Shown piece after piece: positions 1-64,000 of a stretch of 64,000 bases of DNA. A program made the position numbers and the translations under genes. A model generated the notes under the pieces. It was not told the DNA's origin, did not search any database, and was given only the letters and a program-made list of their open reading frames with translations. The DNA is taken from NCBI RefSeq assembly GCF_001447785.1, contig NW_015167062.1, positions 271,734 through 335,733 on the forward strand. The letters are read 5' to 3'. The DNA is from Gekko japonicus (Eukaryota). Positions within the stretch are counted from its first letter, which is position 1; the number at the start of each line of letters is the position of its first letter.

Positions 1-149
1 ATCACAAATTGTGGCACGTTTATGGTTTGCAAAGGGATGTTCATGGAAGGGCACCCGGCACAAACATTTAATGAACTTTGGTGCTGTTCATGGCATTCAT
101 GGCAGTTTTTGAATAATTACATTTTCTAGTTTTCTGGATGACACTTCCA

Positions 150-1513
150 CACTGGACCCTTTCCAGTCCAGCTTCCACCCGGGCCACAGGACAGAGACAG
201 CACTGGTCACCCTCACAGATGACCTCCAGAGGCATATGGATCGGGGCGGGATGGTGCTGCTGCTGTTGTTGGACCTGTCAGCGGCGTTCAACATGGTCGA
301 TCATCAGCTACTCACCCACCGCCTCGCCAACGTGGGGATCCGGGGGCTTGCCTTGCAATGGCTTGTCTCCTTTCTCCAGGGCTGGGGACAAAGGGTGGCA
401 CTTGGGGAGAAGCTGTCCCAAAGGCACCCACTAATCTGTGGAGTGCCACAAGGGGCAGTACTCTCCCCGATGCTATTTAACACCTATATGCACCCCCTTG
501 CCCAGATTGCCCAGATGCATGGGCTTGGGTGTCATCAATATGCAGATGACACCCAGCTCTATCTGTTGTTGGGTGGTCAGTCGTGCTCTACCCTGGAAGA
601 TCTGGACTGGGCGCTGCAGGACGTGGAGGGCTGGCTGAGTGGCTCAGGGGTAGGGGTCCCACTACCGGCATTCGGTGAGGCGCCGTTGGTGCCAGCACGA
701 AGAATCAGGAGTTGGGGAGTGCTCCTGGATGCTTCCCTTACAATGGAGGCCCAGGTAGCAGCCACTGCCAAGATGGCTGATCAGGCAGTTGGTCCCCTTC
801 CTCGAACGCAATGATCTGGCTTCAGTGATCCACGCTATGGTCACCTTGAGGTTGGACTACTGTGATGCTCTCTACATCGGGCTGCCCTTGGGGCAACTCT
901 GGAAGCTGCAGCTGGTGCAGAATGCAGCAGCCAGGCTGTTGATGGCCTCCCCATGTGGGAGCACATCCAGCCTGTGCTAAAGTCGTTGCACTGGCTTCCA
1001 ATAGTGTTCCGGATTCACTTCAAGGTGCTGGTGTTGACCTTTAAAGCCCTTTATGGTCAGGGACCTGCTTACCTGAGGGACCGCCTTTCCCTGCATGTCC
1101 CCCAGAGAGCACTGCGATCCGGAACACAAAACCGCCTGGCCATCCCCGGCCCTAGGGACGCCAGGTTGGCAGTGACTAGGACCAGGACATTCTCCCTTGT
1201 GGTGCAGGCACTCTGGAATGAGCTCCCCAGTGAGATCAGAGCACTGCAGGACCTCCAACAATTACACAGGGCCGTGAAAATGGAGCTTTTCGCTGGGCAT
1301 TTCAGTAAGAATGCTCTCATTGGTTATGTTACATCTGCACTTTATATATGACACCGCCACTTTAAATGGTTTTAATTGTAAATGCTTGTATTTTATGGAG
1401 ATGTATTTTAGGTATGTATTTATGTTGATTTTAAAACTGTATGTAAGCCGCACTGAGCCGCTTCAACGGAAGGGTGGGATAGAAATCTAACTAATAAATA
1501 ATATATATATAAA
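150..1513 (+). mobile_element. L2-clade LINE, 5'-truncated and frameshifted: RT domain to 3' tail
   Basis: ORFs 236-814 and 953-1351 contain LLDLSAAFNMVDH, GVPQGAVLSPMLFN, YADDTQLY, LHWLPI..RI.FK. The 3' end gtaagccgcactgag...gggatagaaatctaa followed by a TAAA-like tail is typical of L2. Confidence 0.93.
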
Positions 1514-1597
1514 TAGACAGACTGTCTTCACTCAAACTGTTTACAAAACTTCAAGGCAACAGGGGGCAGCTGAGTTCTCCAGCCTTTGAAACTCCAA

Positions 1598-1783
1598 TAA
1601 AGGTAAAGGTAAAGGTTTCCCTTGCTCAAAAGCCAGTCAAATCTGACTCTAGGGTGCGGTGCTCATCTCCATTTCCAAGCCGAAGAGCCAGCGCTGTCCA
1701 AAGACATTTCTGTGCTCATGTGGCTGGCATGACCAGATGCCAAGGCACACAGAATGCTGTTACCTTCCCACCAAAGTGCTGCC
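1598..1783 (-). mobile_element. Sauria-type SINE, 3' part with (ACCTTT)n tail
   Basis: (AAAGGT)3 at 1599-1616 followed by gctcatctcc...ccaagccgaagagccagcgctgtcc...gtggctggcatgac, matching my recollection of the Sauria SINE body. Confidence 0.75.
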
Positions 1784-2221
1784 AATAACAGAGTTCCCGT
1801 TCTGCTTTATGGGATCATAATGCTCTCTGTGTGTGTATACACACACATACTCAGCTCAGTTCTGCAGCCTCATTTCTTTCAGCTGTCCACAGTTACGGAC
1901 AGAGGCAGAGAACTTCTTATAAGCAAACTAGCAAAGCACATTCCCTCATGAGTAGAAACTCCTCTTCCCTGCTGGAGATTTGGTGTTAGGTGGACTCAGG
2001 ATCTGAGCCACCTGTCTCTCTGCTCATGCCCAGCAGAAGGGCTTAGCTGTTTGGTTCCTCAGCTGAGGATCTACATTTTGACTGAGAACTCCTCTCCCCT
2101 GCTGGGGTTGGGGGGGGGATCTCAGGTGGACTCAGGGCTCTGAGCCACCCTGTCTCTCAGCTCACGCCAAGCAGGGGGGCTTAGCTACTAGATTCCTCAG
2201 CTGAGGACCCACATTTTATAT
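1784..2221 (-). mobile_element. Probable LTR with two internal ~130-bp direct repeats
   Basis: Repeats gaactcctc(t/c)..ccctgctgg...ttcctcagctgagga..cacatttt at ~1955-2080 and ~2085-2218. A purine tract (aggaggggtgaga on the minus strand, 2221-2233) abuts the element like a polypurine tract. Confidence 0.45.
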
Positions 2222-2885
2222 CTCACCCCTCCTAAATGTGAACCAATCCCTCTGTGCCATGAGGGTGAAAGTGCTCATTGTGGGAGGAAGAAGTCCTCTA
2301 CCCCCGTATCACAGGCTTCCATTCCCAGACACCACACCCATCCTGCCAGCCCACAGACACCCCCCCAAGTGGGGCATCAACATAGGTATCAGAGCCTGCT
2401 TTCCCTGATCTGTTCCTGGGCCTCTCCACAAAGGAGGAAGAGTGGTTAGCACTGCCCAAAGACCAGTAGTTGATAACACTCTTTGGAGAAGTTTCTGACA
2501 GTGATTCAAAAGGGGAGATGTACCCTCCCCTTCCACAACTCCCTGTTGTTGCTCCTGCCTCCAGTACAGCCCTCCAATGCCCCTCCATGTCCAGTGCCAG
2601 AAAGCAGTTGTCCCTCCTCCCACCATCTTAAGGCCTGGGGTGTCATTTTCAGCCCGCACGTTGGAAAAAATTCTGCTCCCTCCCCAGTGACCCCTGTGTA
2701 GTTGGGTGCCAGGTGTGCCACACCCATGTCCAGAGGGGCACAAACCCCCAACACTTGTCCTCCTCTGTCCTCTGCCAGCACCTGCAAAGGGTGCACCCCA
2801 GTATGTTGCCACCAGAGGAGAGAGTAGTGGCTCCCCCTCTCAGCAGGGAGAAGCAGAGGGGGAGCAGCAGCCCCCCCCAAGAAAG

Positions 2886-3863
2886 TACGGCCGGCCCGAG
2901 GTTGTCCTGCTCTCTAGGCGAGCGCAGATGCCAACCTCCCGGCGGGAGAGAAATAGGGGCGGGAGAGGGAGGAATGAAGTGCAGCTTTCCTCTCGGCCCT
3001 TGCGCACCAGTGTGATTTGTCCCACAGGAGCTATATCAGCAGCACCAGGCAGTGCTGCCGCAGGAACCACCCACAGGAGCATGCCTGGCAGAGCTGCAGG
3101 CGGGGGCGCCGCGGGGGCGCCTCCTCCAAGCCGGCCTCCAAGTAGCCGTTCTCGCAGGGCTTCGCCATCACGCTGCCGGCCACGAGGGGAAAGCGGAAGG
3201 GAAAGGGCAGTGAAGACGTCCGCGGTCTGCCTCAGCGAGTGGAGGGACGAAAGGAAGAGAAAGTTGGAGTGGTGCGCGCCAAACCAGAGCCCGCCGTGCA
3301 CCTTGTGCCTTGTACGCACAGCCGGCAAAAGCTGATGCAAGCCAAAAGCAGTCTGAGCTCAGCCCCGGACTATCCCCCTCCCCCCTGCCTCTGACGGTCT
3401 GCCAGGGCTAGAAGGTGGCGTGCTTCGTCAGGCTGCAGCTGGGACCAGGTTAGGGAGTCTGCAGGAGACCCGACTGCCCCCCTGTCACCCCCCTTCAAAA
3501 GCACGGCTGTGCGGAGGACCCTTAGTGGCCCTTAGCTGGCCGGCGGAGGATCAAACGAGGGGGAGGAGGAGGAGGCAGGGGCAGCCACTGGCCAGCAGCC
3601 GCCCCTGCCTCCACGGTGTAGCTGGCTCCACCTCTGCCCCCTAGCTTGCTCCTCCACCAGCCAGCTACAGCGCCATGCCCTGCCCATGCCACCACCGCCG
3701 CGTGTCCTCCTCCTGCAGCCGGCAGAGCTCCTCCCAGCCCCGGCGCTCCTCCCAGCTGCTGGCCAGGTGCGCTGGCAGCTGCCCCTGCCTCTCCTCCCAC
3801 ACCCTAACGGCCGGCTTGCACTCTAGGTGAAGGCCTAGTTTGCCTAGCGGCGAGACGGCCCTG
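2886..3863 (-). mobile_element. Non-autonomous hAT-type element with GC-rich cargo (same family as 21164-22256)
   Basis: Minus-strand 5' end cagggccgtctcgccgctaggcaaactaggccttcacctagag matches 21164 cagggctggcttgctcactaggtgaactagactttcacccagag. 3' end ctcgcctagagagcaggacaacctcgggccggcc aligns ungapped with ctcgcctagggtgcaaaataagctggggccggcc at 22220-22253. The last 3 nt and the TSD are not preserved. Confidence 0.75.
3031..3168 (-). pseudogene. SLC1A4: Captured N-terminal fragment resembling neutral amino acid transporter A (ASCT1)
   Basis: Manual translation from ATG 3168 (Kozak gtgATGg): MAKPCENGYLEAGLEEAPPRRPRLQLCQACSCGWFLRQHCLVLLI*. This resembles the human SLC1A4 start as I recall it, MEKSNETNGYLD...RCAGFLRRQALVLLTV. 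Similarity stops at the start of TM1. Confidence 0.6.
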
Positions 3864-4021
3864 GTGAGCTGCTGGCATTAAAGTTGTGAGCAAGTGATTT
3901 GGCTGCTGCATAAATTAGTTTGCTCTGGAGCCATCTTTCCTGAGCTAAGACAACAATGTGTGAGCCAGAGGCTAAAAACCTGTGAGCTAACTCACACCTA
4001 CTCAGCTTAGAGAGAACACTG
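3864..4021 (+). mobile_element. hAT MITE, right part (family of 42296-42501)
   Basis: gtgagctgctggcattaaagttgtgagc...ctcagcttagagagaacactg is near-identical to 42344-42501. Confidence 0.8.
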
Positions 4022-5339
4022 CTCCCTGTCATCAGATAGAAACAGAAAAGGAGCAGGAGGCCCCACCAAAAAAGGCTCCCCGTACTCAGGGTGCTGTGAG
4101 TGGTGGGACACCAAGGCAGGCCACCCTTGAAGAGGTCATTTCCAAGAAGGAGGCCCAGGAAGAGGTTCTCGCTTAGTCAGCAAGATGATTGCTGTGTATG
4201 GCCAACCCTTCTCCTTCATGGAGAATATGGCCTTTTGCTGACTGCTGCAACACCTGGCTTCCTGGTACTCTGTCCCCTTGCAGAGGACCATGAGCTGACA
4301 AGTCTTGCCTACCATGCACTGCTCCACTGTGGCGAAAACCATAGAGTTTTCACTCAGATTATTGTGGCCCCGCCCCCAACATGCCCAACATGATTGCGTC
4401 ACTTCCGGGCATGACACCGGGCATGTCGTGTGCCTTGGGGGGTGGGGTTCCCCCAGGGCCCGATCCGCCAGCGGCAGGTAACAGGCCTCTCGGGCGGGGG
4501 TTTCCCTGCTCCCCGGGGGGACTTGGCAAGCGTAGGGGTGGATGAGTTGGACTTCCTGAAGGTCAATCTCCCCTTGCTGGGCTACCCCTCCCTGGACTTC
4601 ATAGGGTAATATCCAGGCCTCCTGTTGTCCCCCTGCATACCTCTCCATTCCTCCTCCTCTTTGGGTGATCTGGCATGAGGCCTGGGGGTTGCGTCTTGGA
4701 ACTTGGGTGGGACAATGGCTGCCTCTGCTGGGTGGGGGTGGGCTCCCTCACCTAACACAACACCTACCTCATGATCACTTTAAATGGAAAACTCTCATTT
4801 CTACTGGTCTGGTGGGGCTGGGGTACCCTGCCTGCCAAACTATCATGGGGTTACTTTGGGGAGCCCCTGTCCTGTCACATGTCTGCCTGTCACAGCTTTC
4901 TTTTGTTGTACCACAAATCACTTTAAATGAAAAACTGATTTCCATTGGTCTCGTGGGGCTAGGGTGCTTGCTAAGCTGTTGTGGCATAACTTTGGGGAGC
5001 TGCTATGGAAACTCTGGGGATGTCTGCCTTTCTGTCCTTTAGAACCTGCAGGCATTGGGGGGATGCTTGCCTTGCTTCTGGTGTCTGGCTGGGGGTCTGC
5101 CCAGGTGAAGTTTCCCTGTGAGTTTGGTGTCATTGTCCTCTTCCTGAGCGAATCCATAGACTCCTGTAACTGCAGCTATCTCTTCCAGAAAGAGCGCTGG
5201 TGAGACCTTGGGGGAGGGGTCCGTAACCCCACATATGTAATCCACCTTCAATTTGGAGAGGCTGTAGAGGAGCAGGCGGAAGGGCTAGGTCCCCTGTGTG
5301 TTTGGTATGTGTAGCTTGCAGGTTGCCCATTCTATACAT

Positions 5340-5977
5340 TGTCAGGATCAGCCAGGCTCTGCCAACCCTGGGGAGGCAGAGGACTATGGGGAAGAGGAAC
5401 AGGCAGGCGAAGGAAGTCCCATCTCACAGTCAGTTACTGACAACCTGCTACAGGAAGCTACTGCTACCCAGCCAAGTGGCAGTTCTGACAGTAGCATCCC
5501 AGCTGCTCAGGCCCAGGGCTCAGAGCCAGGTAGCACCCCACCAACCACCTCGCCTCCCTCGTCTCCAGAACCACTGGAACATAGGTGAAGGAGGGTCTGT
5601 CATGAAATGCTGGAGAGAAGACAGAGTTCACAATTAGCAGCCCAGAGACACCTTGGTCTAGATAGTAAGGAGGAAAGCACACACACCTTCATAATGCAAC
5701 CCAGCTGTGTGACAGGCCTCTCTTCTATAAACAGCAGAGACAGGCTGTGAAAGCAATGCATTCAGATTACCCCCAACCTTGGCACCACTGATTCTGCTTT
5801 GTGACTTTGACTCTTGGACCTTGTCTTTTGGATCTGCTCAGAACTGGCTCTTATTGCTACTCAATGTATGACTCAGGAACTGGACTCTGACCATCCTGTA
5901 CCGGTTTGTGCCTTCACCTCACCTAGCTTGCACCCTAACTATGTGATCCCGCCCCACACCCAGTCTGTTCCAGGACA
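5340..5977 (+). mobile_element. Solo LTR
   Basis: TGTC...GACA inverted ends, 5-bp TSD TACAT/TACAC, and a TATAAA box at ~5726. Confidence 0.7.
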
Positions 5978-6388
5978 TACACTTTTGAACCTGTGCCTGA
6001 CATTTCCCCCAAAAGCACTTTCCTGGCTTGACTTTAGTCCTGTTTGACTTGCAGTGCCACAGTGACTATGGTTCCCCAAAGAAAATGCCCCCAACCTTCA
6101 GTTTCTACTGAGAAATTTTCTTGTATGTAATGGAGGATGGGGCACTTTCTTTGAGGGTCATAGACACTGTAAATCCAATCCTCGCCAAACACGGAGGGCC
6201 AGTAGAGGAGTGTCTGCCAGAGATCCCCTAAGAGTTTGGTGTTTCTAGCACACCAGCTAAGTCACAAATTTCATGAACCAAACCAGTTCATCTAGCATCA
6301 AAAAGTTTGTAATGGTACATGGCTTGTGAACTGCACACACCATGAACTATGAACTGCACATCCTTTTCCTAGTTCATGCCCATCCCTA
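5978..6388. mobile_element. Right part of a degenerate hAT MITE (TAGGGATGGGCA TIR family)
   Basis: Ends with gttcatgcccatcccta. The same TIR occurs at 7880, 15147, 19509/20612, 31601 and 47180/47906. Confidence 0.6.
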
Positions 6389-6999
6389 ATCTCCTCCCAA
6401 GCTTCATCTGTCTGAGTTTACCAAAGTACTTGGCACTGTTGTCTTTATCCTGCATTCTAGCTTATTTTAGCAGACACTGAAGACATTTGTATAAAGCATC
6501 TGCATGAGAGCATCATTAGGAACTTCATGGACTTCAATGCAGAGTTAGAGGAATGTTTGTGGGTAGCACTTTTAGTGTTCTGCCTCTCTGCATCCCAGGC
6601 TCACATTGCCAGATATTGATGCTCTATTATCTCTATGATGCTCTAAATAATGTGGTTATTGATAAAGGCTCAGCCATCATTTCCTAATGTTTGCTCCCTA
6701 ATTATTGCAGTAGCACTTACCACAGTTAATACAAATAGACACATTTAAAACCCTCTTAACAGTTCCTAGTATGACTGGAAAATATTCCAAATAAGGATCA
6801 GTGTGCTAACTTGGTAGGCAGGTGGGTAGGAACTGTTGTTGGGGCAAAGTCTGGGAGAACTGCTCCATAATAGGGCGATCTTCAGGAGGTTAATACCCTT
6901 CTAAATCTTTTAATGCCAATTCTGCTTAGGATTGCACTGTAAGTGTTCAGCACTCCATATCCATTTGGACAGTAGGGCCATTTTGACTTACCTGGCTGT

Positions 7000-7780
7000 C
7001 TAGCATGACCCTGAAATACACTTGAAAACGAGAAGCTTTGAAAGCAACACATAAATATATGTGTAGATATATTTATACAGTACATAATAAACCTCTCATT
7101 TGATCGCTGCTGCCTCATTTGGTGTGCAGATGTATTTGCATTTTAATTTGTATACCTTCGAGCCTGCAGAGACCTTGACTTGTGTAAATTTGGGGGGGAC
7201 ACAAATACAGCCCCTTAGGTACGATGCTCCCTTTGCTGAAGAACTGCTGAAAATTTGGACACAAAGCAAAAGCCCATTTTATCTTGTTATGTAACAAAGC
7301 CAAATTGTTTATCCTCCTGAGCCTTTTGAGAGTTGGAAACGCTGACAGGATAAAACCACCATAAAGTGAATGCTTCATAATTAAAACCAGCTTCTTCCAA
7401 GTACCCATGACACTGCTCATGTTGGCAGCCTAATATCTAAGAGGCTATAATTAAGACAACAGTCTTTTTGTTGAGCTCCTCCTCCCCCTTCTACTAATGA
7501 TTTTTTGTCAAGTGACTTGTTTATAATCAGGCCAGCTCCTGCACACAGTTCGACAGGAGACCTGGCATCCTTGATGGCTTTATGAGACGGTAACGATGAT
7601 AAAACATCATCCACAGTTCCTTTAACAATGACTTGTGGGATGATTCCTCCAATCAGCTTTCTTCTCTGATTCATTCTTCTGGTTGCACTTTGAATCACAG
7701 CAAAGGATGAGCAATTAATCTGTCATTCCCAAAGGGATGAAAATATTTAACATTCAAGGCCATTAAGGAGGAAGTCTAGC
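7000..7780. promoter_or_regulatory. Candidate conserved non-coding element (enhancer-like)
   Basis: Non-repetitive block with many TAAT/ATTA, TTTAT and TGAC motifs (e.g. cataattaaa, ctataattaa, caattaatctgtca) and no recognisable TE or ORF. Confidence 0.4.
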
Positions 7781-7879
7781 GGATATGAAGAGACTCCACT
7801 CTAGCTATATCTACCTACTCCAAAGTTTCCTCAGTGATGAAAAAAACTATAGCTATAGGGAAGCTGAATGCAACCATGG

Positions 7880-8195
7880 ATAGTGATGAGCATGAACCGG
7901 CTCACAAACTAAAGTTTGTGACCAATTTTGGGCGGTTCATGGTTCGAGAAGTCAAGTTTGTGGCAGGTCACCCAGCACAAACTTTCAAGCTTTTTGTGCT
8001 GGTTCATGAGCAGATACATTTCCAGACAGACTCTCTCCACTCAGTCAAAATGTTTACATAACTTCAAAGCAACAACTTGGAGGGCATGCAGAGGAGCATC
8101 TGGGGGAGGTCCCCTGTGAGTTTGATGTCTCTAGCTTGCACAGGATCCATTCTATACACTCCCGGTTCAGTTCATGGTTTGGTTCGTGGTTCAGA
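7880..8195 (+). mobile_element. hAT MITE fragment (TAGGGATG family)
   Basis: Left TIR tagtgatgagcatgaacc and repeated ggttc(a/g)tgg subterminal motifs. Confidence 0.55.
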
Positions 8196-8629
8196 AAACA
8201 AACAAGCACTGTATAAATAATGCAGACCATGGAGTGCACAAAGGTCATGCAAAGGAAAATTATATTATAACAAAAACAAAACTAGCAAAAATAACAAGGG
8301 ACCACATATATCAGTAAAGCAAGATTACATCATAAAATGTGCAAGTCCATAAATAGTATACATAAGTAGTTTACAAAGACTCCGGATTTTGATCTTCGTT
8401 TCGAGGGTTCTTCTTCAAAGAGTTCAAACTACTTCATAAAGTACTGAGAATGTACAGAAGACTTCAATCATATATATGTAGGAAAAATCTTTCACCCAGC
8501 ACTCATAAAGCACAGAAGCCTTCAGACTAGTATTACAAGAAAAATTCAGTACTAATACTAATATAAAGCCGGGAATCCGATCGATAGTGGAACATGTTCT
8601 CAAATAGTCAGTAAGCCTCCATAGTAGTG

Positions 8630-8790
8630 ATAGCCAGTATAGTGTAGTGGTTAGAGTGTCAGACTGGGAGCCCCAAGTTCAAATTCTCACACTTCCATGG
8701 AAGCCTGATGGATGACCTTTGGCCAGTCACACACTCTCAGCCTCACCTACCTCACAGAGTTGTTGTGATGAGAATGCTATAAGCTTACCA
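8630..8790 (+). mobile_element. tRNA-derived SINE (old Squam3/MIR-like copy)
   Basis: agccagtatagtgtagtggttagagtg (A box), agttcaaattc (B box), cagcctcacctacctcacag core. Confidence 0.7.
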
Positions 8791-10196
8791 GGGATGGGTG
8801 ACAAAAAACAGGAACAGTCCCTGCATAACAGAGACAGTTGGAGTTAGTGTTATTATGGGAAAGTGAATTTCTTTTTCTGAAATGCACTTTTTTAGATATA
8901 ACTATTGATTTCTCTCTTTTTTCTCTTTGAAAAGGGGGATTTCTCTTTAATTTTTCTTCTATTTATCTTTGTAGAGATTTCTCTTTGTAGAGAAATCAAT
9001 GCACCCTTTTGTAACTTCAGTCCTTGCAGTTGTTTTATGATACACACCACAGGCTGGTACTTCCAGCAGGAGCATACGAAAGTTTGGGGAGACTTTGCTT
9101 GCCTCTGAACATCTACAGAATGAAATTCTGAAATGTTGCAGAACCTCCTTTCCCGCCCCTCTCATCTTTAAATTTCTTTTAGATCAATATGGAATTGATT
9201 AGAAACTGACTCCAGGGAGAAACTCAGTAAAGAGGAATTAAGAGAATTTCGCTTAACAGCCTGAGTTCGAGTATATGCTGATAGAAACAAAAAGCATGGC
9301 ATAAATAAAGGCTGATTTCTCAGAAAGGACATGCAAAAACAAAATGGGGATGCTTGTACCATATAATAGGTTTGGGAAATTTGGTCTCCTACCTTACTTG
9401 ATACTTCCAGTGACATTTGCACGAATCTTCAGGACTTTCTTTGGCATAAACTCCTGCCACCTTTGAATGCTGGCCATGCAACTTTCTGCCAAAATACATT
9501 TACTGAGTTATTCTATGCAAACCTTAATCAGTGTAGATGCAAATATCAAATTGTCTCTTCCAAGAGTATATTTCCAGCTCCTGATTGGTCAATCGTTTTA
9601 CTTTCCCATTGAGGTTGTATAAACGATGAACTAAATATAAGCTGAAACACATATGCCTAGCAATTTCCTTATCCATTTATTATAATGAGCATGAATGGAT
9701 AATGCCATCACTCAGATCTTGTCAGCAAATTCTCTTGGCCATTGAACAGACAAAATGGTCAAGTGCAACAGAAAGAGATTCTAGCTGGGACCTAAAGATA
9801 GTTCAGTTTATTATTGTACTGTACCATCTTTAGCACCAGGAGTGTGACTGGTGATGTATAAAGTGAAATTTTCATTGCTAGAGAATTTGCAACTCCCTAT
9901 GTCACAGGAACGAACAGGCTTGACATTGGCATATAAACAGTGTTAGGCTTGTCCGACTTCCAAGAGTGATGAGAAATTACAGGGCAAGTTTACCTAGGCT
10001 AGTTCCCTTTAAATCAGAGAACACTGGGGACACTTCTTTATATTTTATTGATTATTTATGAATGACTAGTGTCTGATTTTATTATTCTATATATTATGTA
10101 TTTTTATATTCAATTACTGTTTCATTGTTGCAATCCACCCTGAGCCTTCAGGAAAGGGTGGAACAGAAATCTAATGAATAAAATTAAATAAAAATT

Positions 10197-10335
10197 AGGA
10201 AAAGGCCTCAGTCTCTATGCTCTGGTGTTGGACCTCCAGAGGAACTGGTTGGCCACTGTGTGATACAGAATGCTGGAGCAGATGGACCCACGGGTCTGAT
10301 CCAGCAGGGCTCTTCTTATGTTCTTGTGACTTATG
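10197..10335 (+). mobile_element. CR1 LINE 3' end
   Basis: ...gtctgatccagcagggctcttcttatgttctt, the squamate CR1 (TTCTTATG)n-type terminus. Confidence 0.7.
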
Positions 10336-11544
10336 GCATTTTGGTAGTTTCTGCTTTATGTACAAATAGGGATGCTCAGACACCTGCTAGTTCCATTCAC
10401 AACCTGTTTGTCATTTCCAATCAGGGAGCTGATGAAGTGGCAGCCTGTTTGTTTGTTCATAGTCTGTTCATACATTTGGCACCAACAAGCTAGTTGCTGT
10501 GGAAGGTGTGAAGCTGACTCCCAGTTAATTCCCCATCTGTGAGTCAGCATTTGACCTCTTGCTGGCGAAACTTCAGCCCGGGGAACTGCAACCCAGGGAA
10601 GTTGCAGGAGTGGGGTGGGGCGGGGCAGAAGCTGACTCACAGCTGATTGCAATGATCAGATTAAAGTTGGAATCTGATGCCCAAACCCTGGAAACTTAGC
10701 TGCCTACCAGCCTGCTACTGAAACACAGCAAAGCGTTCTTTTGAGCGAATTCACAGCTGATTAGGCTCAGGAGTCTGCTTCTGATCCCTCCACCAAAAAT
10801 ATAGCTGTGTTTGAAGAAGTCTGGGAGAAAGCAAAATTAAAGATCTGAAACCTCTCTTCTCTAACTTTGTTGTATTCCAGTCTTCCCTTGAAGTAGCAAT
10901 TGGGGGGGGGGTGGATCACTCCCGCCTAATCCCCTGATCAAGTGGGAGATGACTTCTTATTCTACACCCCCAAAAACCCCCACCCAATGCTTTTTTGCAA
11001 CCCAGCTACAGTGGGAGGCAGCCAACTATCTGGCGCTCAGAGATCAGAATCCATCTCTTAACTGATCAGTGGATCAACTGGCAGTTGGCTGTTAATTTCC
11101 CCATCCATAAAAACCACTGCTGTCACCTAGCTGGTCTAGGGCCTACCTGAGTTTCCTAGGAGGGGGACTGAAAGCTCTGAACAACCCTGCTGGGCAGCTA
11201 GTAATGTGGTGTTTGATTGTTTGTTTGTTTGTTTGGGTTTTTTGTCCCTGAGCTGAACTAAATCTGTGTTCAGCCCACAATCTGACTGTATTCAAAACAG
11301 TATTTTATTGTAACTAGAATTTTGTAACTGGAATTTTATTGTAACTGAATCTGTGATGTTACCTGCTCTGAGCCCGCATGTGGGGAGGGTGGGATATAAA
11401 TGTGATAGATAAATAAATAAATAAATAAACAGTATATTCAGCTGTTGAACCAGTTCACTGTGGAATCTGAAGTACTGCTATGTACAAATATACAGCTAAA
11501 ACACTGGTGGAAACAGAGGCACCCTTACAAGACAGCAAACTTGC

Positions 11545-11550
<6 letters not shown>

Positions 11551-11602
<52 letters not shown>
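11551..11602. repeat. (AG)n microsatellite
   Basis: Seen directly. Confidence 0.98.
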
Positions 11603-11606
<4 letters not shown>

Positions 11607-11769
11607 TGTACCCACAAGGGATGTTATCAAACACACAGTAGTGTCTGTTGGCCCCTTTCTTTCTGTCTCTGTCTCTCTCTCTCTCTCTTACGGAATGTAA
11701 ACTATGTTGGTTTTTCCCCCCACAGAAACACATCCACTCCCAGCTTTCATCATGTAAAAGGGAATCACC

Positions 11770-12170
11770 TCCTCCAAGCTGTAATGGATGCTTGCACATA
11801 GCAATTTCTTAACTATGAAGGCTATTGAGGAGATACCTATGGTCACTGAGCAGCACAACCATTCTTTGCTCATAGGATCTGATTTCCCTGTGGCGTGCCA
11901 CTTTAGCCCAGTCCATAGGGGAGAACCATTCAATGTAAATTCACAGCAGTACTTTAAATCATATGAAGACGAATCAAGTGGACTCACAAGAGAAGTGCAC
12001 CTAAGATTGATTAGGAAAAGGCTACTTAAAAAATAGGTCTTGAGAACAAACGTAAAGGAATATGGGGAAATGGTTTCATGAACGTACGGAGTATCAGGCC
12101 AAGTAGGCAAAATGAACAGGTGAAATGGTGACACTGTTCTAAGATCATAGCACTTTAGATTTTTATTTGT
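11770..12170 (-). mobile_element. Degenerate RTEX-like LINE 3' fragment
   Basis: Minus ORF KYCCEFTLNGSPLW...WLCC...SIAFIVKKLLC resembles the C-terminal motif of the copies at 55860 and 62620. Confidence 0.4.
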
Positions 12171-12184
12171 ATTATTATACTTAC

Positions 12185-13434
12185 CAGGTCTCGGTTCCTG
12201 CCGGAGCACACCGGAGGACCACTCCGGAAGTCAGGAGTCCACGGGGCGGACACATAAGCCCCGCCCCCTGCTCCCACCAGCCATCAGTTGGGACACAGTG
12301 TGGGGGGGAATGTTCCCCCGCTTCCCTGAGCCCTGGGGTGGTGGCCTTGGACTCGTAGGGGCAAATTCCACCTCTCGCGCGAGAGGTCATTCTGTCTCCC
12401 CCAGCTCTCCTTCGGGGCTCCTTAAAAAGTTATGGCCACCGCCACTCTTCTCGGCAGCAGCTGTAATGCCCACGCGGGGGCGGGGCGAAATGTTCTCCTG
12501 CCTCCCTGAGCCCCGGGGTGGTGGCCTTGGACTCGTAGGGGCAAATTCCACCTCTCGCGTGTGATGCCGCTCAGACATCACATGCTCTTGGGAGGGGCTC
12601 TTTTAAAAGTTATGGCCGCCGCCGCTGTTCTTGGCGGCAGCTGTGATGCCCACGCAAGGGGGGGGCAAAAGGTTCCCTTGCCTCCCTGAGCCCCGGGGTG
12701 GTGGCCTTGGACTCGTAGGGGCAAATTCCACCTCTCCAGTGTGATGTCAAGCGAGAGGTCATCACACGCGAGAGGTCATTCCGGCTCTCCCAGCTCTCGG
12801 GAGGGGCTCTTTAAAAAGTTATTGCCGCTGTTGCTGTTCTCGGGGGCAGATGCGATGCCCGGCGGGTGGAGGGGGCGGGGCTGGGCGAAAAGTTCTCGTG
12901 CCTCCCTGAGCCCTGGGGTGGTGGCGTTGGACTCATAGGGGCAAATTCCACCTCTCGCGCGTGATGTCATTCTGGCTCCCCCAGCTGTCCTTAGGGGCTC
13001 TTTAAAAAGTTATGGTCCCCGCCTCCTCCACTTTCGGAGGCAGCTGCAACCACCACGGGGGGGTGGGGGAGGACTGCTGAGCTGCCCTTCCCTCCTTTTT
13101 CTGGCTCCACACTAGAACACCGGGCCTGAAAAAGGGCCAGCCAAATGTCAGTTTCGGCCCCTTTATATCCTATGGGCCATTGAAGTCAATGGTAAAAATA
13201 TAGGGTATATTCTGGGGGCTGGAGAGGAGGGAGTTTGAGGGATAGGCTCCAAACTCTCAGGGTAGCTGCTGGAGCCTCTCCCAAAAATACCAACCAGGTT
13301 AGAAGAACATTGGATCAGGGGGTCCAAGTCTACAGGCCCCCAAACAGGTTGCCCCTATCCTCTCTATTGTTCTCTATGATGGGGAAAAAGTAACTTTTCC
13401 CCCACCATAGAGAACAATGAAGGGGATGGGGGCA
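12185..13434. mobile_element. GC-rich non-autonomous DNA transposon with an internal tandem array, running into an assembly gap
   Basis: Starts cagg... and contains the tandem array plus a hairpin attgttctctatgatggggaaaaagt/acttttcccccaccatagagaacaat at 13366-13418. Confidence 0.5.
12300..13030. repeat. Tandem repeat, ~4 units, spacing 180/180/220 bp
   Basis: Core c(c/t)tccctgagccc(c/t)ggggtggtggc(c/g)ttggactc(g/a)taggggcaaattccacctctc at 12321, 12501, 12681 and 12901. Confidence 0.95.
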
Positions 13435-13558
13435 NNNNNNNNNNNNNNNNNNNNNNNNNNNNNNNNNNNNNNNNNNNNNNNNNNNNNNNNNNNNNNNNNN
13501 NNNNNNNNNNNNNNNNNNNNNNNNNNNNNNNNNNNNNNNNNNNNNNNNNNNNNNNNNN
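13435..13558. other. Assembly gap (N); further gaps at 17673-17724, 25880-25913 and 39413-39462
   Basis: N runs. Confidence 1.
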
Positions 13559-14174
13559 GGCTTGCTCGGGCTCCCCGAGCAAACCAAGGCAAGGGAAGGT
13601 GGCAGAGCAGCTGGAGACATTGAGCCTCAGCTCCACAAGTAATGAGCACTCGAGCCCCGCCCCCAGCAGCCCTCAGGCTGGAGCACCTGGAGCAGTCTTG
13701 GGAGGCGGATTGGCAAAAAGCAAAACCAAAAGCGCAGGAACTTGAGAGAACTCCAGGAATGGAGCCGGTTCCTCTTCCACAGCCCAAAATGCGACCCACG
13801 AACCCTGAGCTTGCTTTTTCTCATTTGCGAGTCTGGCCTCCGCACTCCTTTAACGAGGCAGCCCTGAAGCTTGGGGTGGCGGGAGTTTCTTTGTATGCAG
13901 CTTGTGCGACTGGCTGAGTGCCTCTTCTGCTTGCCCACCTCTCGCCTCTGCACCTCATCTTCTGCCAGGCATGGAGGAGCCCAGCTCGCCCAGGCTTCTT
14001 GCCTCCTGCTGCCTTGGCCCTCTGGTGCATGGGTGAGTCCCCAAAGTTTGACTCTTCCTCTACAAGTCTCTGGCGCTGGAGGTATTCGCCTCCTTTCCTC
14101 CTGCCTGCTATGGCTGCATAATTGTGAGGGATTTCTTAACATAGTGTTCCTGCCAGGGAAGCTGGGGACCCTGC

Positions 14175-14335
14175 CCATGAGTCTCCATTTCATCCTCACA
14201 ACAACCCTGTGGGGTAGGTTAGGTAGAGAAGGGGAGATTTGGCCCGGGGTCACTCAGCCAGCAGAGTGAGAATACAAACCTGGGTCTCCCCACATCAATC
14301 TGCAACTCTGACCACTGTGCAGTGCTGCCTCTACT
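14175..14335 (-). mobile_element. tRNA-derived SINE (Squam3/MIR-like)
   Basis: catcctcacaacaaccctgtggggtaggttagg, the reverse complement of the SINE core. Confidence 0.65.
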
Positions 14336-14599
14336 GATCTGTAAGGTTCCAGAGGTGTTGTAATACTCAGTTTCTCAAACGAGTGTATGCCTGTCTGTTG
14401 GTCCACTTAGGAGTTTTGATCCTGGTTGTGTGGTGGGCTAGTTGTGGCAAATGGTAGGGAAGCTCAGCATTTCTGTATACAGTTGTAGGGGCTTTATTGC
14501 AATGTGCTATGGCCTGATATTACGTTCTTATTCCGGTGTGGGGTGTGTGGGGCGCAATGGAAGCTGAGTGATAGGGGGTGATTTCCCACAAGCGCTGCT

Positions 14600-15050
14600 C
14601 TACACTCACTCCTCCCTTTTGCCCTGATGGTACGTGTCAATTGTGTGGAAATCACTGCAAACCAGGATCCTAGCATAAATCAAGCAATTGCATCAAAGAT
14701 AGGATAATTTACATATCAGAAATCATAATACCATTGTTGGAGAATAAGCAAGCATTTCTCTCCACATTTTAATAATGCTAAGTGATATAAACATTTATGC
14801 TAATATAGTGGAGTCTTTCTGAATCATACAAAAACTCAGAGGCCAATTTCCATTAACTGAGTTGGTGGATTATCTTGCAAACAAATAAACAATGCTGAAG
14901 CAAAGCAACTGTGTGTTGCAATGTATTCTGCTCACATACCCTGACAATTACAGCCTCATTTTAATTATTGATGGTAATTCATAATGCACTAGTAAATGTT
15001 TGGGAGCATATTTTGCACAAATAGTAATCATGTAGAGAGATATCGAGAAA
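14600..15050. promoter_or_regulatory. Candidate conserved non-coding element
   Basis: Unique AT-rich block dense in TAAT/ATTA, TGACA and TAAACA motifs. Confidence 0.4.
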
Positions 15051-16243
15051 GAGTTCAACTTTCAGAACTTTCTCTTGATGAGGCTAGGTTGCTTTTGTTG
15101 TTGTTGTTGTTCAATTTCTCTGTAACTAGGGTCTTTTATAAGTAACTAGAGATGGGCACAAACTGGGAAAACGTGGTTTGTGATGTTCATAGTTAGTGGC
15201 GTGCCCAGTTGGGAGTCATATTATCATTGCTAGGTCACCCCTGGCCACTGGTGGGGGATGAAGAGGAAGGGTTGCCAGGTCCAGGTTGGGGGAATTCCTG
15301 GAGATTTGAGGGTGGAACCTGGGGAGGACAGGGACCTCAGTGCGGTACAATGCTATACAGTCCATCCTCCAAAGCATCTATTTTCTCCAGGGAAACTGAT
15401 CTCTGTAGTCTGGAGATGAGCTGTAATTCCAGGGGTGCCACCTGGAGGCTGGCATCCCTAGGGCAAATTCAGATGGCTGCCCTTGTTGAGCTTCCACTGT
15501 AAACTCAGGCCCTGTCAGGAATAGGGCTCCCAGCCTATGTATAGCTTTGCATTATTTTTTGCTAATGATAATGTTTATCTTTGTCATTAGATATAGAAAT
15601 TTCAATGTTATGCATTCTGACAAAGTTTGTGAATGAAACAAGACTTGATATTGCATAGTATGTTAGTGTTGACCGTGTCATTGTGAATGATTTTTGAGAG
15701 ACTGATCTGCTCCAAGTAAACTGGATATTGGATAAGAACTTTGGATATATATATTTTTGGCATAATACTTCATGGTTGTTCTGCTTATTTCCACTGCCCA
15801 TCCTGTGATCTCTCTTTTTGGTTTGCAGCCCCCAAATCTGGGCAGGGTTTCCCCCACTTTGGGGGGCTCCAAGTTGCCCCCAGCCAGTTGGTCAGCTGGG
15901 GAAGCCCAACCCCCAAGAGCAACCAACTGCCCAGCCACCCCTCTCCCTCCCCTCCTGCCAGATTTAAAGGGCTTTAGCTGATCAGCGGGGACCACATGGC
16001 CTGCTGATCAGCTGGAGGGCCCTTTAGCAGGAGGGAGGGAGAGGGGCAGTCACAGGCCACACACTCGGCTCACAAAAAGACCCTTTCAAGGGGGAGAGAG
16101 GGGTGGTCAAGTGGCTGGCTGCCCTTGGGCCTGGGGTTTGGGGGCATCCCTGCCCACCTTGGAATGCCCCAAATATCCCCACTTGAGCAATGAGGGGAAC
16201 TGGCATCCCTAGTCAGGAATCACATGGGGGGCCATTTGGAAAA

Positions 16244-17672
16244 CCCAATACACCCTTCCAGGATTTTATAATCCTGCCCTCAGGGACATTATCAACAAGT
16301 CCTTCTATGAGGGGCTGTTCCCAGGGGCACTCAGGGAAGCGATGGTCTGCCCTCTCCTGAAAAAAAGTCACTGGATCCAGCTGAATTGGCTAACTATCGG
16401 CCGGTCTCCAATTTGCCCTATTTGCGTGGCCATTGCACCACACGGTCAGGCGAAGTGACCGAGCTTCGCTCTCAGGAACAATGGGACATGCGGATCCTAG
16501 CCGGCACCTATCGGCAGGCTAGGCTCCTGGCCGAGAGCCTATGGAACTCTCGGCCACTGTAAATAGCCAATCACTTGTGCGTGTGCGTGTTTGGGGAGCA
16601 GGGTTTGTGCATATATAAACCAGCCTGCGAGCTGGTTACTCTCATCTTGTTCTGAGCTGAAATAAAGTATGAGAGCTGAAATCACTAGTAAGTCTCAGTA
16701 CTTTTCAGAGACAGCACTGGTTGCTCTCACAGAAGACCTCCGAAGGCATCTGGATCAAGGCGGTACGGCAGTACTGGTGCTGGTGGATCTGTCGGCAACA
16801 TTTGACACCATCGACCACCAATTACTGATCCACCGCTTCACTGACACTGGAATCCAAGGGCTGGCCTTGCAATGGCTTGTCTCCTTTCTACAGGGTCGGG
16901 GACAGAGGGTGGCATTAGGGGAGCATACAGGGGAGCTGTGCAGGGTGCCTCAAGGGGCGGTGTTATCCCCGATGTTGTTTAACATCTACATGCACCCCCT
17001 TGCCCAGATTGTCTGGTGGCATGGGCTGGGGTGTCATCAGTACTCTGATGACACCCAGCTATATTTGTTGTTGGGCGGCTGGTCCGACTCCAGCCCAGAT
17101 GACCTCAAGTGGGCGCTTCAGGATGTGGCGGGCTGGCTTAGACTAAGCCGATTGAAATTGAATTGAATGAAGATGGAGGTCCTGTGCCTGAGTTGGAGCA
17201 GGTCGGGGGTAGGGATCCCACTACTGACCTTCGGTGGGGTGCCATTGGTGCCAGCGCCGAGGGTTAGGAGTCTGGGAGAGCTCCTGGATCCCTCCCTTAC
17301 CACGGAGGCCCAGGTAGCAGCCACTGCCAAGGTGGCCTTTTACCATCTACAGCTGATTAGGCAGTTGGTTCCCTTCCTCAAATGCAATGACCTAGCAACA
17401 GTGATCCATTCAATGGTCACCTTGAGATTAGACTACTGCAACACTCTCTACATGGGGCTGCCCTTGTCCCAGATCCAGAGGCTGCAGCTAGTACAGAATG
17501 CCGCAACCAGGCTGCTGATGGGTCTCTCTACATGGGACCACGTACAGCCTGTGTTGAGGACACTGCACTGGCTGCCTATAGCGTACCGGATTCGGTTCAA
17601 GGTGCTGGTTTTAACCTTTAAAGCCCTATATGGTCAGGGGCCTGCCTACGTGAGGGACTGCCTTTCCCCACA
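16244..17672 (+). mobile_element. L2-clade LINE fragment interrupted at 16425-16707
   Basis: NYRPVSNLP upstream, then ETALVALTEDL, VDLSATFDTIDH, VPQGAVLSPMLFNIY, YSDDTQLY, RLDYCN and LHWLPIAYRIRFK. Same subfamily as 150-1513. Confidence 0.93.
16425..16707 (+). mobile_element. Young LTR-like insert (U3-R-U5 signals)
   Basis: CCAAT 16567, TATATAAA 16612, AATAAA 16661, ends in CA, CpGs retained. It replaces part of the host L2. Confidence 0.6.
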
Positions 17673-17770
17673 NNNNNNNNNNNNNNNNNNNNNNNNNNNN
17701 NNNNNNNNNNNNNNNNNNNNNNNNCGGCATTCTGTGCCTCCTGAAGCTTATTCAGCCCTTATTCAGCCCT

Positions 17771-18062
17771 TGAGAGCCAGTTTGGTGTAGTGGTTAAGTG
17801 CGCGGATTCTAATCTGTGAGAACCGGGTTTGATTCCCCACTCCTCCACTTGCACCTGGCTGGATGACCTTGGGCAAGCCGTAGTTCTGATAAGAGCTGTT
17901 CTTGAAAAAGAGCAGTTTCTGTCAAGAGCTCTCTCAGCTCCACCTACCTCACAGGGTGTCTGTTGTGGGGAGGGGAAGGGAAAGGAGTTTGGAAGCCACT
18001 CCGAGACACCTTTGGGTAGTGAAAGGCGGGGTATAAATTCAATCTCTTCTTCTTCTTCTTTT
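17771..18062 (+). mobile_element. Squam3-type tRNA SINE with (TTC)n tail
   Basis: gagagccagtttggtgtagtggttaag (A box), ggtttgattccc (B box), tail tcttcttcttcttc. Confidence 0.9.
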
Positions 18063-19508
18063 CCCCACACACACACATGCACATACACCATATTTATTTA
18101 GGTTAATGTATAAAGTTGTACTTTTCTGGTTCTTGTGGGTGTCCTAGATATGCTGATGTTCACGATGCTAATGGGTGACAGCCCCTCTACTATTAGAAAT
18201 AATGGCAACATTCATTCCATGGCTTTACCTAATGTGAAATGTCAGGGTGAATTTGTAAGTCCATGTTCAAGCAAACCCCAAGGGAGAGAAAAAGTAGTGA
18301 AATTTCTCAGCAGGAGTTTACACATCCCTAACGTTGCCATCTGTAAAACAGCAGGGCTATCTCATGGGGGTTGTTGTGAAGGAAAAGAAGAAAGACTGTA
18401 AGAATATTTAACACATTAAAAATACTCAATGCTGTTTACTTTGAATGTGGGATGATGGGTCGCAGAAAGCTATATGATGCTATTTTTACCTCTGTGTAAA
18501 TAAAATGGGCCATAAAGCAGTTGAGTTCTACATCTGATAACAAACACATTCTTATCGCCTTCCTTTGTATTACTGTGTCAATGCACATTACCTTTGCTGT
18601 GCTGTACCTTGAAATAACTGTAATTAGTGAGATTAAAATGGAAACAGATTTGAGTTAGCAGCAATTTTAGAATTCATAAAGGTCAAGGGAAACACTGGGA
18701 GAGAGGCTATGATAAACCAGTATGCAAAACACTCAGGATTACACAAGGCAAAATTAAAGCATTTATCAAAAGAAGTGCATTCAAATCTTAAAAATAGCAG
18801 AAGGCCTGTTTAACATTTAGTACAATAGGTTTTATAACACTGCAGTAGCAGACTCTGATAGCATCTGCCTTTCATACAGTACCTATAGGAGACTGAGCAG
18901 TATTTTTTCAGTACACGTAATATATAACTTGATCTCCCAGTGCTTTTTATCTGTTGGAGGGGGGATGGTGATGATTTAAAAAACTGACACCATGACCCAG
19001 ATATTTTTTTATAGTGTACAACTTTAAAAAAAAAGTAAGAAAGCATTTGTAAGAGCATATGGGGACAATGGCCCCTCAGGAATAAGTTGTTTCCCCTCTC
19101 TGAATTTCCAGACCCCCCTTTTAAAAATAACATCTAGCCCTTTTAGTTGTGGATGTACAAGATAAAAGGCACAAAGTTTGTCTCACGATTGCCTGAGAAG
19201 GAGTGGGGGAGGGGAAGCACCCAGACAGTTGCAAACTGCTGAATTGTAACTGATAATGAAACTCAAGACAAGCATCCTCCTGTACAGAATCAAGACCTAG
19301 GTTTTCTGTATCATTACCAATGTTGATTTCTCCATGCCTATTACCTTGCTGCATAGCACACCTAATCCAATCAGGAGGTAATTAGATTAACTTTAATTCA
19401 ATCAATTTTAGTTAGGTTAACTGTCCCCTAAAAAATTTAATGACCCCCAAAGGGAAAAAAAAATCCTGGCTATGGGCCTGATCTGAAATCACTCTATTCT
19501 ACAAGATA

Positions 19509-20612
19509 TAAGGATGGGCACAAACTGGTCCCATGAACCATGAACTGAGATCAACCTCCCCCAGTTTGCAAATTGGGTTGGTTTGTGAGGTTCGCAGATC
19601 TTCCCTCCCTCCTTTTTGCTTGTGGTGCCTCCTTGAGGCCAACAGAATAGAAGGGAAGGAGATCTTACAAAAGCCATTTAAAGGGAACATTCCATTAATG
19701 TGTTCCAAATTTTGCAAGCGGCCACTTTGTGCATGTAAAATCCAAGCAGTGAGTTCACTTCCTGGTGAACTCACTGTTGGACTTCACTCGGCCATGGCAC
19801 CTGCTTGCAAAAGCCATTTAAAAGGAATATTTCCTTTAAATGGCTTTTGCAAGCCATTTCAGCAATCCCTTGGAAGCAGAGGGGAGAGAAAGTGGTTGCT
19901 GAAATACTGGAATAACTTGCAAAAAGCAATTTAAAGGGGGGGTTTTCACAAGTCATTTCAGATATTCCTTTCGCTCCTACCCACTTCCAAGCAGGGGGAG
20001 TGGAAGGGATCGTTGTAATGCCTTCTCAGTTTACCCACTGAGTCACGCTGCTGCAGTGAAGCAACTCAGCCAGTCAACTGAGAAGGCATTTAAATGCCTT
20101 CCAAGTTGCAAGTCATTTCAGCGATCCCTTTCACTCCCCCCCCCGGCTTGGAAGCGAGGGCGAAGTGAAAGAGATTGCTGAAATGCTGAAATGGCTTCCA
20201 AATGGGGGGGAGTGAAAGGGATTGCTGAAATGGCTTCCAACTGGGAAGGCATCTAAATGCCTTCTCAGTTGACTTGCTGAGAAGGCATTTCACTGCTACA
20301 GCAGTGGTGGCATGGCTTGCAAAAACCATTTAAGAGATCCCTTTAAATGGTTTTTGCAAACCACGCAGCAGTTGTGGTGTGGCTTAGAGAAGGCATTTAA
20401 AGAGACCGTGGTCTCTTTAAATGCTTTCTCCAGCCCCCTCCACTGGCCCCAGCATGTCTGCCAAAATGAACCACACAAACCCACCTGGAAGGTTCATGGG
20501 AGGTTTGTGTGGCTCATGAGGGCGGGATGCCATGAACCAAGGTTGGCAAACCATGAACCAGGGCCAGTTCATAATGAATTTCAGTTTGTAATTCAATTTG
20601 TGCCGATCCCTA
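19509..20612. mobile_element. Non-autonomous hAT element with internal palindromic subrepeats
   Basis: TIRs taaggatgggcacaaa / tttgtgccgatcccta. Internal hairpins such as ttgcaaaagccatttaaa...tttaaatggcttttgcaa at 19806-19852, and repeated aggcatttaaatgcct. Confidence 0.75.
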
Positions 20613-20634
20613 ATAAGGACAAATGGACTCACAT

Positions 20635-20775
20635 TCTTGCTGTATCTGAAGAAGTGAGCTGTGACTCACAAAAGCTCATACCCTGCCACAATTTGTTTTA
20701 GCCTTTAAGTTGCTAGTGGACTCTTGCTCTTTTCTATAGCTACACACAGACTAACATGGCTACCCAGCTTGATCT
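20635..20775 (+). mobile_element. Penelope-like element terminal fragment with degenerate hammerhead ribozyme
   Basis: ctgaaga-a-gtgag-ctgtga-ctcac-(a)aaa-gctca at 20646-20678. Confidence 0.7.
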
Positions 20776-21163
20776 AGCTGCATCTGAGTTAGTTTTCTAA
20801 TTACTGACCAAATTCACTGTAATCTGTTCTGTATCACAAGCTTTGCCTCCTGGGCTGTTTGCTTCTTTCCCGTTTGCTTCATTTGTCTTTAATATTTGCA
20901 GTGACAAGTGAGATTATTGTGCAGAAAATTGGATTGAGAGTTACACTATTGGGGAGGTTGCCTCCTCAGTCTGCAGTCGTGAAGTTGCCTCAGGAGGAGG
21001 TGGGGCCATGGAAAAGGGGGCAAGAGCAGAATGAGTGTCCAGTTTCATTCAGTTTATTTAAAAGAATGTTGGCATCTGAGCAAGTACAAAAAACCTTGCA
21101 TTCACTAGTGATTGCCCACTATTAAGCTCCTCTCCTCACTTCTCCTAAATCTGGGATTGGGAG

Positions 21164-22256
21164 CAGGGCTGGCTTGCTCACTAGGTGAACTAGACTTTCA
21201 CCCAGAGCACAAAGCCATCATGGGGCGCCGGGCTGGGGGCCCACATTCCCTCCCTCCGTTGCCCACTGCCGTGCACATGTGCCTCATCTGCTGGCCCCGA
21301 GCAACTGTGCCGTTGCTCCCTGCCACCTGGCCAAGCCAAGCGCCCTGGCCAGCCTCCCTCCCTCCTTCCCGCCATGGCTGCCATGGCCTGCCTACTCCAT
21401 CGAGCGCCAAGGCGCCCCAACCCTCTGGCTCCCTGCTGCCTGGCATGTGAAGAAGGCCACCAAACCCTCTCAGGTGACGACCTGAGGAGGTGAGGGGGAC
21501 TGAAGTGCTGGGGGGGAGGGGTCCACCCACCCTCTTTAGCTTGCCGCATGGGAGAGTCCTCCTGCTCAGTGCCACGGCCGGTGGGGGCAAGGGGAGGCTA
21601 GTCCTCCTCAACCCTCCTGCCGCTGCTGCTCTCCCAAGAGGGGAGGAAGGACCCCCTGGCAGGATCTGCCCAGAGCCGGTCCCTCTCGCCCAGCAGCAGC
21701 CTCCCACTTCGCCCTGCACCCTGGCTGGGGCCTTGCACTCAGGTGCCGATGGCCCTCCTCCTTCTCCTCTCATGGGCAGCAACTCCCCCCAGGTACCCCC
21801 TTCCCACACAGGCTCACCCTCCCCCTTCTCAGGCCCCACGAGGGAGGGAGGGGGAGAGAGAGAGGGCTGCCTCCTGGCCGAACCTCTCCGAGAGCGTGGC
21901 CCCCAGCCAAGTGGGGCTGGGAGCCCGGGCGCCACCTGCCCCCCCAGTTCTCATCTGGATTTCCCATCTCTCCTTCTCCACGCCCACGGTTGCTGACTCA
22001 AGTCCAGTTTGGGGATTTCCCAGAGATCTGAAGGTGGCAGTGGGGAGGGGAGGGAGCTTGGTGGGGCAGAACATCACCCAGTCCCACCCTCCCCAAGTGG
22101 CCCCTTTCTTCTGGAGAGCGGTTGTGATTCCGGGAGGTCTCCAGGCCACGGCTGGAAGTTGGCACCGGTGCAGGGCCCCTCCCCCACCCTTGAAAATTGG
22201 GGAGGCACCAGAAAGGATCCTCGCCTAGGGTGCAAAATAAGCTGGGGCCGGCCCTG
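21164..22256 (+). mobile_element. Non-autonomous hAT element with GC-rich cargo
   Basis: TIRs cagggctggc / gccggccctg and a perfect 8-bp TSD ATTGGGAG (21156-21163, 22257-22264). Confidence 0.9.
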
Positions 22257-23499
22257 ATTGGGAGTAAAGGACTGCAATGGCTTAATAGCCAGGCAGGTTT
22301 AAATGCCAGAACCTCTCAGCAGAGACAAAAGAGAAGTGCTTCTGTTCAGAAGAACAAAGAGGATGAGAGGGTCTTAATATCCAGGGCATCTTAAATCTCA
22401 CAGCATCTCACAGAGAAAAATGTGAATGTGGGGTCTCTTCGACTGCTGTTTTGCAGAGCCATTTCTTCCTACAAACCATATTCCCTGCTTTATAAAACTA
22501 CTAAAATGTCTCCAGATCCAGAGCTTAGAGGTTTTGTTATTGTCTTCTCTTCCTTGCAGTCGTCTTTAAATCTTCCATATCCTTATCACCTCTTACATCC
22601 TAGATGCATCGGGTTCTATCCCTACCCCTACCCCCCTTCTTTGGGGTGTTGCTGTTTTTATATTACCTTTATTGTGTTGATTTCATTACATTTTAGATGT
22701 TTTACTGCTGTTTTTAAGCTGCTGTGGCTGTTTTTTTAATTATCAGTTGGTTTTGTGGCTATTCTGTCACTAACTACAGATGTTTTATTGCGCTTTTTGC
22801 ATTGTCTTCTTTATACATTTGAAGCTGCCTTGGGAACCTCTTGACACAAAGCTGCAGGATAAAAATAATTTAAATAAATAATCCGTTGTTGCCAATGTCT
22901 CCAAGGTGGACCCTTTCTGATGTGTTCTGGGTGACAAAACCCTTGTGTGTGATTTTGGGGGGGCCCTTTTTTAACTGTATTATCTCTTTCTCCCCACTGG
23001 CCTTCCCTCCTGCCGTGTCTTCCCACCCTCTAAAGTCAGTTCAGAACATGCCTATATCATCCCATCTTTTCCACTCCCTCCCATCATTCTCTGATTAGGT
23101 CACTTTCCCCCTCAGCTCCCTATACTTGACCAGCATTTTGCATTCAAACCAAGTATCTAATTCTCACTATGATGACATCTTCCTCCCCTGAATATTTCTG
23201 TGGTTTCATTCCTTCACACAGGTTCTTGTTCTGTCTTTAAATCATTTCTCCCCACTGTTGCCCTGCAAGGATCTTATAACACTCTCATGGATTTATGAAC
23301 CATAATTAATAAGTGGACTGTGCAATAAGTGTGCCAAGGGAATTGACTGTGTGGTGACCATGCACTGATGCCAGCTACCTGGACTGCAGACACATGCCCA
23401 GTTGAGGAAAATCTCTTCCTGAGACGATGTGCCAGACCAAGAGTGGATCCATGGGTTACCTACCACCAGCAGGGAGGGAGCCAAGCACCCTAGCCACGA

Positions 23500-23812
23500 G
23501 AAGAAGAAGAAAAAGAAGAAGAGTAGGAGGAGGAAGAGGAGGAGGAGATTGGATTTATACCCCACCCTTCACTACCCAAAGGAGTCTCAGAGCGGCTTAC
23601 AAACTCCTTTCCCTTCCCCTCCCCACAACAGACACCCTGTGAGGTAGGTGGAGCTGAGAGAGCTCTGACAGAAATTGCTCTTTTTCAAGAACAGCTGTGC
23701 AAGAACTATGGCTTGCTCAAGGTCATCCAGCAGGTGCAAGTGGAGGAGTGGGGAATCAAACCCGGTTCTCTCAGATTAGAGTCTGCACACTTAATCACTA
23801 CACCAAACTGGT
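23500..23812 (-). mobile_element. Squam3-type SINE
   Basis: Reverse complement of 17771-18062 with a (GAA/GGA)n tail. Confidence 0.9.
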
Positions 23813-25649
23813 TCACAGAAGCCAGTGAAAGTTTGCTGTAGAGGAATGTTATGCATTGCAAAGGAGACCTGAGAATCTTTACAGAGGCAATTTGGCTCAC
23901 ACCTCATGGGGAGTAATACTACATAGGTCTACTCCAATAAGTCAAATTTTACTCTTTGGTTGGGGCTTACTCCCAGGGAAGTGTTCTTAGGCTGTAACTG
24001 GTAACTGAGAGTCTGCTTAGTCTTATCGTTCCCCTAAACAACTCAGGTTCCTTCAGCTCCCCCATCTTGCAATCCTTATCCATTATTGCTCTTGGACACT
24101 GAGATCTTAAGCAGAGTTATATTTTTCTATGTTTATTGATGTCTACAGGCTTAGAAAGGTACAAATCTGGTTACAATGGCACTGTGAATTTTCTAGACTT
24201 CCTCCCCCTTTTCTTAAAAAAGGGTGCCAATCAAAACTGGATCCAGCTGGGGCCCATCCAGATGTCAAGAGAAGGGATCCATTAACTTCCATCCATCAAT
24301 GCAACTCCAAATGACATTCCACTACTTCACAATGCATTTATCTTTTCATCTTAATGTGTTCCAAATTGATTACAGGCTGATGCAAAAAGCCAATTGCCAA
24401 TTGGTGGGAACTGAAAGGAAACTGATTGCAACAGGAGAGTGCTGTTCACTTCATGACCACAAATAAAGCTAGGTTTTAGCAGCATGCCCATAGATGGATG
24501 GTTGCTAAGACCATCCCACTTACCTCTGGTTATTAATTGACAAAGAGAAACTGGTCCCCACTTACTACTGTTTTGTCCTTGAAGGGTCTTGCAGCACCTT
24601 CTTGGAGCACAAACAACATAAACCACAGGTAATCTTACACTTTCACTGCCAAGGAAGCATTCATAAACTCAATGGGACTTTCTTCTAAGTAATCATATGT
24701 TGATTTATGCTGAATGGGACTGGAATTCTCTAGAGATGAACACACTCCTGAAACCTCTTCTCCAAAGTCCCCTTTGCAAATTATTATATTGAGTATTTTT
24801 AGAGCCTCTATCAAACTGCTTGAATATTTACAAAATATATTTGCAGACATTTGTTTCTGCTCTGCTGGTGGGAGGGAATGGCTACTACTTAAGTAGCTTT
24901 AATAGATGATTAGACATATTTAGAGAAAATAGATCAATTGGTGTTAGTTGGGATAGCTAAATGGAACTAGAGTTGCCAGCTGGCTGGAGAAATACATCCA
25001 GTTCCTTTAAGAAAAGGTTAATAGAATGTTATTTACCAGGTTATATTATTATTTACCTCCATGCCATGAAAAAGCTTCAACTACCCACTTCTATATATTA
25101 ATCCTTTATTAAAAGGATGGACCATTTTTCTTCAGGCCTGTTAGCAGCCAAAAATGAAACTTCCATATTTAAAGGCAATATACCTCAGAAACAGATACTG
25201 GGGATAAATAGCAGAAGAAAACATCTACTTTCATATCATTTTTGTGGTTTTCTCATCTCCTAAAATTTCCCAACCTGAAGTTGTCAGTCCTATGTCTTTT
25301 TATGCCCGAAATATATATAAATGACCTACTCAATGAACTTTGAAAGCTGTAACTCTGACTGCACTGTAAAATTATCTAACTACAGCACTGGTGTCAAGTT
25401 TAACTCAAGCCTCAAACCAAGCTAAAGTCTGCAAACAGAACTGCTTGTTAACCAGCATACCAAACTCCCACTTGAATATGCAGTTTGAAACAGTGTTTTG
25501 CATAGCTATAATTGTAAAAACAATTTGTTCCAAATAAACTTAGAATCCCATTTGTCTGTTTCACATTATGCTTTGGCTTTTTTTTTGCGAGAGGATTTAT
25601 TTTGCCTATTTCCGTCTGCACCACTGTCTTCCTTTCACGCAGAAGAGTG

Positions 25650-25664
25650 ATTTGCATGACAATG
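25650..25664 (-). promoter_or_regulatory. Canonical Sox-Oct composite motif
   Basis: ATTTGCATGACAATG is the reverse complement of CATTGTCATGCAAAT. Confidence 0.5.
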
Positions 25665-25859
25665 GGCCTCCTTGCCTTTTTAGAGGTCACCTCCTCCGGC
25701 TGCCTATTCCGCCCCTAAAGTCATAATCCTCTGCCTGTGACATCACAATTAGCTTCTGAGGAGATGATTACAGTCACAAACAAAGGATTATGACTTCAGG
25801 TGGCTGATAAGCAGTGAGAACAGATGAGTTCCGGGGGGCGGGGGTCTCATTTTTCATGC
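25654..25859. repeat. Degenerate ~205-bp palindrome (ancient MITE-like hairpin)
   Basis: aagtcataatcctctgcctgtgac (25718-25741) pairs with gtcacaaacaaaggattatgactt (25773-25796). The outer arms gcatgacaatgggcc / ggtctcatttttcatgc share the same centre at ~25757. Confidence 0.75.
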
Positions 25860-26151
25860 TGTTATTTATATAAAGCAGGNNNNNNNNNNNNNNNNNNNNN
25901 NNNNNNNNNNNNNCCATGTCAGAAAATATTTCCAGACTAAGCACTTTCTCCAGAGGTGTCAGCAGCTTCTTAGCACTTCTTTGTTAATTGTAGTGATTTA
26001 ATTAGCTTCCAAATAAATGCTGCTTGATAGCTTCAGGGGATTGAAAATATTCACTGTGAAATGCTTTAAGCTGGAGTATCCCTTAAAAGCATTTCCATTT
26101 CAGATGCTGCAGTGTAATGTTAGTCTTCATGTGACTTAAATAATAAAATAG

Positions 26152-26238
26152 CAGTGCAATCTTAAGAAGTGTTATGCCCTCCTAAGGCCATTGATTTCAG
26201 TGGATTTTAAAGGGTATAACTCTATTCAGGATTGCACT
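26152..26238. mobile_element. Short palindromic MITE (cagtgcaatc...gattgcact); related copies at ~6890-6941 and 48578-48670
   Basis: Inverted termini, with three similar copies in the window. Confidence 0.65.
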
Positions 26239-27479
26239 AAAGTCGTGCGTGGCACTTGGCAACAGTAACCTAAATTAGAGATCCTGGTTCTAGACATTTT
26301 TTGTGGGAATTCAGCTATAAATGGAGTAAAGAAAAAGAATAGGGCAGAAGAACCATCAAATTAGGATAGTCAGATGAAAAAATATTGCATTTAAATCTAT
26401 AAAAGCTTAAAAATATTACTTTTAGTCAAAGAATAATTTTATGTAACCTGTATAGTTCAGAACCTGTTATTTTTTATGGTCCCCAGACTGTAATTTGTCA
26501 GGAGATAGTCATCAGTACCTGACAGAGGTCTAGAAGCTAGAGATGCCACTCAAATCCTATTTTTACAAGATTTTGTAGAGAATCAAGGGTTCTACTTTGA
26601 CACAACTTGAAAATTCATTGGAAGGTTCAGAGAGTTCCAGAATACTTCACACTGCCCTGAGATCATTGTAGGAATAAGTGAAATAAAAATATGACAAGTA
26701 GTTAGACAGTGACAGATCATTTCTGAAAAAAATCAGTTTCATCATTGACCTCAGCCCTCTGTGTATAAACAATAAGGCACAGTGGGTGTTCTAAGCTCCC
26801 CCCTACCCCCAGAATAGCAATCTCAGAATCCAAAAAATTCTAGAATTTCGGTGGAAGATGGACTGGGAAACCTAGTACAGGAGGTTTGTTTGTCCTTTCC
26901 CCCCTCCCGGGGATTAACCAAATATCTGTGTGTCTACTTAAAATAATAATAACCCACCAGAAACATTTAAGTGCAGTGAAGCCTTTTGCAATACATGATG
27001 GACCACGGATGTCTTGTAAAAGTTTCATTGACAGCATGTAGTAAAATTGTTGGTGAAATTATGGGTGAAATTGCTGCCGTATGGCTTTTAGACCCATGAT
27101 TTTGAAACAAATATTCCTTGTGCAACAATCTCTTACATCTTTTCTTTAAACACAGCCAATAATTTACATTTCAAGACCATTGCGTCTGAGGAAGTGTGCA
27201 TGCAGACAAAAGCTCATACCATGGTTTGTATCCAGCCGAACACCAATGGAAGGTACTAGGCAAATATGGATTCTCCTTCCATAATTTCTTCTTTCCCCAC
27301 CAGTCTCTGAAGACCCTCAGAAAGATTGTGCTTGGAGTAATGGGACCAATGTGGACAAAAAACTGGGAGGGGGATTGCTGCAGTGAGAAGAGGAGAATCT
27401 TCCATAACTAGAGGCCCATATGTAGAAGAGGGGACAAATTTGCCCAATTTCTCCTCCTCCCTAAAGCCTATTGATTTTC

Positions 27480-28386
27480 ATGATGAGGGGAACGATGTTA
27501 CAGGCCTGTCAGTTTGACATCAATACCTGGAAAAATTCTAGAGCAGATTATTAAACCAATGCTGTAGACAGTGTATCTAGATTTCAGTAAAGCATTTGAC
27601 AAAGTTTCTCATGAAATCCTTGAGGATAAGTTGGTTAAGTGTGGGCTGGATGGTGCAACTGTTGGATGGATCATGGTTGGTTGAAAAATCGTACCCAACG
27701 AGTGCTTGTAAATGGCTCTGCATCTACATGAAGGGAAGTCTCGAGTGGAGTGCCACAAGGCTTGGTCCTGGGCCCAGTGTTGTTCAATGTTTTTATAAAT
27801 GACCTGGAGGAAGAATAGAGGGGACGCTTATCAAATTTGCAGATGACACGAAGCTGGGTGGGCTTGCTAATTCTGAAGAAGACAGAGTCAGGATTCAAAA
27901 TTATCTAGATAGGCTGGAACAGTGGGCTGAGACAAATAGAATGAATTTCAGTAGAGATAAGTGCAAAGTCCTACATTTAGGTACAAAAAGTAAAAGGCAC
28001 AGATATAGAATGGGAGGGACTTGACAGCACCACCTGTGAAAGGGATCTAGGTGTTCTAGTTGATCACAGGCTAAACATGAGCCTGCAGTGCGATGTGACT
28101 GTGAAGAAAGGTAATGCAATCTTAGGATGCATGAACAGAAGCATTGTGTCCAGATCAAGGGAGGTGGTAGTTCCATTCTATTCTGCTATGGTCACGTCTC
28201 ACCTGGAGTACTGTGGCCAGTTTTAGGCACCACATTAAAGGAAGGATGTTGACAAGCTCGAGCATGTCCAGAAGAGGGCTGGACGACCATCTTTCGGGTA
28301 TGTTGTAGGGCTATCTTTCGGCTATGCTCCTGCAGAGTGCAGGGGGTTGGACTAGATGAAACTCTAACATTCTATGATTCTATGAT
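27480..28386 (+). mobile_element. CR1 LINE 3' fragment
   Basis: YLDFSKAFDKV, SGVPQG.VLGPVLFN, KFADDTKL motifs; terminus attctatgattctatgat. Confidence 0.93.
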
Positions 28387-28859
28387 GTCCATGTTGCACT
28401 GGTAGTTGCTTAGTTACAGCCCTGTGTTTTACATCTGAAAAAGACAATGCATTAAAATGATGTGCATTAAAATATGTTGAATAATAAAACTATATACAGC
28501 TATTCCTAGTACTGGTATTAAAGGTCTTTCCCTTTGGGGGGCAAATAACACATAGACTATTTTCAATTAGATGCTCAAATCTTCAGCATAATGAAAAAAA
28601 GAACTAATATTATAGCACAGGTTGCTTAGCAGAAGATATTCTTCTGGTTGCTTCTGGCCCAATGAATGCATTCACATAACATATTTTGAAGCAAGGAAAT
28701 ATTCATTATTAAAGGTCCCATGCCAATTCAACCTTTCCATTTAGTGTGATTAGTAAAAGAAATCTTAGATACATCAAGATCTTGTATGTTGGAATTAGAT
28801 ACTATTAGATTCTATTTCATTAGAATATCAGCACAGGCAAGAACTCAGACTAAAGTAAA

Positions 28860-29420
28860 AGTAACAACTGGATTTTCAGCGCTTGAAGAAGCTTTCACTT
28901 TGATGTTGCTGAAACATAATAACTTCACTCAAAACCTTTTCAGCATTTAATAGTGCACAAATGATAATTAATTGATTTAAATCTACCTTGATGAGAGAAG
29001 CCAAGGAGCTCAGATTAATCCTTCATTCTCTCAAATTTCCTCTTGCCCAGAGGATATTCCAGTGCGTTCAGTACTCAGCCCCCTATTGGGTTTAATTTAT
29101 ATAAATGATCTGTTGCTTCCCCTCACACAATTGTAGTGGGTACTAGGCATACATGCAAATTAGAGTCGGGCTGGTGGTAATGAACTACACAGCAGACGCT
29201 CTCCACACGGGCTACTGCTAATGCTGATTTAATTATTTCCTCAAGAAATGTTACATTCAAGAAGTTTTCTCTTCAAGTATTGTCCAAGCCACAGCCAGAT
29301 GCTGAAGGAAAAGTTAAAGTATTAGAATTGAGGGAGTTTTGTATTTCAAGGCCCTTGAGGGAATTTGTGGAGAACAGCACAATAAATAATGATCTATGCT
29401 TATTTAAAACTCAACACCTC
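28860..29420. promoter_or_regulatory. Candidate conserved non-coding element
   Basis: Unique sequence with tgataattaattgatttaa, agattaatcc, an atgcaaat octamer (29153) and tgatttaatta. Confidence 0.4.
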
Positions 29421-29539
29421 ATAAAACATATTGTCTAGAATACAGTAGTATCCAACATTAGACCTATATAGAAGGTATCATAAACCTAAATACCAAGAAT
29501 CATCTGTTTTCACCTGAAAGATTCAAATCCAATCAACTT

Positions 29540-29980
29540 TTCAGCATCTCAGTTTGTTTTATGGCATTAGTTCAAAGCCATGGCAAAACAGTAAAAACAG
29601 ACAAACAAACAAAAAAGACAATCACAATATCAAGTAAAATCCATAAAATATCCATTAAAGGATTAAAATACATCATAAGCATTTAAAACATAACCTTTAT
29701 AGCTAAAAGAAGCATAATATCTTACTATTCATATAATGATCAGGAGCGATCCAGGTAAAGCCAATGAACTATTCATTGACCAAATTTGCATGAGAGGGTT
29801 TTGACTGTATCTTTATAACCTGGGCCACAAACTTTGCCAGTTGTAGGGTTGTCCAGTTATCTCGGTCTGCAAGTAATATCACCAGCCTGTTCTTGTCAGC
29901 TATGCTGCCATAATGTTTATGGACTAGAGTGCATCTGCTTGACCTGTGTACCAACTGATGCTGCATTCCTTCCTCCTTTT
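29540..29980 (-). mobile_element. RTEX-like LINE 3' end
   Basis: Minus ORF ...LLADRDNWTTLQLAKFVAQVIK, matching the LL.D...T..VAKF C-terminal motif. Confidence 0.5.
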
Positions 29981-31882
29981 TATCTCTGACCTTGTAAGCT
30001 GCCTATGTAGTGTCTGGCCATCATTTACCCGTGGGATTACTTTCGATTCCCAGCTTAGGCTGTAATGGCCTGGGGCCCCATTCTCCCCGTGCACGGGAGT
30101 CTGGCCGATTGGCCAAGGAGTGGGGGGTGCATACGAATACCCTATATCCCATTATGCTTGTAGGAGTGTAGCTATTCCTAACAGTGACAATGTTAGTGCA
30201 TCTATAGCTCTAGCAATAAAGTATAACCTTATGATAAGTGTGTACTCTTTTGTTTGGCTGTGGAACCTGACAGTTCTGGTCTGATCTCTCTGAGCATTGT
30301 GATAAAATATTCCCAAGATATCTTTCATGGTCTACTGAAAATCTTGGACACACAAAAAAAAATCATATGAGTCTGATCCTCAATGGACCTATTGTCATGG
30401 GGCTGACTTGGTCACTATATGGGGTTGCATTAGAATGACCTCTTACCATTGCCAATTGTAAACAGCCAGACATGTCCTAATAAAGGCCTTTCTATGTTCG
30501 AAATTTGATAAATTAGTAAAATAGTCCGGAAGTGTTGGGGGGGTGCTTGAAAAGAGAGGCAGTTCTTAGAGTACCTAGTAATCCAGTATCAACTTTGACA
30601 CTTAAATCCAACATTCTTTTAATTGAATGTTTAGCTGCCAAGAAACCAAGCCTCCTTAGAGATTCCTCTGAGAATCCAAGTTTGGCCACTACATTACTAT
30701 ATTATTTCTCCATAAGTTAGCTTTCATCTCATCATAATGTTACCCAAAATGGACCCAAACAAAGGGAAACTAGATTTAAAAAGGGTTCCAGAAAGGAATA
30801 ATGCAGGATATTGGTTTGTGTATACCAAGGGTAGATCTCGGTAGGGGTACCCCACAATAAAGTTATGAAGAAAGAGTGGGAAGCAAATGAAGGAGTAATG
30901 GTAAATACAAATATCTTTATTGTATACAGAATAGAATAAAAGGAAAAAAATGCAAAGAACCTACATTAAGCATCTAAGAGCTACTTCCCTAAGCAATCAC
31001 ACACAAGCAAGCAAGAGGGTACTCTTGATAAAAAGGAAAAGGGAGGAAACTTGGATATTTTAGGGAAGGGACATGCAACTTGAAATCCTGGGCTTTAGAT
31101 CTGGAGAGGTCCAGAGCAAACACAGCTGAAGTCCATGGAGCAGAGTGAAGGCGGGTGGGAGGACACCTGTAACACGGTTGCAGGGATGTTGAGGTAGTGG
31201 GCAAACACAGCACACTTTCCATTGAGTTGGGATGGTCTTTTTATGGGAAGAATCCCATAGCTAGACATGTTCCCAGAAACATGATTGGTTCAAGATATGA
31301 GGTTTGAATTTGACTAGGCAGCTTGAAGGTAACCACTGTCAAAAACCGGCAGGAAGATTAGTAGGAACATTTGTGACATTCCAAGGTGGGCTGATCATTG
31401 GACACTTTTAGAATATTGACAAAGAACTGGGAATGAATGATGGGTTTAAATGTCTTCCTGATGGCCCATCCTGGGTGATTCAGATGTTAGGCTGCCTTTA
31501 TCAGTGCATGGATAGGATTAGCCATCCATTTCCAGCTTTACAGCTGGTTCAGCCACGAACCACAAACCGAACCACAAAAATGTTGTTCATGCCCATCCCT
31601 AATTAGGAACTGCTAATAATATCTGAGCAAATTTGTTTTGAATAACTTCTAGCGGCTGTAAATTTCCAACCCCCCAAATCAGTGCACCATACAACAACTG
31701 ATGAAGAACTGTTCAATATGGTTCAATTCCTAAAAAAAAGTGGCAAAAATTAACATAAATTGCTCATTAACCTCAAAACTCTGATGCAAAGGTTTGCAAA
31801 GTTAGTTCTCAAATGCCCATACTTAGGCTGGCTAGTACCACACATCATTTTTTTAACCATTGATACATCAGAGCCACTAAGT

Positions 31883-32190
31883 CAGGGGTCCCCAAGCTTC
31901 CCGAATCTGCAGACACCTTTGAATTATGACACAAGATGGTGGGCACAATCACAAAATAGTAGCTCCATGAGGCAGAGCCAAACACAGAATGTCAGGGAGG
32001 AAGGTTATATATAACTCTAATTGGAACATCAACATTTCAGGCAGAAGTCTGTTTGACAGCATGCCTTTTTACCTGCACAGCCATTTGGAAGCCCCAGCAG
32101 CTCCACTCACTTTCTAAATCACTTAGTGAGTGCCAGGAAAGGTGTTGGTGGCCACCATGGAGCCCATGGGCACCACATTGGTGACACCTG
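31883..32190. mobile_element. hAT (Charlie-like) MITE
   Basis: TIRs caggggtccccaa / ttggtgacacctg; TSD CACTAAGT/AACTAAGT. Confidence 0.8.
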
Positions 32191-33559
32191 AACTAAGTCA
32201 ACAAGCCATGAACTAAACCAACAGGGCCATCCCTGCCCCACTATAGACCCACAAGTTACTATGTGGGCTAGAGTTAGGGGGGCAGGACTCCTTCTATAGC
32301 CAGGAGTGATGCATTGTGGAGATGTTCCAGGAGCCACCCAAAACCTTATGGTTTAGCCACAAAGTTTCAGGTGAATCCTAGCACATCACCCCAATGTTAT
32401 GATGTCACTTCTGGTTTTGCACTGGAACAATACCACATGTTGCCTAGCCAGAGTACACACAGACCCTAGAAATATCCATATGTGAATATGACTCCTCCTC
32501 TGGTTGTAAACGAATTCCATACTGAATTAGTCCTGTGTGAGGAAACAAACCTTTCTCCTGCACCGCAACTCCTTGTCTAGGAAGCTGCTAGCCAAAGTAA
32601 ATGAAAATCAATTCTACCAGAATGACCCACAAACTAGTAATAAGGGGTTTATGACTAAGTGGGGAAACACCCCTGAAATTTTGGAAGAAAGATTGAAATG
32701 CTGATATGGTAAAAATAAGAAATAAAGATCTTTCTGGCGAATAATGCAGATATATGGGATGGGGGAGGTCCATCTTGAATCCAATGCCAATTAGGAGGAC
32801 CAAGCATCCAGGTAGCAATTAAAATCCAAAGGAGAGAAAGCTAAGGCATATATGGCATGAATACAGATGGTTGGGTGGCAGTCAAAACAACATTATGGGA
32901 ATGGTTTCTATCCCTTAGAGAACCCAAAGCAGTCTCTTTCTCTCACTCTCTTGATAGAGAAAGAGAAATATAGATATAGATACAGATATAGATATAAATT
33001 GGTGCCAGCATTGTACCCAGATTAGACAAAGTGAAGAGGGGGGTTGTCTGGGATCCTGGTAATATTTTCAAATAAGGTATAAGAGGGGACAGTTCTAGAA
33101 GAGGAGGGGAAATGTTTGGGGGGCAGGTTCTGACACAGCAAAAAAAAAAGTTTTCGCAGGCACTTCATATTGCACGACTTGAAACTGGTGGACAACTAGT
33201 CCACACTAGCAAATATAACAGAGACTGACCTAAACATGGACATAGATCTTGGATTTAGATAATAGAAATCACTTGAGCTATTGAGTACATTTAGATTCTC
33301 GGATTAATGATCATAAATCCATTAGATGGTAATGTATACTTCAAATGTGAAAATATAGCTTGTTCTGAGGTGGCCCATGCTGAGTCTGCCAGTCTCTTGA
33401 CCGTCAGGTCATGCACATAAGCATTCTCATGCATACAGGACCTAAGCCTGAGTTCTGGAGGATCTTTTAAGTCTACTGTATACACAGCTCAGGCTACACT
33501 TCAATTTTCAGCAGTGTGGAGAAAGGAATAATAGAGCAAGAGACATATACTTGAACAGG

Positions 33560-34540
33560 CAATTTAGTTTCAGAGGGCAGCTGTGCTGATCTGCAGTAGA
33601 AAAGCTAGATTCCGGTCCAGGAGCACTTTAGAGACCATCAAGGTTTTTGGAGTATGAGCTTTTGAGAGTCAAATCAAGCTTCTTCTCCATTGAGGGATTT
33701 GGAGGCAATAAGCACACAAGTGGTGAAGGCAAACAGTTTTATTGAAATCTCTCTGGTAATGCACAGAAAATAAATCGACAAGTCATAAAAACAAAATAGA
33801 GAATATACGCTGACTTCCCTTCTGCTAATCAAAACTCCCCAAGGAATGACAGCAGGTAGATTGCAAGAACTCACCAATGTGCTCAACGCTGCTCCATGGT
33901 CCAGCTGGAGCCAAGGTTCAAATAACAAAGTGGCTCCCAGGGACTTATATATTATTCTAGGTCTCCACCTGCATGCATGCATGTGTGTTATGGGCTCTTT
34001 TTGTAGCAGGTACTCATTTGAATATTAAGCGACACACCCCTAATGTAGCCAATCCTCTAAGAGCTTACAGTAGCTCCTGTAAGAAGAGCTCTGTAAGCTC
34101 TTGGAGGATTGGCTACATTAGGGGGGTATGGCCTAATATGCAAAGGAGTTCCTGCTATGAAAAAAGCCCATCCAAGGCCAACTGATAAGCAGTGTCAGGC
34201 AGCAAGTGTCTAGTACATACACTCCCTATATTCCAGTACCAGGTGCATCAGCTTAACATATAAACAATCCACTCCCAAAACCAGAGATAAATGGGTATTA
34301 AGGATGAAAAATATGTTTTCCAGAGAGAACATCTTCAGTGACAGTAACCTCTCCAGGTCTGGCCCAGAAGGCATCTTGGGCACAGATGGAGAGACTGTGG
34401 TTCACCACTAAGTCCTCAAATTACAGCAGTCTTCCACAAAGTGCCACTGCACTGATGATGGGAGCTTTGACTCTCAACAGCTCATACCCACCAAAATCTT
34501 GTTGGGCTCTGAAGTGCTACTGGACTGGAATACAGCTGTT
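33560..34540. mobile_element. Inverted pair of Penelope-like terminal repeats (33560-33673 minus, 34450-34540 plus) enclosing later insertions
   Basis: tatgagcttttgagagtcaaa versus tttgactctcaacagctcata; hammerhead core ctgatga at 34452. Confidence 0.55.
33992..34170. mobile_element. Hairpin MITE
   Basis: TIR gggctctttttgtagcagg / cctgctatgaaaaaagccc; central palindrome cctaatgtagccaatcctctaagagcttacag...ctgtaagctcttggaggattggctacattagg. Confidence 0.8.
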
Positions 34541-34651
34541 AAACAGAATAACTTCATAGTCCTAACGAAGATGCCGAACAGTAAATAAAATAAAATAATA
34601 GGAATATAAGACAACAAATTTGACAAATTATAAACTGTAATAGCAGTCTAT

Positions 34652-35117
34652 GGCTGAGTTCAGACTGGCAGTTTGGCCTGATATAGGCACGTTTCACAAA
34701 CAGATTAAAGGGGCCGGCTCACGCAGCCACAGCTGTCCGGTGTTCCCCAGCCGTACTCAACCTGTCCTATGACGATTCCCTACCGTGTTAAAAAAGTACC
34801 AGGTGAAAGCCATAGCAAACCCTGGAGGGTGTGTTGATCCTGCTTCCCGGACGTCTGCACGCTAAAAGCCACAAACAAGCCGCATTGCTGCGGTGCTGCA
34901 CCTATGCACATAGGCGCAAGTTGCTGGAGTGAAAAAGCCGCTTACAGCCACGCCTTCGCCAGGGGTGGACCAACAGTGCAAATGCTCCCTTGTGCCTCCT
35001 CCCCGGTATGCTCCCACATCAGTAGGTGCAGTGCGACCAGGAATCCCTGGCACAACTTGGTCTGGGTCTTTTTGCCCCACCTCCCTCACACTTCATACTG
35101 CCAGTCTGTCCTCAACC
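34652..35117. mobile_element. MITE with ~21-bp TIR and 3-bp TAT flanks (PIF/Harbinger-like)
   Basis: ggctgagttcagactggcagt / actgccagtctgtcctcaacc, with TAT on both sides. Confidence 0.7.
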
Positions 35118-36179
35118 TATGTGTAGCAAACAAGACATTTACTTCGGACAATACTTGTTTCAAAGTATAGTTACTTTAAACTACTTCCTAACTACAGTTT
35201 CACCTGAAAATGTATTTCTCTCTTGTGGTGGTTCCAAAGAAACTTTCCATCCAGGCAGATTTGTCCCAGAAGGGACACAAAAACGTGCAATGGGCAAGGG
35301 GAGAAGGAGTTTGGAATACTAATAATAAAAGGGAATCCTTACCAAGGGGAAGAATGGGGGGGGGTTATGGGGAGCCAGAGTGGGGTTTTTTGGGGTTTTT
35401 TTTGTATTTTTCATGTGTGTGTGTGTGTGCTCGTGTGAGTGTGTGCACACCTGGAAGTCATGGCAACCTCTGGTGATTGACTGCATGTGCACCTGGAAGT
35501 CATGGCAACATCTGGTGACTAACCCCTACTTGGGACCTGGAAGATATTCAGAGAGGTAGCTGAATAAAGCCTCCCATACCCAGATCCGTGCCTTTTTTCT
35601 ACCACCAGCTTTTCAGGCCTTCCAAAGTCATAGACATGGATGCAACATTTTTCACTTACCACCCCATGCCTCTGGAACTAGGTGACTGCAGACAAAAATT
35701 CCTGAGTCAAAAAATATACACAAAAATTGTTCTGGGAGGGGGTCATTACTATGATTTCCTGAAATAGTTATACAAATCCAGGATTCTTAGGCATTACAAA
35801 ACACCCCCCCCCAATCCATGTTGTTTTTTCATGTTTGGGTGCTTACTGACAGTGGCATCATGTGTCTTGTTTTTCTTTGATTCTACTGATTTTCCAGGCA
35901 GTGGCATTTTCCCCTTCCAATCAGATTCTTGCAAGGGATCAGGATGTGAGTGCTCCCAGCCAATCACCTTTGCAGATAAGTCACAGAAAAGGAATTTCTG
36001 TGAAGGAATTGTCAAGCTGTGAGCACTCAGACTACTTCACATGCAGCTCCAAATTTATGCAACTAACTTCCCAGTGTGTGTGTGGGGGGGTAGGATCAGA
36101 AAAAAGGCTGGGGGTGAGAAGGAACCCCTCCATCATCCATGCCACCCACACATGTTCTTTTTTAAAAAATAAAATGTGG

Positions 36180-37270
36180 ACTATTTTCAAGATTTCAGGG
36201 ATGGGGTGGGGAAAAATATTCTGCAAAGGAAGTCTTCCTTACTTTATGAAAGAAAACAGTGGGCCACATCTAGGAAATATGGTGAGATGGACTGCCCTTA
36301 ACAACAGGTTTCCTAATGCAGCAGTTTCAGAGAGCTGGGAATTAGGAGCTTGAATAGAGAGCTTGAGGAACAGGCTTCTCCCTCCCCCCTTCCCCCTCTG
36401 ATTGGCCAGCACCAGCTGAGGAGAATTATATGATTAGCTAAGTGCTGAGTGCTTGGTTTTTTTGGAGTCATTCATCCAGTTGGTCTTTCAGAAGTCAGAC
36501 AGTCAGTCACTTGGCTTCTGACAGAGTCAGTTGGAGTCAGTGAGTCCAACAGAGTCAGTGAGACAGGTTCACATTTGCAGTGAAGGGAAATGACTCCTTG
36601 CCTTAACTGTTTGCTAGCAATTCTGTGGAAGAACTCAGTATCAGAAATAAACATCTAAGAGACAGCCTAAACTGAAGTCCATTTTACGCAGACACCAGAA
36701 GTGGGATTGAGATTTTGGCCAGGGCAATTTAGTATGCTGAAATTCCCATTCAGGCCAAAAGAAAATGGTTATATCTTCTGAGGAGAAGAGTAATAATTCC
36801 TGCCCAGTTACATGGGGTTTTCCTCTGTGGAGACCCCTGGTCTGTTGTGAAAGGAATTGGATTTAGACACCTCGGGATATTGAAATAAACTGTGGTTTCC
36901 AAAATGGGGGAGCATTTAGGTACACAAATAAAGAGACCATCTCCAGGAAACCTGCGAAAACTATATGAAGAAACGTAACGGTAACTAAAATAGTCAGATG
37001 CCTCTCACTGTTAAGATCCAAGAATATATCAAAGTAAACTTCAACAACACTATTTTGATTGTTAAAAGAAGTATAATCTGTATTAACAACAATTTTACCT
37101 CAGCATTTCCAAACCCTGACTACACCCATTCAATCTTTGCCTATTAAATAAAATCACTATTTCTGTTTGAATGTTATACCATCTCAAGTGCCATTTGAAA
37201 GTTCCTGCTTATCCCATCAAGTTCCTGGGCTGGGCTAAAAGACAAATTATGTGTCAGGGTGAGGCAGACA
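36180..37270 (+). mobile_element. Probable long LTR remnant, boundaries approximate
   Basis: ATTGG box, (gagtca) subrepeats at 36466-36560, AATAAA at 37148, ends ggcagaca. Confidence 0.35.
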
Positions 37271-37404
37271 GACTTTTAAAACAATAAGTAAATCCACAGT
37301 ACTTGGGGCTGCTCAGTCATAGTTGGGAACAAAATTTTGGCAGGAAAACCTGCTTGATAGTGGGGATGTGTCATATATGGCATATGCAGTGTTCAGAGGG
37401 AAGA

Positions 37405-37415
37405 TGGTAGATAGG

Positions 37416-37451
<36 letters not shown>

Positions 37452-37505
37452 TAGATATATAGATAGGCAGGCAGGCAAGCAAGCAAGCAGGCAAGCAGGC
37501 AAGCA
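37405..37505. repeat. Compound (GACA)/(GATA)/(GGCA)/(AGCA) microsatellite
   Basis: Seen directly. Confidence 0.95.
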
Positions 37506-37829
37506 GTCACTCTAAGACTGCATTAAAAAGGATGCAGACAGGACTTAAAAAAAAAACAATGATGGTGGTCTGTGCTCTCCTGCTGGGCAGCTGCCACTCC
37601 TCCAATAGGAATCAGTGGAGAGAAGACACCTTTTTTGGGGTGTGTGTGTAAAATTAAACTCCTTCCTTCATTCTGCTTGGAATTTAGGGGAACTTTAGAT
37701 TAGAATGGAGGACTGTGTTCTGTGCAAATTTGGTGCCATTATCTTTAAAAACAGCTGCTCCAGACTCTGAAACCAGTTCTCCATTGAAAATAAAGGTTGT
37801 AGAATTCCAGAACACTCCCCCCACAGAGT

Positions 37830-39050
37830 TTTTTTAAATTAAATTTTATTGTTGACTAGCAAAAACAAATGACATATGAATTAACATATGGAACAGTTAC
37901 ATATGACAACAACAGTAACAGAAACAGTAAAAATGCAAAGAGATAAAATGAATACAACACAAAGAATAACCAGTAACTTTACACACACATCAATAAACCA
38001 TTAATATTGTATCTAAAATCGAATCATATTCAGCTTTAGCAGATTATACCAGGAAGGGAAACCAGATTGAAGTTTGAATCAGAAGGGTCTGCAGTTTTAG
38101 AAGATACAATATCAGAGAGTTTGTCCATGATACAAAATTCACACAATTTATTTATCCAGTCAGAAATGGTAAGTTGTGTGTTATTCTTCCAGGATATGGC
38201 TATAACAAATCTGGCTGCTGCAAATAATAATGCAATTAGGTCATTACAAGTGGAGACCCGCAAGAAACTTGCGAAATGGTTATCCTGTTCCTCACACCTT
38301 TGCTTCCTTATAATAATATAGATGCGATGAACAATTTTTTGCCAGAATACTTGAATATATTTGCAGTCCAATCAACAATGTCTAAGAACCTATATCTTCA
38401 CAACCTCTCCAGCAAAAGCGTGGCACAGACGGTTGGATATGGTTATAACTTTTGCGGCGTAATGTACTACCTGGTAAGAAGTTTAAAAGATTGCAGTTTG
38501 ATAACAACCTGTTTAGCTCAACCCAAAATAGAATGCCAGAGAGATTGTCGATGTAAGTGAAAATCATAGTACAATTTTTCTGCCAATATTTAGTATAAGA
38601 TGGAAGGACAGCATTAGATGGTTCCATAATCAACAAGTACAAAATGGAGATAAGATGCTTATAAGAAGATTGTGGCTCCCTTAGTAAGATTTCAAATTTT
38701 GTCATAGGCTGAGTTAAATAAGGGGTGAATGTGTCAGATGGGCTAATTGTAAGTATTGAAACTATTGCAGGGAACCAGAAAGTTTAGCATCCAGAGTAGA
38801 TTAAGCTAAGATAACACCATGTTGTGATATATCAATAAATCTAGTCAAATTATGACGTCTTAAAAGAGTGTAAGAATCCCGTAAAAATGCAGGTTGGAAC
38901 CAAGGTTCCATAATTAACATTAACATTAATAAGATCTTTAAGATCAAGAGATTTGAATTCTGATACAATAAAGTCCTGCCTGAAAATCAGCAATCATAGT
39001 AAACGTTTTCTCCCAAAACCCAGATCCTAAATTACAATTTTTTTTCTTAG
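37830..39050 (-). mobile_element. L1/Tx1-clade LINE, 3' ORF2 fragment with A-rich tail
   Basis: Minus frames give CWRGC...GS..H.. (zf-RVT-like), C..IQVFWQKI and LFAAARFVIAISWK...W. T run at 37829. Confidence 0.8.
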
Positions 39051-39209
39051 AAGACACTCCTATGTGGCATAGCTTCTCAGAAAAGGTTGGAGGGCTCTGA
39101 CCCATTTGGCTTTTTGAATAGGATGTAGAACAAGTTATTCCAGAGAGCTTTGGGAGCAGCCTGGGCCTGGACAAACAGGGAATGACCTGCTGGTGGGGGT
39201 ATAAGGTGG

Positions 39210-39364
39210 AGACCCAGCGTGGAATAGTGGTTAAGAGCAGCAGACTCTAACCTGGAGAACCAGGTTTGATTTCCAATCCCCACTTCTCTACATGAAGCCT
39301 CCTGGGTGACCTTGGGCTAGCCACAGTTCTCTTGGAACTCTCTCAGCCCCACCTACCTCACAAG
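39210..39364 (+). mobile_element. Squam3-type SINE interrupted by a hAT MITE (cagaggtcatttc at 39365) that runs into the gap
   Basis: gtggaatagtggttaagagc and cagccccacctacctcaca; the TIR is identical to that at 50712. Confidence 0.75.
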
Positions 39365-39719
39365 CAGAGGTCATTTCGGGGGGGAACGCGGGGGAACGCA
39401 GTTCCCCCGGGTNNNNNNNNNNNNNNNNNNNNNNNNNNNNNNNNNNNNNNNNNNNNNNNNNNCTCCTCCTCCTCCTCCTCCTCCTCCTCCTCCATCTAAT
39501 GGTTTTTAATGTTGTTATATCTGTTGTTTTATCAAATCATTTTTATATTGTTGGTACCTGCCTTGGGTCCATGGAGGATCAAGATAAAGGCATATAAATA
39601 TTTTAAATAAATGAATAAATATGAGAATAAAAAATGCAACCCACTATTCTCACATTCCCTCAGCTACTTAAGTACATTACTGTAGTGTGCCAAGCAACAC
39701 CACCTCAATTTTCTTTTGG

Positions 39720-40155
39720 AAAAAAAATATCCATTTAACATAAGCGGCAAAGGTGAAGGGCACTTAATGTGCATACCATCTGACTGTTAGACAAAAGATA
39801 CCGTCTGGCAAATTGCAAGTTTTGTCAGCAATGAGATATGAATTGGTCTGAACTAATGCAGTGGAGTGATTTTCATGAATATTTTTTGTCAGAAAATGTG
39901 CCTCCTTTGAGGGATTTTTGGTAATTGCTTTGAAAAAGCATGAAATGATTTGCCTATTCAGAACACATTGCATTTACTCTGAATGACCATCATTTGCCCT
40001 CTGTGGACTCAGGATGAAACCAAATCTGATAGGCATCACTGCATTCAGTACAGGATTTCTAAATGTCTAGGATCACCAGTCTGATTAATCCACAAAGTAT
40101 TGCCCATTCTCTGAAAGAGCATCATATGCCTTCAGTAATGTCAATGTAATTCAGT
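39720..40155. promoter_or_regulatory. Candidate conserved non-coding element
   Basis: Unique, motif-rich block (ctgattaatcc, taatgcag, tgtcag) with no TE similarity. Confidence 0.35.
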
Positions 40156-41094
40156 GTACTGAGAGACAGTGTAGCCTAGTGGATAGTGTCTATAATCCTG
40201 AGAGAGATGGATTTGATTCCCTACTTCTGTCATGGAAAGTTGCTGGTGACCTGCAGCCCATCACATAGTCTCAGCCTTACCTACCTCACAGGGTTTTGGT
40301 GAAAGAACGGACAAAGGAAGAATAATGTTCTAAGCCACTTTCTCCAAACTGAAGAGAAAAGAAAAATATAAATGAATGAATGAATGTAAATGGGTGTAAA
40401 GACAAATCTGATTAGTTATGAATTGTCATGCTGTTGCTATGAGATCTCATTATCTGGATCAATTTCAGAAGAAGCCCTAACCAGAAAGAAAAATGATGTT
40501 GTAACAGAAAGGGGAAATTATAGTAGCAAACAAGAGAACCACAAAAAGATGAACACTGTCTCAATTACATGATTTTCCAGGAAATATGCCTAGTTCCTCA
40601 AAAGCAGTACATTTGATGGGGGGTGGGGACCGAAATGGGAGAGCATTTGTTGCAGCTCTAGTTAGGAACCCCCAAACATCTGTGCTGTAACAAGTCTCGA
40701 CCTTCCCACAAGCTGTTCCTGCAAGTTTGCAATTTTCTTTCAGAAAGCTCCCAACTCTCCCCAAACACTTTTGTGAGTGTTGGGATGAAAGAAAATATAT
40801 AATACATCAGGACAGCCATGGGAAGATGCAATTGTTAAAGTATAAAAGATAAAAAGTTGTTCTAAAATTGGAAGTGTATGAGAAGAGTAGGTCAGTCTGT
40901 ATGGTTTGCTATGAGTAGCCAGGTGGGGGGAAAGGATCCATGCACAGTTCTAGCTACACTCTGAGCCAGTAATTAAAGGTCAAGGAAACTCATTAGCAGT
41001 GCACTAAACTAGGATCATGTGACCATAGAAAGGCTTATAAAATGGGAAAACATCACCATTGGCCTTGTTTCCTCATGTGTAAAGTGGTAATTAC

Positions 41095-41727
41095 GGTGGT
41101 GGTGATGGTGGTGAAAAGTGCTCTCAGGTCAAAGCTGATTTATGACAGGTCCCGTGGGGTGTTCTGTTGGAGTCAGTGACTCAGCATGCCTGGACATTGT
41201 GGGGAGCTACATCACTCTAAGTGTATGTGTAGGTGTTATCTCCTTGAATGGGATGCTTCTCTTTGTCTTAACATGGGAACTACCCTCTGACCCCCTCCTC
41301 TCTCTCTTATTTTGTCCTCTCACACTCTTCACGTGGTGTTCCATGGACAGACACATCTCTACAGGTCCCTCCTGTAGAAACAATGACCTTGTACTCCCAT
41401 ACATATGATGCCGGATTAGCTGGCCATTTGTGATAGGGAAAGTACATTTTAGATTAGGCTTCTCTCTCTTCTTTTGACTACAACCTGAATGTGAACAGGA
41501 TCCGCTTGAATAAATGTAAGTTTTTACCCTTTTTTGCAATCTACTTCTTGGGAGATTTATTTATTGCACTCAGTGTCACCTTTCTATATTTGGGCATTCT
41601 CTGGTATATTAAGCAAATATCCTAATATTTTCAGAGCAAGAGACATTCAGAGGTGGTTTGCCATTACCTGCCTCTGCATCATGACCCTGATATTCTTTGA
41701 AGGTCTCTCATCCAAACACTAGCCAGT
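41095..41727 (-). mobile_element. 5S rRNA-derived SINE split by a solo LTR
   Basis: The halves at 41095-41164 and 41628-41727 join into the reverse complement of 56885-57092. Confidence 0.75.
41165..41627 (-). mobile_element. Solo LTR
   Basis: tgttgga...cctaata ends, TSD TGTTC/TTTTC, inserted into the SINE sequence ggggttttc. Confidence 0.65.
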
Positions 41728-42252
41728 GCTCAGAACTTAATTTCTAGGCATGTACAGCCCCAATTCTGATGGGCCCATGGTACATGGGGAGAAAAGACTT
41801 GAGCCTTCTGCCCTATGCTGTTTCCCTGGACTTGAAACTGTTGTGGATTCAGAGCTATAAGGTGCTTTGAAGCACATGGGAGAATCCCTGAGACAATGAC
41901 AGCCAGTTATTCTCACAAGAAAGAGGGCAATGAAATGTACCAGAAGGTCAAAGGGGGCAGGAGATGGGTTTCAACTCTGAGACAAACACTAGGCAGTGCT
42001 CATAACTTAATTTCTCGGCATGTACAGCCCCAATTCAGATGGGCCCATGGTACATGGGGAGAAAAGACTTGAGCCTTCTGCCCTATGCTGTTTCCCTGGA
42101 CTTGAAACTGTTGTGGACTCAGAGATATAAGGTGCTTTGAAGCACATGGGAGAATCCCTGAGACAATGACAGCCAGTTATTCTCACAAGAAAGAGGGCAA
42201 TGAAATGTACCAGAAGGTCAAAGGGGGCAGGAGATGGGTTTCAACTCTGAGA
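41713..42252. repeat. 270-bp tandem duplication, about 6 substitutions
   Basis: Copy 1 at 41713-41982, copy 2 at 41983-42252. Confidence 0.97.
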
Positions 42253-42295
42253 CAGCCGTTTGCTTACCTTCCAGGTGGACAAGGGAGGTGATGGT

Positions 42296-42501
42296 CAATA
42301 TTCCCTCTAAGCTGTGGAGTCTTGTGAGCAAAATTTCTACTTTGTGAGCTGCTGGCATTAAAGTTGTGAGCGAATGATTCGGCTACTGCATAAATTAGCT
42401 TGCTCTGGAGTCATGCTCCCTGAACTAAGGCAAAAATCTGTGAGCTGAAGGCTAAAATTTTGTGAGCTAGCTCACACTAACTCAGCTTAGAGGGAACAGA
42501 G
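42296..42501 (+). mobile_element. hAT MITE
   Basis: TIR caatattccctctaagctg / cagcttagagggaacagag; perfect 8-bp TSD GTGATGGT. Confidence 0.9.
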
Positions 42502-44099
42502 GTGATGGTTATGAAACATGATCTGGAGGATGGAGATGTGTGCTATCTAACATTTAACTTGTTTGGAAAAGGGCTTGTGGGTGTGTCCCATGAGGGGCAT
42601 GTTCCCTAAATCTGGATTGGGGAAGGTACCTGCTGAAGCAGGCAGGACAATTTAGAAGGCAGAATCTTTCTTTGTCCAGACTCCTCTGCCATGGAGCAGT
42701 AGGGGATCTAGGGTGTGTTTGCTCCATGACAAGCAAGCAGGTCATCAGAGGTAATTGTCTTGTAATGTAATTTAGCTAGACTTATGTTTGTAGATTATTT
42801 TCCTTAGCTCGGTAACAGCTAGCCTTGATAGCTATTTTTCATTTATGTGCTTTAGCTTAAGCTTTAGTAATAAAGTTTATTTCCTGTTTAGGAAAGCAGA
42901 CTGTGATTCAATTCTATCTAGATCACTTGAACATGCTAAGAACACACATGCATGGGGGGAGGGCTAAAGTAATTGGAAAACTCTGCCCTTTGTATTTGCT
43001 CAGAAGCAACCTCACCAAAGTACCCCACAGCACTGGTTAAATGTAACTTGGGATGGTGGCACATGAAGAAGAAACATGCTTTTACATGCATTCAAATATG
43101 CATCACAGATGTGAGAACACACAGATCCAGGGTAGGTTTGTGACAGAAACAAACCTGGGAAACTGCTATTTGCCACACTGGGAAATTCACACATAGTACA
43201 CATAAGTTTCAACTGTAAGACAAAGAACACATTCCCAGGGCTGTTTCAGGTCAGGAAAATAGTGCAGGAGGGAAACCTTTGCCCTGTGGACCATGGTCCA
43301 ATGTGCACCTGAGAATTAAGTTCAGAACACAGAAGTCCCAGAGCATGTTTGTCAACAGGACCGATGTGGACCCTGAGACTAACCAAGAAAAATAAGCTTC
43401 ACTATGGTATGTTTCATACAGATGTTATATATTCATTTATAACATTTATATGCTGCCTCTTGGATGTACCATTTACTGTCTTCCCAATTAGGAAAAGTTT
43501 GCTATTCTCTCCAAGGGAGAAATAAAGTGCTGGAACTTGGTAATGCTGCGTGAGTGGGGCACAGCCTGGTTTTTAACTGTGTCATTGGGTGACACTACTG
43601 TTCACTGTTAAGGATCTCTCAGAGTGGTGAAATATTTCTCTGTGGACAGAATGCACAGAGATGCTGATTAGCACATTCCAGAATATGCAGGTTGTGTTTA
43701 CCCCTCTGTGTAGCAGCTGGACATGATTTGTGGGTTCCCATATGTGTGGTGCATGTTTCTGATGGTTCCCCCTTCTCCCTTGTGATGTTTCCCTGACCTG
43801 AAATGGTTTGGGGGAGCACTGTTTGACCCAATGGGGAAACCCACATCATGTTCTCTGGGATACACATGGGTGTCTCCATTTAGCCAACTAGCATCCCTGG
43901 GACAGTTTCAGTCCAGAAAAATGGCACCAGAGGGGCTAAAATGCCTTATTCATGTGTGAACTGGGCCTGATCCAAATCAGGTGCTTTGTGCATGAAAATT
44001 GAAGATAACCTGCAACCCATGTCTGATTTACACAGGGTGGGGACCTCACACTCAACCTATGTATGTTGTAATATGTGAATCGACCCTGGCATTGTCCTC

Positions 44100-44520
44100 C
44101 TTTTGGGTGAGGTAATGTAAAAGCCATCTCTCACACTATTTGTCATAATGATGGGCTATAAAAATGCTGTTCTGGATTATCTTTATCTTTGTCTGTGTTT
44201 ATGGGCAGCTTGAACACAAGACCCAATACATTTAATTGAATATATTTGAAGGGAATTTGGAATAATGTAAATATGTTGCCTTTCCCTGAGCCAAAGATGA
44301 CTAAATGAAAGGCATGGCCATTAAGCGGAGTGCTGATGCCAAGGGATTTATGTTCACAGGATTCCTTTTCCCTTACATCTTGGAGGTCTTGAACTGACAT
44401 TGCACACCACTCATCACTTCCATTGACAGAGAAGCCACAGTATATCAGCCTCAGTAATGACAGCAGTGGCATGTCCTGGGATGAAAGGTCTTCCAGGTTT
44501 ACTCATAAGATGTCAGTTTT
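44100..44520. promoter_or_regulatory. Candidate conserved non-coding element
   Basis: Unique block with tgtcataatga, catttaattga, ccattaag, gatttatg and cattgacag. Confidence 0.4.
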
Positions 44521-46226
44521 TCTGTGTTTCTTCATATTCATACCCCTCTGGGGGGCTATGTGAGAAACAGTCACGGCCCCACGAAACATGCCTCTGGAGT
44601 GAAACATTCCCTCTTCCTTACACCCTGGATGCCGTGTGTGTCCAGAGGCCAGACTAAAAGCTGGGATAGGATTTCTCTCAGTCTTGCCAAAATTCAGTGG
44701 AACATCAAGGATGAAGACCAGAGAGGAGAGAGAGAAAGGAGTACATATTGTCTACTGTGGCTGAGATGGAAAATGAAGAACAAAGTTCAAGTCCAGTGGT
44801 AATTTTATTCAAGGTATAAGCTTTCGCATGCGTGCACATTTCTCCAGATGGAAAATGTAAGTCTAAATCAAAACACTTCACCTCCCCTTAATGTGCCCTA
44901 ATGGCTCTGACCAATTGTCCCATTAGGACCAGAAAAGAGGACCTTTCTCATTCCATTTCTAGTGATAGGAAGAGGCAGGTATGTTGGTCTGTGCAAAAAG
45001 GAAGTACAGCCCCTTTGTTAAATGGGGGGGGGGTAAAAATCCTTGCACATGCAAGTTCATCAGACTAGACTGCATTTTTTTTGCCTTGGTTGTCCCCTCT
45101 CCCTTCTGTTTGTACAGCACACTTTGTAGGAAAAAGAATCTTGATGTGTGGTTTCCATGACTGTTTTGATCAGGCTGGGATGAGGGTGGGGGATCAATTG
45201 CATTGATTCTTGATATTCTGTATCTAATAAATAGAAACTGGTGACTCTCAAATATGTTTATTTTCTGTCTCCCTTCTTTCCTAAATATAATTAGGTTTTA
45301 GACATTATGAGGTTTAATAACTTCCATTTCTACCGCTTAATAGAATTCAATACTTTGCATATAAAATCTTTGCCAAAGTAACCATATACAAAATACAGTC
45401 TCTCTCCTTTGGCTCCAGCATTTTCATAGATGTAAGCAGATGACCTAATCCTTCATTAAGGTCACAACTGAAATAGTAGTTTCTTAGATTTTCAGTCATT
45501 AGACTTCAATTTAAACCATTACCACCACAAATAAAGGAGAGCCACAACTTCTATCTATTTTCCTTTTCCCCCACATTACATTATTTTTATTTTTTCCAAC
45601 AGCAAAAATGGAAATTTGTGGAAGTGAGGTTTTCTTTTCCCATTTGGAATGATTGAAAAAATTTTAAGACATGGTTTTACACAAAATGTATAGTATGAAG
45701 ATTTTTTTTTAATAAATCAACTCTATAACATTAGAGAATGACATTTCCTCTATATACTGTAGACATAAACAACAAATTTTCATTTGTGAAACATGACTGA
45801 TTTTACCCACAATAAATCTGCTATAATGTGTATGATGATGGAGGGTTGGATCCAGGCTAATGTTTTCCATGGGCTCAAGTCTCTCACCCCAGATCCCTTC
45901 TCCTCAGATCCTTATAGAATACTAAGGCATTTATATACGTAATGATTCATTAAAATGCCAAACAGTACAATTATATAAGCTAACTAATTCATTTCATGTT
46001 GTTAAAGCAGTAAAATCAATTTAAGTTTGGCAAGTAAATAAGCTCTGCACATATTTTCCCCAAAATTTCTGTGCCCCCCCAAATCTGAACATATTTTAGA
46101 CCAGCTGTGTCACTGCATGCCTGAACAGACATTAAAATGGAATGAGAAATCCTCTCAAACATTTTTAGCAGAATACCCCATCTCTCTGTTTCTTTGGCTA
46201 CCATGCTAATAACCCACATACATGTC

Positions 46227-46350
46227 TTCCTTCCTTCCTTCCTTCCTTCCTTCCTTCCTTCCTTCCTTCCTTCCATCCTTCCTTCCCAACGTTCACATGC
46301 TACCGAGCCTTCCTTCCTTCCTTCCTTCCTTCCTTCCTTCCTTCCTTCCC
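46227..46350. repeat. (TTCC)n microsatellite, two tracts
   Basis: Seen directly. Confidence 0.97.
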
Positions 46351-47179
46351 CATGCTAATGTGATTCATACTAAAATCACAACCAAAATAAAAATCTGCCT
46401 AAGGCAAAGACTTCTTAGTTTTTTGTATTTATAGTATAAATATATCATTGTGCAATATTTAAGAAAGTATTTTGTATGAAAAAGTCCTCATCAGAAACAA
46501 CATTTTGTTCTCTTATATTGTACAAAGTTGAATTTACTCAGTATTAACCAATATAAAGAAGCCAGAATCTGCTATATTCTCAGACGTTTAAGCCTCTCTG
46601 AATCGAATGCTTCAAAAAATCAAGATATATAACAATTAAGACACCATTAGTTTTCATTTACATATCCAGATACCAAGATGGGTAAGTCAGAGCCAGCTAG
46701 GGGTAATAGGTGTCTGCCTCAAAATCCCATTATGGCTCCTCAGCTCAGGATCTCTGAGGTCCACAGCCTGTGATGGAATCTGAAGTGCAGCTCTGTTGAC
46801 CAACGTCCAGCTCCTAATAGACAGACCTGTCTAATCCAGAGGCTTTATAAAGCCTGTCAATTGGAGCGGATGATGTTTCTCAGTCCTGACTTTTTCTGAA
46901 CATTTTCCTTCTGCCAACAGCTGGTGAAACAAATGGGACTAATTTGACCCCATAGCAAATGAGGAAAGAGGGTGAGTGACATGTTCTGGGAATTAATGGA
47001 GAAGGATTTGAACAAGATGGGAGAGATGTCTGTAGGTAACTGAATGTTCGGGGAGGGGGTTGATGTGGTAGTTTCATATTCAGGGTTCTCCGCTTACTGG
47101 AAACATGAGGAAGTGGGACATTCAGGCAATCACAGTTATACCATACAGAAGATCCTGGGATGGGGAGATCAGTCTGCAT

Positions 47180-47906
47180 TAGGGGTGGGCACAAACTGGA
47201 AAAAATGAGGTTCGTTGGAGGTTCATGGTTCAAGATTTTCACAAGACCCACATCATGAACCTCCAATGAACTCCTCCATTGCAGGAATTGGTTCATGTTC
47301 AGGGAGTTCAGTCCAACCAGAAGTTAACTCTGAAGGCATTTAAATGCCTTTGGAGCCCACCTCCAGTTTGGACTGGCCCAACTGAGCTACCAGAATGAAC
47401 TCCAAAGGCTTATATAGGCCTTCAGAGCTCACTCTGGGAGCTCAGCCTAGTCAGGCTGCCCAACACAACTGAGCTCTGAGAGCTGGAAGTGGGCTCTGAA
47501 GGCCTATAAAAGCCTTCAGAGCCCAGTCTGGGAGCTCAGTCGAGTCAGGCCACCCGACTTCACTGAGCTCACTCTCAAAACTCAGTCAGGCTCAACCTGG
47601 AAGTAAGCTCCAAAAGCATTTAAATGCCTTTGAAGCTCACTTGGGTGGGGCTGTGGCCCGATGGTGGGCTTTGGAACTCACTTCTGGATGGGCTGCTGGA
47701 CTCGGAAGTAAACTTCAAAGGCATTTAAATGCCTTCAGAGCTCAAAAACATGTCTCCCACAAACCTCATGAACCTCCATGAAAAACATGGAGGTTCATGG
47801 GCGGATCATGGGAGACATGTTCTCCTGAACCCCTGGTTCACGATCCATGAACCAGCCTGGTTCATGCTCAAACCAGGGTTTGTTTGTGGGTTCGTGCCCA
47901 TCTGCA
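47180..47906. mobile_element. Non-autonomous hAT element (TAGGG TIR family)
   Basis: taggggtgggcacaaac / gttcgtgcccatctgca; TSD GTCTGCAT/GTCTGCAC; repeated aaggcatttaaatgcctt palindromes. Confidence 0.85.
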
Positions 47907-47929
47907 GTCTGCACCACTTAAAAAGCCTC

Positions 47930-48545
47930 CAAATGATTATCTGAATGAGCCCTCAGTGGATTACTTTGTTTCTCTTTCTGTTAGCGAGATTTTCCACAAT
48001 AGTAGCAATTTAGCAGCAGCGATGGTTGGAGGAGAGGAAGAAGTTTCAGAATTGAAAAATTCAGTTTATTTGAATTATTTGTCTTCCCAATGTGATGGAA
48101 GTGCTGCTTCCAGATGAACTCCTCTTGCACTTTACCTCCAATTAAACAAGACACGCAAAGAGGCCTGAGGTCATTTGGTTATTGTGTGGGTTATTGACAG
48201 CCTAGGCATGAAGAGGATTTATTTCAAGCTCTTTGAATGCTTTTCTTCTTAGTCTGTACTTCTTAGGCTGCTTTGAATTCAGAATGCAACTAGTATTTAA
48301 TTAATCACCCGGCACTTGATTGTGCGTAAATCCATCTTTAACTCAGCATGTAGTGAATCTTCCTGTCTAGGGGCAACAGGAACCTGTTGACACACCATTG
48401 CTCTGTAGGCTTGTATGGAAGAGCCTGCCATGCTCCCATTAAAACATAAGATTAAAAGATAGGCATCAAATCAAAAGTCCCGCCAGTTCAATTTCATTTG
48501 GGCAAAAATGAAAGAAGCAAATTGCCAAAGTAAATGCAAGAGCAG
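47930..48545. promoter_or_regulatory. Candidate conserved non-coding element
   Basis: Unique block with caattaaaca, tttaattaatca, tgattgt and ccattaaa. Confidence 0.35.
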
Positions 48546-48994
48546 AGCTAGAAGCCATCTCCTAGGATGAATCCTAACAGTGCAATCCTAAACAAAGTTA
48601 CACACTTTGAATTCAAATTGAAGTCAATGGGCTTAGAAGGGTATATCTCTGATAAGGAGATTGCACTGTAAGAAGCCACCAGCCTTTGTGGACCAGCAAC
48701 TTGCTGTCCATCACTGGTAACCACAACATCACCCATCAAAAGAATGGCTTTTGATATAATCTGTAATTTAGAGATATTATTTTAGAGTTACTACAAGTTA
48801 AGGAGCTGGTAATTTTATCCTCACAACAGCTTTGTGAGGTAGGTTAAGTTGAGTGAGTGTGGCACAAAGTCACATGTGAATCCTGAGCCACTGAGTATCA
48901 CTAGTCTTACCGCTACACAACAGAGACTAAATACTTGTGCATAAGAACTCTACAAGATGTGTATGCAATACCCATGAATACACATTTTCTCAGC

Positions 48995-49372
48995 TTTGAC
49001 TTGGATGGCCCAGGCTAGGCTGATATCATCAGATCGCAGAGGCTGAGCAGGATCAGCCCTAGGTAGTAGTTGGATAGGAGACTACAAAGAAGGTCCAAGG
49101 TTGCTTACACAGAGGCAGGAAATGGCAAGTCACCTTCATTTGTCTTTTACCTTGAAAACTGCACAGTGTTGCTACAAATTGGCTGCCACTTGATGGCACT
49201 TTCCATCACCAATGGACCTGGCCTGGATGGCCCAGGATATCCCAGTCTTACCAGATCTTGGAAGCAAAGCAGGGTTGGCCCAGGCAAAAACAAACCACCC
49301 CTGAACCTCTCTTGCCTTGAAAACCTTATTGGGTCACCATAGGCTGGGTGTGACTTGACAGCACTTCACACA
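48995..49372 (+). mobile_element. Two head-to-tail 5S-derived SINE copies
   Basis: Both begin (c/t)tggatggcccagg, with a 5S-like tcagatc..agaggctgagcagg head and a cttgaaaac tail. Confidence 0.75.
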
Positions 49373-49384
49373 CAAACACACACA

Positions 49385-49705
49385 CTTACTCATATATATG
49401 CCGGAGCTGTGGTCGTTGCACAGCCGCCACCATTACGACATCGCCTGAAGGAGTCGCTGCAAAATAATGGGACCTGCACCGAGACACCGTCACCAGGAGG
49501 TGGAGGAAAAAAGCCCACGATGAAGAGCCGAGAGAAGAAAGAACGACAAAGTACAACAAGAGCTCTGCTCCGGGTGCCGGTAGGCATTCATCCTCCCCCC
49601 CGTGTATTGTGGCCCTAGATAGGAAAATGTAAATGTCTATGTAAACCACTCCAAGCCTTCAGGAAGGAGCGGTATAGAAGTCTAATATGTAATGTAATGT
49701 AATAT
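49385..49705 (+). mobile_element. L2-type 3' UTR and tail, CpG-rich
   Basis: gtaaaccactccaagccttcaggaaggagcggtatagaagtctaa followed by (TGTAA)n. Confidence 0.55.
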
Positions 49706-49837
49706 AGAGAGTCTCTGGTCAGTGTGTGGGAGGATACAAAATATAAACAATGAAAACAGAAAATGTTTCCTCTGATGCAGTGGTCAGAATCTGAGCAGTA
49801 TTGCAGTTGATTTGCTGTCTCTTTACCTTTTAACTAT

Positions 49838-50203
49838 GGTCTCGGTCATACGGGCCGGATATCGCGGGGGGGAGGTGTGGCTAATTGCCCCGGCACAGTT
49901 TGATACGTGATTACGCGATCAGATTCGCCGGTGGCACAGCACAGGTCCTTCCCTCGGCACCAGCAGGTAAATGAGGGACCGGAGGGGAATGCCGCGCGCC
50001 AGCGCGATCACACCACGGGCGTCTGGAGGCAGCCCGTGGCAAACGTTTACTAGTACCTTGGAGGTACTAGTTTTTAAATGCGCATTGTCGGCAGTAAGCC
50101 ATGGGTGCGCTCCACTTTCCAGATGTTGGGGTGTGATCGTGCCCAGATAATCCGCCCACCTTCCGTGCCTCTCCCGCGGCAACTTTGCCATGTGACCGGG
50201 GCC
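49838..50203. mobile_element. Young CpG-rich MITE with TAT flanks and a central perfect hairpin
   Basis: TIR ggtctcggtcatacgg / ccatgtgaccggggcc; actagtacct-tgg-aggtactagt at 50049-50071. Confidence 0.75.
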
Positions 50204-50272
50204 TATGATATGCTGGAGTTCTATGTGCCTTCAGATCAAAAGAGAAAGTGGTTGCAGAAGTTTATTTTCTTC

Positions 50273-50490
50273 TAGGGTTGCCAACACCAAGTTAGCAAAT
50301 TCCTGGAGATTTTGGGGTAGAGCCAGGGGAGGGCAGGGTTTGGGGAGGGGTGGGATTTCAGTGGGGCATATTATCATGCAGTCCACTCTCCACAGCACCC
50401 ATTTTCTCCAGATGAATGGATCTCTGTCATCTGTAGATGAGTGGTAATTCCAGGGGACCTCCAGGAACCAGCTGGGAGTTTGCAATGCTA
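50273..50490. mobile_element. hAT MITE (TAGGGTTGCCA family); other copies or fragments at ~15230-15460, 15835-16211, 54505-55020, 56405-56730, 58350-58540
   Basis: TIR tagggttgcca / tttgcaatgcta; TSD TTTTCTTC/TTTTCTCC. Confidence 0.8.
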
Positions 50491-50711
50491 TTTTCTCCTG
50501 TGTGGAATTGGCTTGTTTTATGCCTGTTCATGATCCTATACTGTACAAGAATTTTGAAGGTAAGTATTTTTGTAAGCACTGGGCTCTGCATTCAGGTCTG
50601 ATAAGACCAAGAACAGAGTTCAAAGACAGCATCACAAAACATGCTTGCAAGGAATGCTTAAGAAAAGCTCAGACTTGTTTATGCATTTTGTGTGCTGCAT
50701 ACAGACACAGG

Positions 50712-51129
50712 CAGAGGTCATTTCAGGGGGGTCGCGGGGGATCACAGTTCCCCCGGGTGAGGTACAGGGGCAGGGCACATAATGAAGCCCTGCCCCCTGC
50801 TTCCGGCCGCCCTGCTTCCAGCCCTCATTCAGCCAGAAGGAGGCAGGAGAAGAGGGAGGGTAAGTTGCTTCCTCCCTGCCTCTCCTCATCCCTGCCTGGC
50901 TGGGGCCAGGGAGGGCCTTGGCGGGGCTTCCTTGCACTCCCGCCGGCCTTGCAGGTCCACCTCATGGGGCTCGGCAGTGGAGCTGCAAGACCGGTGGCGG
51001 CGGCCGGGACCGTTGGGGGCGGGGTGTGTGGCCTTATGACACACTTCCGGTGATGTCAGGGGGTGTGACATATGCTAATGTGTTATGCTAATGAGTTCCC
51101 CTAGCTCTTTTTCTACGAAACGACCCCTG
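50712..51129. mobile_element. hAT MITE with GC-rich cargo
   Basis: TIR cagaggtcatttc / gaaacgacccctg; perfect 8-bp TSD GACACAGG. Confidence 0.9.
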
Positions 51130-51906
51130 GACACAGGCACACACAAAAACATAAATGTGATAAATTTGTTTTGCTAAATAAATAATAAGGGCGTGGAGGG
51201 CGGGGTATAAATACAAAAATTAAAAAAATAAAATAAAACAGCTTTGTTCCACAAACCCTAGTAAATCTCTGACATATCAAATCCCAGTTTGTGCACAAAA
51301 CTAAGTTTGTTTGTTCCCTGCCTCCTTTTTCGCCTTCCATCTTCCACATCTCCTCCTTCTTCTGCCATCTCTGTGACCAGGCAGCCACAAGGGTCAGTGG
51401 TCTCAACAAAGAGTGGCTTGTTAATTTAGATGGCTCAACGAACCACAATTGGTGCAAACTTTTGTTAACATACAAGTCAGAGTTCCTCTTCTGAAATCAC
51501 AGTTTTGATTCCAGCAACTACATGTGGATTGATTACTACATTCAGAGAGGGGTTTGCTAAAATTTTGGTTTAAAATTAATGGGTTAGCATGATGTCTGCA
51601 TGCAGCCTCTCTGTGTGAGTGTGTGCATGAGCATTACAGCCTTTAACTCCACATTTCTGGTTCTGTAAGATAAAAATGCTTGCATCCTCTGATTTTTCTT
51701 TTTCTCAATTTATTTATTTGATTGTTTACTTTATTTATAATTCAGCTTTCAGCTGAGACTCCAAGACCATTACATCATTTTTCTTTAAAAATGCAGTAAA
51801 ACAGTATAATATATATAAAAAACTATATTAGAAAATTAGAGAACTCCCTCCTGATCAATTCCGTTTTACCCATTGTACAGAATGAAAGACCTGTGGGAGC
51901 CTAGTA

Positions 51907-52344
51907 CAGGGGTATTGAACATGTGGCCCAGGGGCCAGATCAGGCCCCTGGAGAGCTTCTATCACGCCCGCAGTGGACCTGGCTGTCTTCTGCTTCTTTT
52001 TCCAGTTCTGCTACTGCTGCATCATCGTAGGTTTGCAGCTTACAGATACACACCTGAACAGCATACTCAAGATTGCAACAGCACAGATATTTTGATGCAA
52101 TAATTCAGAGCAAGAGGTGTCAGTTATCAGACACTGTTAAATAAACAAAATATCGCAAGAGTGCTAATGTTTTAAGCATGTTTTTCTTTTAAGTAAAAAA
52201 AAAACAACCCTTTGTGTTTGTGTCCTTTATAAAGTTTATATCTCCACTACCAGGCATTACATTTTATGATACACATGGCCCGGCCCAATGAGGTTCCATT
52301 TATGTCAGGTCTGGCTCTCATAACAAATGAGTTTGACACCCCTG
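51907..52344. mobile_element. hAT-Charlie-like MITE
   Basis: caggggtattgaac / gtttgacacccctg; TSD GCCTAGTA/GCGTAGCA. Confidence 0.8.
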
Positions 52345-53210
52345 GCGTAGCAGTTACTAGCTTCCCATTCTTCTTTTTAAAGGCAATCATATTTTGGTTA
52401 GAAAATTATATGTACAAAATGAACAATCCTCATCACTTAAAGGACTAGAAAGAGAGAGATGCTAGGAACTTTATAGCAAATGTGTTTAGCAGTGGAACAT
52501 ACTGTTTTAAACATCTGCAAGCACTTGTGAGCTGAGCCTCATATCTCTTCACCTTGCAGCTGTTTGACTTGAGCAGTGCATTGGACAGCTTTGTGAATAC
52601 ATAGGTGTTACAGTGGTGAAATTTCACTTCCTTTCTCTTTCGAGCCACTTTTCCAACTAAACAGTGGGTGAAATTAATTTTCCCCCAGAGAAATGGATGG
52701 TGGGGTCAGGTACTGTAATAACACCAGGGGGTGGAAAACTATAACTATCGGTGGTCCCTCCTTCCTGCCCACTGATTTAATTGTTGTTTTTACATCTTTG
52801 TATGTATTTTAGTTCTGGTTTAGTTGTTTTAATGATGCTGTTGTGAGATGAAAGGCAGATGAGCAAGATATTCTGTGACAGTTATGGAGATGGAAGGCCA
52901 AGTTGGCTTCTCACAGACTGGCAGCTTATGAGAAAGATATGCTTCACCAGATAGAGAGGGTTGTTTACAACCTAAAGGGAAAACATGCTAGCTCTTCAAC
53001 ATGTTAACACCTCTTAAATTGAGGGACAATGTGACCGGCTGGAGCCCAGGGACCTGGCCTATGAAGCCATATGGGACAGGGGCTTAAAAAGGAACTGTTC
53101 CTTTATGTGGTTGTTATTGGAGGTCGTGTTGTCACTGATTGCAATGAGAGATGATAGAGGAAAGTGATACAGGAACATGCTTTCAGGTGTGACCCCGGCT
53201 GGTGCACCAG

Positions 53211-53490
53211 GAGAGCTAGTTTGGTGTAGTGGTTAGGAGTGCAGACTCTAATCTGGAAGAATTGGGTTTGATTCCCCACTCCTCCACATGCAGCTGTTGG
53301 TGTGACCTTGGGGCAGTCACAGTTCTCTCAGAGCTGTTCTCTCATGAGCAGTACTTGAAAGAGCTCTCTCAGCCCCACCTACCTCACAGGGTGTCTGTTG
53401 TGGGGAGGTAAGGGTAAGCAGATTGTAAGGCACTCTGAGACTCCTTCGGGTAGTGAAGGATAGGGTATAAATCTAATCTCTTCTTCTTTT
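53211..53490 (+). mobile_element. Squam3-type SINE, inside a probable LTR remnant (~52874-53709)
   Basis: gagagctagtttggtgtagtggttagg ... tcttcttc. Confidence 0.88.
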
Positions 53491-55339
53491 ACTCTGCAAC
53501 CAGCACCCAATCTCCCTCCAAGGCTGGATCAGATGTTCTAGGATTGTAAATTAACTAGACAGTAATCTTTCTTTCATGTTCTTTATTTTGCTTAGCTGGA
53601 CCTAGTACTGTCTTGTAGTTACCAAGGAGTTGTGCCTTGTAGTAATAAAGTTGTTTAAGAGTCTTGCACACTTCCCTACCCTCTGCCTTGGGTACTTGGA
53701 AGTGTGACAATAAGATTCCTTTTGGGCTTCATTCCCTGGATGGCACCAAGTCAAAGGGGTAGATTTTCAGACCTGGGGGTGGTGGCAAGCTTCCAGAGAC
53801 AAGGGAGGGCCAGAGACATCTTTCTGCCCAAAGTTTCCTGAGAGGTCCACATGTCAGAAAGAGGGAGAAAGTCTGGGGAAGAAAGAACCCTTTCATTTAA
53901 AGGCAGCAGAGCCATTCTGCTACACATGCATTGTTCTTCTTTTTGCTGTTTTTAATGGTTTTCAGTTGTGGTTTTTATTATGTCTTTTAATTTGTTATCC
54001 TTCTTGATGGCCTTTGTGAGGGCAATAAGGCTGGATACAGACTTTGTAAAATAAATTAAATAAATAAAGACCACAGGGCTGTGCAAACTGATATGGATCC
54101 AGACAGACTGGCAGCCCCTTCTGCTGATTAGGCAGCAATAGATGAACACCAAGTGATGAAACTTTTAAAAAGAAAACAGTACACTATTATCTCCCTTATA
54201 AATAAAAGGCAAATGGTGGTGGCACTTCTCTAGAACATTCCACACGCTCCAAAATCAGTTCGCTCTCTGATCTGTCATTCAGAGGATCTCCCTATCCACT
54301 GGCTGCTTTGCCTGAGTCCTGCCTCCAACATTCTAAACATTTTACTGTTCCTCTCCCCCCCATACCCAATCAGAACACAGAGGTTATTTGCATATGCAGC
54401 CTCATTGGCCTTTGTCTCGGAACACAGAGGTCGTTTGCATATGCGACTTGATTGGCTTTTGCCTCTAACATTCTAAACAGTTTTCTGTTCTGAGGTAAAA
54501 TGTGTCCAATCTCCAGGTGAGGGCTGGAGATCCCTCAAAATTTCAACTGCTTTCCAGATGGCAGAGATCAGTTCCCCTGCAGAAAATGGTGGGCTCTGTA
54601 TCCTTATATGCTGCTGAGGTGGCCCCCGTATGACGGCCAATGTGACGTAGCAGTCAGGGCTTCAGAGCACGGGAGAGGCTGCAAGTGTGTGGGGGGTGGA
54701 AAGCTGAAGAGTGAGGGGGAAATAAAGGTAGGTTGATGATTGGGTGGGAAGGAGATAAGGTTGCCAACTCCAGGTGAGAAATTCCTGGAGATGTGAGGGA
54801 TGGAGTCTGGAGAGGGTGAGGTTTCAGGAGGCGTGGGACCTCGGACAGGTACAAAGCCATAGACCCCACCCTACAAACCAACTATTCCCTTCTGTGGAAT
54901 CATCGTTGCCAATCTCCAGGTGAGGGCTGGAGATCACTCAAAATTACAACCTTTAGGTAGTAGAGATCAGTTCATCTGGAGAAAATGGTGGACTCAGTGT
55001 CATTATACCCTGCTGAGGTCACCACAGCAAATTGGCACTGAGTGTCCAAGGCCGGGGCACCTGCCCAGAGCCTCTTTCTAGAGGTTGTTGTATTTATTTC
55101 CACAATGGGCCTTTTCCCTAGTTTCTATATAACTAACATTTGTTGTTCATTCTTCGTTTAAACAATTAGTGGCAGAATGGGGTGAGTCAGTGATGGGGAG
55201 GTAGTGCATACAGTGTATGTGAAGAAAGTAACCTGATGAAAGCAACCTGAACTGGCCACTGAACAATCAGGAGGGTTGCCAGGTATCCCTGGCAACCAGC
55301 GGAGGTGATGTGGTGTGGGACTTTCAGGGAGTAACTAGA

Positions 55340-56395
55340 GGCTTAGGCCTCATATTACTGCTGCTAAGAAGCTGGCATCAATACATTCATCTGCCCTCTT
55401 AAATTTTTTCCAAACAATGGGCGGTAACTTTTTACCTGCTGCCATTCGTGCTTATCATGCAAAAGTGGTTTCCCAATTACTTATTTATTACTAGGGTCAA
55501 TGACAAGTTAGACTCCTGTTTAACCTCTTTTCTTCATTCTCTGTCTAATCTCCCCTCATGTGTGTCTGGTCCAGCTATTCGTGTGGAATTTGCTGAGCAG
55601 TCCTTAGAAGCAAAGGCTTGGAAGGCAACTTTTTTCTTTAGGCTAAAAAGACTCTATTCCCTAGAGGGATGTTTTTTGCCCCTTTTAGCTAAGGACAGTT
55701 TTCGAAGTTCATGGCTGAAACTGGTTGATGGCAGATTACAAAGTTTAGGATTTCTCCCTGAATCAAGTAGACTACCGTTCTGTGTGGAAGCAAATTAAAT
55801 CTAATGTTTTATGCTTAGATAAATGGAGTACAAGTTGCTGAGCTCGACGGGTCTGTTCTTTGTATTATTTAGGTCTTCCAATTCCAGAATCTTTGCCCGC
55901 TTACTGTAAATCTTTGATGGTCCCCAAATATAGAATATTGCTTTCCAAGGCAAGATTAAATGTTTTGCCTCTTGGGGAACTAGCGGGCAGATTCCTAGGG
56001 ACCCATTTTTCAGAACGACTTTGTAATTGTAATTCAGGTGATTTGGATACAATTTGGCATTTTTTTCATTGATTGCAGAAAACACAATATGACTCGTGAC
56101 AGATGGATCTCTGTATATTCAAAAATGGAACCCTGCTACTAATAAGGAACTTGTAGCTAATCTCTTAGTTTAGATGTGATGTTGGCAGTGGCAAAGTTTT
56201 TATCTGTAACCCTGGGTGGTATTAAATGAATTAACTCTTTTAGGCAGTTAATATATATTTGGTAACCAAATTGCTTAATTTTGCGAAATTGTAACTGTAA
56301 TTGTAATGTACTGTATGTATAGATGTTGTATTTTGTATTATATACTATTTGCTTATGATTTATGGGTCTATAAGCAATAAAAATGAATGGATGGA
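55340..56395 (+). mobile_element. RTEX-like LINE 3' fragment with C-terminal CCHC-type motif
   Basis: KYRILLSKARLNVLPL...GRFLG...ERLCNCNSGDLDTIWHF; AATAAA at 56376. Confidence 0.65.
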
Positions 56396-56884
56396 AATAG
56401 AGACTTAGACCGGCATTGCCCAGCAATGTGGTGATGGAACTTCCAGTGTGCATCAGAAGTGATGTCATCACATCTCCAATGATGTGGGGCCACGCTGGTA
56501 TTTGGGAAAAAAACTTTATGGTAGAAGTTATTTTTGTCATAGAGTTTTTGCCCAAATACCAGAGCATCCCTGCATCACCGTGACATCACTATGTTGCTGA
56601 CAATGCAGGCCTAGGACTCTTTTTGTTGCCATTAAAGTCCCCCACTGGTCAGCTGATTGGCACTGTGGGGGGAGGGACCCTGGAGCAGGGGATTCCCGAC
56701 CCCCAATGAGGGCCTGGTTACCCTCATCAGCTCCCTGTGTGCAACATGCAGGGACTACCTGAAATGACTGGTGCCCAAGCAGCTCTACACATAAGCCCCT
56801 TGGAATTTCTCCAGTGAGGTTACAACATAGCAGTTTGTTTCTAGGTGTGAGGCAATCATATATCATGAGGTAATATTCAATGGT

Positions 56885-57092
56885 CTTGTCCTGGATGGCC
56901 CAGGACGGCCCAGTCTCATCAGATCTCAGAAGCTAAGCAGGGTCGGCCCTTGTTAGTATTTGGATGGGAGATTACCAAGGAAGTCCAGGGTTGCTACGTA
57001 GAGGCAGGCAATAGCAAACTACTTCTGAACATCTCTTGCCTTGAAAACCCATAAGTCGACTGAAACGTACTGGCACTTTCCACCATCACCAA
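56885..57092 (+). mobile_element. 5S rRNA-derived SINE (SINE3-type)
   Basis: tctcatcagatctcagaagctaagcagggtcggccc..gttagtatttggatgggaga matches the 5S rRNA internal control region, followed by an RTE-like tail. Confidence 0.85.
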
Positions 57093-57299
57093 TGTTCAAT
57101 GACACACTTGTAGGAAAGTAGTTACTTAAAATATCCTTCCAAATGATATGAGAATTTTACCACCCTCTTGTTCCCATAAATTTATGATGTAGTCTGGGCA
57201 TTCAGATCCCCCCCCCCATTTTTTAAAATAATGTTTGCAGTTATTTTGCTTTTGCCATTGCTCCCCCCCTTTATTGCCAGCAACCCCCCCAACAGTTCA

Positions 57300-58010
57300 T
57301 GACATGAGATCTGAACTTTGCTTCAGGCCTCTTTTTATGATCTTTGACATCTTAATTTTGTTCTGCAAAGAAATGTCCTCCCACCTTGCTGGACAAAACC
57401 TTGGGAAGTTGAGCTGGAACCTTTCACATATGAAGCATGGTAAGATTTGGGTGGGGGAAAGAAAGAAATGGAGATTGATACCATTTCATAAGCCGCTCTT
57501 CTTAATGAAACTCTGCCCCGTTCTTCACCTCTGGTTGTAATAAAGAGGATGAGGCTCTTTGTAGTTTATTCTAAAGGGAATAGACTTGTATCGATTTATG
57601 AGTGTGAGAGGCAATGATGGATTGCATTAGAGAGTAATATATGGAGGGGAATACCCCCCAGATAGCTTTTTTTACCATCAAAGAGTGGAGGAGATTGCTT
57701 CACCTCCATCTACTGTATGCAGAGAAAATAATCTTTCTGATGCTGGTGTTAGTTTGTGTCACACACAAATCTTATATACTGCATAAGGAAAGCATTGTAA
57801 ATAATACTCCATTAACAATCACCTCTTGGCTTACACAAGATTCTCCTCTTTACTTAGAATGCCCACCACACTTTGCAATTCACAGCTTTACTAGCGTTAC
57901 TGATAAGTAGAGATCTGCAAAACCCACTACGTAAATTCCATTTTGAATTTAATTTTCCTGTCTCCCCAACAACATATATTATGAAAAAGCAGTTGCTCAA
58001 ATAAGCAATT
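57300..58010. promoter_or_regulatory. Candidate conserved non-coding element
   Basis: Unique motif-rich block (atcgatttatga, tgatggattg, ccattaacaat). Confidence 0.35.
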
Positions 58011-58651
58011 AGCTAGTTCCACCTACACCTTTGTCCTGCATGGCTATCTCAGTTACAGTTGCCAGATCTCCTCCCACTAACAACCCATCTGCCTGTCATT
58101 GTTTTGTCTGCTGGGGAGAGAAAAATGAAGAAAACTGCTATGGAAGGGTACACTTGCCTGTATCCAGCTGTTACAATGGGAATTCAGGAGGATCCCTCCG
58201 GGTTCTACAAGGAACTGACCCCAGCCACTAGGGAAGGAATGGAACGGTTTTTATTTATATATCAACAGCTTGGGCCTAGAGGCCATAACTACAACAAGTT
58301 CAGTAGCCATCTTAAAAAACAAGCAGCACAGCCTCTTCTTCCCAGACACCAACTCAGGCTTGGAAAATTCCTGAAGATTTGGGGGGCAATGCCTGGAGAG
58401 GGTCACTTGCAGAGAGGAGGAAACTCAATGACAGTGTGATGCCATACAAAGCTGCCATTTCTTCCAGGGGGACTGATCTGTGCAGTCCAGAGATCTGTAG
58501 TAATTCTGAAAGAAGTCCAACCCCCACCTGGACGTTGGTAATCATGTCCTTACCACACCAATGAGATCTATTCATGAGGCAATCCTCACAGAGCAGGACT
58601 TTCCCAATTCCCCCCCCCCCCGCTCACCAAATTCCCTCAATTTTGTTCCAC

Positions 58652-58846
58652 GAGACCCTGATGATGGGAAAGATTGATGGTAAAAGAAGAAGGGAATGGC
58701 GAAGGATGAGATGGTTAGACAGTGTTATCAATGCAACGAACATGAAATTAAGCAAACTCCGGAGCACTTTGGAAGACAGGAGAGCCTGGCATGATGTGGT
58801 TCATGGAGTCGCAAAGAGTCGGACTCGACTGTGCGACTGAACAACA
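58652..58846 (+). mobile_element. BovB (RTE) LINE 3' end
   Basis: TLMMGKIDGKRRR..RMRWLDSVINATNM.LSKL...DRRAWH..VHGVAKSRTRL followed by ctgaacaac. Confidence 0.9.
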
Positions 58847-59352
58847 GAGGTCGGTACTGCAAATCTGTCATCATGTTGCTTGCCTTTCCCCTTTCCCTGG
58901 TAATATATTCTTTTTGAGACAGGGCAACCAGAACTGTACCGAAATATTAAAATTGTGGATGTCCTCTAGATCTATACACCAGTTTGTCATAGTAGTTACT
59001 GGGCTGGAAAATCCAGGTACAAATCCTTGATCTGACATGGAAGCTTAGCAATATGGGTGACTTTGGGCCAATTATAGTAGGTTAAAATAAGAATACCTAA
59101 AGGACAGATATTTAGAATTACGTTTCACTGTCCCCTAATGTATTGTATAGTGGTATACATGAGGGAATTTCCAAACGTTTAATTATTCTACAAGCTATCG
59201 AAGGGGTACTGAAGTTAATTGTTCTTATCCTCTCCTATACTGTCTTGGTTATGTTTGAGGAAAATAACTTGTGTGCCCTATAACCAGATATGTCAAGAGG
59301 ATGGCACAATTTGCAAATAAAGTTTCTGTCTTTTCTTAGAAGGAGCTAAAAC

Positions 59353-59559
59353 TAGGATTACCAATGCTGGGTTGGGAAAGGTTTGGTGTTTTGAGAATGG
59401 ATCATGGAGAAAGCAGAGTTTGGGGAGGGGAGGGACCTCAGTGAAGTATATAATGCAATGCGATCCACCCTCCAAAGCATCCATTTTCTCCTTTTTAGTC
59501 TGGCAATCAGTTGTAATTCCAGGAGATCTCCAGGCACCACCTAAAGGTTGGCAACCCTA
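59353..59559. mobile_element. hAT MITE (TAGGGTTGCCA family) within a degraded minus-strand LINE
   Basis: taggattacca / tggcaacccta; TSD GCTAAAAC/GCTAAAAG. Confidence 0.8.
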
Positions 59560-60064
59560 GCTAAAAGGTCATTTTGCAAAGGCAACCCTAGCTTAAAGGT
59601 CATTTTGAAACTATCACACAGTTTATGTTGGGCACCGTCAGCAGGAAAATGATAACAGTTAACAATTTGTGTGTTTAGAGACAGACAGCAACTATCGGCC
59701 AAGTTTATGGTCTTTTACTGTAATCCTTAAATGGTCAGTTCTCCTGGTTCACTCTTCCATTAGTACACATTCCCCAAGTCTTTAGTTAGGACTTCTGGTA
59801 ACCATTTTAACAGAACCCCTAGTATGACCCTTTAGTTTTTCCACAAGCATAGGATGACTAAACTGTAAGTGTAAGCCTTTCCCAGGATCCATACTTGCCT
59901 CCTCAGAAGCCAGACTCTGAGATCTTAGATTTTCTAAATCAGCACCTTTAACAGTTAATCTCCATCTCACTGACAACAACAGTTTAATGTATTTTTACTG
60001 TAAACTCCCCTCTCTAAATCAATTTACCAATAATCCCTAGCATAGTACCTTTTTTAAAAAACTG

Positions 60065-61630
60065 CTGCTGGGAGAGAAGGTGTCCTCTAGATACCCCCTA
60101 ATGTGTGGGGTCCCTCAGGAGGCACTTTCTGATGTCATTTAACATCTATATGCACCCCCTTACCCAGCAGGCATGGAGTTCTGGCTTTGGTGTCACCAGT
60201 ATGCTGATGACACCCAGCTGTATCTGTTCTTGGATGGCCACACAGATTCCGCTCCCCAAAATCTGGCCATGGGTTTGGAGGCGGTGGTGGGGTGGTTAAA
60301 AAAGAGCAGACTGAGACTGAACCCAATGAAGACAGAGGTTCGGTGGCTGTAGCTGGGAGGGGGTTTCAGGCCTGAGGCATAGACTTCCTGTTCTTGACCG
60401 GGTGCCTTTGACACTGGTGCAGTCCATCAAAAGTTTGGGCATGATTTTGGATGCCTCCTTTTATATGGAGGCCCAAGTCACACATATTGCCAAGCTGCCA
60501 TTTTTCCATCTGTGTCAGGTTCAGCAATTGGCCCCTCTCCTGTCGCACCCTGACCTAGCCATGGTAATCCATGCAACAGTCACCTCCAGGTTAGACTACT
60601 GTAACTCACTCTATGCTGGCTTACCCTTGAGACTGAACCGGAAACTCCAGCTGATCCAGAATGCAGTGGCGCAAGTCCTGACAGAAATGTCATGGACAGC
60701 ACATATACAACCTGTGCTGCACCAGCTTCACTAAATCCAAACAAGGGGAAAAGACTAGTGTCACAGGAGTCCCAAATATACAAATTCCTCTAGTAGAAAA
60801 CACCATCAAAGATTGCCAAAACAATATATTAAACAATTATAAAGTTGGTGGTGTCACAACAACAACATTTATGCATACTGTAACTGTATTAAGGCATAAG
60901 ATACAATATTTCCTCCTTTGAAAATAAGACATAAAGTCCATGTACTCAGTGTAACTTGATAACTTGATAGGAGCCCACATAGTCATATCATATTCCAAAC
61001 AGCCTTTGCAAAGACACCCAATCGAGACATTTGGAAGATGCGTTTCCTTCCGTTTCAGCAGACCACGAGGTTCATAGTGTAAGGAGCGAAGCATAGGACT
61101 GTCTCCTCCAGTATGTCCCCGGGAGAGTGTCACAGTCCTTGGATAACAATCTGCTGGTGATCCCTGGACCCAAAGATACCCAGCTGTCCTCGACCAGGGC
61201 CAGGGCCTTTTCAGCCCTGGCCCCAACTTGGTGGAACTCTCTGCCATACAACATCAGGGCCCTGCAGTACCTTATGCAATTTCACAGAGCCTGTAAGGCA
61301 GAGATGTTCAGCCAGGCCTTTGGTTGAGGACAGTGATGGCTTCTATCTTGGCTGGGACCCTCCTCCTACTTCTCGTACTCTCTTTCCACCAGATTGTCTT
61401 ATTCATCCTCCCCATACCCACGAGGTGGCCACAGTCTGGAACTGGGAAGAAATTGTAATTTTGCCACTGGATCTTTTTAGATTGCTGGATTAGCATTATT
61501 TATGTACTTATGGTTTTAATGTTTTTGCTATGCGTTGTATATCGCCCAAATATAATAATAACAATAATAACAACAACAATAACAACAACAATAATAATAA
61601 CAACAACAACAACAATAATAATAATATTCA
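60065..61630 (+). mobile_element. L2 LINE 3' fragment with a ~340-bp AT-rich insertion (60734-61075) and (AAT/AAC)n tail
   Basis: YADDTQLY, VTSRLDYCNSLYAGLP, HIQPVLHQLH, RAFSALAPTWWNSLP. Confidence 0.88.
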
Positions 61631-62549
61631 TTCCAAATCTGATACTAAACGATTTGGATGAAAACTCTATTCTTAGCCATTGCTGCATTGTTGACAGCAA
61701 TGAAACTACTGAAGAGTGCATTAAGAGGAAATTCTAATATCTAAAGTTTCTCTCTCAGTCATGAAACATGGAGTAATAACTCACTGCTTTGTCATCTGCT
61801 ATATTTCAGTCTCGTTGACTAAATACCCTAATGTACAACTTCTTTCTTAAGAGCCTTCATTTGTTGAACAAAAGCACAGTAAATGGAACTAGTGTACACA
61901 TACATTTTTCTCTTTTGACACCTGCAATACAATGTGGGTCACACTAATTAATCAAATATTTAAGCATAGTGAGCAAGTTTGCATGTCTTTGAGAGAGCAA
62001 AGAATAGATGCCAAGATGTTTCACTCCATTCTTCCCCAATAAGTGCATGAGAATGTGGAAATAACAGTGGGAAGGATACATATAGTTAGACCCAACCATT
62101 TGTTCTTCAGAGGAGGAGGCCCCATTGATCACCCAAAAAGGCAACCCTGGAGATCATGGGATCTGCATATACAAAAGCAATGGGGGCTGCAGTAAGGAGG
62201 GGACCTGGATGAGATGGAATGAAAAAGCTGGTTAGACACAACCTAAAGGATGCAACAAGACAAAAAACAAAACAAAACCTGGAGACCTGTGACTGAATCT
62301 CCTTAATGGCAGCTGTGTGGAAAAGACTATTTAGATCAGGGGTATGGAGTGTTCATACTTTCCCTAAGAAAAACTAGACCTTCAAGCACTAAAATAGCCA
62401 TTTTCACACCAAAATTTACTGTCATGAAGGATTCAGTGCATCAGTTCTATTTTTGTTTCTCTCAGGTACCTATGATATTTTCATGGGTGTGGTATCAATC
62501 AACCAGTCAATCAGTTCTTTATTGGCATAGATAAGATGGAACATAACAT

Positions 62550-63000
62550 GCAGATTGCTTTAGGATTCCAGTAAAAGTAGGCCATATGGCTTCATATCTC
62601 CACTCCTTGCAAATCCCACAACAACATAGAGCTTTCTCTTTGGCCAGATTCAATGTTATGCCATCTGCAATTCTATATGGAAGATTCCATAAGGTACCAC
62701 ATTCAGCTAGATATTGTCCCTGTAAGTTGCATTGAAACAATTTCACATATTCCTTTATATTGTCCTTTTTATGTAGAAATGTGTACTAAAGATTTAAACT
62801 CTATAGGAAACACCTATAGGAAGAGCCATGCCAAATATGTTCAAACCAAAATGTATTTGGTCGTTCTAAACACTTTCTCGTGTTTGTCCCATCACTTTTG
62901 AAGTTTTACTTAGTTCTGTGAATAAGACTTATAAAAACCAAGACCTGTAGGTAAAGTTTAATACACTGAACTCAAATACTTATAAATGATGCTGTTATTC
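62550..63000 (+). mobile_element. RTEX-like LINE 3' fragment
   Basis: AFSLARFNVMPSAILYGRF...RYCPC and ETISHIPLYCPFY motifs. Confidence 0.6.
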
Positions 63001-63129
63001 AAGGACCTGGGCTACCAGATGGGCTCTTTGTTATGCATACATTGCTCATCTAATATGCTTTTTTACATCATTAAATACAGCAAAGGGCAGAAGTCTGCTT
63101 CCTCATTTCTTTTTTCTTATTATTTCAAG

Positions 63130-63192
63130 ATTTTTTATGTAAGCCGTCCTGAGCTGGCCTCGGCTGGGAGGGCGGGTAGAAATCTGACAAAA

Positions 63193-63223
<31 letters not shown>
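63130..63223 (+). mobile_element. L2 3' tail with (TAAA)n
   Basis: tgtaagccgtcctgagc...gggcgggtagaaatc followed by (TAAA)n. Confidence 0.8.
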
Positions 63224-63614
63224 CATGTAAATAGAATCGCAGCCTTAAACACTGTCTGAGCTCCTATCCTCATCCAGATCTATGTGGTTAACATTAAAAC
63301 ACAGAAACACATAGAAATTCCTCTTTAAACCATCATATCTAGAAGACCATGCTTGATGAAACAAAGCAGCTTCTTTAACATAAGGATGATTTCTTTGAGA
63401 TAATGGGGGGAGGGGGACAGCTTTGAGACCAAGATCTATTTCTGGTGAAGAAAAGGATATTGAGGCAAATTCTCCTTATGGTGTTTCCCCTTAATGTGAG
63501 ATTTTCCCCAGGTATTTCATTTTTACCTCCACCCCCAGCCTGGAAACTTTTCTATGCTTGCTAATTCTCAGCTGGATTGTGGCTGTTTTCTCTTTTTGCA
63601 CAGTTCTTAAGAGT

Positions 63615-63812
63615 GGCGGTGGTAGAAAGTACCCTCAAGTCACAGCTGACATGGTGACTTTATAGGGTTTTCAAGGCAAGAGACATTCAGAGGTAGTTTG
63701 CCATTGTTTGGCTCTGCATAACAACCCTGGACTTCCTTGGTGGTCTCCCATCCTAGTACAACCAGGGCTGACCCTGCTTAGCTTCTGAGGCTAGCCTGGG
63801 CCATCCAGATCA
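63615..63812 (-). mobile_element. 5S-derived SINE
   Basis: Reverse complement of 56885-57092. Confidence 0.8.
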
Positions 63813-64000
63813 GGGTTCCTTAAGAGTACATCTGATAAGTATAATGACCGGGAAACATCTTGTGCAGCTCAGGTAATCTGTAAAAACATAAAACCCCAAC
63901 AAACAAAGTAATGTATTTCTTGGCTGTGAGCCTGTTTTTGGATTCTGGTGACTCCAGCTTTGCTTCTGTGGTTTATATCATCCCCAAATTGCATCCCACA

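Follow-up and report, generated by a model that had tools for sequence, protein, structure and literature searches.

Could a cut-and-paste transposon pick up the starts of host genes and scatter them through a vertebrate genome? In animals, Helitrons have been credited with taking up promoters and first exons on a large scale. Two GC-rich elements, here called A and B, raise the question in the window, the 64,000-nucleotide stretch of the Gekko japonicus genome that was analysed. A preliminary description had read them as hAT copies with common ends and unrelated, first-exon-like interiors taken from the host.

One hAT family with many interiors

We found that both elements (Table 1) belong to one non-autonomous hAT family. 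As had been claimed, their termini are shared (5′ ends agreeing in 40 of 53 aligned columns, 3′ ends at 79% across 34 bp) and their interiors are unrelated, with local alignment scores of 93 and 102 compared with a mean of 80 and a maximum of 112 in 50 shuffles. The family ends carry a 10-bp terminal inverted repeat (TIR), and a sub-terminal motif is repeated at both ends. The 5′ terminus pattern has 3,920 exact matches genome-wide, a lower bound on 5′ termini, and a control pattern has none. A 3′ end with an 8-bp target site duplication (TSD) was present for 65 of 90 sampled 5′ termini, so the ends do recur in pairs beyond the window; 47 of these TSDs were perfect, 14 had one mismatch and 4 had two.

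Furthermore, the 64 copies compared contained 34 interior types. The GC content was at least 0.6 in 36 of the 44 interiors of at least 300 bp, and 18 of the 64 sampled copies were plain 220-bp deletion derivatives. Inverted and direct duplications are frequent inside the elements. Scaling the termini count (3,920 × 36/90) puts the number of complete copies that have a GC-rich interior at ~1,570, a rough figure given that the count is a lower bound and the sample of 90 termini was non-random.

The autonomous-type partner that the preliminary description had called for is also present in the genome, as hAT transposase copies with the family ends; all those found were broken, and no intact copy was seen among them. 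Their Pfam domains are DUF4371 (E 6e-18) and hAT dimerisation (E 4e-8). The family 3′ end lies at 7 of 13 transposase loci; the copy on contig C6179 has both family ends and a TSD, and that on C17325 has the 5′ end. The matching transposase and the 8-bp TSDs found genome-wide establish the hAT membership. The end sequence, together with DUF4371, suggests a putative placement in the Tip100-type hAT group. Helitrons have no TIR, no TSD and rolling-circle ends, whereas this family has both TIRs and TSDs. Neither this family nor any reptile hAT that captures CpG islands was described in the literature searched, which took in few subscription papers; the family consensus may already carry a name in Repbase or Dfam.

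Structure of the two elements

Table 1. Positions of elements A and B and of their parts in the window.
Feature	Position	Strand	Remark
Element A, non-autonomous hAT copy, 975 bp	2889..3863	-	3′ TIR clipped, no TSD
A, 5′ TIR and sub-terminal repeats	3817..3863	-	pattern with 3,920 exact genomic matches
A, GC-rich 5′ core common to sub-lineage A	3622..3816	-	
A, inverted duplicate of part of the core	3526..3596	+	at the first-cargo junction
A, cargo 1: TMEM150-like first-exon end, splice donor and intron start	3384..3530	+	89% to G000:C13970:836905-837052
A, cargo 2: SLC1A4 5′ region and first 44 codons	3036..3382	-	ATG at 3168
A, cargo 3: upstream promoter piece	2949..3038	+	same TMEM150-like island as cargo 1
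A, 3′ sub-terminal region and clipped TIR	2889..2946	-
Half of an unrelated high-copy small repeat (D12)	3864..4021	.	insertion target of A
Element B, complete non-autonomous hAT copy, 1,093 bp	21164..22256	+
B, left 8-bp TSD	21156..21163	+
B, right 8-bp TSD	22257..22264	+
B, GC-rich insert of modules common to other copies	21366..22035	+	missing from 450-bp siblings
B, part of the 3′ core	22041..22164	+	weakly like the small repeat family at 50341 and 59499 (E 4e-4, 75-76%)

Element A had been placed at 2886–3863. Its right end is correct, but the 3′ TIR is without its last 3 bp, which puts the other end near 2889. At 7 of 8 positions the flanks mismatch where a TSD would be, the repeat that houses the element has lost its left half, and sequencing reads show very high depth with loose ends at 3864. 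Element A is a member of its own multicopy sub-lineage and its interior is not unique; a sibling, L032 (G000:C8340), is full-length with a perfect TSD.

Two unlinked host genes make up the mosaic in element A, where the SLC1A4 5′ end lies between two TMEM150-like promoter/first-exon pieces. Over the coding part, the SLC1A4 piece is 91% identical to G000:C12974:71.9–72.2 kb, where the exon that served as source is a match to Neutral amino acid transporter A (E 1e-55; Pfam SDF). At the TMEM150-like source, which we take to be TMEM150A, spliced RNA reads join the host exon to one that lies 6 kb downstream, and the downstream exons match Pfam Frag1 (Frag1/DRAM family). No transcription of element A itself was seen in three RNA runs sampled at 3–12%, with a depth of 0–1 over 3029–3357.

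Element B has the perfect TSD reported for it. Similarly, it belongs to a multicopy sub-lineage of its own, with four full-length siblings (78–81%), each with its own TSD, and its interior is not unique. Both interiors are 67% GC, with a CpG o/e of 0.53 in A and 0.29 in B (window 0.23). Thus, although a CpG-island-like character was first ascribed to both, B is GC-rich but not CpG-island-like today. Nor are the surroundings of A AT-rich as described, since the first 6 kb around it are 46–60% GC.

Host sources of the cargo

Does the cargo come from single-copy host genes? For 4 of the 11 interiors searched, we located six single-copy source loci, all on other contigs: SLC1A4, the TMEM150-like gene, CCDC85 and islands on C35, C12311 and C10612. 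All six are CpG islands (GC 0.68–0.78, CpG o/e 0.74–0.99) compared with 1 of 232 background windows; the interiors had been picked as GC-rich, which favors GC-rich sources. Cargo–source identities range from 72 to 98%, with several sources per interior, and the host DNA lies between both ends of one TIR element (L032, L009, L117, L096 and others). Two-gene mosaics are present in several elements, and in one of them the C35 and C12311 islands are nested, one within the other. Apart from the pieces in A, the cargo in other copies includes CCDC85, TLX-type and forkhead pieces and three unnamed CpG-island pieces, and the search of 11 interiors led to eight different host loci in all.

Two further interiors hold host coding pieces for which the gene was not located. 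For the TLX-type cargo, only two paralogous genes were found (77–87% over the coding part); for the forkhead cargo, the exact start pattern had no matches, and the source was not among the 30 of 61 forkhead loci fetched. Four interiors yielded no source: L079 (40 of 128 candidates scored), L064 (40 of 124, then 10 of 10), L071 (40 of 117) and element B. With B's own interior as the query, all 27 of 27 candidates scored were family copies and short contigs, as were the 40 of 41 scored with a less decayed sibling. The remaining interior, L099, was left out of these outcomes. For L133, no source locus was found among 26 of 26 candidates. Pfam gave no matches in 571 open frames (at least 45 aa) from 46 representative elements; since this includes elements with proven short coding pieces, the test is too blunt. 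Two short cargo peptides likewise had no usable match in the ESM Atlas.

The proposal that the family captures host promoter and first-exon fragments is supported by the six sources, among them SLC1A4 exon 1 and the TMEM150-like first exon in A, and neither of the two outcomes named in advance as refuting it (termini unpaired with TSDs elsewhere, interiors lacking any single-copy host source) was observed. No source was found for B, however, and the TLX-type piece is an intron end plus exon 2, not a first exon. Any working promoters among the dispersed cargo are putative.

Capture and spread of the cargo

The content of the cargo points to copying at the DNA level: splice donors, the ends of introns and promoter DNA from upstream are all present, and the pieces lie in both orientations. 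At four clean junctions, we observed microhomologies of 3, 2, 4 and 4 bp against a null mean of 0.8 (P ~0.0015; n = 4, with ambiguous junctions and one paralog proxy excluded), and short local duplications and inversions adjoin other junctions. CpG sites differ from the host at 0.20–0.32 in 6 of 7 segments and at 0.13 in the seventh, and non-CpG sites differ at ~0.05 in the best-aligned segments. Most CpG changes are of the C>T or G>A kind (SLC1A4, 153 of 163; CCDC85, 116 of 126), which indicates transfer from the host to the element and a loss of CpGs from the cargo since then. Furthermore, the C10612 cargo is found in five copies with five TSDs, many copies with differing TSDs hold SLC1A4 or TLX-type cargo, and the CCDC85 cargo is present in five copies. 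Such distinct TSDs on loaded copies indicate re-transposition after capture; the sequence of captures is deduced solely from which modules the copies share.

We therefore have good confidence that this hAT family carries host DNA in which pieces of CpG-island promoters, of first exons and of introns have been joined, and that this DNA was likely copied from distant loci by template switching in repair or replication and then transposed. It is plausible that excision or fork stalling leaves a broken end within a GC-rich element, and that this end, after annealing over 2–4 bp to a CpG island that is open and unmethylated, copies 50–500 bp of the island and then goes back. Successive rounds of copying would assemble mosaics. 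The transposase would require the ends alone, so any interior could ride along, and the loaded copies would become methylated and decay neutrally.

Could the cargo instead be mainly second-hand, captured first by Helitrons or other transposons and acquired in slices through inter-repeat recombination? Two Helitron-like copies (C6140 and C1708) hold the same SLC1A4-to-TMEM150 junction. They cover more of the TMEM150 island at either side, and two substitutions common to the hAT copies are absent from them; with these longer flanks, this capture may not be the hAT family's own. The forkhead N-terminal piece is also found, in a longer form, in other TIR families, and recombination between anole hATs is reported in the accessible text of PMC3014272. 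On the other hand, the Helitron-like copies share changes in the SLC1A4 part with one hAT copy, and transfer from hAT to Helitron fits equally. All 6 of 6 CCDC85 candidates are the source and five hAT copies, and the C10612 cargo was found in its source, hAT copies and short contigs. We consider a second-hand origin rather unlikely. Capture by the hAT family is supported by the sources found, but some cargo is common to other transposon families.

The sampled interiors could also be mostly reshuffled GC-rich DNA derived from transposons, with gene pieces as incidental filler. The ~70% of interior bases that are unexplained, the missing source of element B and the internal duplications and deletion derivatives described above would fit such a minority share for host cargo. 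However, autonomous copies match only 12% of the interior bases and repeats at eight or more loci match less than 1% (in a small, 783-kb flank library), and the 11 tries led to eight different host loci. The assembly, in 191,500 contigs, has gaps in GC-rich DNA, so source loci may be missing from it. This reading is unlikely.

Capture of adjacent DNA is quite improbable. Here, elements inserted in or beside CpG islands would pick up the flank by end bypass or paired ends and then undergo internal deletions. Transposons often prefer open chromatin, as the available parts of PMC5861414 describe for rice MULEs, and the deletion adjacent to element A indicates that irregular end events do occur. 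However, the fetched flanks of all six sources lack the family termini, the cargo sits within conserved 5′ and 3′ cores and not at the ends, and one source is split by a second mid-element. It is very improbable that mRNA was retroposed into resting elements, or that single copies were filled by repair after mobility had ended (most animal Pack-TIRs are single-copy gap-filling products in the accessible text of PMC8277862), as the cargo contains intron and upstream DNA with no spliced junctions or poly(A) seen and, in the examined cases, loaded copies are multicopy with different TSDs.

Implications

DNA from at least eight host loci, developmental regulators included, is thus present in one cut-and-paste family, in nested mosaics whose junctions can be traced. 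On balance, we favor the broader view that this lineage holds a true vertebrate equivalent of Pack-MULEs, with fragments from hundreds of CpG-island gene starts (promoters and first exons), multi-gene mosaics and at least ~1,500 loaded copies, which would be the largest cut-and-paste shuffling of gene fragments known in an animal. In this view, several other families, trading cargo with Helitrons, would probably have done likewise alongside the hAT family. If true, this would be a natural test of how repair picks open chromatin as a template. Hundreds of datable junctions would bear on the ways in which TIR elements come to take up host DNA and on their preference for GC-rich gene starts. The family scatters GC-rich DNA with splice sites and start codons into AT-rich regions; loaded copies keep older states of host promoters and can mislead gene and CpG-island annotation in gecko genomes.

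Comparison with known systems

In the accessible text on the Anolis hobo_AC hATs (Novick et al. 2011, PMC3014272), squamate hATs likewise have similar ends and very different interiors, incorporate extraneous genomic DNA and recombine mutually; there, unlike here, the filler is genomic DNA with old transposon fragments, "gene fragment" does not occur, and capture of genes, promoters or CpG islands is not named. Bat Helitrons, as far as the available text of Thomas et al. 2014 (PMC4224331) describes them, also captured promoters, 5′ UTRs and first exons and introns sequentially and amplified them to thousands of copies in a vertebrate, but they are rolling-circle elements without TIRs or TSDs, whereas the gecko family is cut-and-paste. 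Plant Pack-TYPE elements, including Pack-hAT, likewise belong to the non-autonomous DNA transposons and take up and rearrange coding DNA, but are limited to plants according to the abstract (PMC8903248).

The closest animal survey, in its accessible parts, covered 100 genomes and found 370 Pack-TIR cases, mostly hAT, and only four multicopy families, with none in the lizard and no row for gecko (Tan et al. 2021, PMC8277862). The same parts describe copied host DNA and breakpoint microhomology, and multicopy cases favoring GC-rich DNA and distant sources, as here. The filters given there (at least 90% identity, one source making up 80–120% of the interior, annotated repeats) would miss most gecko cases, with their lower identities and several sources. 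A single parental copy unflanked by the element, as in a Pack-TIR, was found for 4 of 11 interiors, not for element B. Unlike animal Pack-TIRs, a single gecko family gives many multicopy, multi-source mosaics.

Pack-MULEs are defined by long Mutator TIRs and a 9-bp TSD, and a fraction of them is transcribed or gives rise to small RNAs. The gecko family has an 8-bp TSD, a 10-bp TIR, a hAT transposase and a vertebrate host, but it shares with Pack-MULEs the GC-rich 5′ gene fragments and several genes per element. Those of rice, numbering more than 3,000 in the available text of PMC4224331, belong to a system that PMC5861414, in its accessible parts, describes as non-autonomous TIR elements, present in the thousands, whose interiors are heterogeneous, GC-rich and derived from open, low-methylation genes. 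The gecko family works like a Pack-MULE, but it is not one.

The Family and Its Copies

The gecko pack-type hAT family is real. The preliminary description had proposed that elements A and B share termini around unrelated interiors and represent a squamate hAT family dispersing host promoter and first-exon fragments, a reading supported by host sources, shared ends, target-site duplications (TSDs) and loaded copies that transposed again after capture. Upon alignment, the 5′ ends of A and B were identical in 40 of 53 columns and the 3′ ends showed 79% identity across 34 bp; the interiors aligned no better than shuffled sequence (scores of 93 and 102 vs. a mean of 80 and a maximum of 112 in 50 shuffles). 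Both interiors have a GC content of 67%, with CpG observed/expected (o/e) ratios of 0.53 in A and 0.29 in B, compared with 0.23 in the window. The boundaries typical of hAT elements held for B, which is flanked by a perfect 8-bp TSD, and failed for A, where no TSD was found and 3 terminal bp of the TIR are missing; A sits within a different small repeat, the left half of which is lost.

In the 2.49 Gb assembly (191,500 contigs), a 30-bp pattern of the 5′ terminus had 3,920 exact matches (control pattern, 0), and a tight 3′ pattern of a single sub-lineage had 224. Among 90 termini taken from the first ones listed, 65 had a partner 3′ end no more than 1.5–3 kb away, together with an 8-bp TSD (47 perfect, 14 with one mismatch, 4 with two). 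With one duplicate removed, the 64 copies (197–2,185 bp) sort into 34 interior types, and 18 are a 220-bp form that matches the autonomous element at both its ends. Interior GC was at least 60% in 36 of the 44 copies of at least 300 bp; the median CpG o/e was 0.46. A and B are members of separate multicopy sub-lineages, each with a common 5′ core, a common 3′ core and a variable middle. Near-perfect local duplications beside gaps at many loci, like the tandem duplication in the table, suggest assembly artefacts.

Coordinates of the elements, their cargo and neighboring features (C, contig of genome G000; L, cut-out locus)
Feature	Location	Description
Element A	window 2889–3863 (minus)	hAT copy
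SLC1A4 cargo of A	window 3036–3382	5′ region plus first 44 codons; coding part 91% identical
C13970 cargo of A	window 3384–3530; 2949–3038	89% for the first segment
Element B	window 21164–22256 (plus)	hAT copy
Array	window 12298–13065	rich in GC and CpG; ~four units of 180–220 bp; GC 0.58–0.62; CpG o/e 0.62
Tandem duplication	window 41705–42244	270 bp; 97% identity
Small palindromic elements	window 20065–20281; 33990–34171; 47310–47744	long inverted arms (78–81 bp and shorter)
LINE-like copies	window 192–1091; 16706–17668	77–82% identity; third piece near 60426–60684
5′-truncated family copies	L033, L407 (G000:C13073, C33038); L235	LINE-like sequence joined directly at truncation point
Hydrophobic reading frame	L195, L203, L204, L205 (~1200–1650)	family copies; start codon, then ~35 hydrophobic codons
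Short reading frame	L064:1969–2040	signal-peptide-like, then splice donor; large sub-lineage
Host first intron	L318/L394 (G000:C10612:51.7–52.8 kb)
Second copy of C12311 island region	L213 (G000:C4957:121.7–122.1 kb)	diverged, CpG-depleted; 71–84%
Helitron-like copies	L447:1896–2830; L448:2242–3290 (G000:C6140, C1708)	TC start; no TSD; ~700–800 bp TMEM150-like island
Other small TIR families	L380:1040–2270; L383:1470–2100; L381:1540–1790	different ends; FOXD-type forkhead N-terminal piece, longer than in the hAT family
Autonomous copy with both ends	L337 (G000:C6179:247376–253861, minus)	1.4-kb GC-rich 5′ region resembling CpG-island DNA
GC-rich pack-like elements	L292:4572–5372; L294:6014–6935	related; within or adjoining hAT transposase copies; one lies in the transposase gene, flanked by an 8-bp TSD

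Host Sources of the Cargo

A pattern spanning element A to the predicted continuation had a single genomic match, on C12974, where an intact first coding exon lies within a CpG island. The peptide it encodes matches SLC1A4, the Neutral amino acid transporter A (E 1e-55; Pfam SDF). A second island, on C13970, is the source of the flanking segments; RNA reads with the host alleles are spliced from a donor site in this stretch to an exon 6 kb downstream that follows a canonical acceptor. Later exons match Pfam Frag1/DRAM, and we take the product to be TMEM150A. Element A thus holds the promoter side and the exon-1/intron side of the C13970 gene in antisense, with the middle replaced by the start of SLC1A4 in sense. 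The SLC1A4 cargo has a stop in one copy and a frameshift common to all long copies, which fits neutral decay. RNA depth over window 3029–3357 was 0–1 in three runs (3–12% of each read); in one run, the shared 5′ core of A reached a depth of 16–37, likely from other copies because the letters of those reads differ from A.

Other copies carry other genes. In L009 and four further copies, 364 bp of CCDC85 (5′ region plus 47 codons) lie in antisense; the six candidates for this cargo are the source, an intact gene in an island on C14573, and the five elements. L096 carries a C35 island (92% and 75%) interrupted by pieces of a C12311 island (94–98%); L213 is apparently an old segmental duplicate of the latter region. 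An exon–donor–intron stretch from an island on C10612 recurs in L117 and its four siblings, whose TSDs differ from copy to copy. Two small repeats in the host first intron are missing from these copies, which therefore probably record an earlier form of the locus. In nine copies, an intron end and the start of a homeobox exon, presumably of the TLX type, are joined to a piece of SLC1A4 cargo; the host matches were limited to two paralogous genes. L133 and its siblings carry an N-terminal piece of a forkhead gene; other repeats contain it in longer form, with a match to a gecko forkhead protein (91% across half of the query, E 4e-3). The hydrophobic reading frame of L195 and related copies looks, from its sequence, like the first exon of a small membrane protein and had no Atlas match.

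Among 11 interiors searched, four led to source loci (six loci), two had a host coding identity with no gene located, four (element B, L079, L064 with its short reading frame, and L071) had no source among the loci examined, and for one (L099) the search covered the list of matches. Host sources were thus found for A and, among the loci examined, not for B. Matches to autonomous copies cover 12% of the interior bases in the sample, and matches to repeats found at no fewer than 8 loci in a flank library of 783 kb cover <1%; another 18% match a smaller number of these loci (sources, family fragments), which leaves 70% unexplained. The assembly has gaps within GC-rich DNA, which may conceal sources. 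All six sources have a GC content of 0.68–0.78 and a CpG o/e of 0.74–0.99, and thresholds of 0.6 and 0.65 were passed by a single background window out of 232 and by none of 123 in the window, a contrast inflated by the choice of GC-rich interiors as queries.

Capture, Decay and Transposase

Could the cargo have reached the hAT copies second-hand, via other transposon classes? In part, this is real. Two Helitron-like copies have the same SLC1A4/TMEM150 junction with longer TMEM150 flanks, and the forkhead piece is also present in other TIR families, so that pack-type behavior likely reaches several families in this genome. The substitution patterns in the SLC1A4/TMEM150 cargo point both ways; cargo therefore crossed between classes, in one direction or the other. 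For the CCDC85 and C10612 cargo, on the other hand, no such intermediate was seen. Adjacent capture of flanking DNA fits poorly; the six sources lie on other contigs, with no family termini in the fetched flanks. Retroposition also fits poorly, and the template was DNA, because intronic and upstream sequence is part of the cargo, which occurs in both orientations.

Four clean junctions show microhomologies of 3, 2, 4 and 4 bp (null mean 0.8, P about 0.0015); at others, short stretches of neighboring sequence are duplicated or inverted. We infer a step of template switching: when a gap left by excision, or a stalled fork, is repaired within a GC-rich element, the repair would switch to open, unmethylated islands and then return, in a repeating cycle, with the ends alone required by the transposase. 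Between copies and sources, 20–32% of CpG sites differ in six of seven segments, against about 5% of non-CpG sites in the best-aligned segments, and nearly all CpG differences are C>T or G>A: the island was kept by the host and the copies were methylated.

A DUF4371 search of the genome gave 131 matches. The autonomous element with matching ends, sought since the preliminary description, was found in broken copies: the C5031 copy closes with the 3′ terminus of the family, and its broken protein retains DUF4371 (E 6e-18) along with the hAT dimerization region (E 4e-8); at C6179 both termini are present together with a TSD, and at C17325 the family's 5′ end is. Related transposase copies are mostly 85–96% identical, and 7 of 13 examined carry the family 3′ end. 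No intact copy was seen among them, and the family, putatively of the Tip100 type, is therefore likely inactive today. The autonomous element may itself run on a captured promoter.

Comparison with Known Systems

A literature search, with repeat databases outside its scope, found no description of this gecko family. In the survey of Tan et al., animal Pack-TIRs number 370, of which 208 are hAT, with only 4 multicopy families and 0 in the lizard; the filters leave out mosaics. The nearest squamate precedent is the hobo hATs of Anole, which take up extraneous DNA and recombine; gene or promoter capture is absent from the part of their description available (PMC3014272). The gecko family works like the rice Pack-MULEs (PMC5861414) and the bat Helitrons (PMC4224331), yet it is a hAT family.

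Follow-up and report, generated by a model that had tools for sequence, protein, structure and literature searches.

What is the beginning of an amino acid transporter gene doing among old transposons in a gecko? The DNA in question is a stretch of 64,000 nucleotides from Gekko japonicus, referred to below as the window, and near one end of it, on the minus strand, there is a short open reading frame that the original prediction took for the start of SLC1A4 (ASCT1), carried inside a DNA transposon. Our answer runs along similar lines. We think it probable that a non-autonomous hAT-type element, called element A here, captured the 5′ end of SLC1A4, that the captured frame runs into a chance stop codon, and that the fragment is inert.

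The reading frame itself is as first described: it occupies 3168-3031 on the minus strand, comprises 45 amino acids and a stop, and translates exactly as noted at the outset. Its start codon had been credited with a strong Kozak context. There is indeed a G at −3 and another at +4, but the same combination is found at 53 of the 363 ATG-started ORFs of at least 45 aa in the window, and so this feature carries little weight. No other ATG lies upstream, in 3169-3400.

Identity was established by protein comparison. When 5.8 billion proteins were searched, one of five candidates emerged as the sole match, the neutral amino acid transporter A (SLC1A4) of the gecko Heteronotia binoei (E 1.7e-8), to which the fragment is identical at 34 of 47 positions (72% aa). 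Orthologs were gathered with this Heteronotia protein as the query, which gave 736 matches, and 12 of the best 120, all of them named reptile proteins, were aligned with the fragment. The closest among the best 120 of the 736 is the SLC1A4 of Gekko japonicus. Codons 1-44 align with it ungapped, 36 of the 44 residues being identical (82% aa), and tblastn with that protein returns an E-value of 4e-18. Similarity of this order puts the homology far above chance, and the SLC1A4 origin first proposed is borne out. The two best matches among the 120 proteins compared are both gecko SLC1A4. The fragment also shares a two-residue gap near the N-terminus with Gekko and Heteronotia, both members of the Gekkonidae; the gap is absent from Euleptes (Sphaerodactylidae) and from the other nine reptiles aligned, and the donor was thus an SLC1A4 gene of the gekkonid type.

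Other searches with the peptide returned nothing of substance. Pfam assigned it to no family, the SDF domain (PF00375) included, and showed nothing of relevance in the neighbouring frames, and among PDB sequences there were two chance matches (E 0.65 and 1.3) and no SLC1 chain. A HMMER search of 1.84 billion representative sequences yielded no related short or chimeric protein, in a set where real SLC1A4 was missed, too; the only match there, a tandem-repeat protein, was judged to be chance.

The homology stops abruptly. Codons 1-44 (3168-3037, minus strand) specify the cytosolic N-terminus and the first residues of the first membrane helix, TM1, whereas the final residue and the stop codon (3036-3031) derive from beyond the breakpoint, in sequence that is not SLC1A4: orthologs differ at positions 45-46, and the tblastn alignments end at 3037. 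Truncation at the beginning of TM1, as had been anticipated, is therefore what we see. Measured over 19 residues, hydropathy in the peptide peaks at 1.14, compared with more than 1.6 from residue 38 onward in the ortholog, so only the first TM1 residues are present. Exon 1 of vertebrate SLC1A4 presumably extends far beyond codon 44, and if so the break falls in mid-exon. In all, 44 of about 530 residues were captured. These are orthologous to gekkonid SLC1A4, a protein of Pfam's SDF family, but lacking both an SDF domain match and a complete membrane helix the fragment would not, judged from its sequence, be a transporter. To meet a stop within two codons of the breakpoint has a chance of ~3.5% at the local stop frequency; a low prior of this kind tells somewhat against our reading, though it does not call for selection.

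The remainder of the gene is not found in the window. Downstream exons in the vicinity had been named as one finding that would overturn the idea of a capture, but tblastn with 11 orthologs detects no SLC1A4 beyond residue 44 anywhere in the 64 kb, and a profile HMM finds one significant SLC1A4 domain in the window and no more, the next having an iE of 3.9. To the eye, 2649-3035 seemed to continue into something like the later SLC1A4 helices; neither tblastn nor the HMM gave any signal there, and this candidate was dropped.

On the other side of the start codon lies a CpG-rich leader (3169-3340, minus strand), putatively the 5′ UTR or proximal promoter of SLC1A4. In 3101-3300 the observed/expected CpG ratio reaches 0.97, where the window as a whole has 0.23, and in this respect the leader is as it was originally described. 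It is not some 200 bp long, however, but about 160: the ratio is 0.96 in 3169-3330 and then falls to 0.32 in 3331-3400. There is no second copy of the leader in the window. At 3333-3340 (plus strand), 165-172 nt upstream of the ATG, is an exact match to the CARE (C/EBP-ATF, ATF4-type) 8-mer TGATGCAA. It was noticed post hoc, and it occurs five times in the window, both strands considered, with 0.018 occurrences expected per 232 bp. We use CARE in the sense of the ATF4-bound element defined in the accessible part of PMC8491098, and Slc1a4 appears, in the accessible part of PMC13190340, among the Atf4-regulated transporters of mouse cortex. The literature matches listed include no mapped CARE at SLC1A4, and what is available of PMC7796306 is uninformative on the point. 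The motif is a hint, short of proof, that the leader was taken from the 5′ end of SLC1A4, perhaps with part of the promoter.

How might such a piece have been copied? In our opinion it would most likely have been copied by template switching from DNA in the course of gap repair, as has been proposed for animal Pack-TIRs. It is conceivable, instead, that the template was RNA, and that a partial cDNA of the 5′ end of SLC1A4 mRNA was pasted into a resident transposon while a break was being repaired, by the reverse transcriptase of a LINE. Relics of such reverse transcriptases do lie in the window, and all of the proven homology is within transcribed sequence. With no intron in the piece, and no base that is demonstrably promoter, DNA and RNA templates are not directly separable. 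Retrocopies, however, do not usually look like this: a piece from the 5′ end only, with no A-run, is the reverse of the normal outcome. Downstream of the fragment there is neither an A-run nor a poly(A) signal, and there is no consensus splice donor past the breakpoint. The piece spans no exon junction, provided that exon 1 is as long as we take it to be, and a retroduplicate would look no different in this respect. The CARE at −165 would also favor DNA capture, should it prove to lie upstream of the transcription start. An RNA template is, on this showing, unlikely, and a DNA-templated capture by element A is the reading we continue with.

The case that there is an element to do the capturing depends on a second one. 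Short terminal inverted repeats (TIRs) together with an 8-bp target duplication are the signature of the hAT superfamily, and 18 kb or so along the window, at 21164-22256, sits an intact example, element B, 1093 bp in length. Its 10-bp TIRs agree at nine of the ten positions, and it is flanked by a perfect 8-bp target duplication (21156-21163 and 22257-22264). Element B contains no SLC1A4. Its two ends, nevertheless, recur on either side of the SLC1A4 fragment and delimit element A (2886-3863), which is GC-rich and 978 bp long. One terminus of A and the subterminal part adjoining it (3817-3863, minus strand) look intact and match B's 21164-21211 at 36 of 48 positions, with the first 6 nt identical. 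The other (2886-2922, plus strand) matches the opposite end of B at 28 of 37 positions (27 of 34 by blastn, E 0.007), with two of the first three bases changed. When background windows were scored in the same way, the four ends having been excluded, none of 42,012 and none of 42,076 did as well as these two matches. Taken over the terminal 10 bp, A agrees with B at eight positions at 3863 and at eight at 2886, B standing in for a consensus.

Element A is less presentable than its sister. Its own termini agree at seven of ten bases, and its two 8-bp flanks differ, so that there is no target duplication; A is therefore delimited indirectly, through the one sister copy, B. The interiors of the two elements are unrelated: aligned, they score 45, and 100 shuffles averaged 39 and reached 55. 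Within the GC-rich interior of A there is an imperfect palindrome at 3526-3675 (67% over 168 columns by self blastn, E 4e-10). Part of B's interior (22041-22164) is a decayed piece of a repeat that is also found at 50341 and 59499; seven frames of B were scanned against Pfam with no match, and the rest of the interior could hold captured sequence of another kind.

Such blemishes invite the thought that A is not one element at all, but two ends left by different insertions, or brought together by a rearrangement, around an SLC1A4 piece that came from some unrelated small duplication. The missing target duplication, the damaged left terminus and the interior unlike B's all lean this way, as does an unexplained 53-bp repeat across the insertion, to which we return below. 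Against it, the ends of A are B's two different ends, not the same end twice; they stand in the right order and orientation; they are 978 bp apart, where B's are 1093 bp apart; and in the whole 64 kb there are no such ends other than these two and B's two. Coincidence on this scale is very unlikely. We regard A as one element, and the original view that the capture took place inside a DNA transposon as upheld by the position of the fragment, which lies between two transposon-type ends that match those of B.

Element A did not land on empty ground. It interrupts two older insertions, one nested within the other, exactly at its ends. Immediately to its right is a truncated hAT-type MITE (3864-4021), 85% identical over 155 bp to a full-length copy at 42296-42501 that is bounded by an 8-bp flanking duplication. 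The copy hit by A has lost its first 48 bp, and these are not to be found in 1501-3900, which points to a deletion beside the left end of A. Immediately to the left, broken off at 2885, is the relic of a BED zinc finger (2632-2885, plus strand) belonging to an older hAT-type transposase gene. The evidence for the finger is a Pfam zf-BED match (E 0.012; 16 bits, where the cut-off is 20.6) and a first match in the Atlas, at 0.96, that falls in a zf-BED cluster; in a homolog search none of 17 candidates passed. On the far side of the MITE, 4176-4343 (plus strand, two in-frame stops) is probably a continuation of the same relic, since we take it to resemble hAT transposase, and it has no match in Pfam or the PDB.

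The larger structure to which these pieces belong appears as a decayed, plus-strand, hAT-like relic at 2258-6388, containing the BED finger and closed on the right by a TIR-like end (6377-6388). This end has no partner to the left, exact or with one mismatch, anywhere upstream in the window, and the outer boundaries of the relic are accordingly undefined. Further TIR-like ends, related to it, are found at 7881, 10367, 15147, 19509, 20601-20612 and 31590-31601. Two-copy direct repeats lie in or beside the old relic, at 1957-2217 (~130 bp, 79%) and 4774-5000 (~90 bp, 76%). The 53-bp repeat mentioned above is of another sort: the segment that ends where A begins (2833-2885, plus strand) is found again where the MITE ends (4022-4074), across both nested insertions, with 40 of the 53 bases (75%) the same, and none of 6,248 background windows is as similar. 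It may be a repeat internal to the old element, or else the scar of a rearrangement.

One claim made originally goes astray here, namely, that the fragment lies in the same orientation as the element. Element A has no coding strand with which an orientation might be compared, and the hAT relic that surrounds it, the sole coding transposon relic thereabouts, is on the plus strand, so that the SLC1A4 piece is antisense to it.

Unless we have the layers in the wrong order, events would have unfolded as follows. The plus-strand hAT with the BED finger was there first, and the MITE inserted into it. Element A then inserted into the MITE. At some stage element A would have copied some 300 bp of the host's SLC1A4 5′ end, comprising the CpG-rich leader and codons 1-44, and a later deletion alongside its left end would have carried away the first 48 bp of the MITE together with the target duplication. 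The captured frame would be closed by chance at the second codon beyond the breakpoint and could specify, at most, a peptide of 45 residues without a complete membrane helix. What is left would have been losing its methylated CpGs to mutation; probably it is inert, immobile now and silent.

Elements that have taken up host sequence in this fashion are known in animals as Pack-TIRs. The survey in PMC8277862, in its available portion, reports 370 of them in 100 animal genomes; 208 are hAT, most are single-copy, and the median length captured is 224 bp. Of the single-copy ones, 56.9% lie within 15 kb of the parent gene. Against our reading, there is no SLC1A4 parent in our window, which extends, it is true, for only 3 kb on one side of the fragment. 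Element A has the anatomy of a Pack-TIR: non-transposon sequence between the two ends of one TIR element (with B as stand-in for the consensus), and an interior within the 100-5000 bp range, of which 132 bp is proven homology and ~300 bp is homology plus leader. As for the hAT superfamily, the TIRs are suitably short (9/10 in B and 7/10 in A over the terminal 10 bp), and the 8-bp target duplication, though absent from A, with its signs of deletion at the left flank, is perfect in B. On sequence grounds, then, A is a candidate Pack-TIR.

Its nearest counterpart is Pack-hAT-N8_XT of Xenopus tropicalis, which according to the same portion of PMC8277862 carries 291 bp of the 5′ UTR of CAPSL and is present in three copies. 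In both, the ends of a non-autonomous hAT-type element enclose a few hundred bp of the 5′ part of a host gene, and the length taken up by A is close to the 224-bp median and to the frog's 291 bp. They differ in that the piece in element A takes in the ATG and codons 1-44, and possibly a promoter motif; that A has no target duplication; and that one copy of it is known, in the window, where the frog has three. Plant Pack-MULEs, Pack-TYPE elements and maize Ds are comparable, too, so far as the accounts at hand describe them, in that pieces of host genes replace the transposase of TIR elements, with variable interiors inside one family of ends. The host here is a vertebrate, instead, and spread to many copies and the shuffling of multiple genes are, in those accounts, features of the plant elements.

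Do the CpGs of the fragment say something about its age? The original prediction had supposed either that the capture was recent or that the DNA was unmethylated. Element A is richer in CpG than element B (observed/expected 0.29) and than the surrounding relic (0.06-0.09). This fits an element A younger than the relic, and to that extent a recent capture is plausible, though it bears no date. The unmethylated alternative fares less well. Eight amino acids distinguish the fragment from Gekko japonicus SLC1A4, and in five of the eight an arginine has become Gln, Cys or Trp, each a single CpG transition away. In functional gecko orthologs compared with Gekko, changes of the same class (Arg to Gln or His) account for two of 24 differences (Fisher p 0.005). 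The W34 and C30 of the fragment occur in none of the 12 orthologs. Five of eight becomes unremarkable if CpG mutation is given a tenfold weight (p 0.08), and one of the five Arg losses is common to Heteronotia. The sites are patchy, as well: all five fall within codons 25-38, where one CpG remains, while nine CpGs are kept in codons 1-24 and 15 in the leader. Because five of the eight differences fit CpG decay, the idea that the fragment is unmethylated is doubtful.

The same patchiness might be read as preservation. The leader with its CARE could act as a promoter or enhancer responsive to amino acid stress, or an RNA or short peptide from the fragment might affect SLC1A4. The leader and codons 1-24 have a CpG ratio of about 1 among decayed neighbors, the CARE 8-mer is perfect, Slc1a4 is Atf4-regulated in mouse (PMC13190340, as available), and about 30% of the Pack-TIRs examined in the available portion of PMC8277862 are transcribed. 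Youth alone also predicts the retention of CpGs, however. The long ORFs scanned hold no host-gene Pfam domain, a test that short exons would escape; the 1.84 billion representatives, blind to real SLC1A4 as they were, offered no short or chimeric relative; and no CARE is mapped at SLC1A4 in the literature matches listed. A captured piece that works is, in our estimation, most unlikely, and decay of an inert one is the reading we prefer.

That we are looking at SLC1A4 in its proper place, disrupted or misassembled, is barely credible, for although the window's mere 3 kb downstream of the fragment could place the later exons outside it, the break comes in continuous, highly conserved coding sequence whose following residues were not found, the piece lies within element ends within a MITE within an older hAT relic, and there is no N gap within 10 kb.

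Nor does the fragment have the bearing on retroviruses that was at first read into it, through the service of SLC1A4 and SLC1A5 as receptors for RD114 and D-type envelopes. In ASCT2 the proposed docking region for envelopes is extracellular loop 2, the exact site being unresolved (PMC8220723, in the part available). The window does not contain that loop, and the peptide falls short of a full membrane helix. What the fragment shares with truncated or soluble receptor decoys goes no further than the family of the parent gene. The part captured is the N-terminus, which is cytosolic and gives a decoy role no structural footing. The fragment says nothing about retrovirus resistance.

What the locus does offer is a clear squamate candidate for a gene fragment taken up by a transposon of the cut-and-paste kind. 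The animal-wide survey, in its accessible parts, reports none from squamates, probably on account of thin annotation of transposable elements: the rows for lizard and garter snake show no Pack-TIRs, from 77 and 3 annotated DNA elements, respectively (PMC8277862). The word gecko is absent from its available text and 12 supplementary files, SLC1A4 is absent from the supplements, and the literature matches listed include no report of SLC1A4 captured in a transposon. Element B, with the same ends and a different interior, suggests that this gecko family may yield more captures. One could go further, and imagine element A as one of many gecko Pack-hAT copies that bear the CpG-island promoter, CARE and start codon of SLC1A4, and that spread starvation-responsive promoters or enhancers through gekkonid genomes, the leader kept unmethylated by bound factors while the coding tail decayed. 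Were the motif functional and the element multi-copy, a regulatory module that responds to stress could be dispersed in this way. We think the scenario distinctly unlikely; as a single decayed copy, the capture changes little.

Elsewhere, the window is a mixture. Its most CpG-rich stretch is 49400-50300 (observed/expected 0.78, locally up to 0.96), the minus-strand frames of which resemble, we assume, Harbinger-type transposase; the one ORF scanned there had no Pfam match. At 12150-12950 there is a tandem array, rich in GC and in CpG (CpG ratio 0.63), whose repeat unit measures some 180 bp, and an open frame of 140 codons, plus strand and unremarkable in sequence, runs from 58017 to 58439 without a Pfam match. 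Pfam matches in 55 further long ORFs were confined to one relic of a reverse transcriptase and to low-complexity sequence. LINE relics lie at 113-1351, 16666-17790 and 60330-60734; the first two match Pfam RVT_1 (E 8e-22 and 6e-18, respectively) and share 72% identity.
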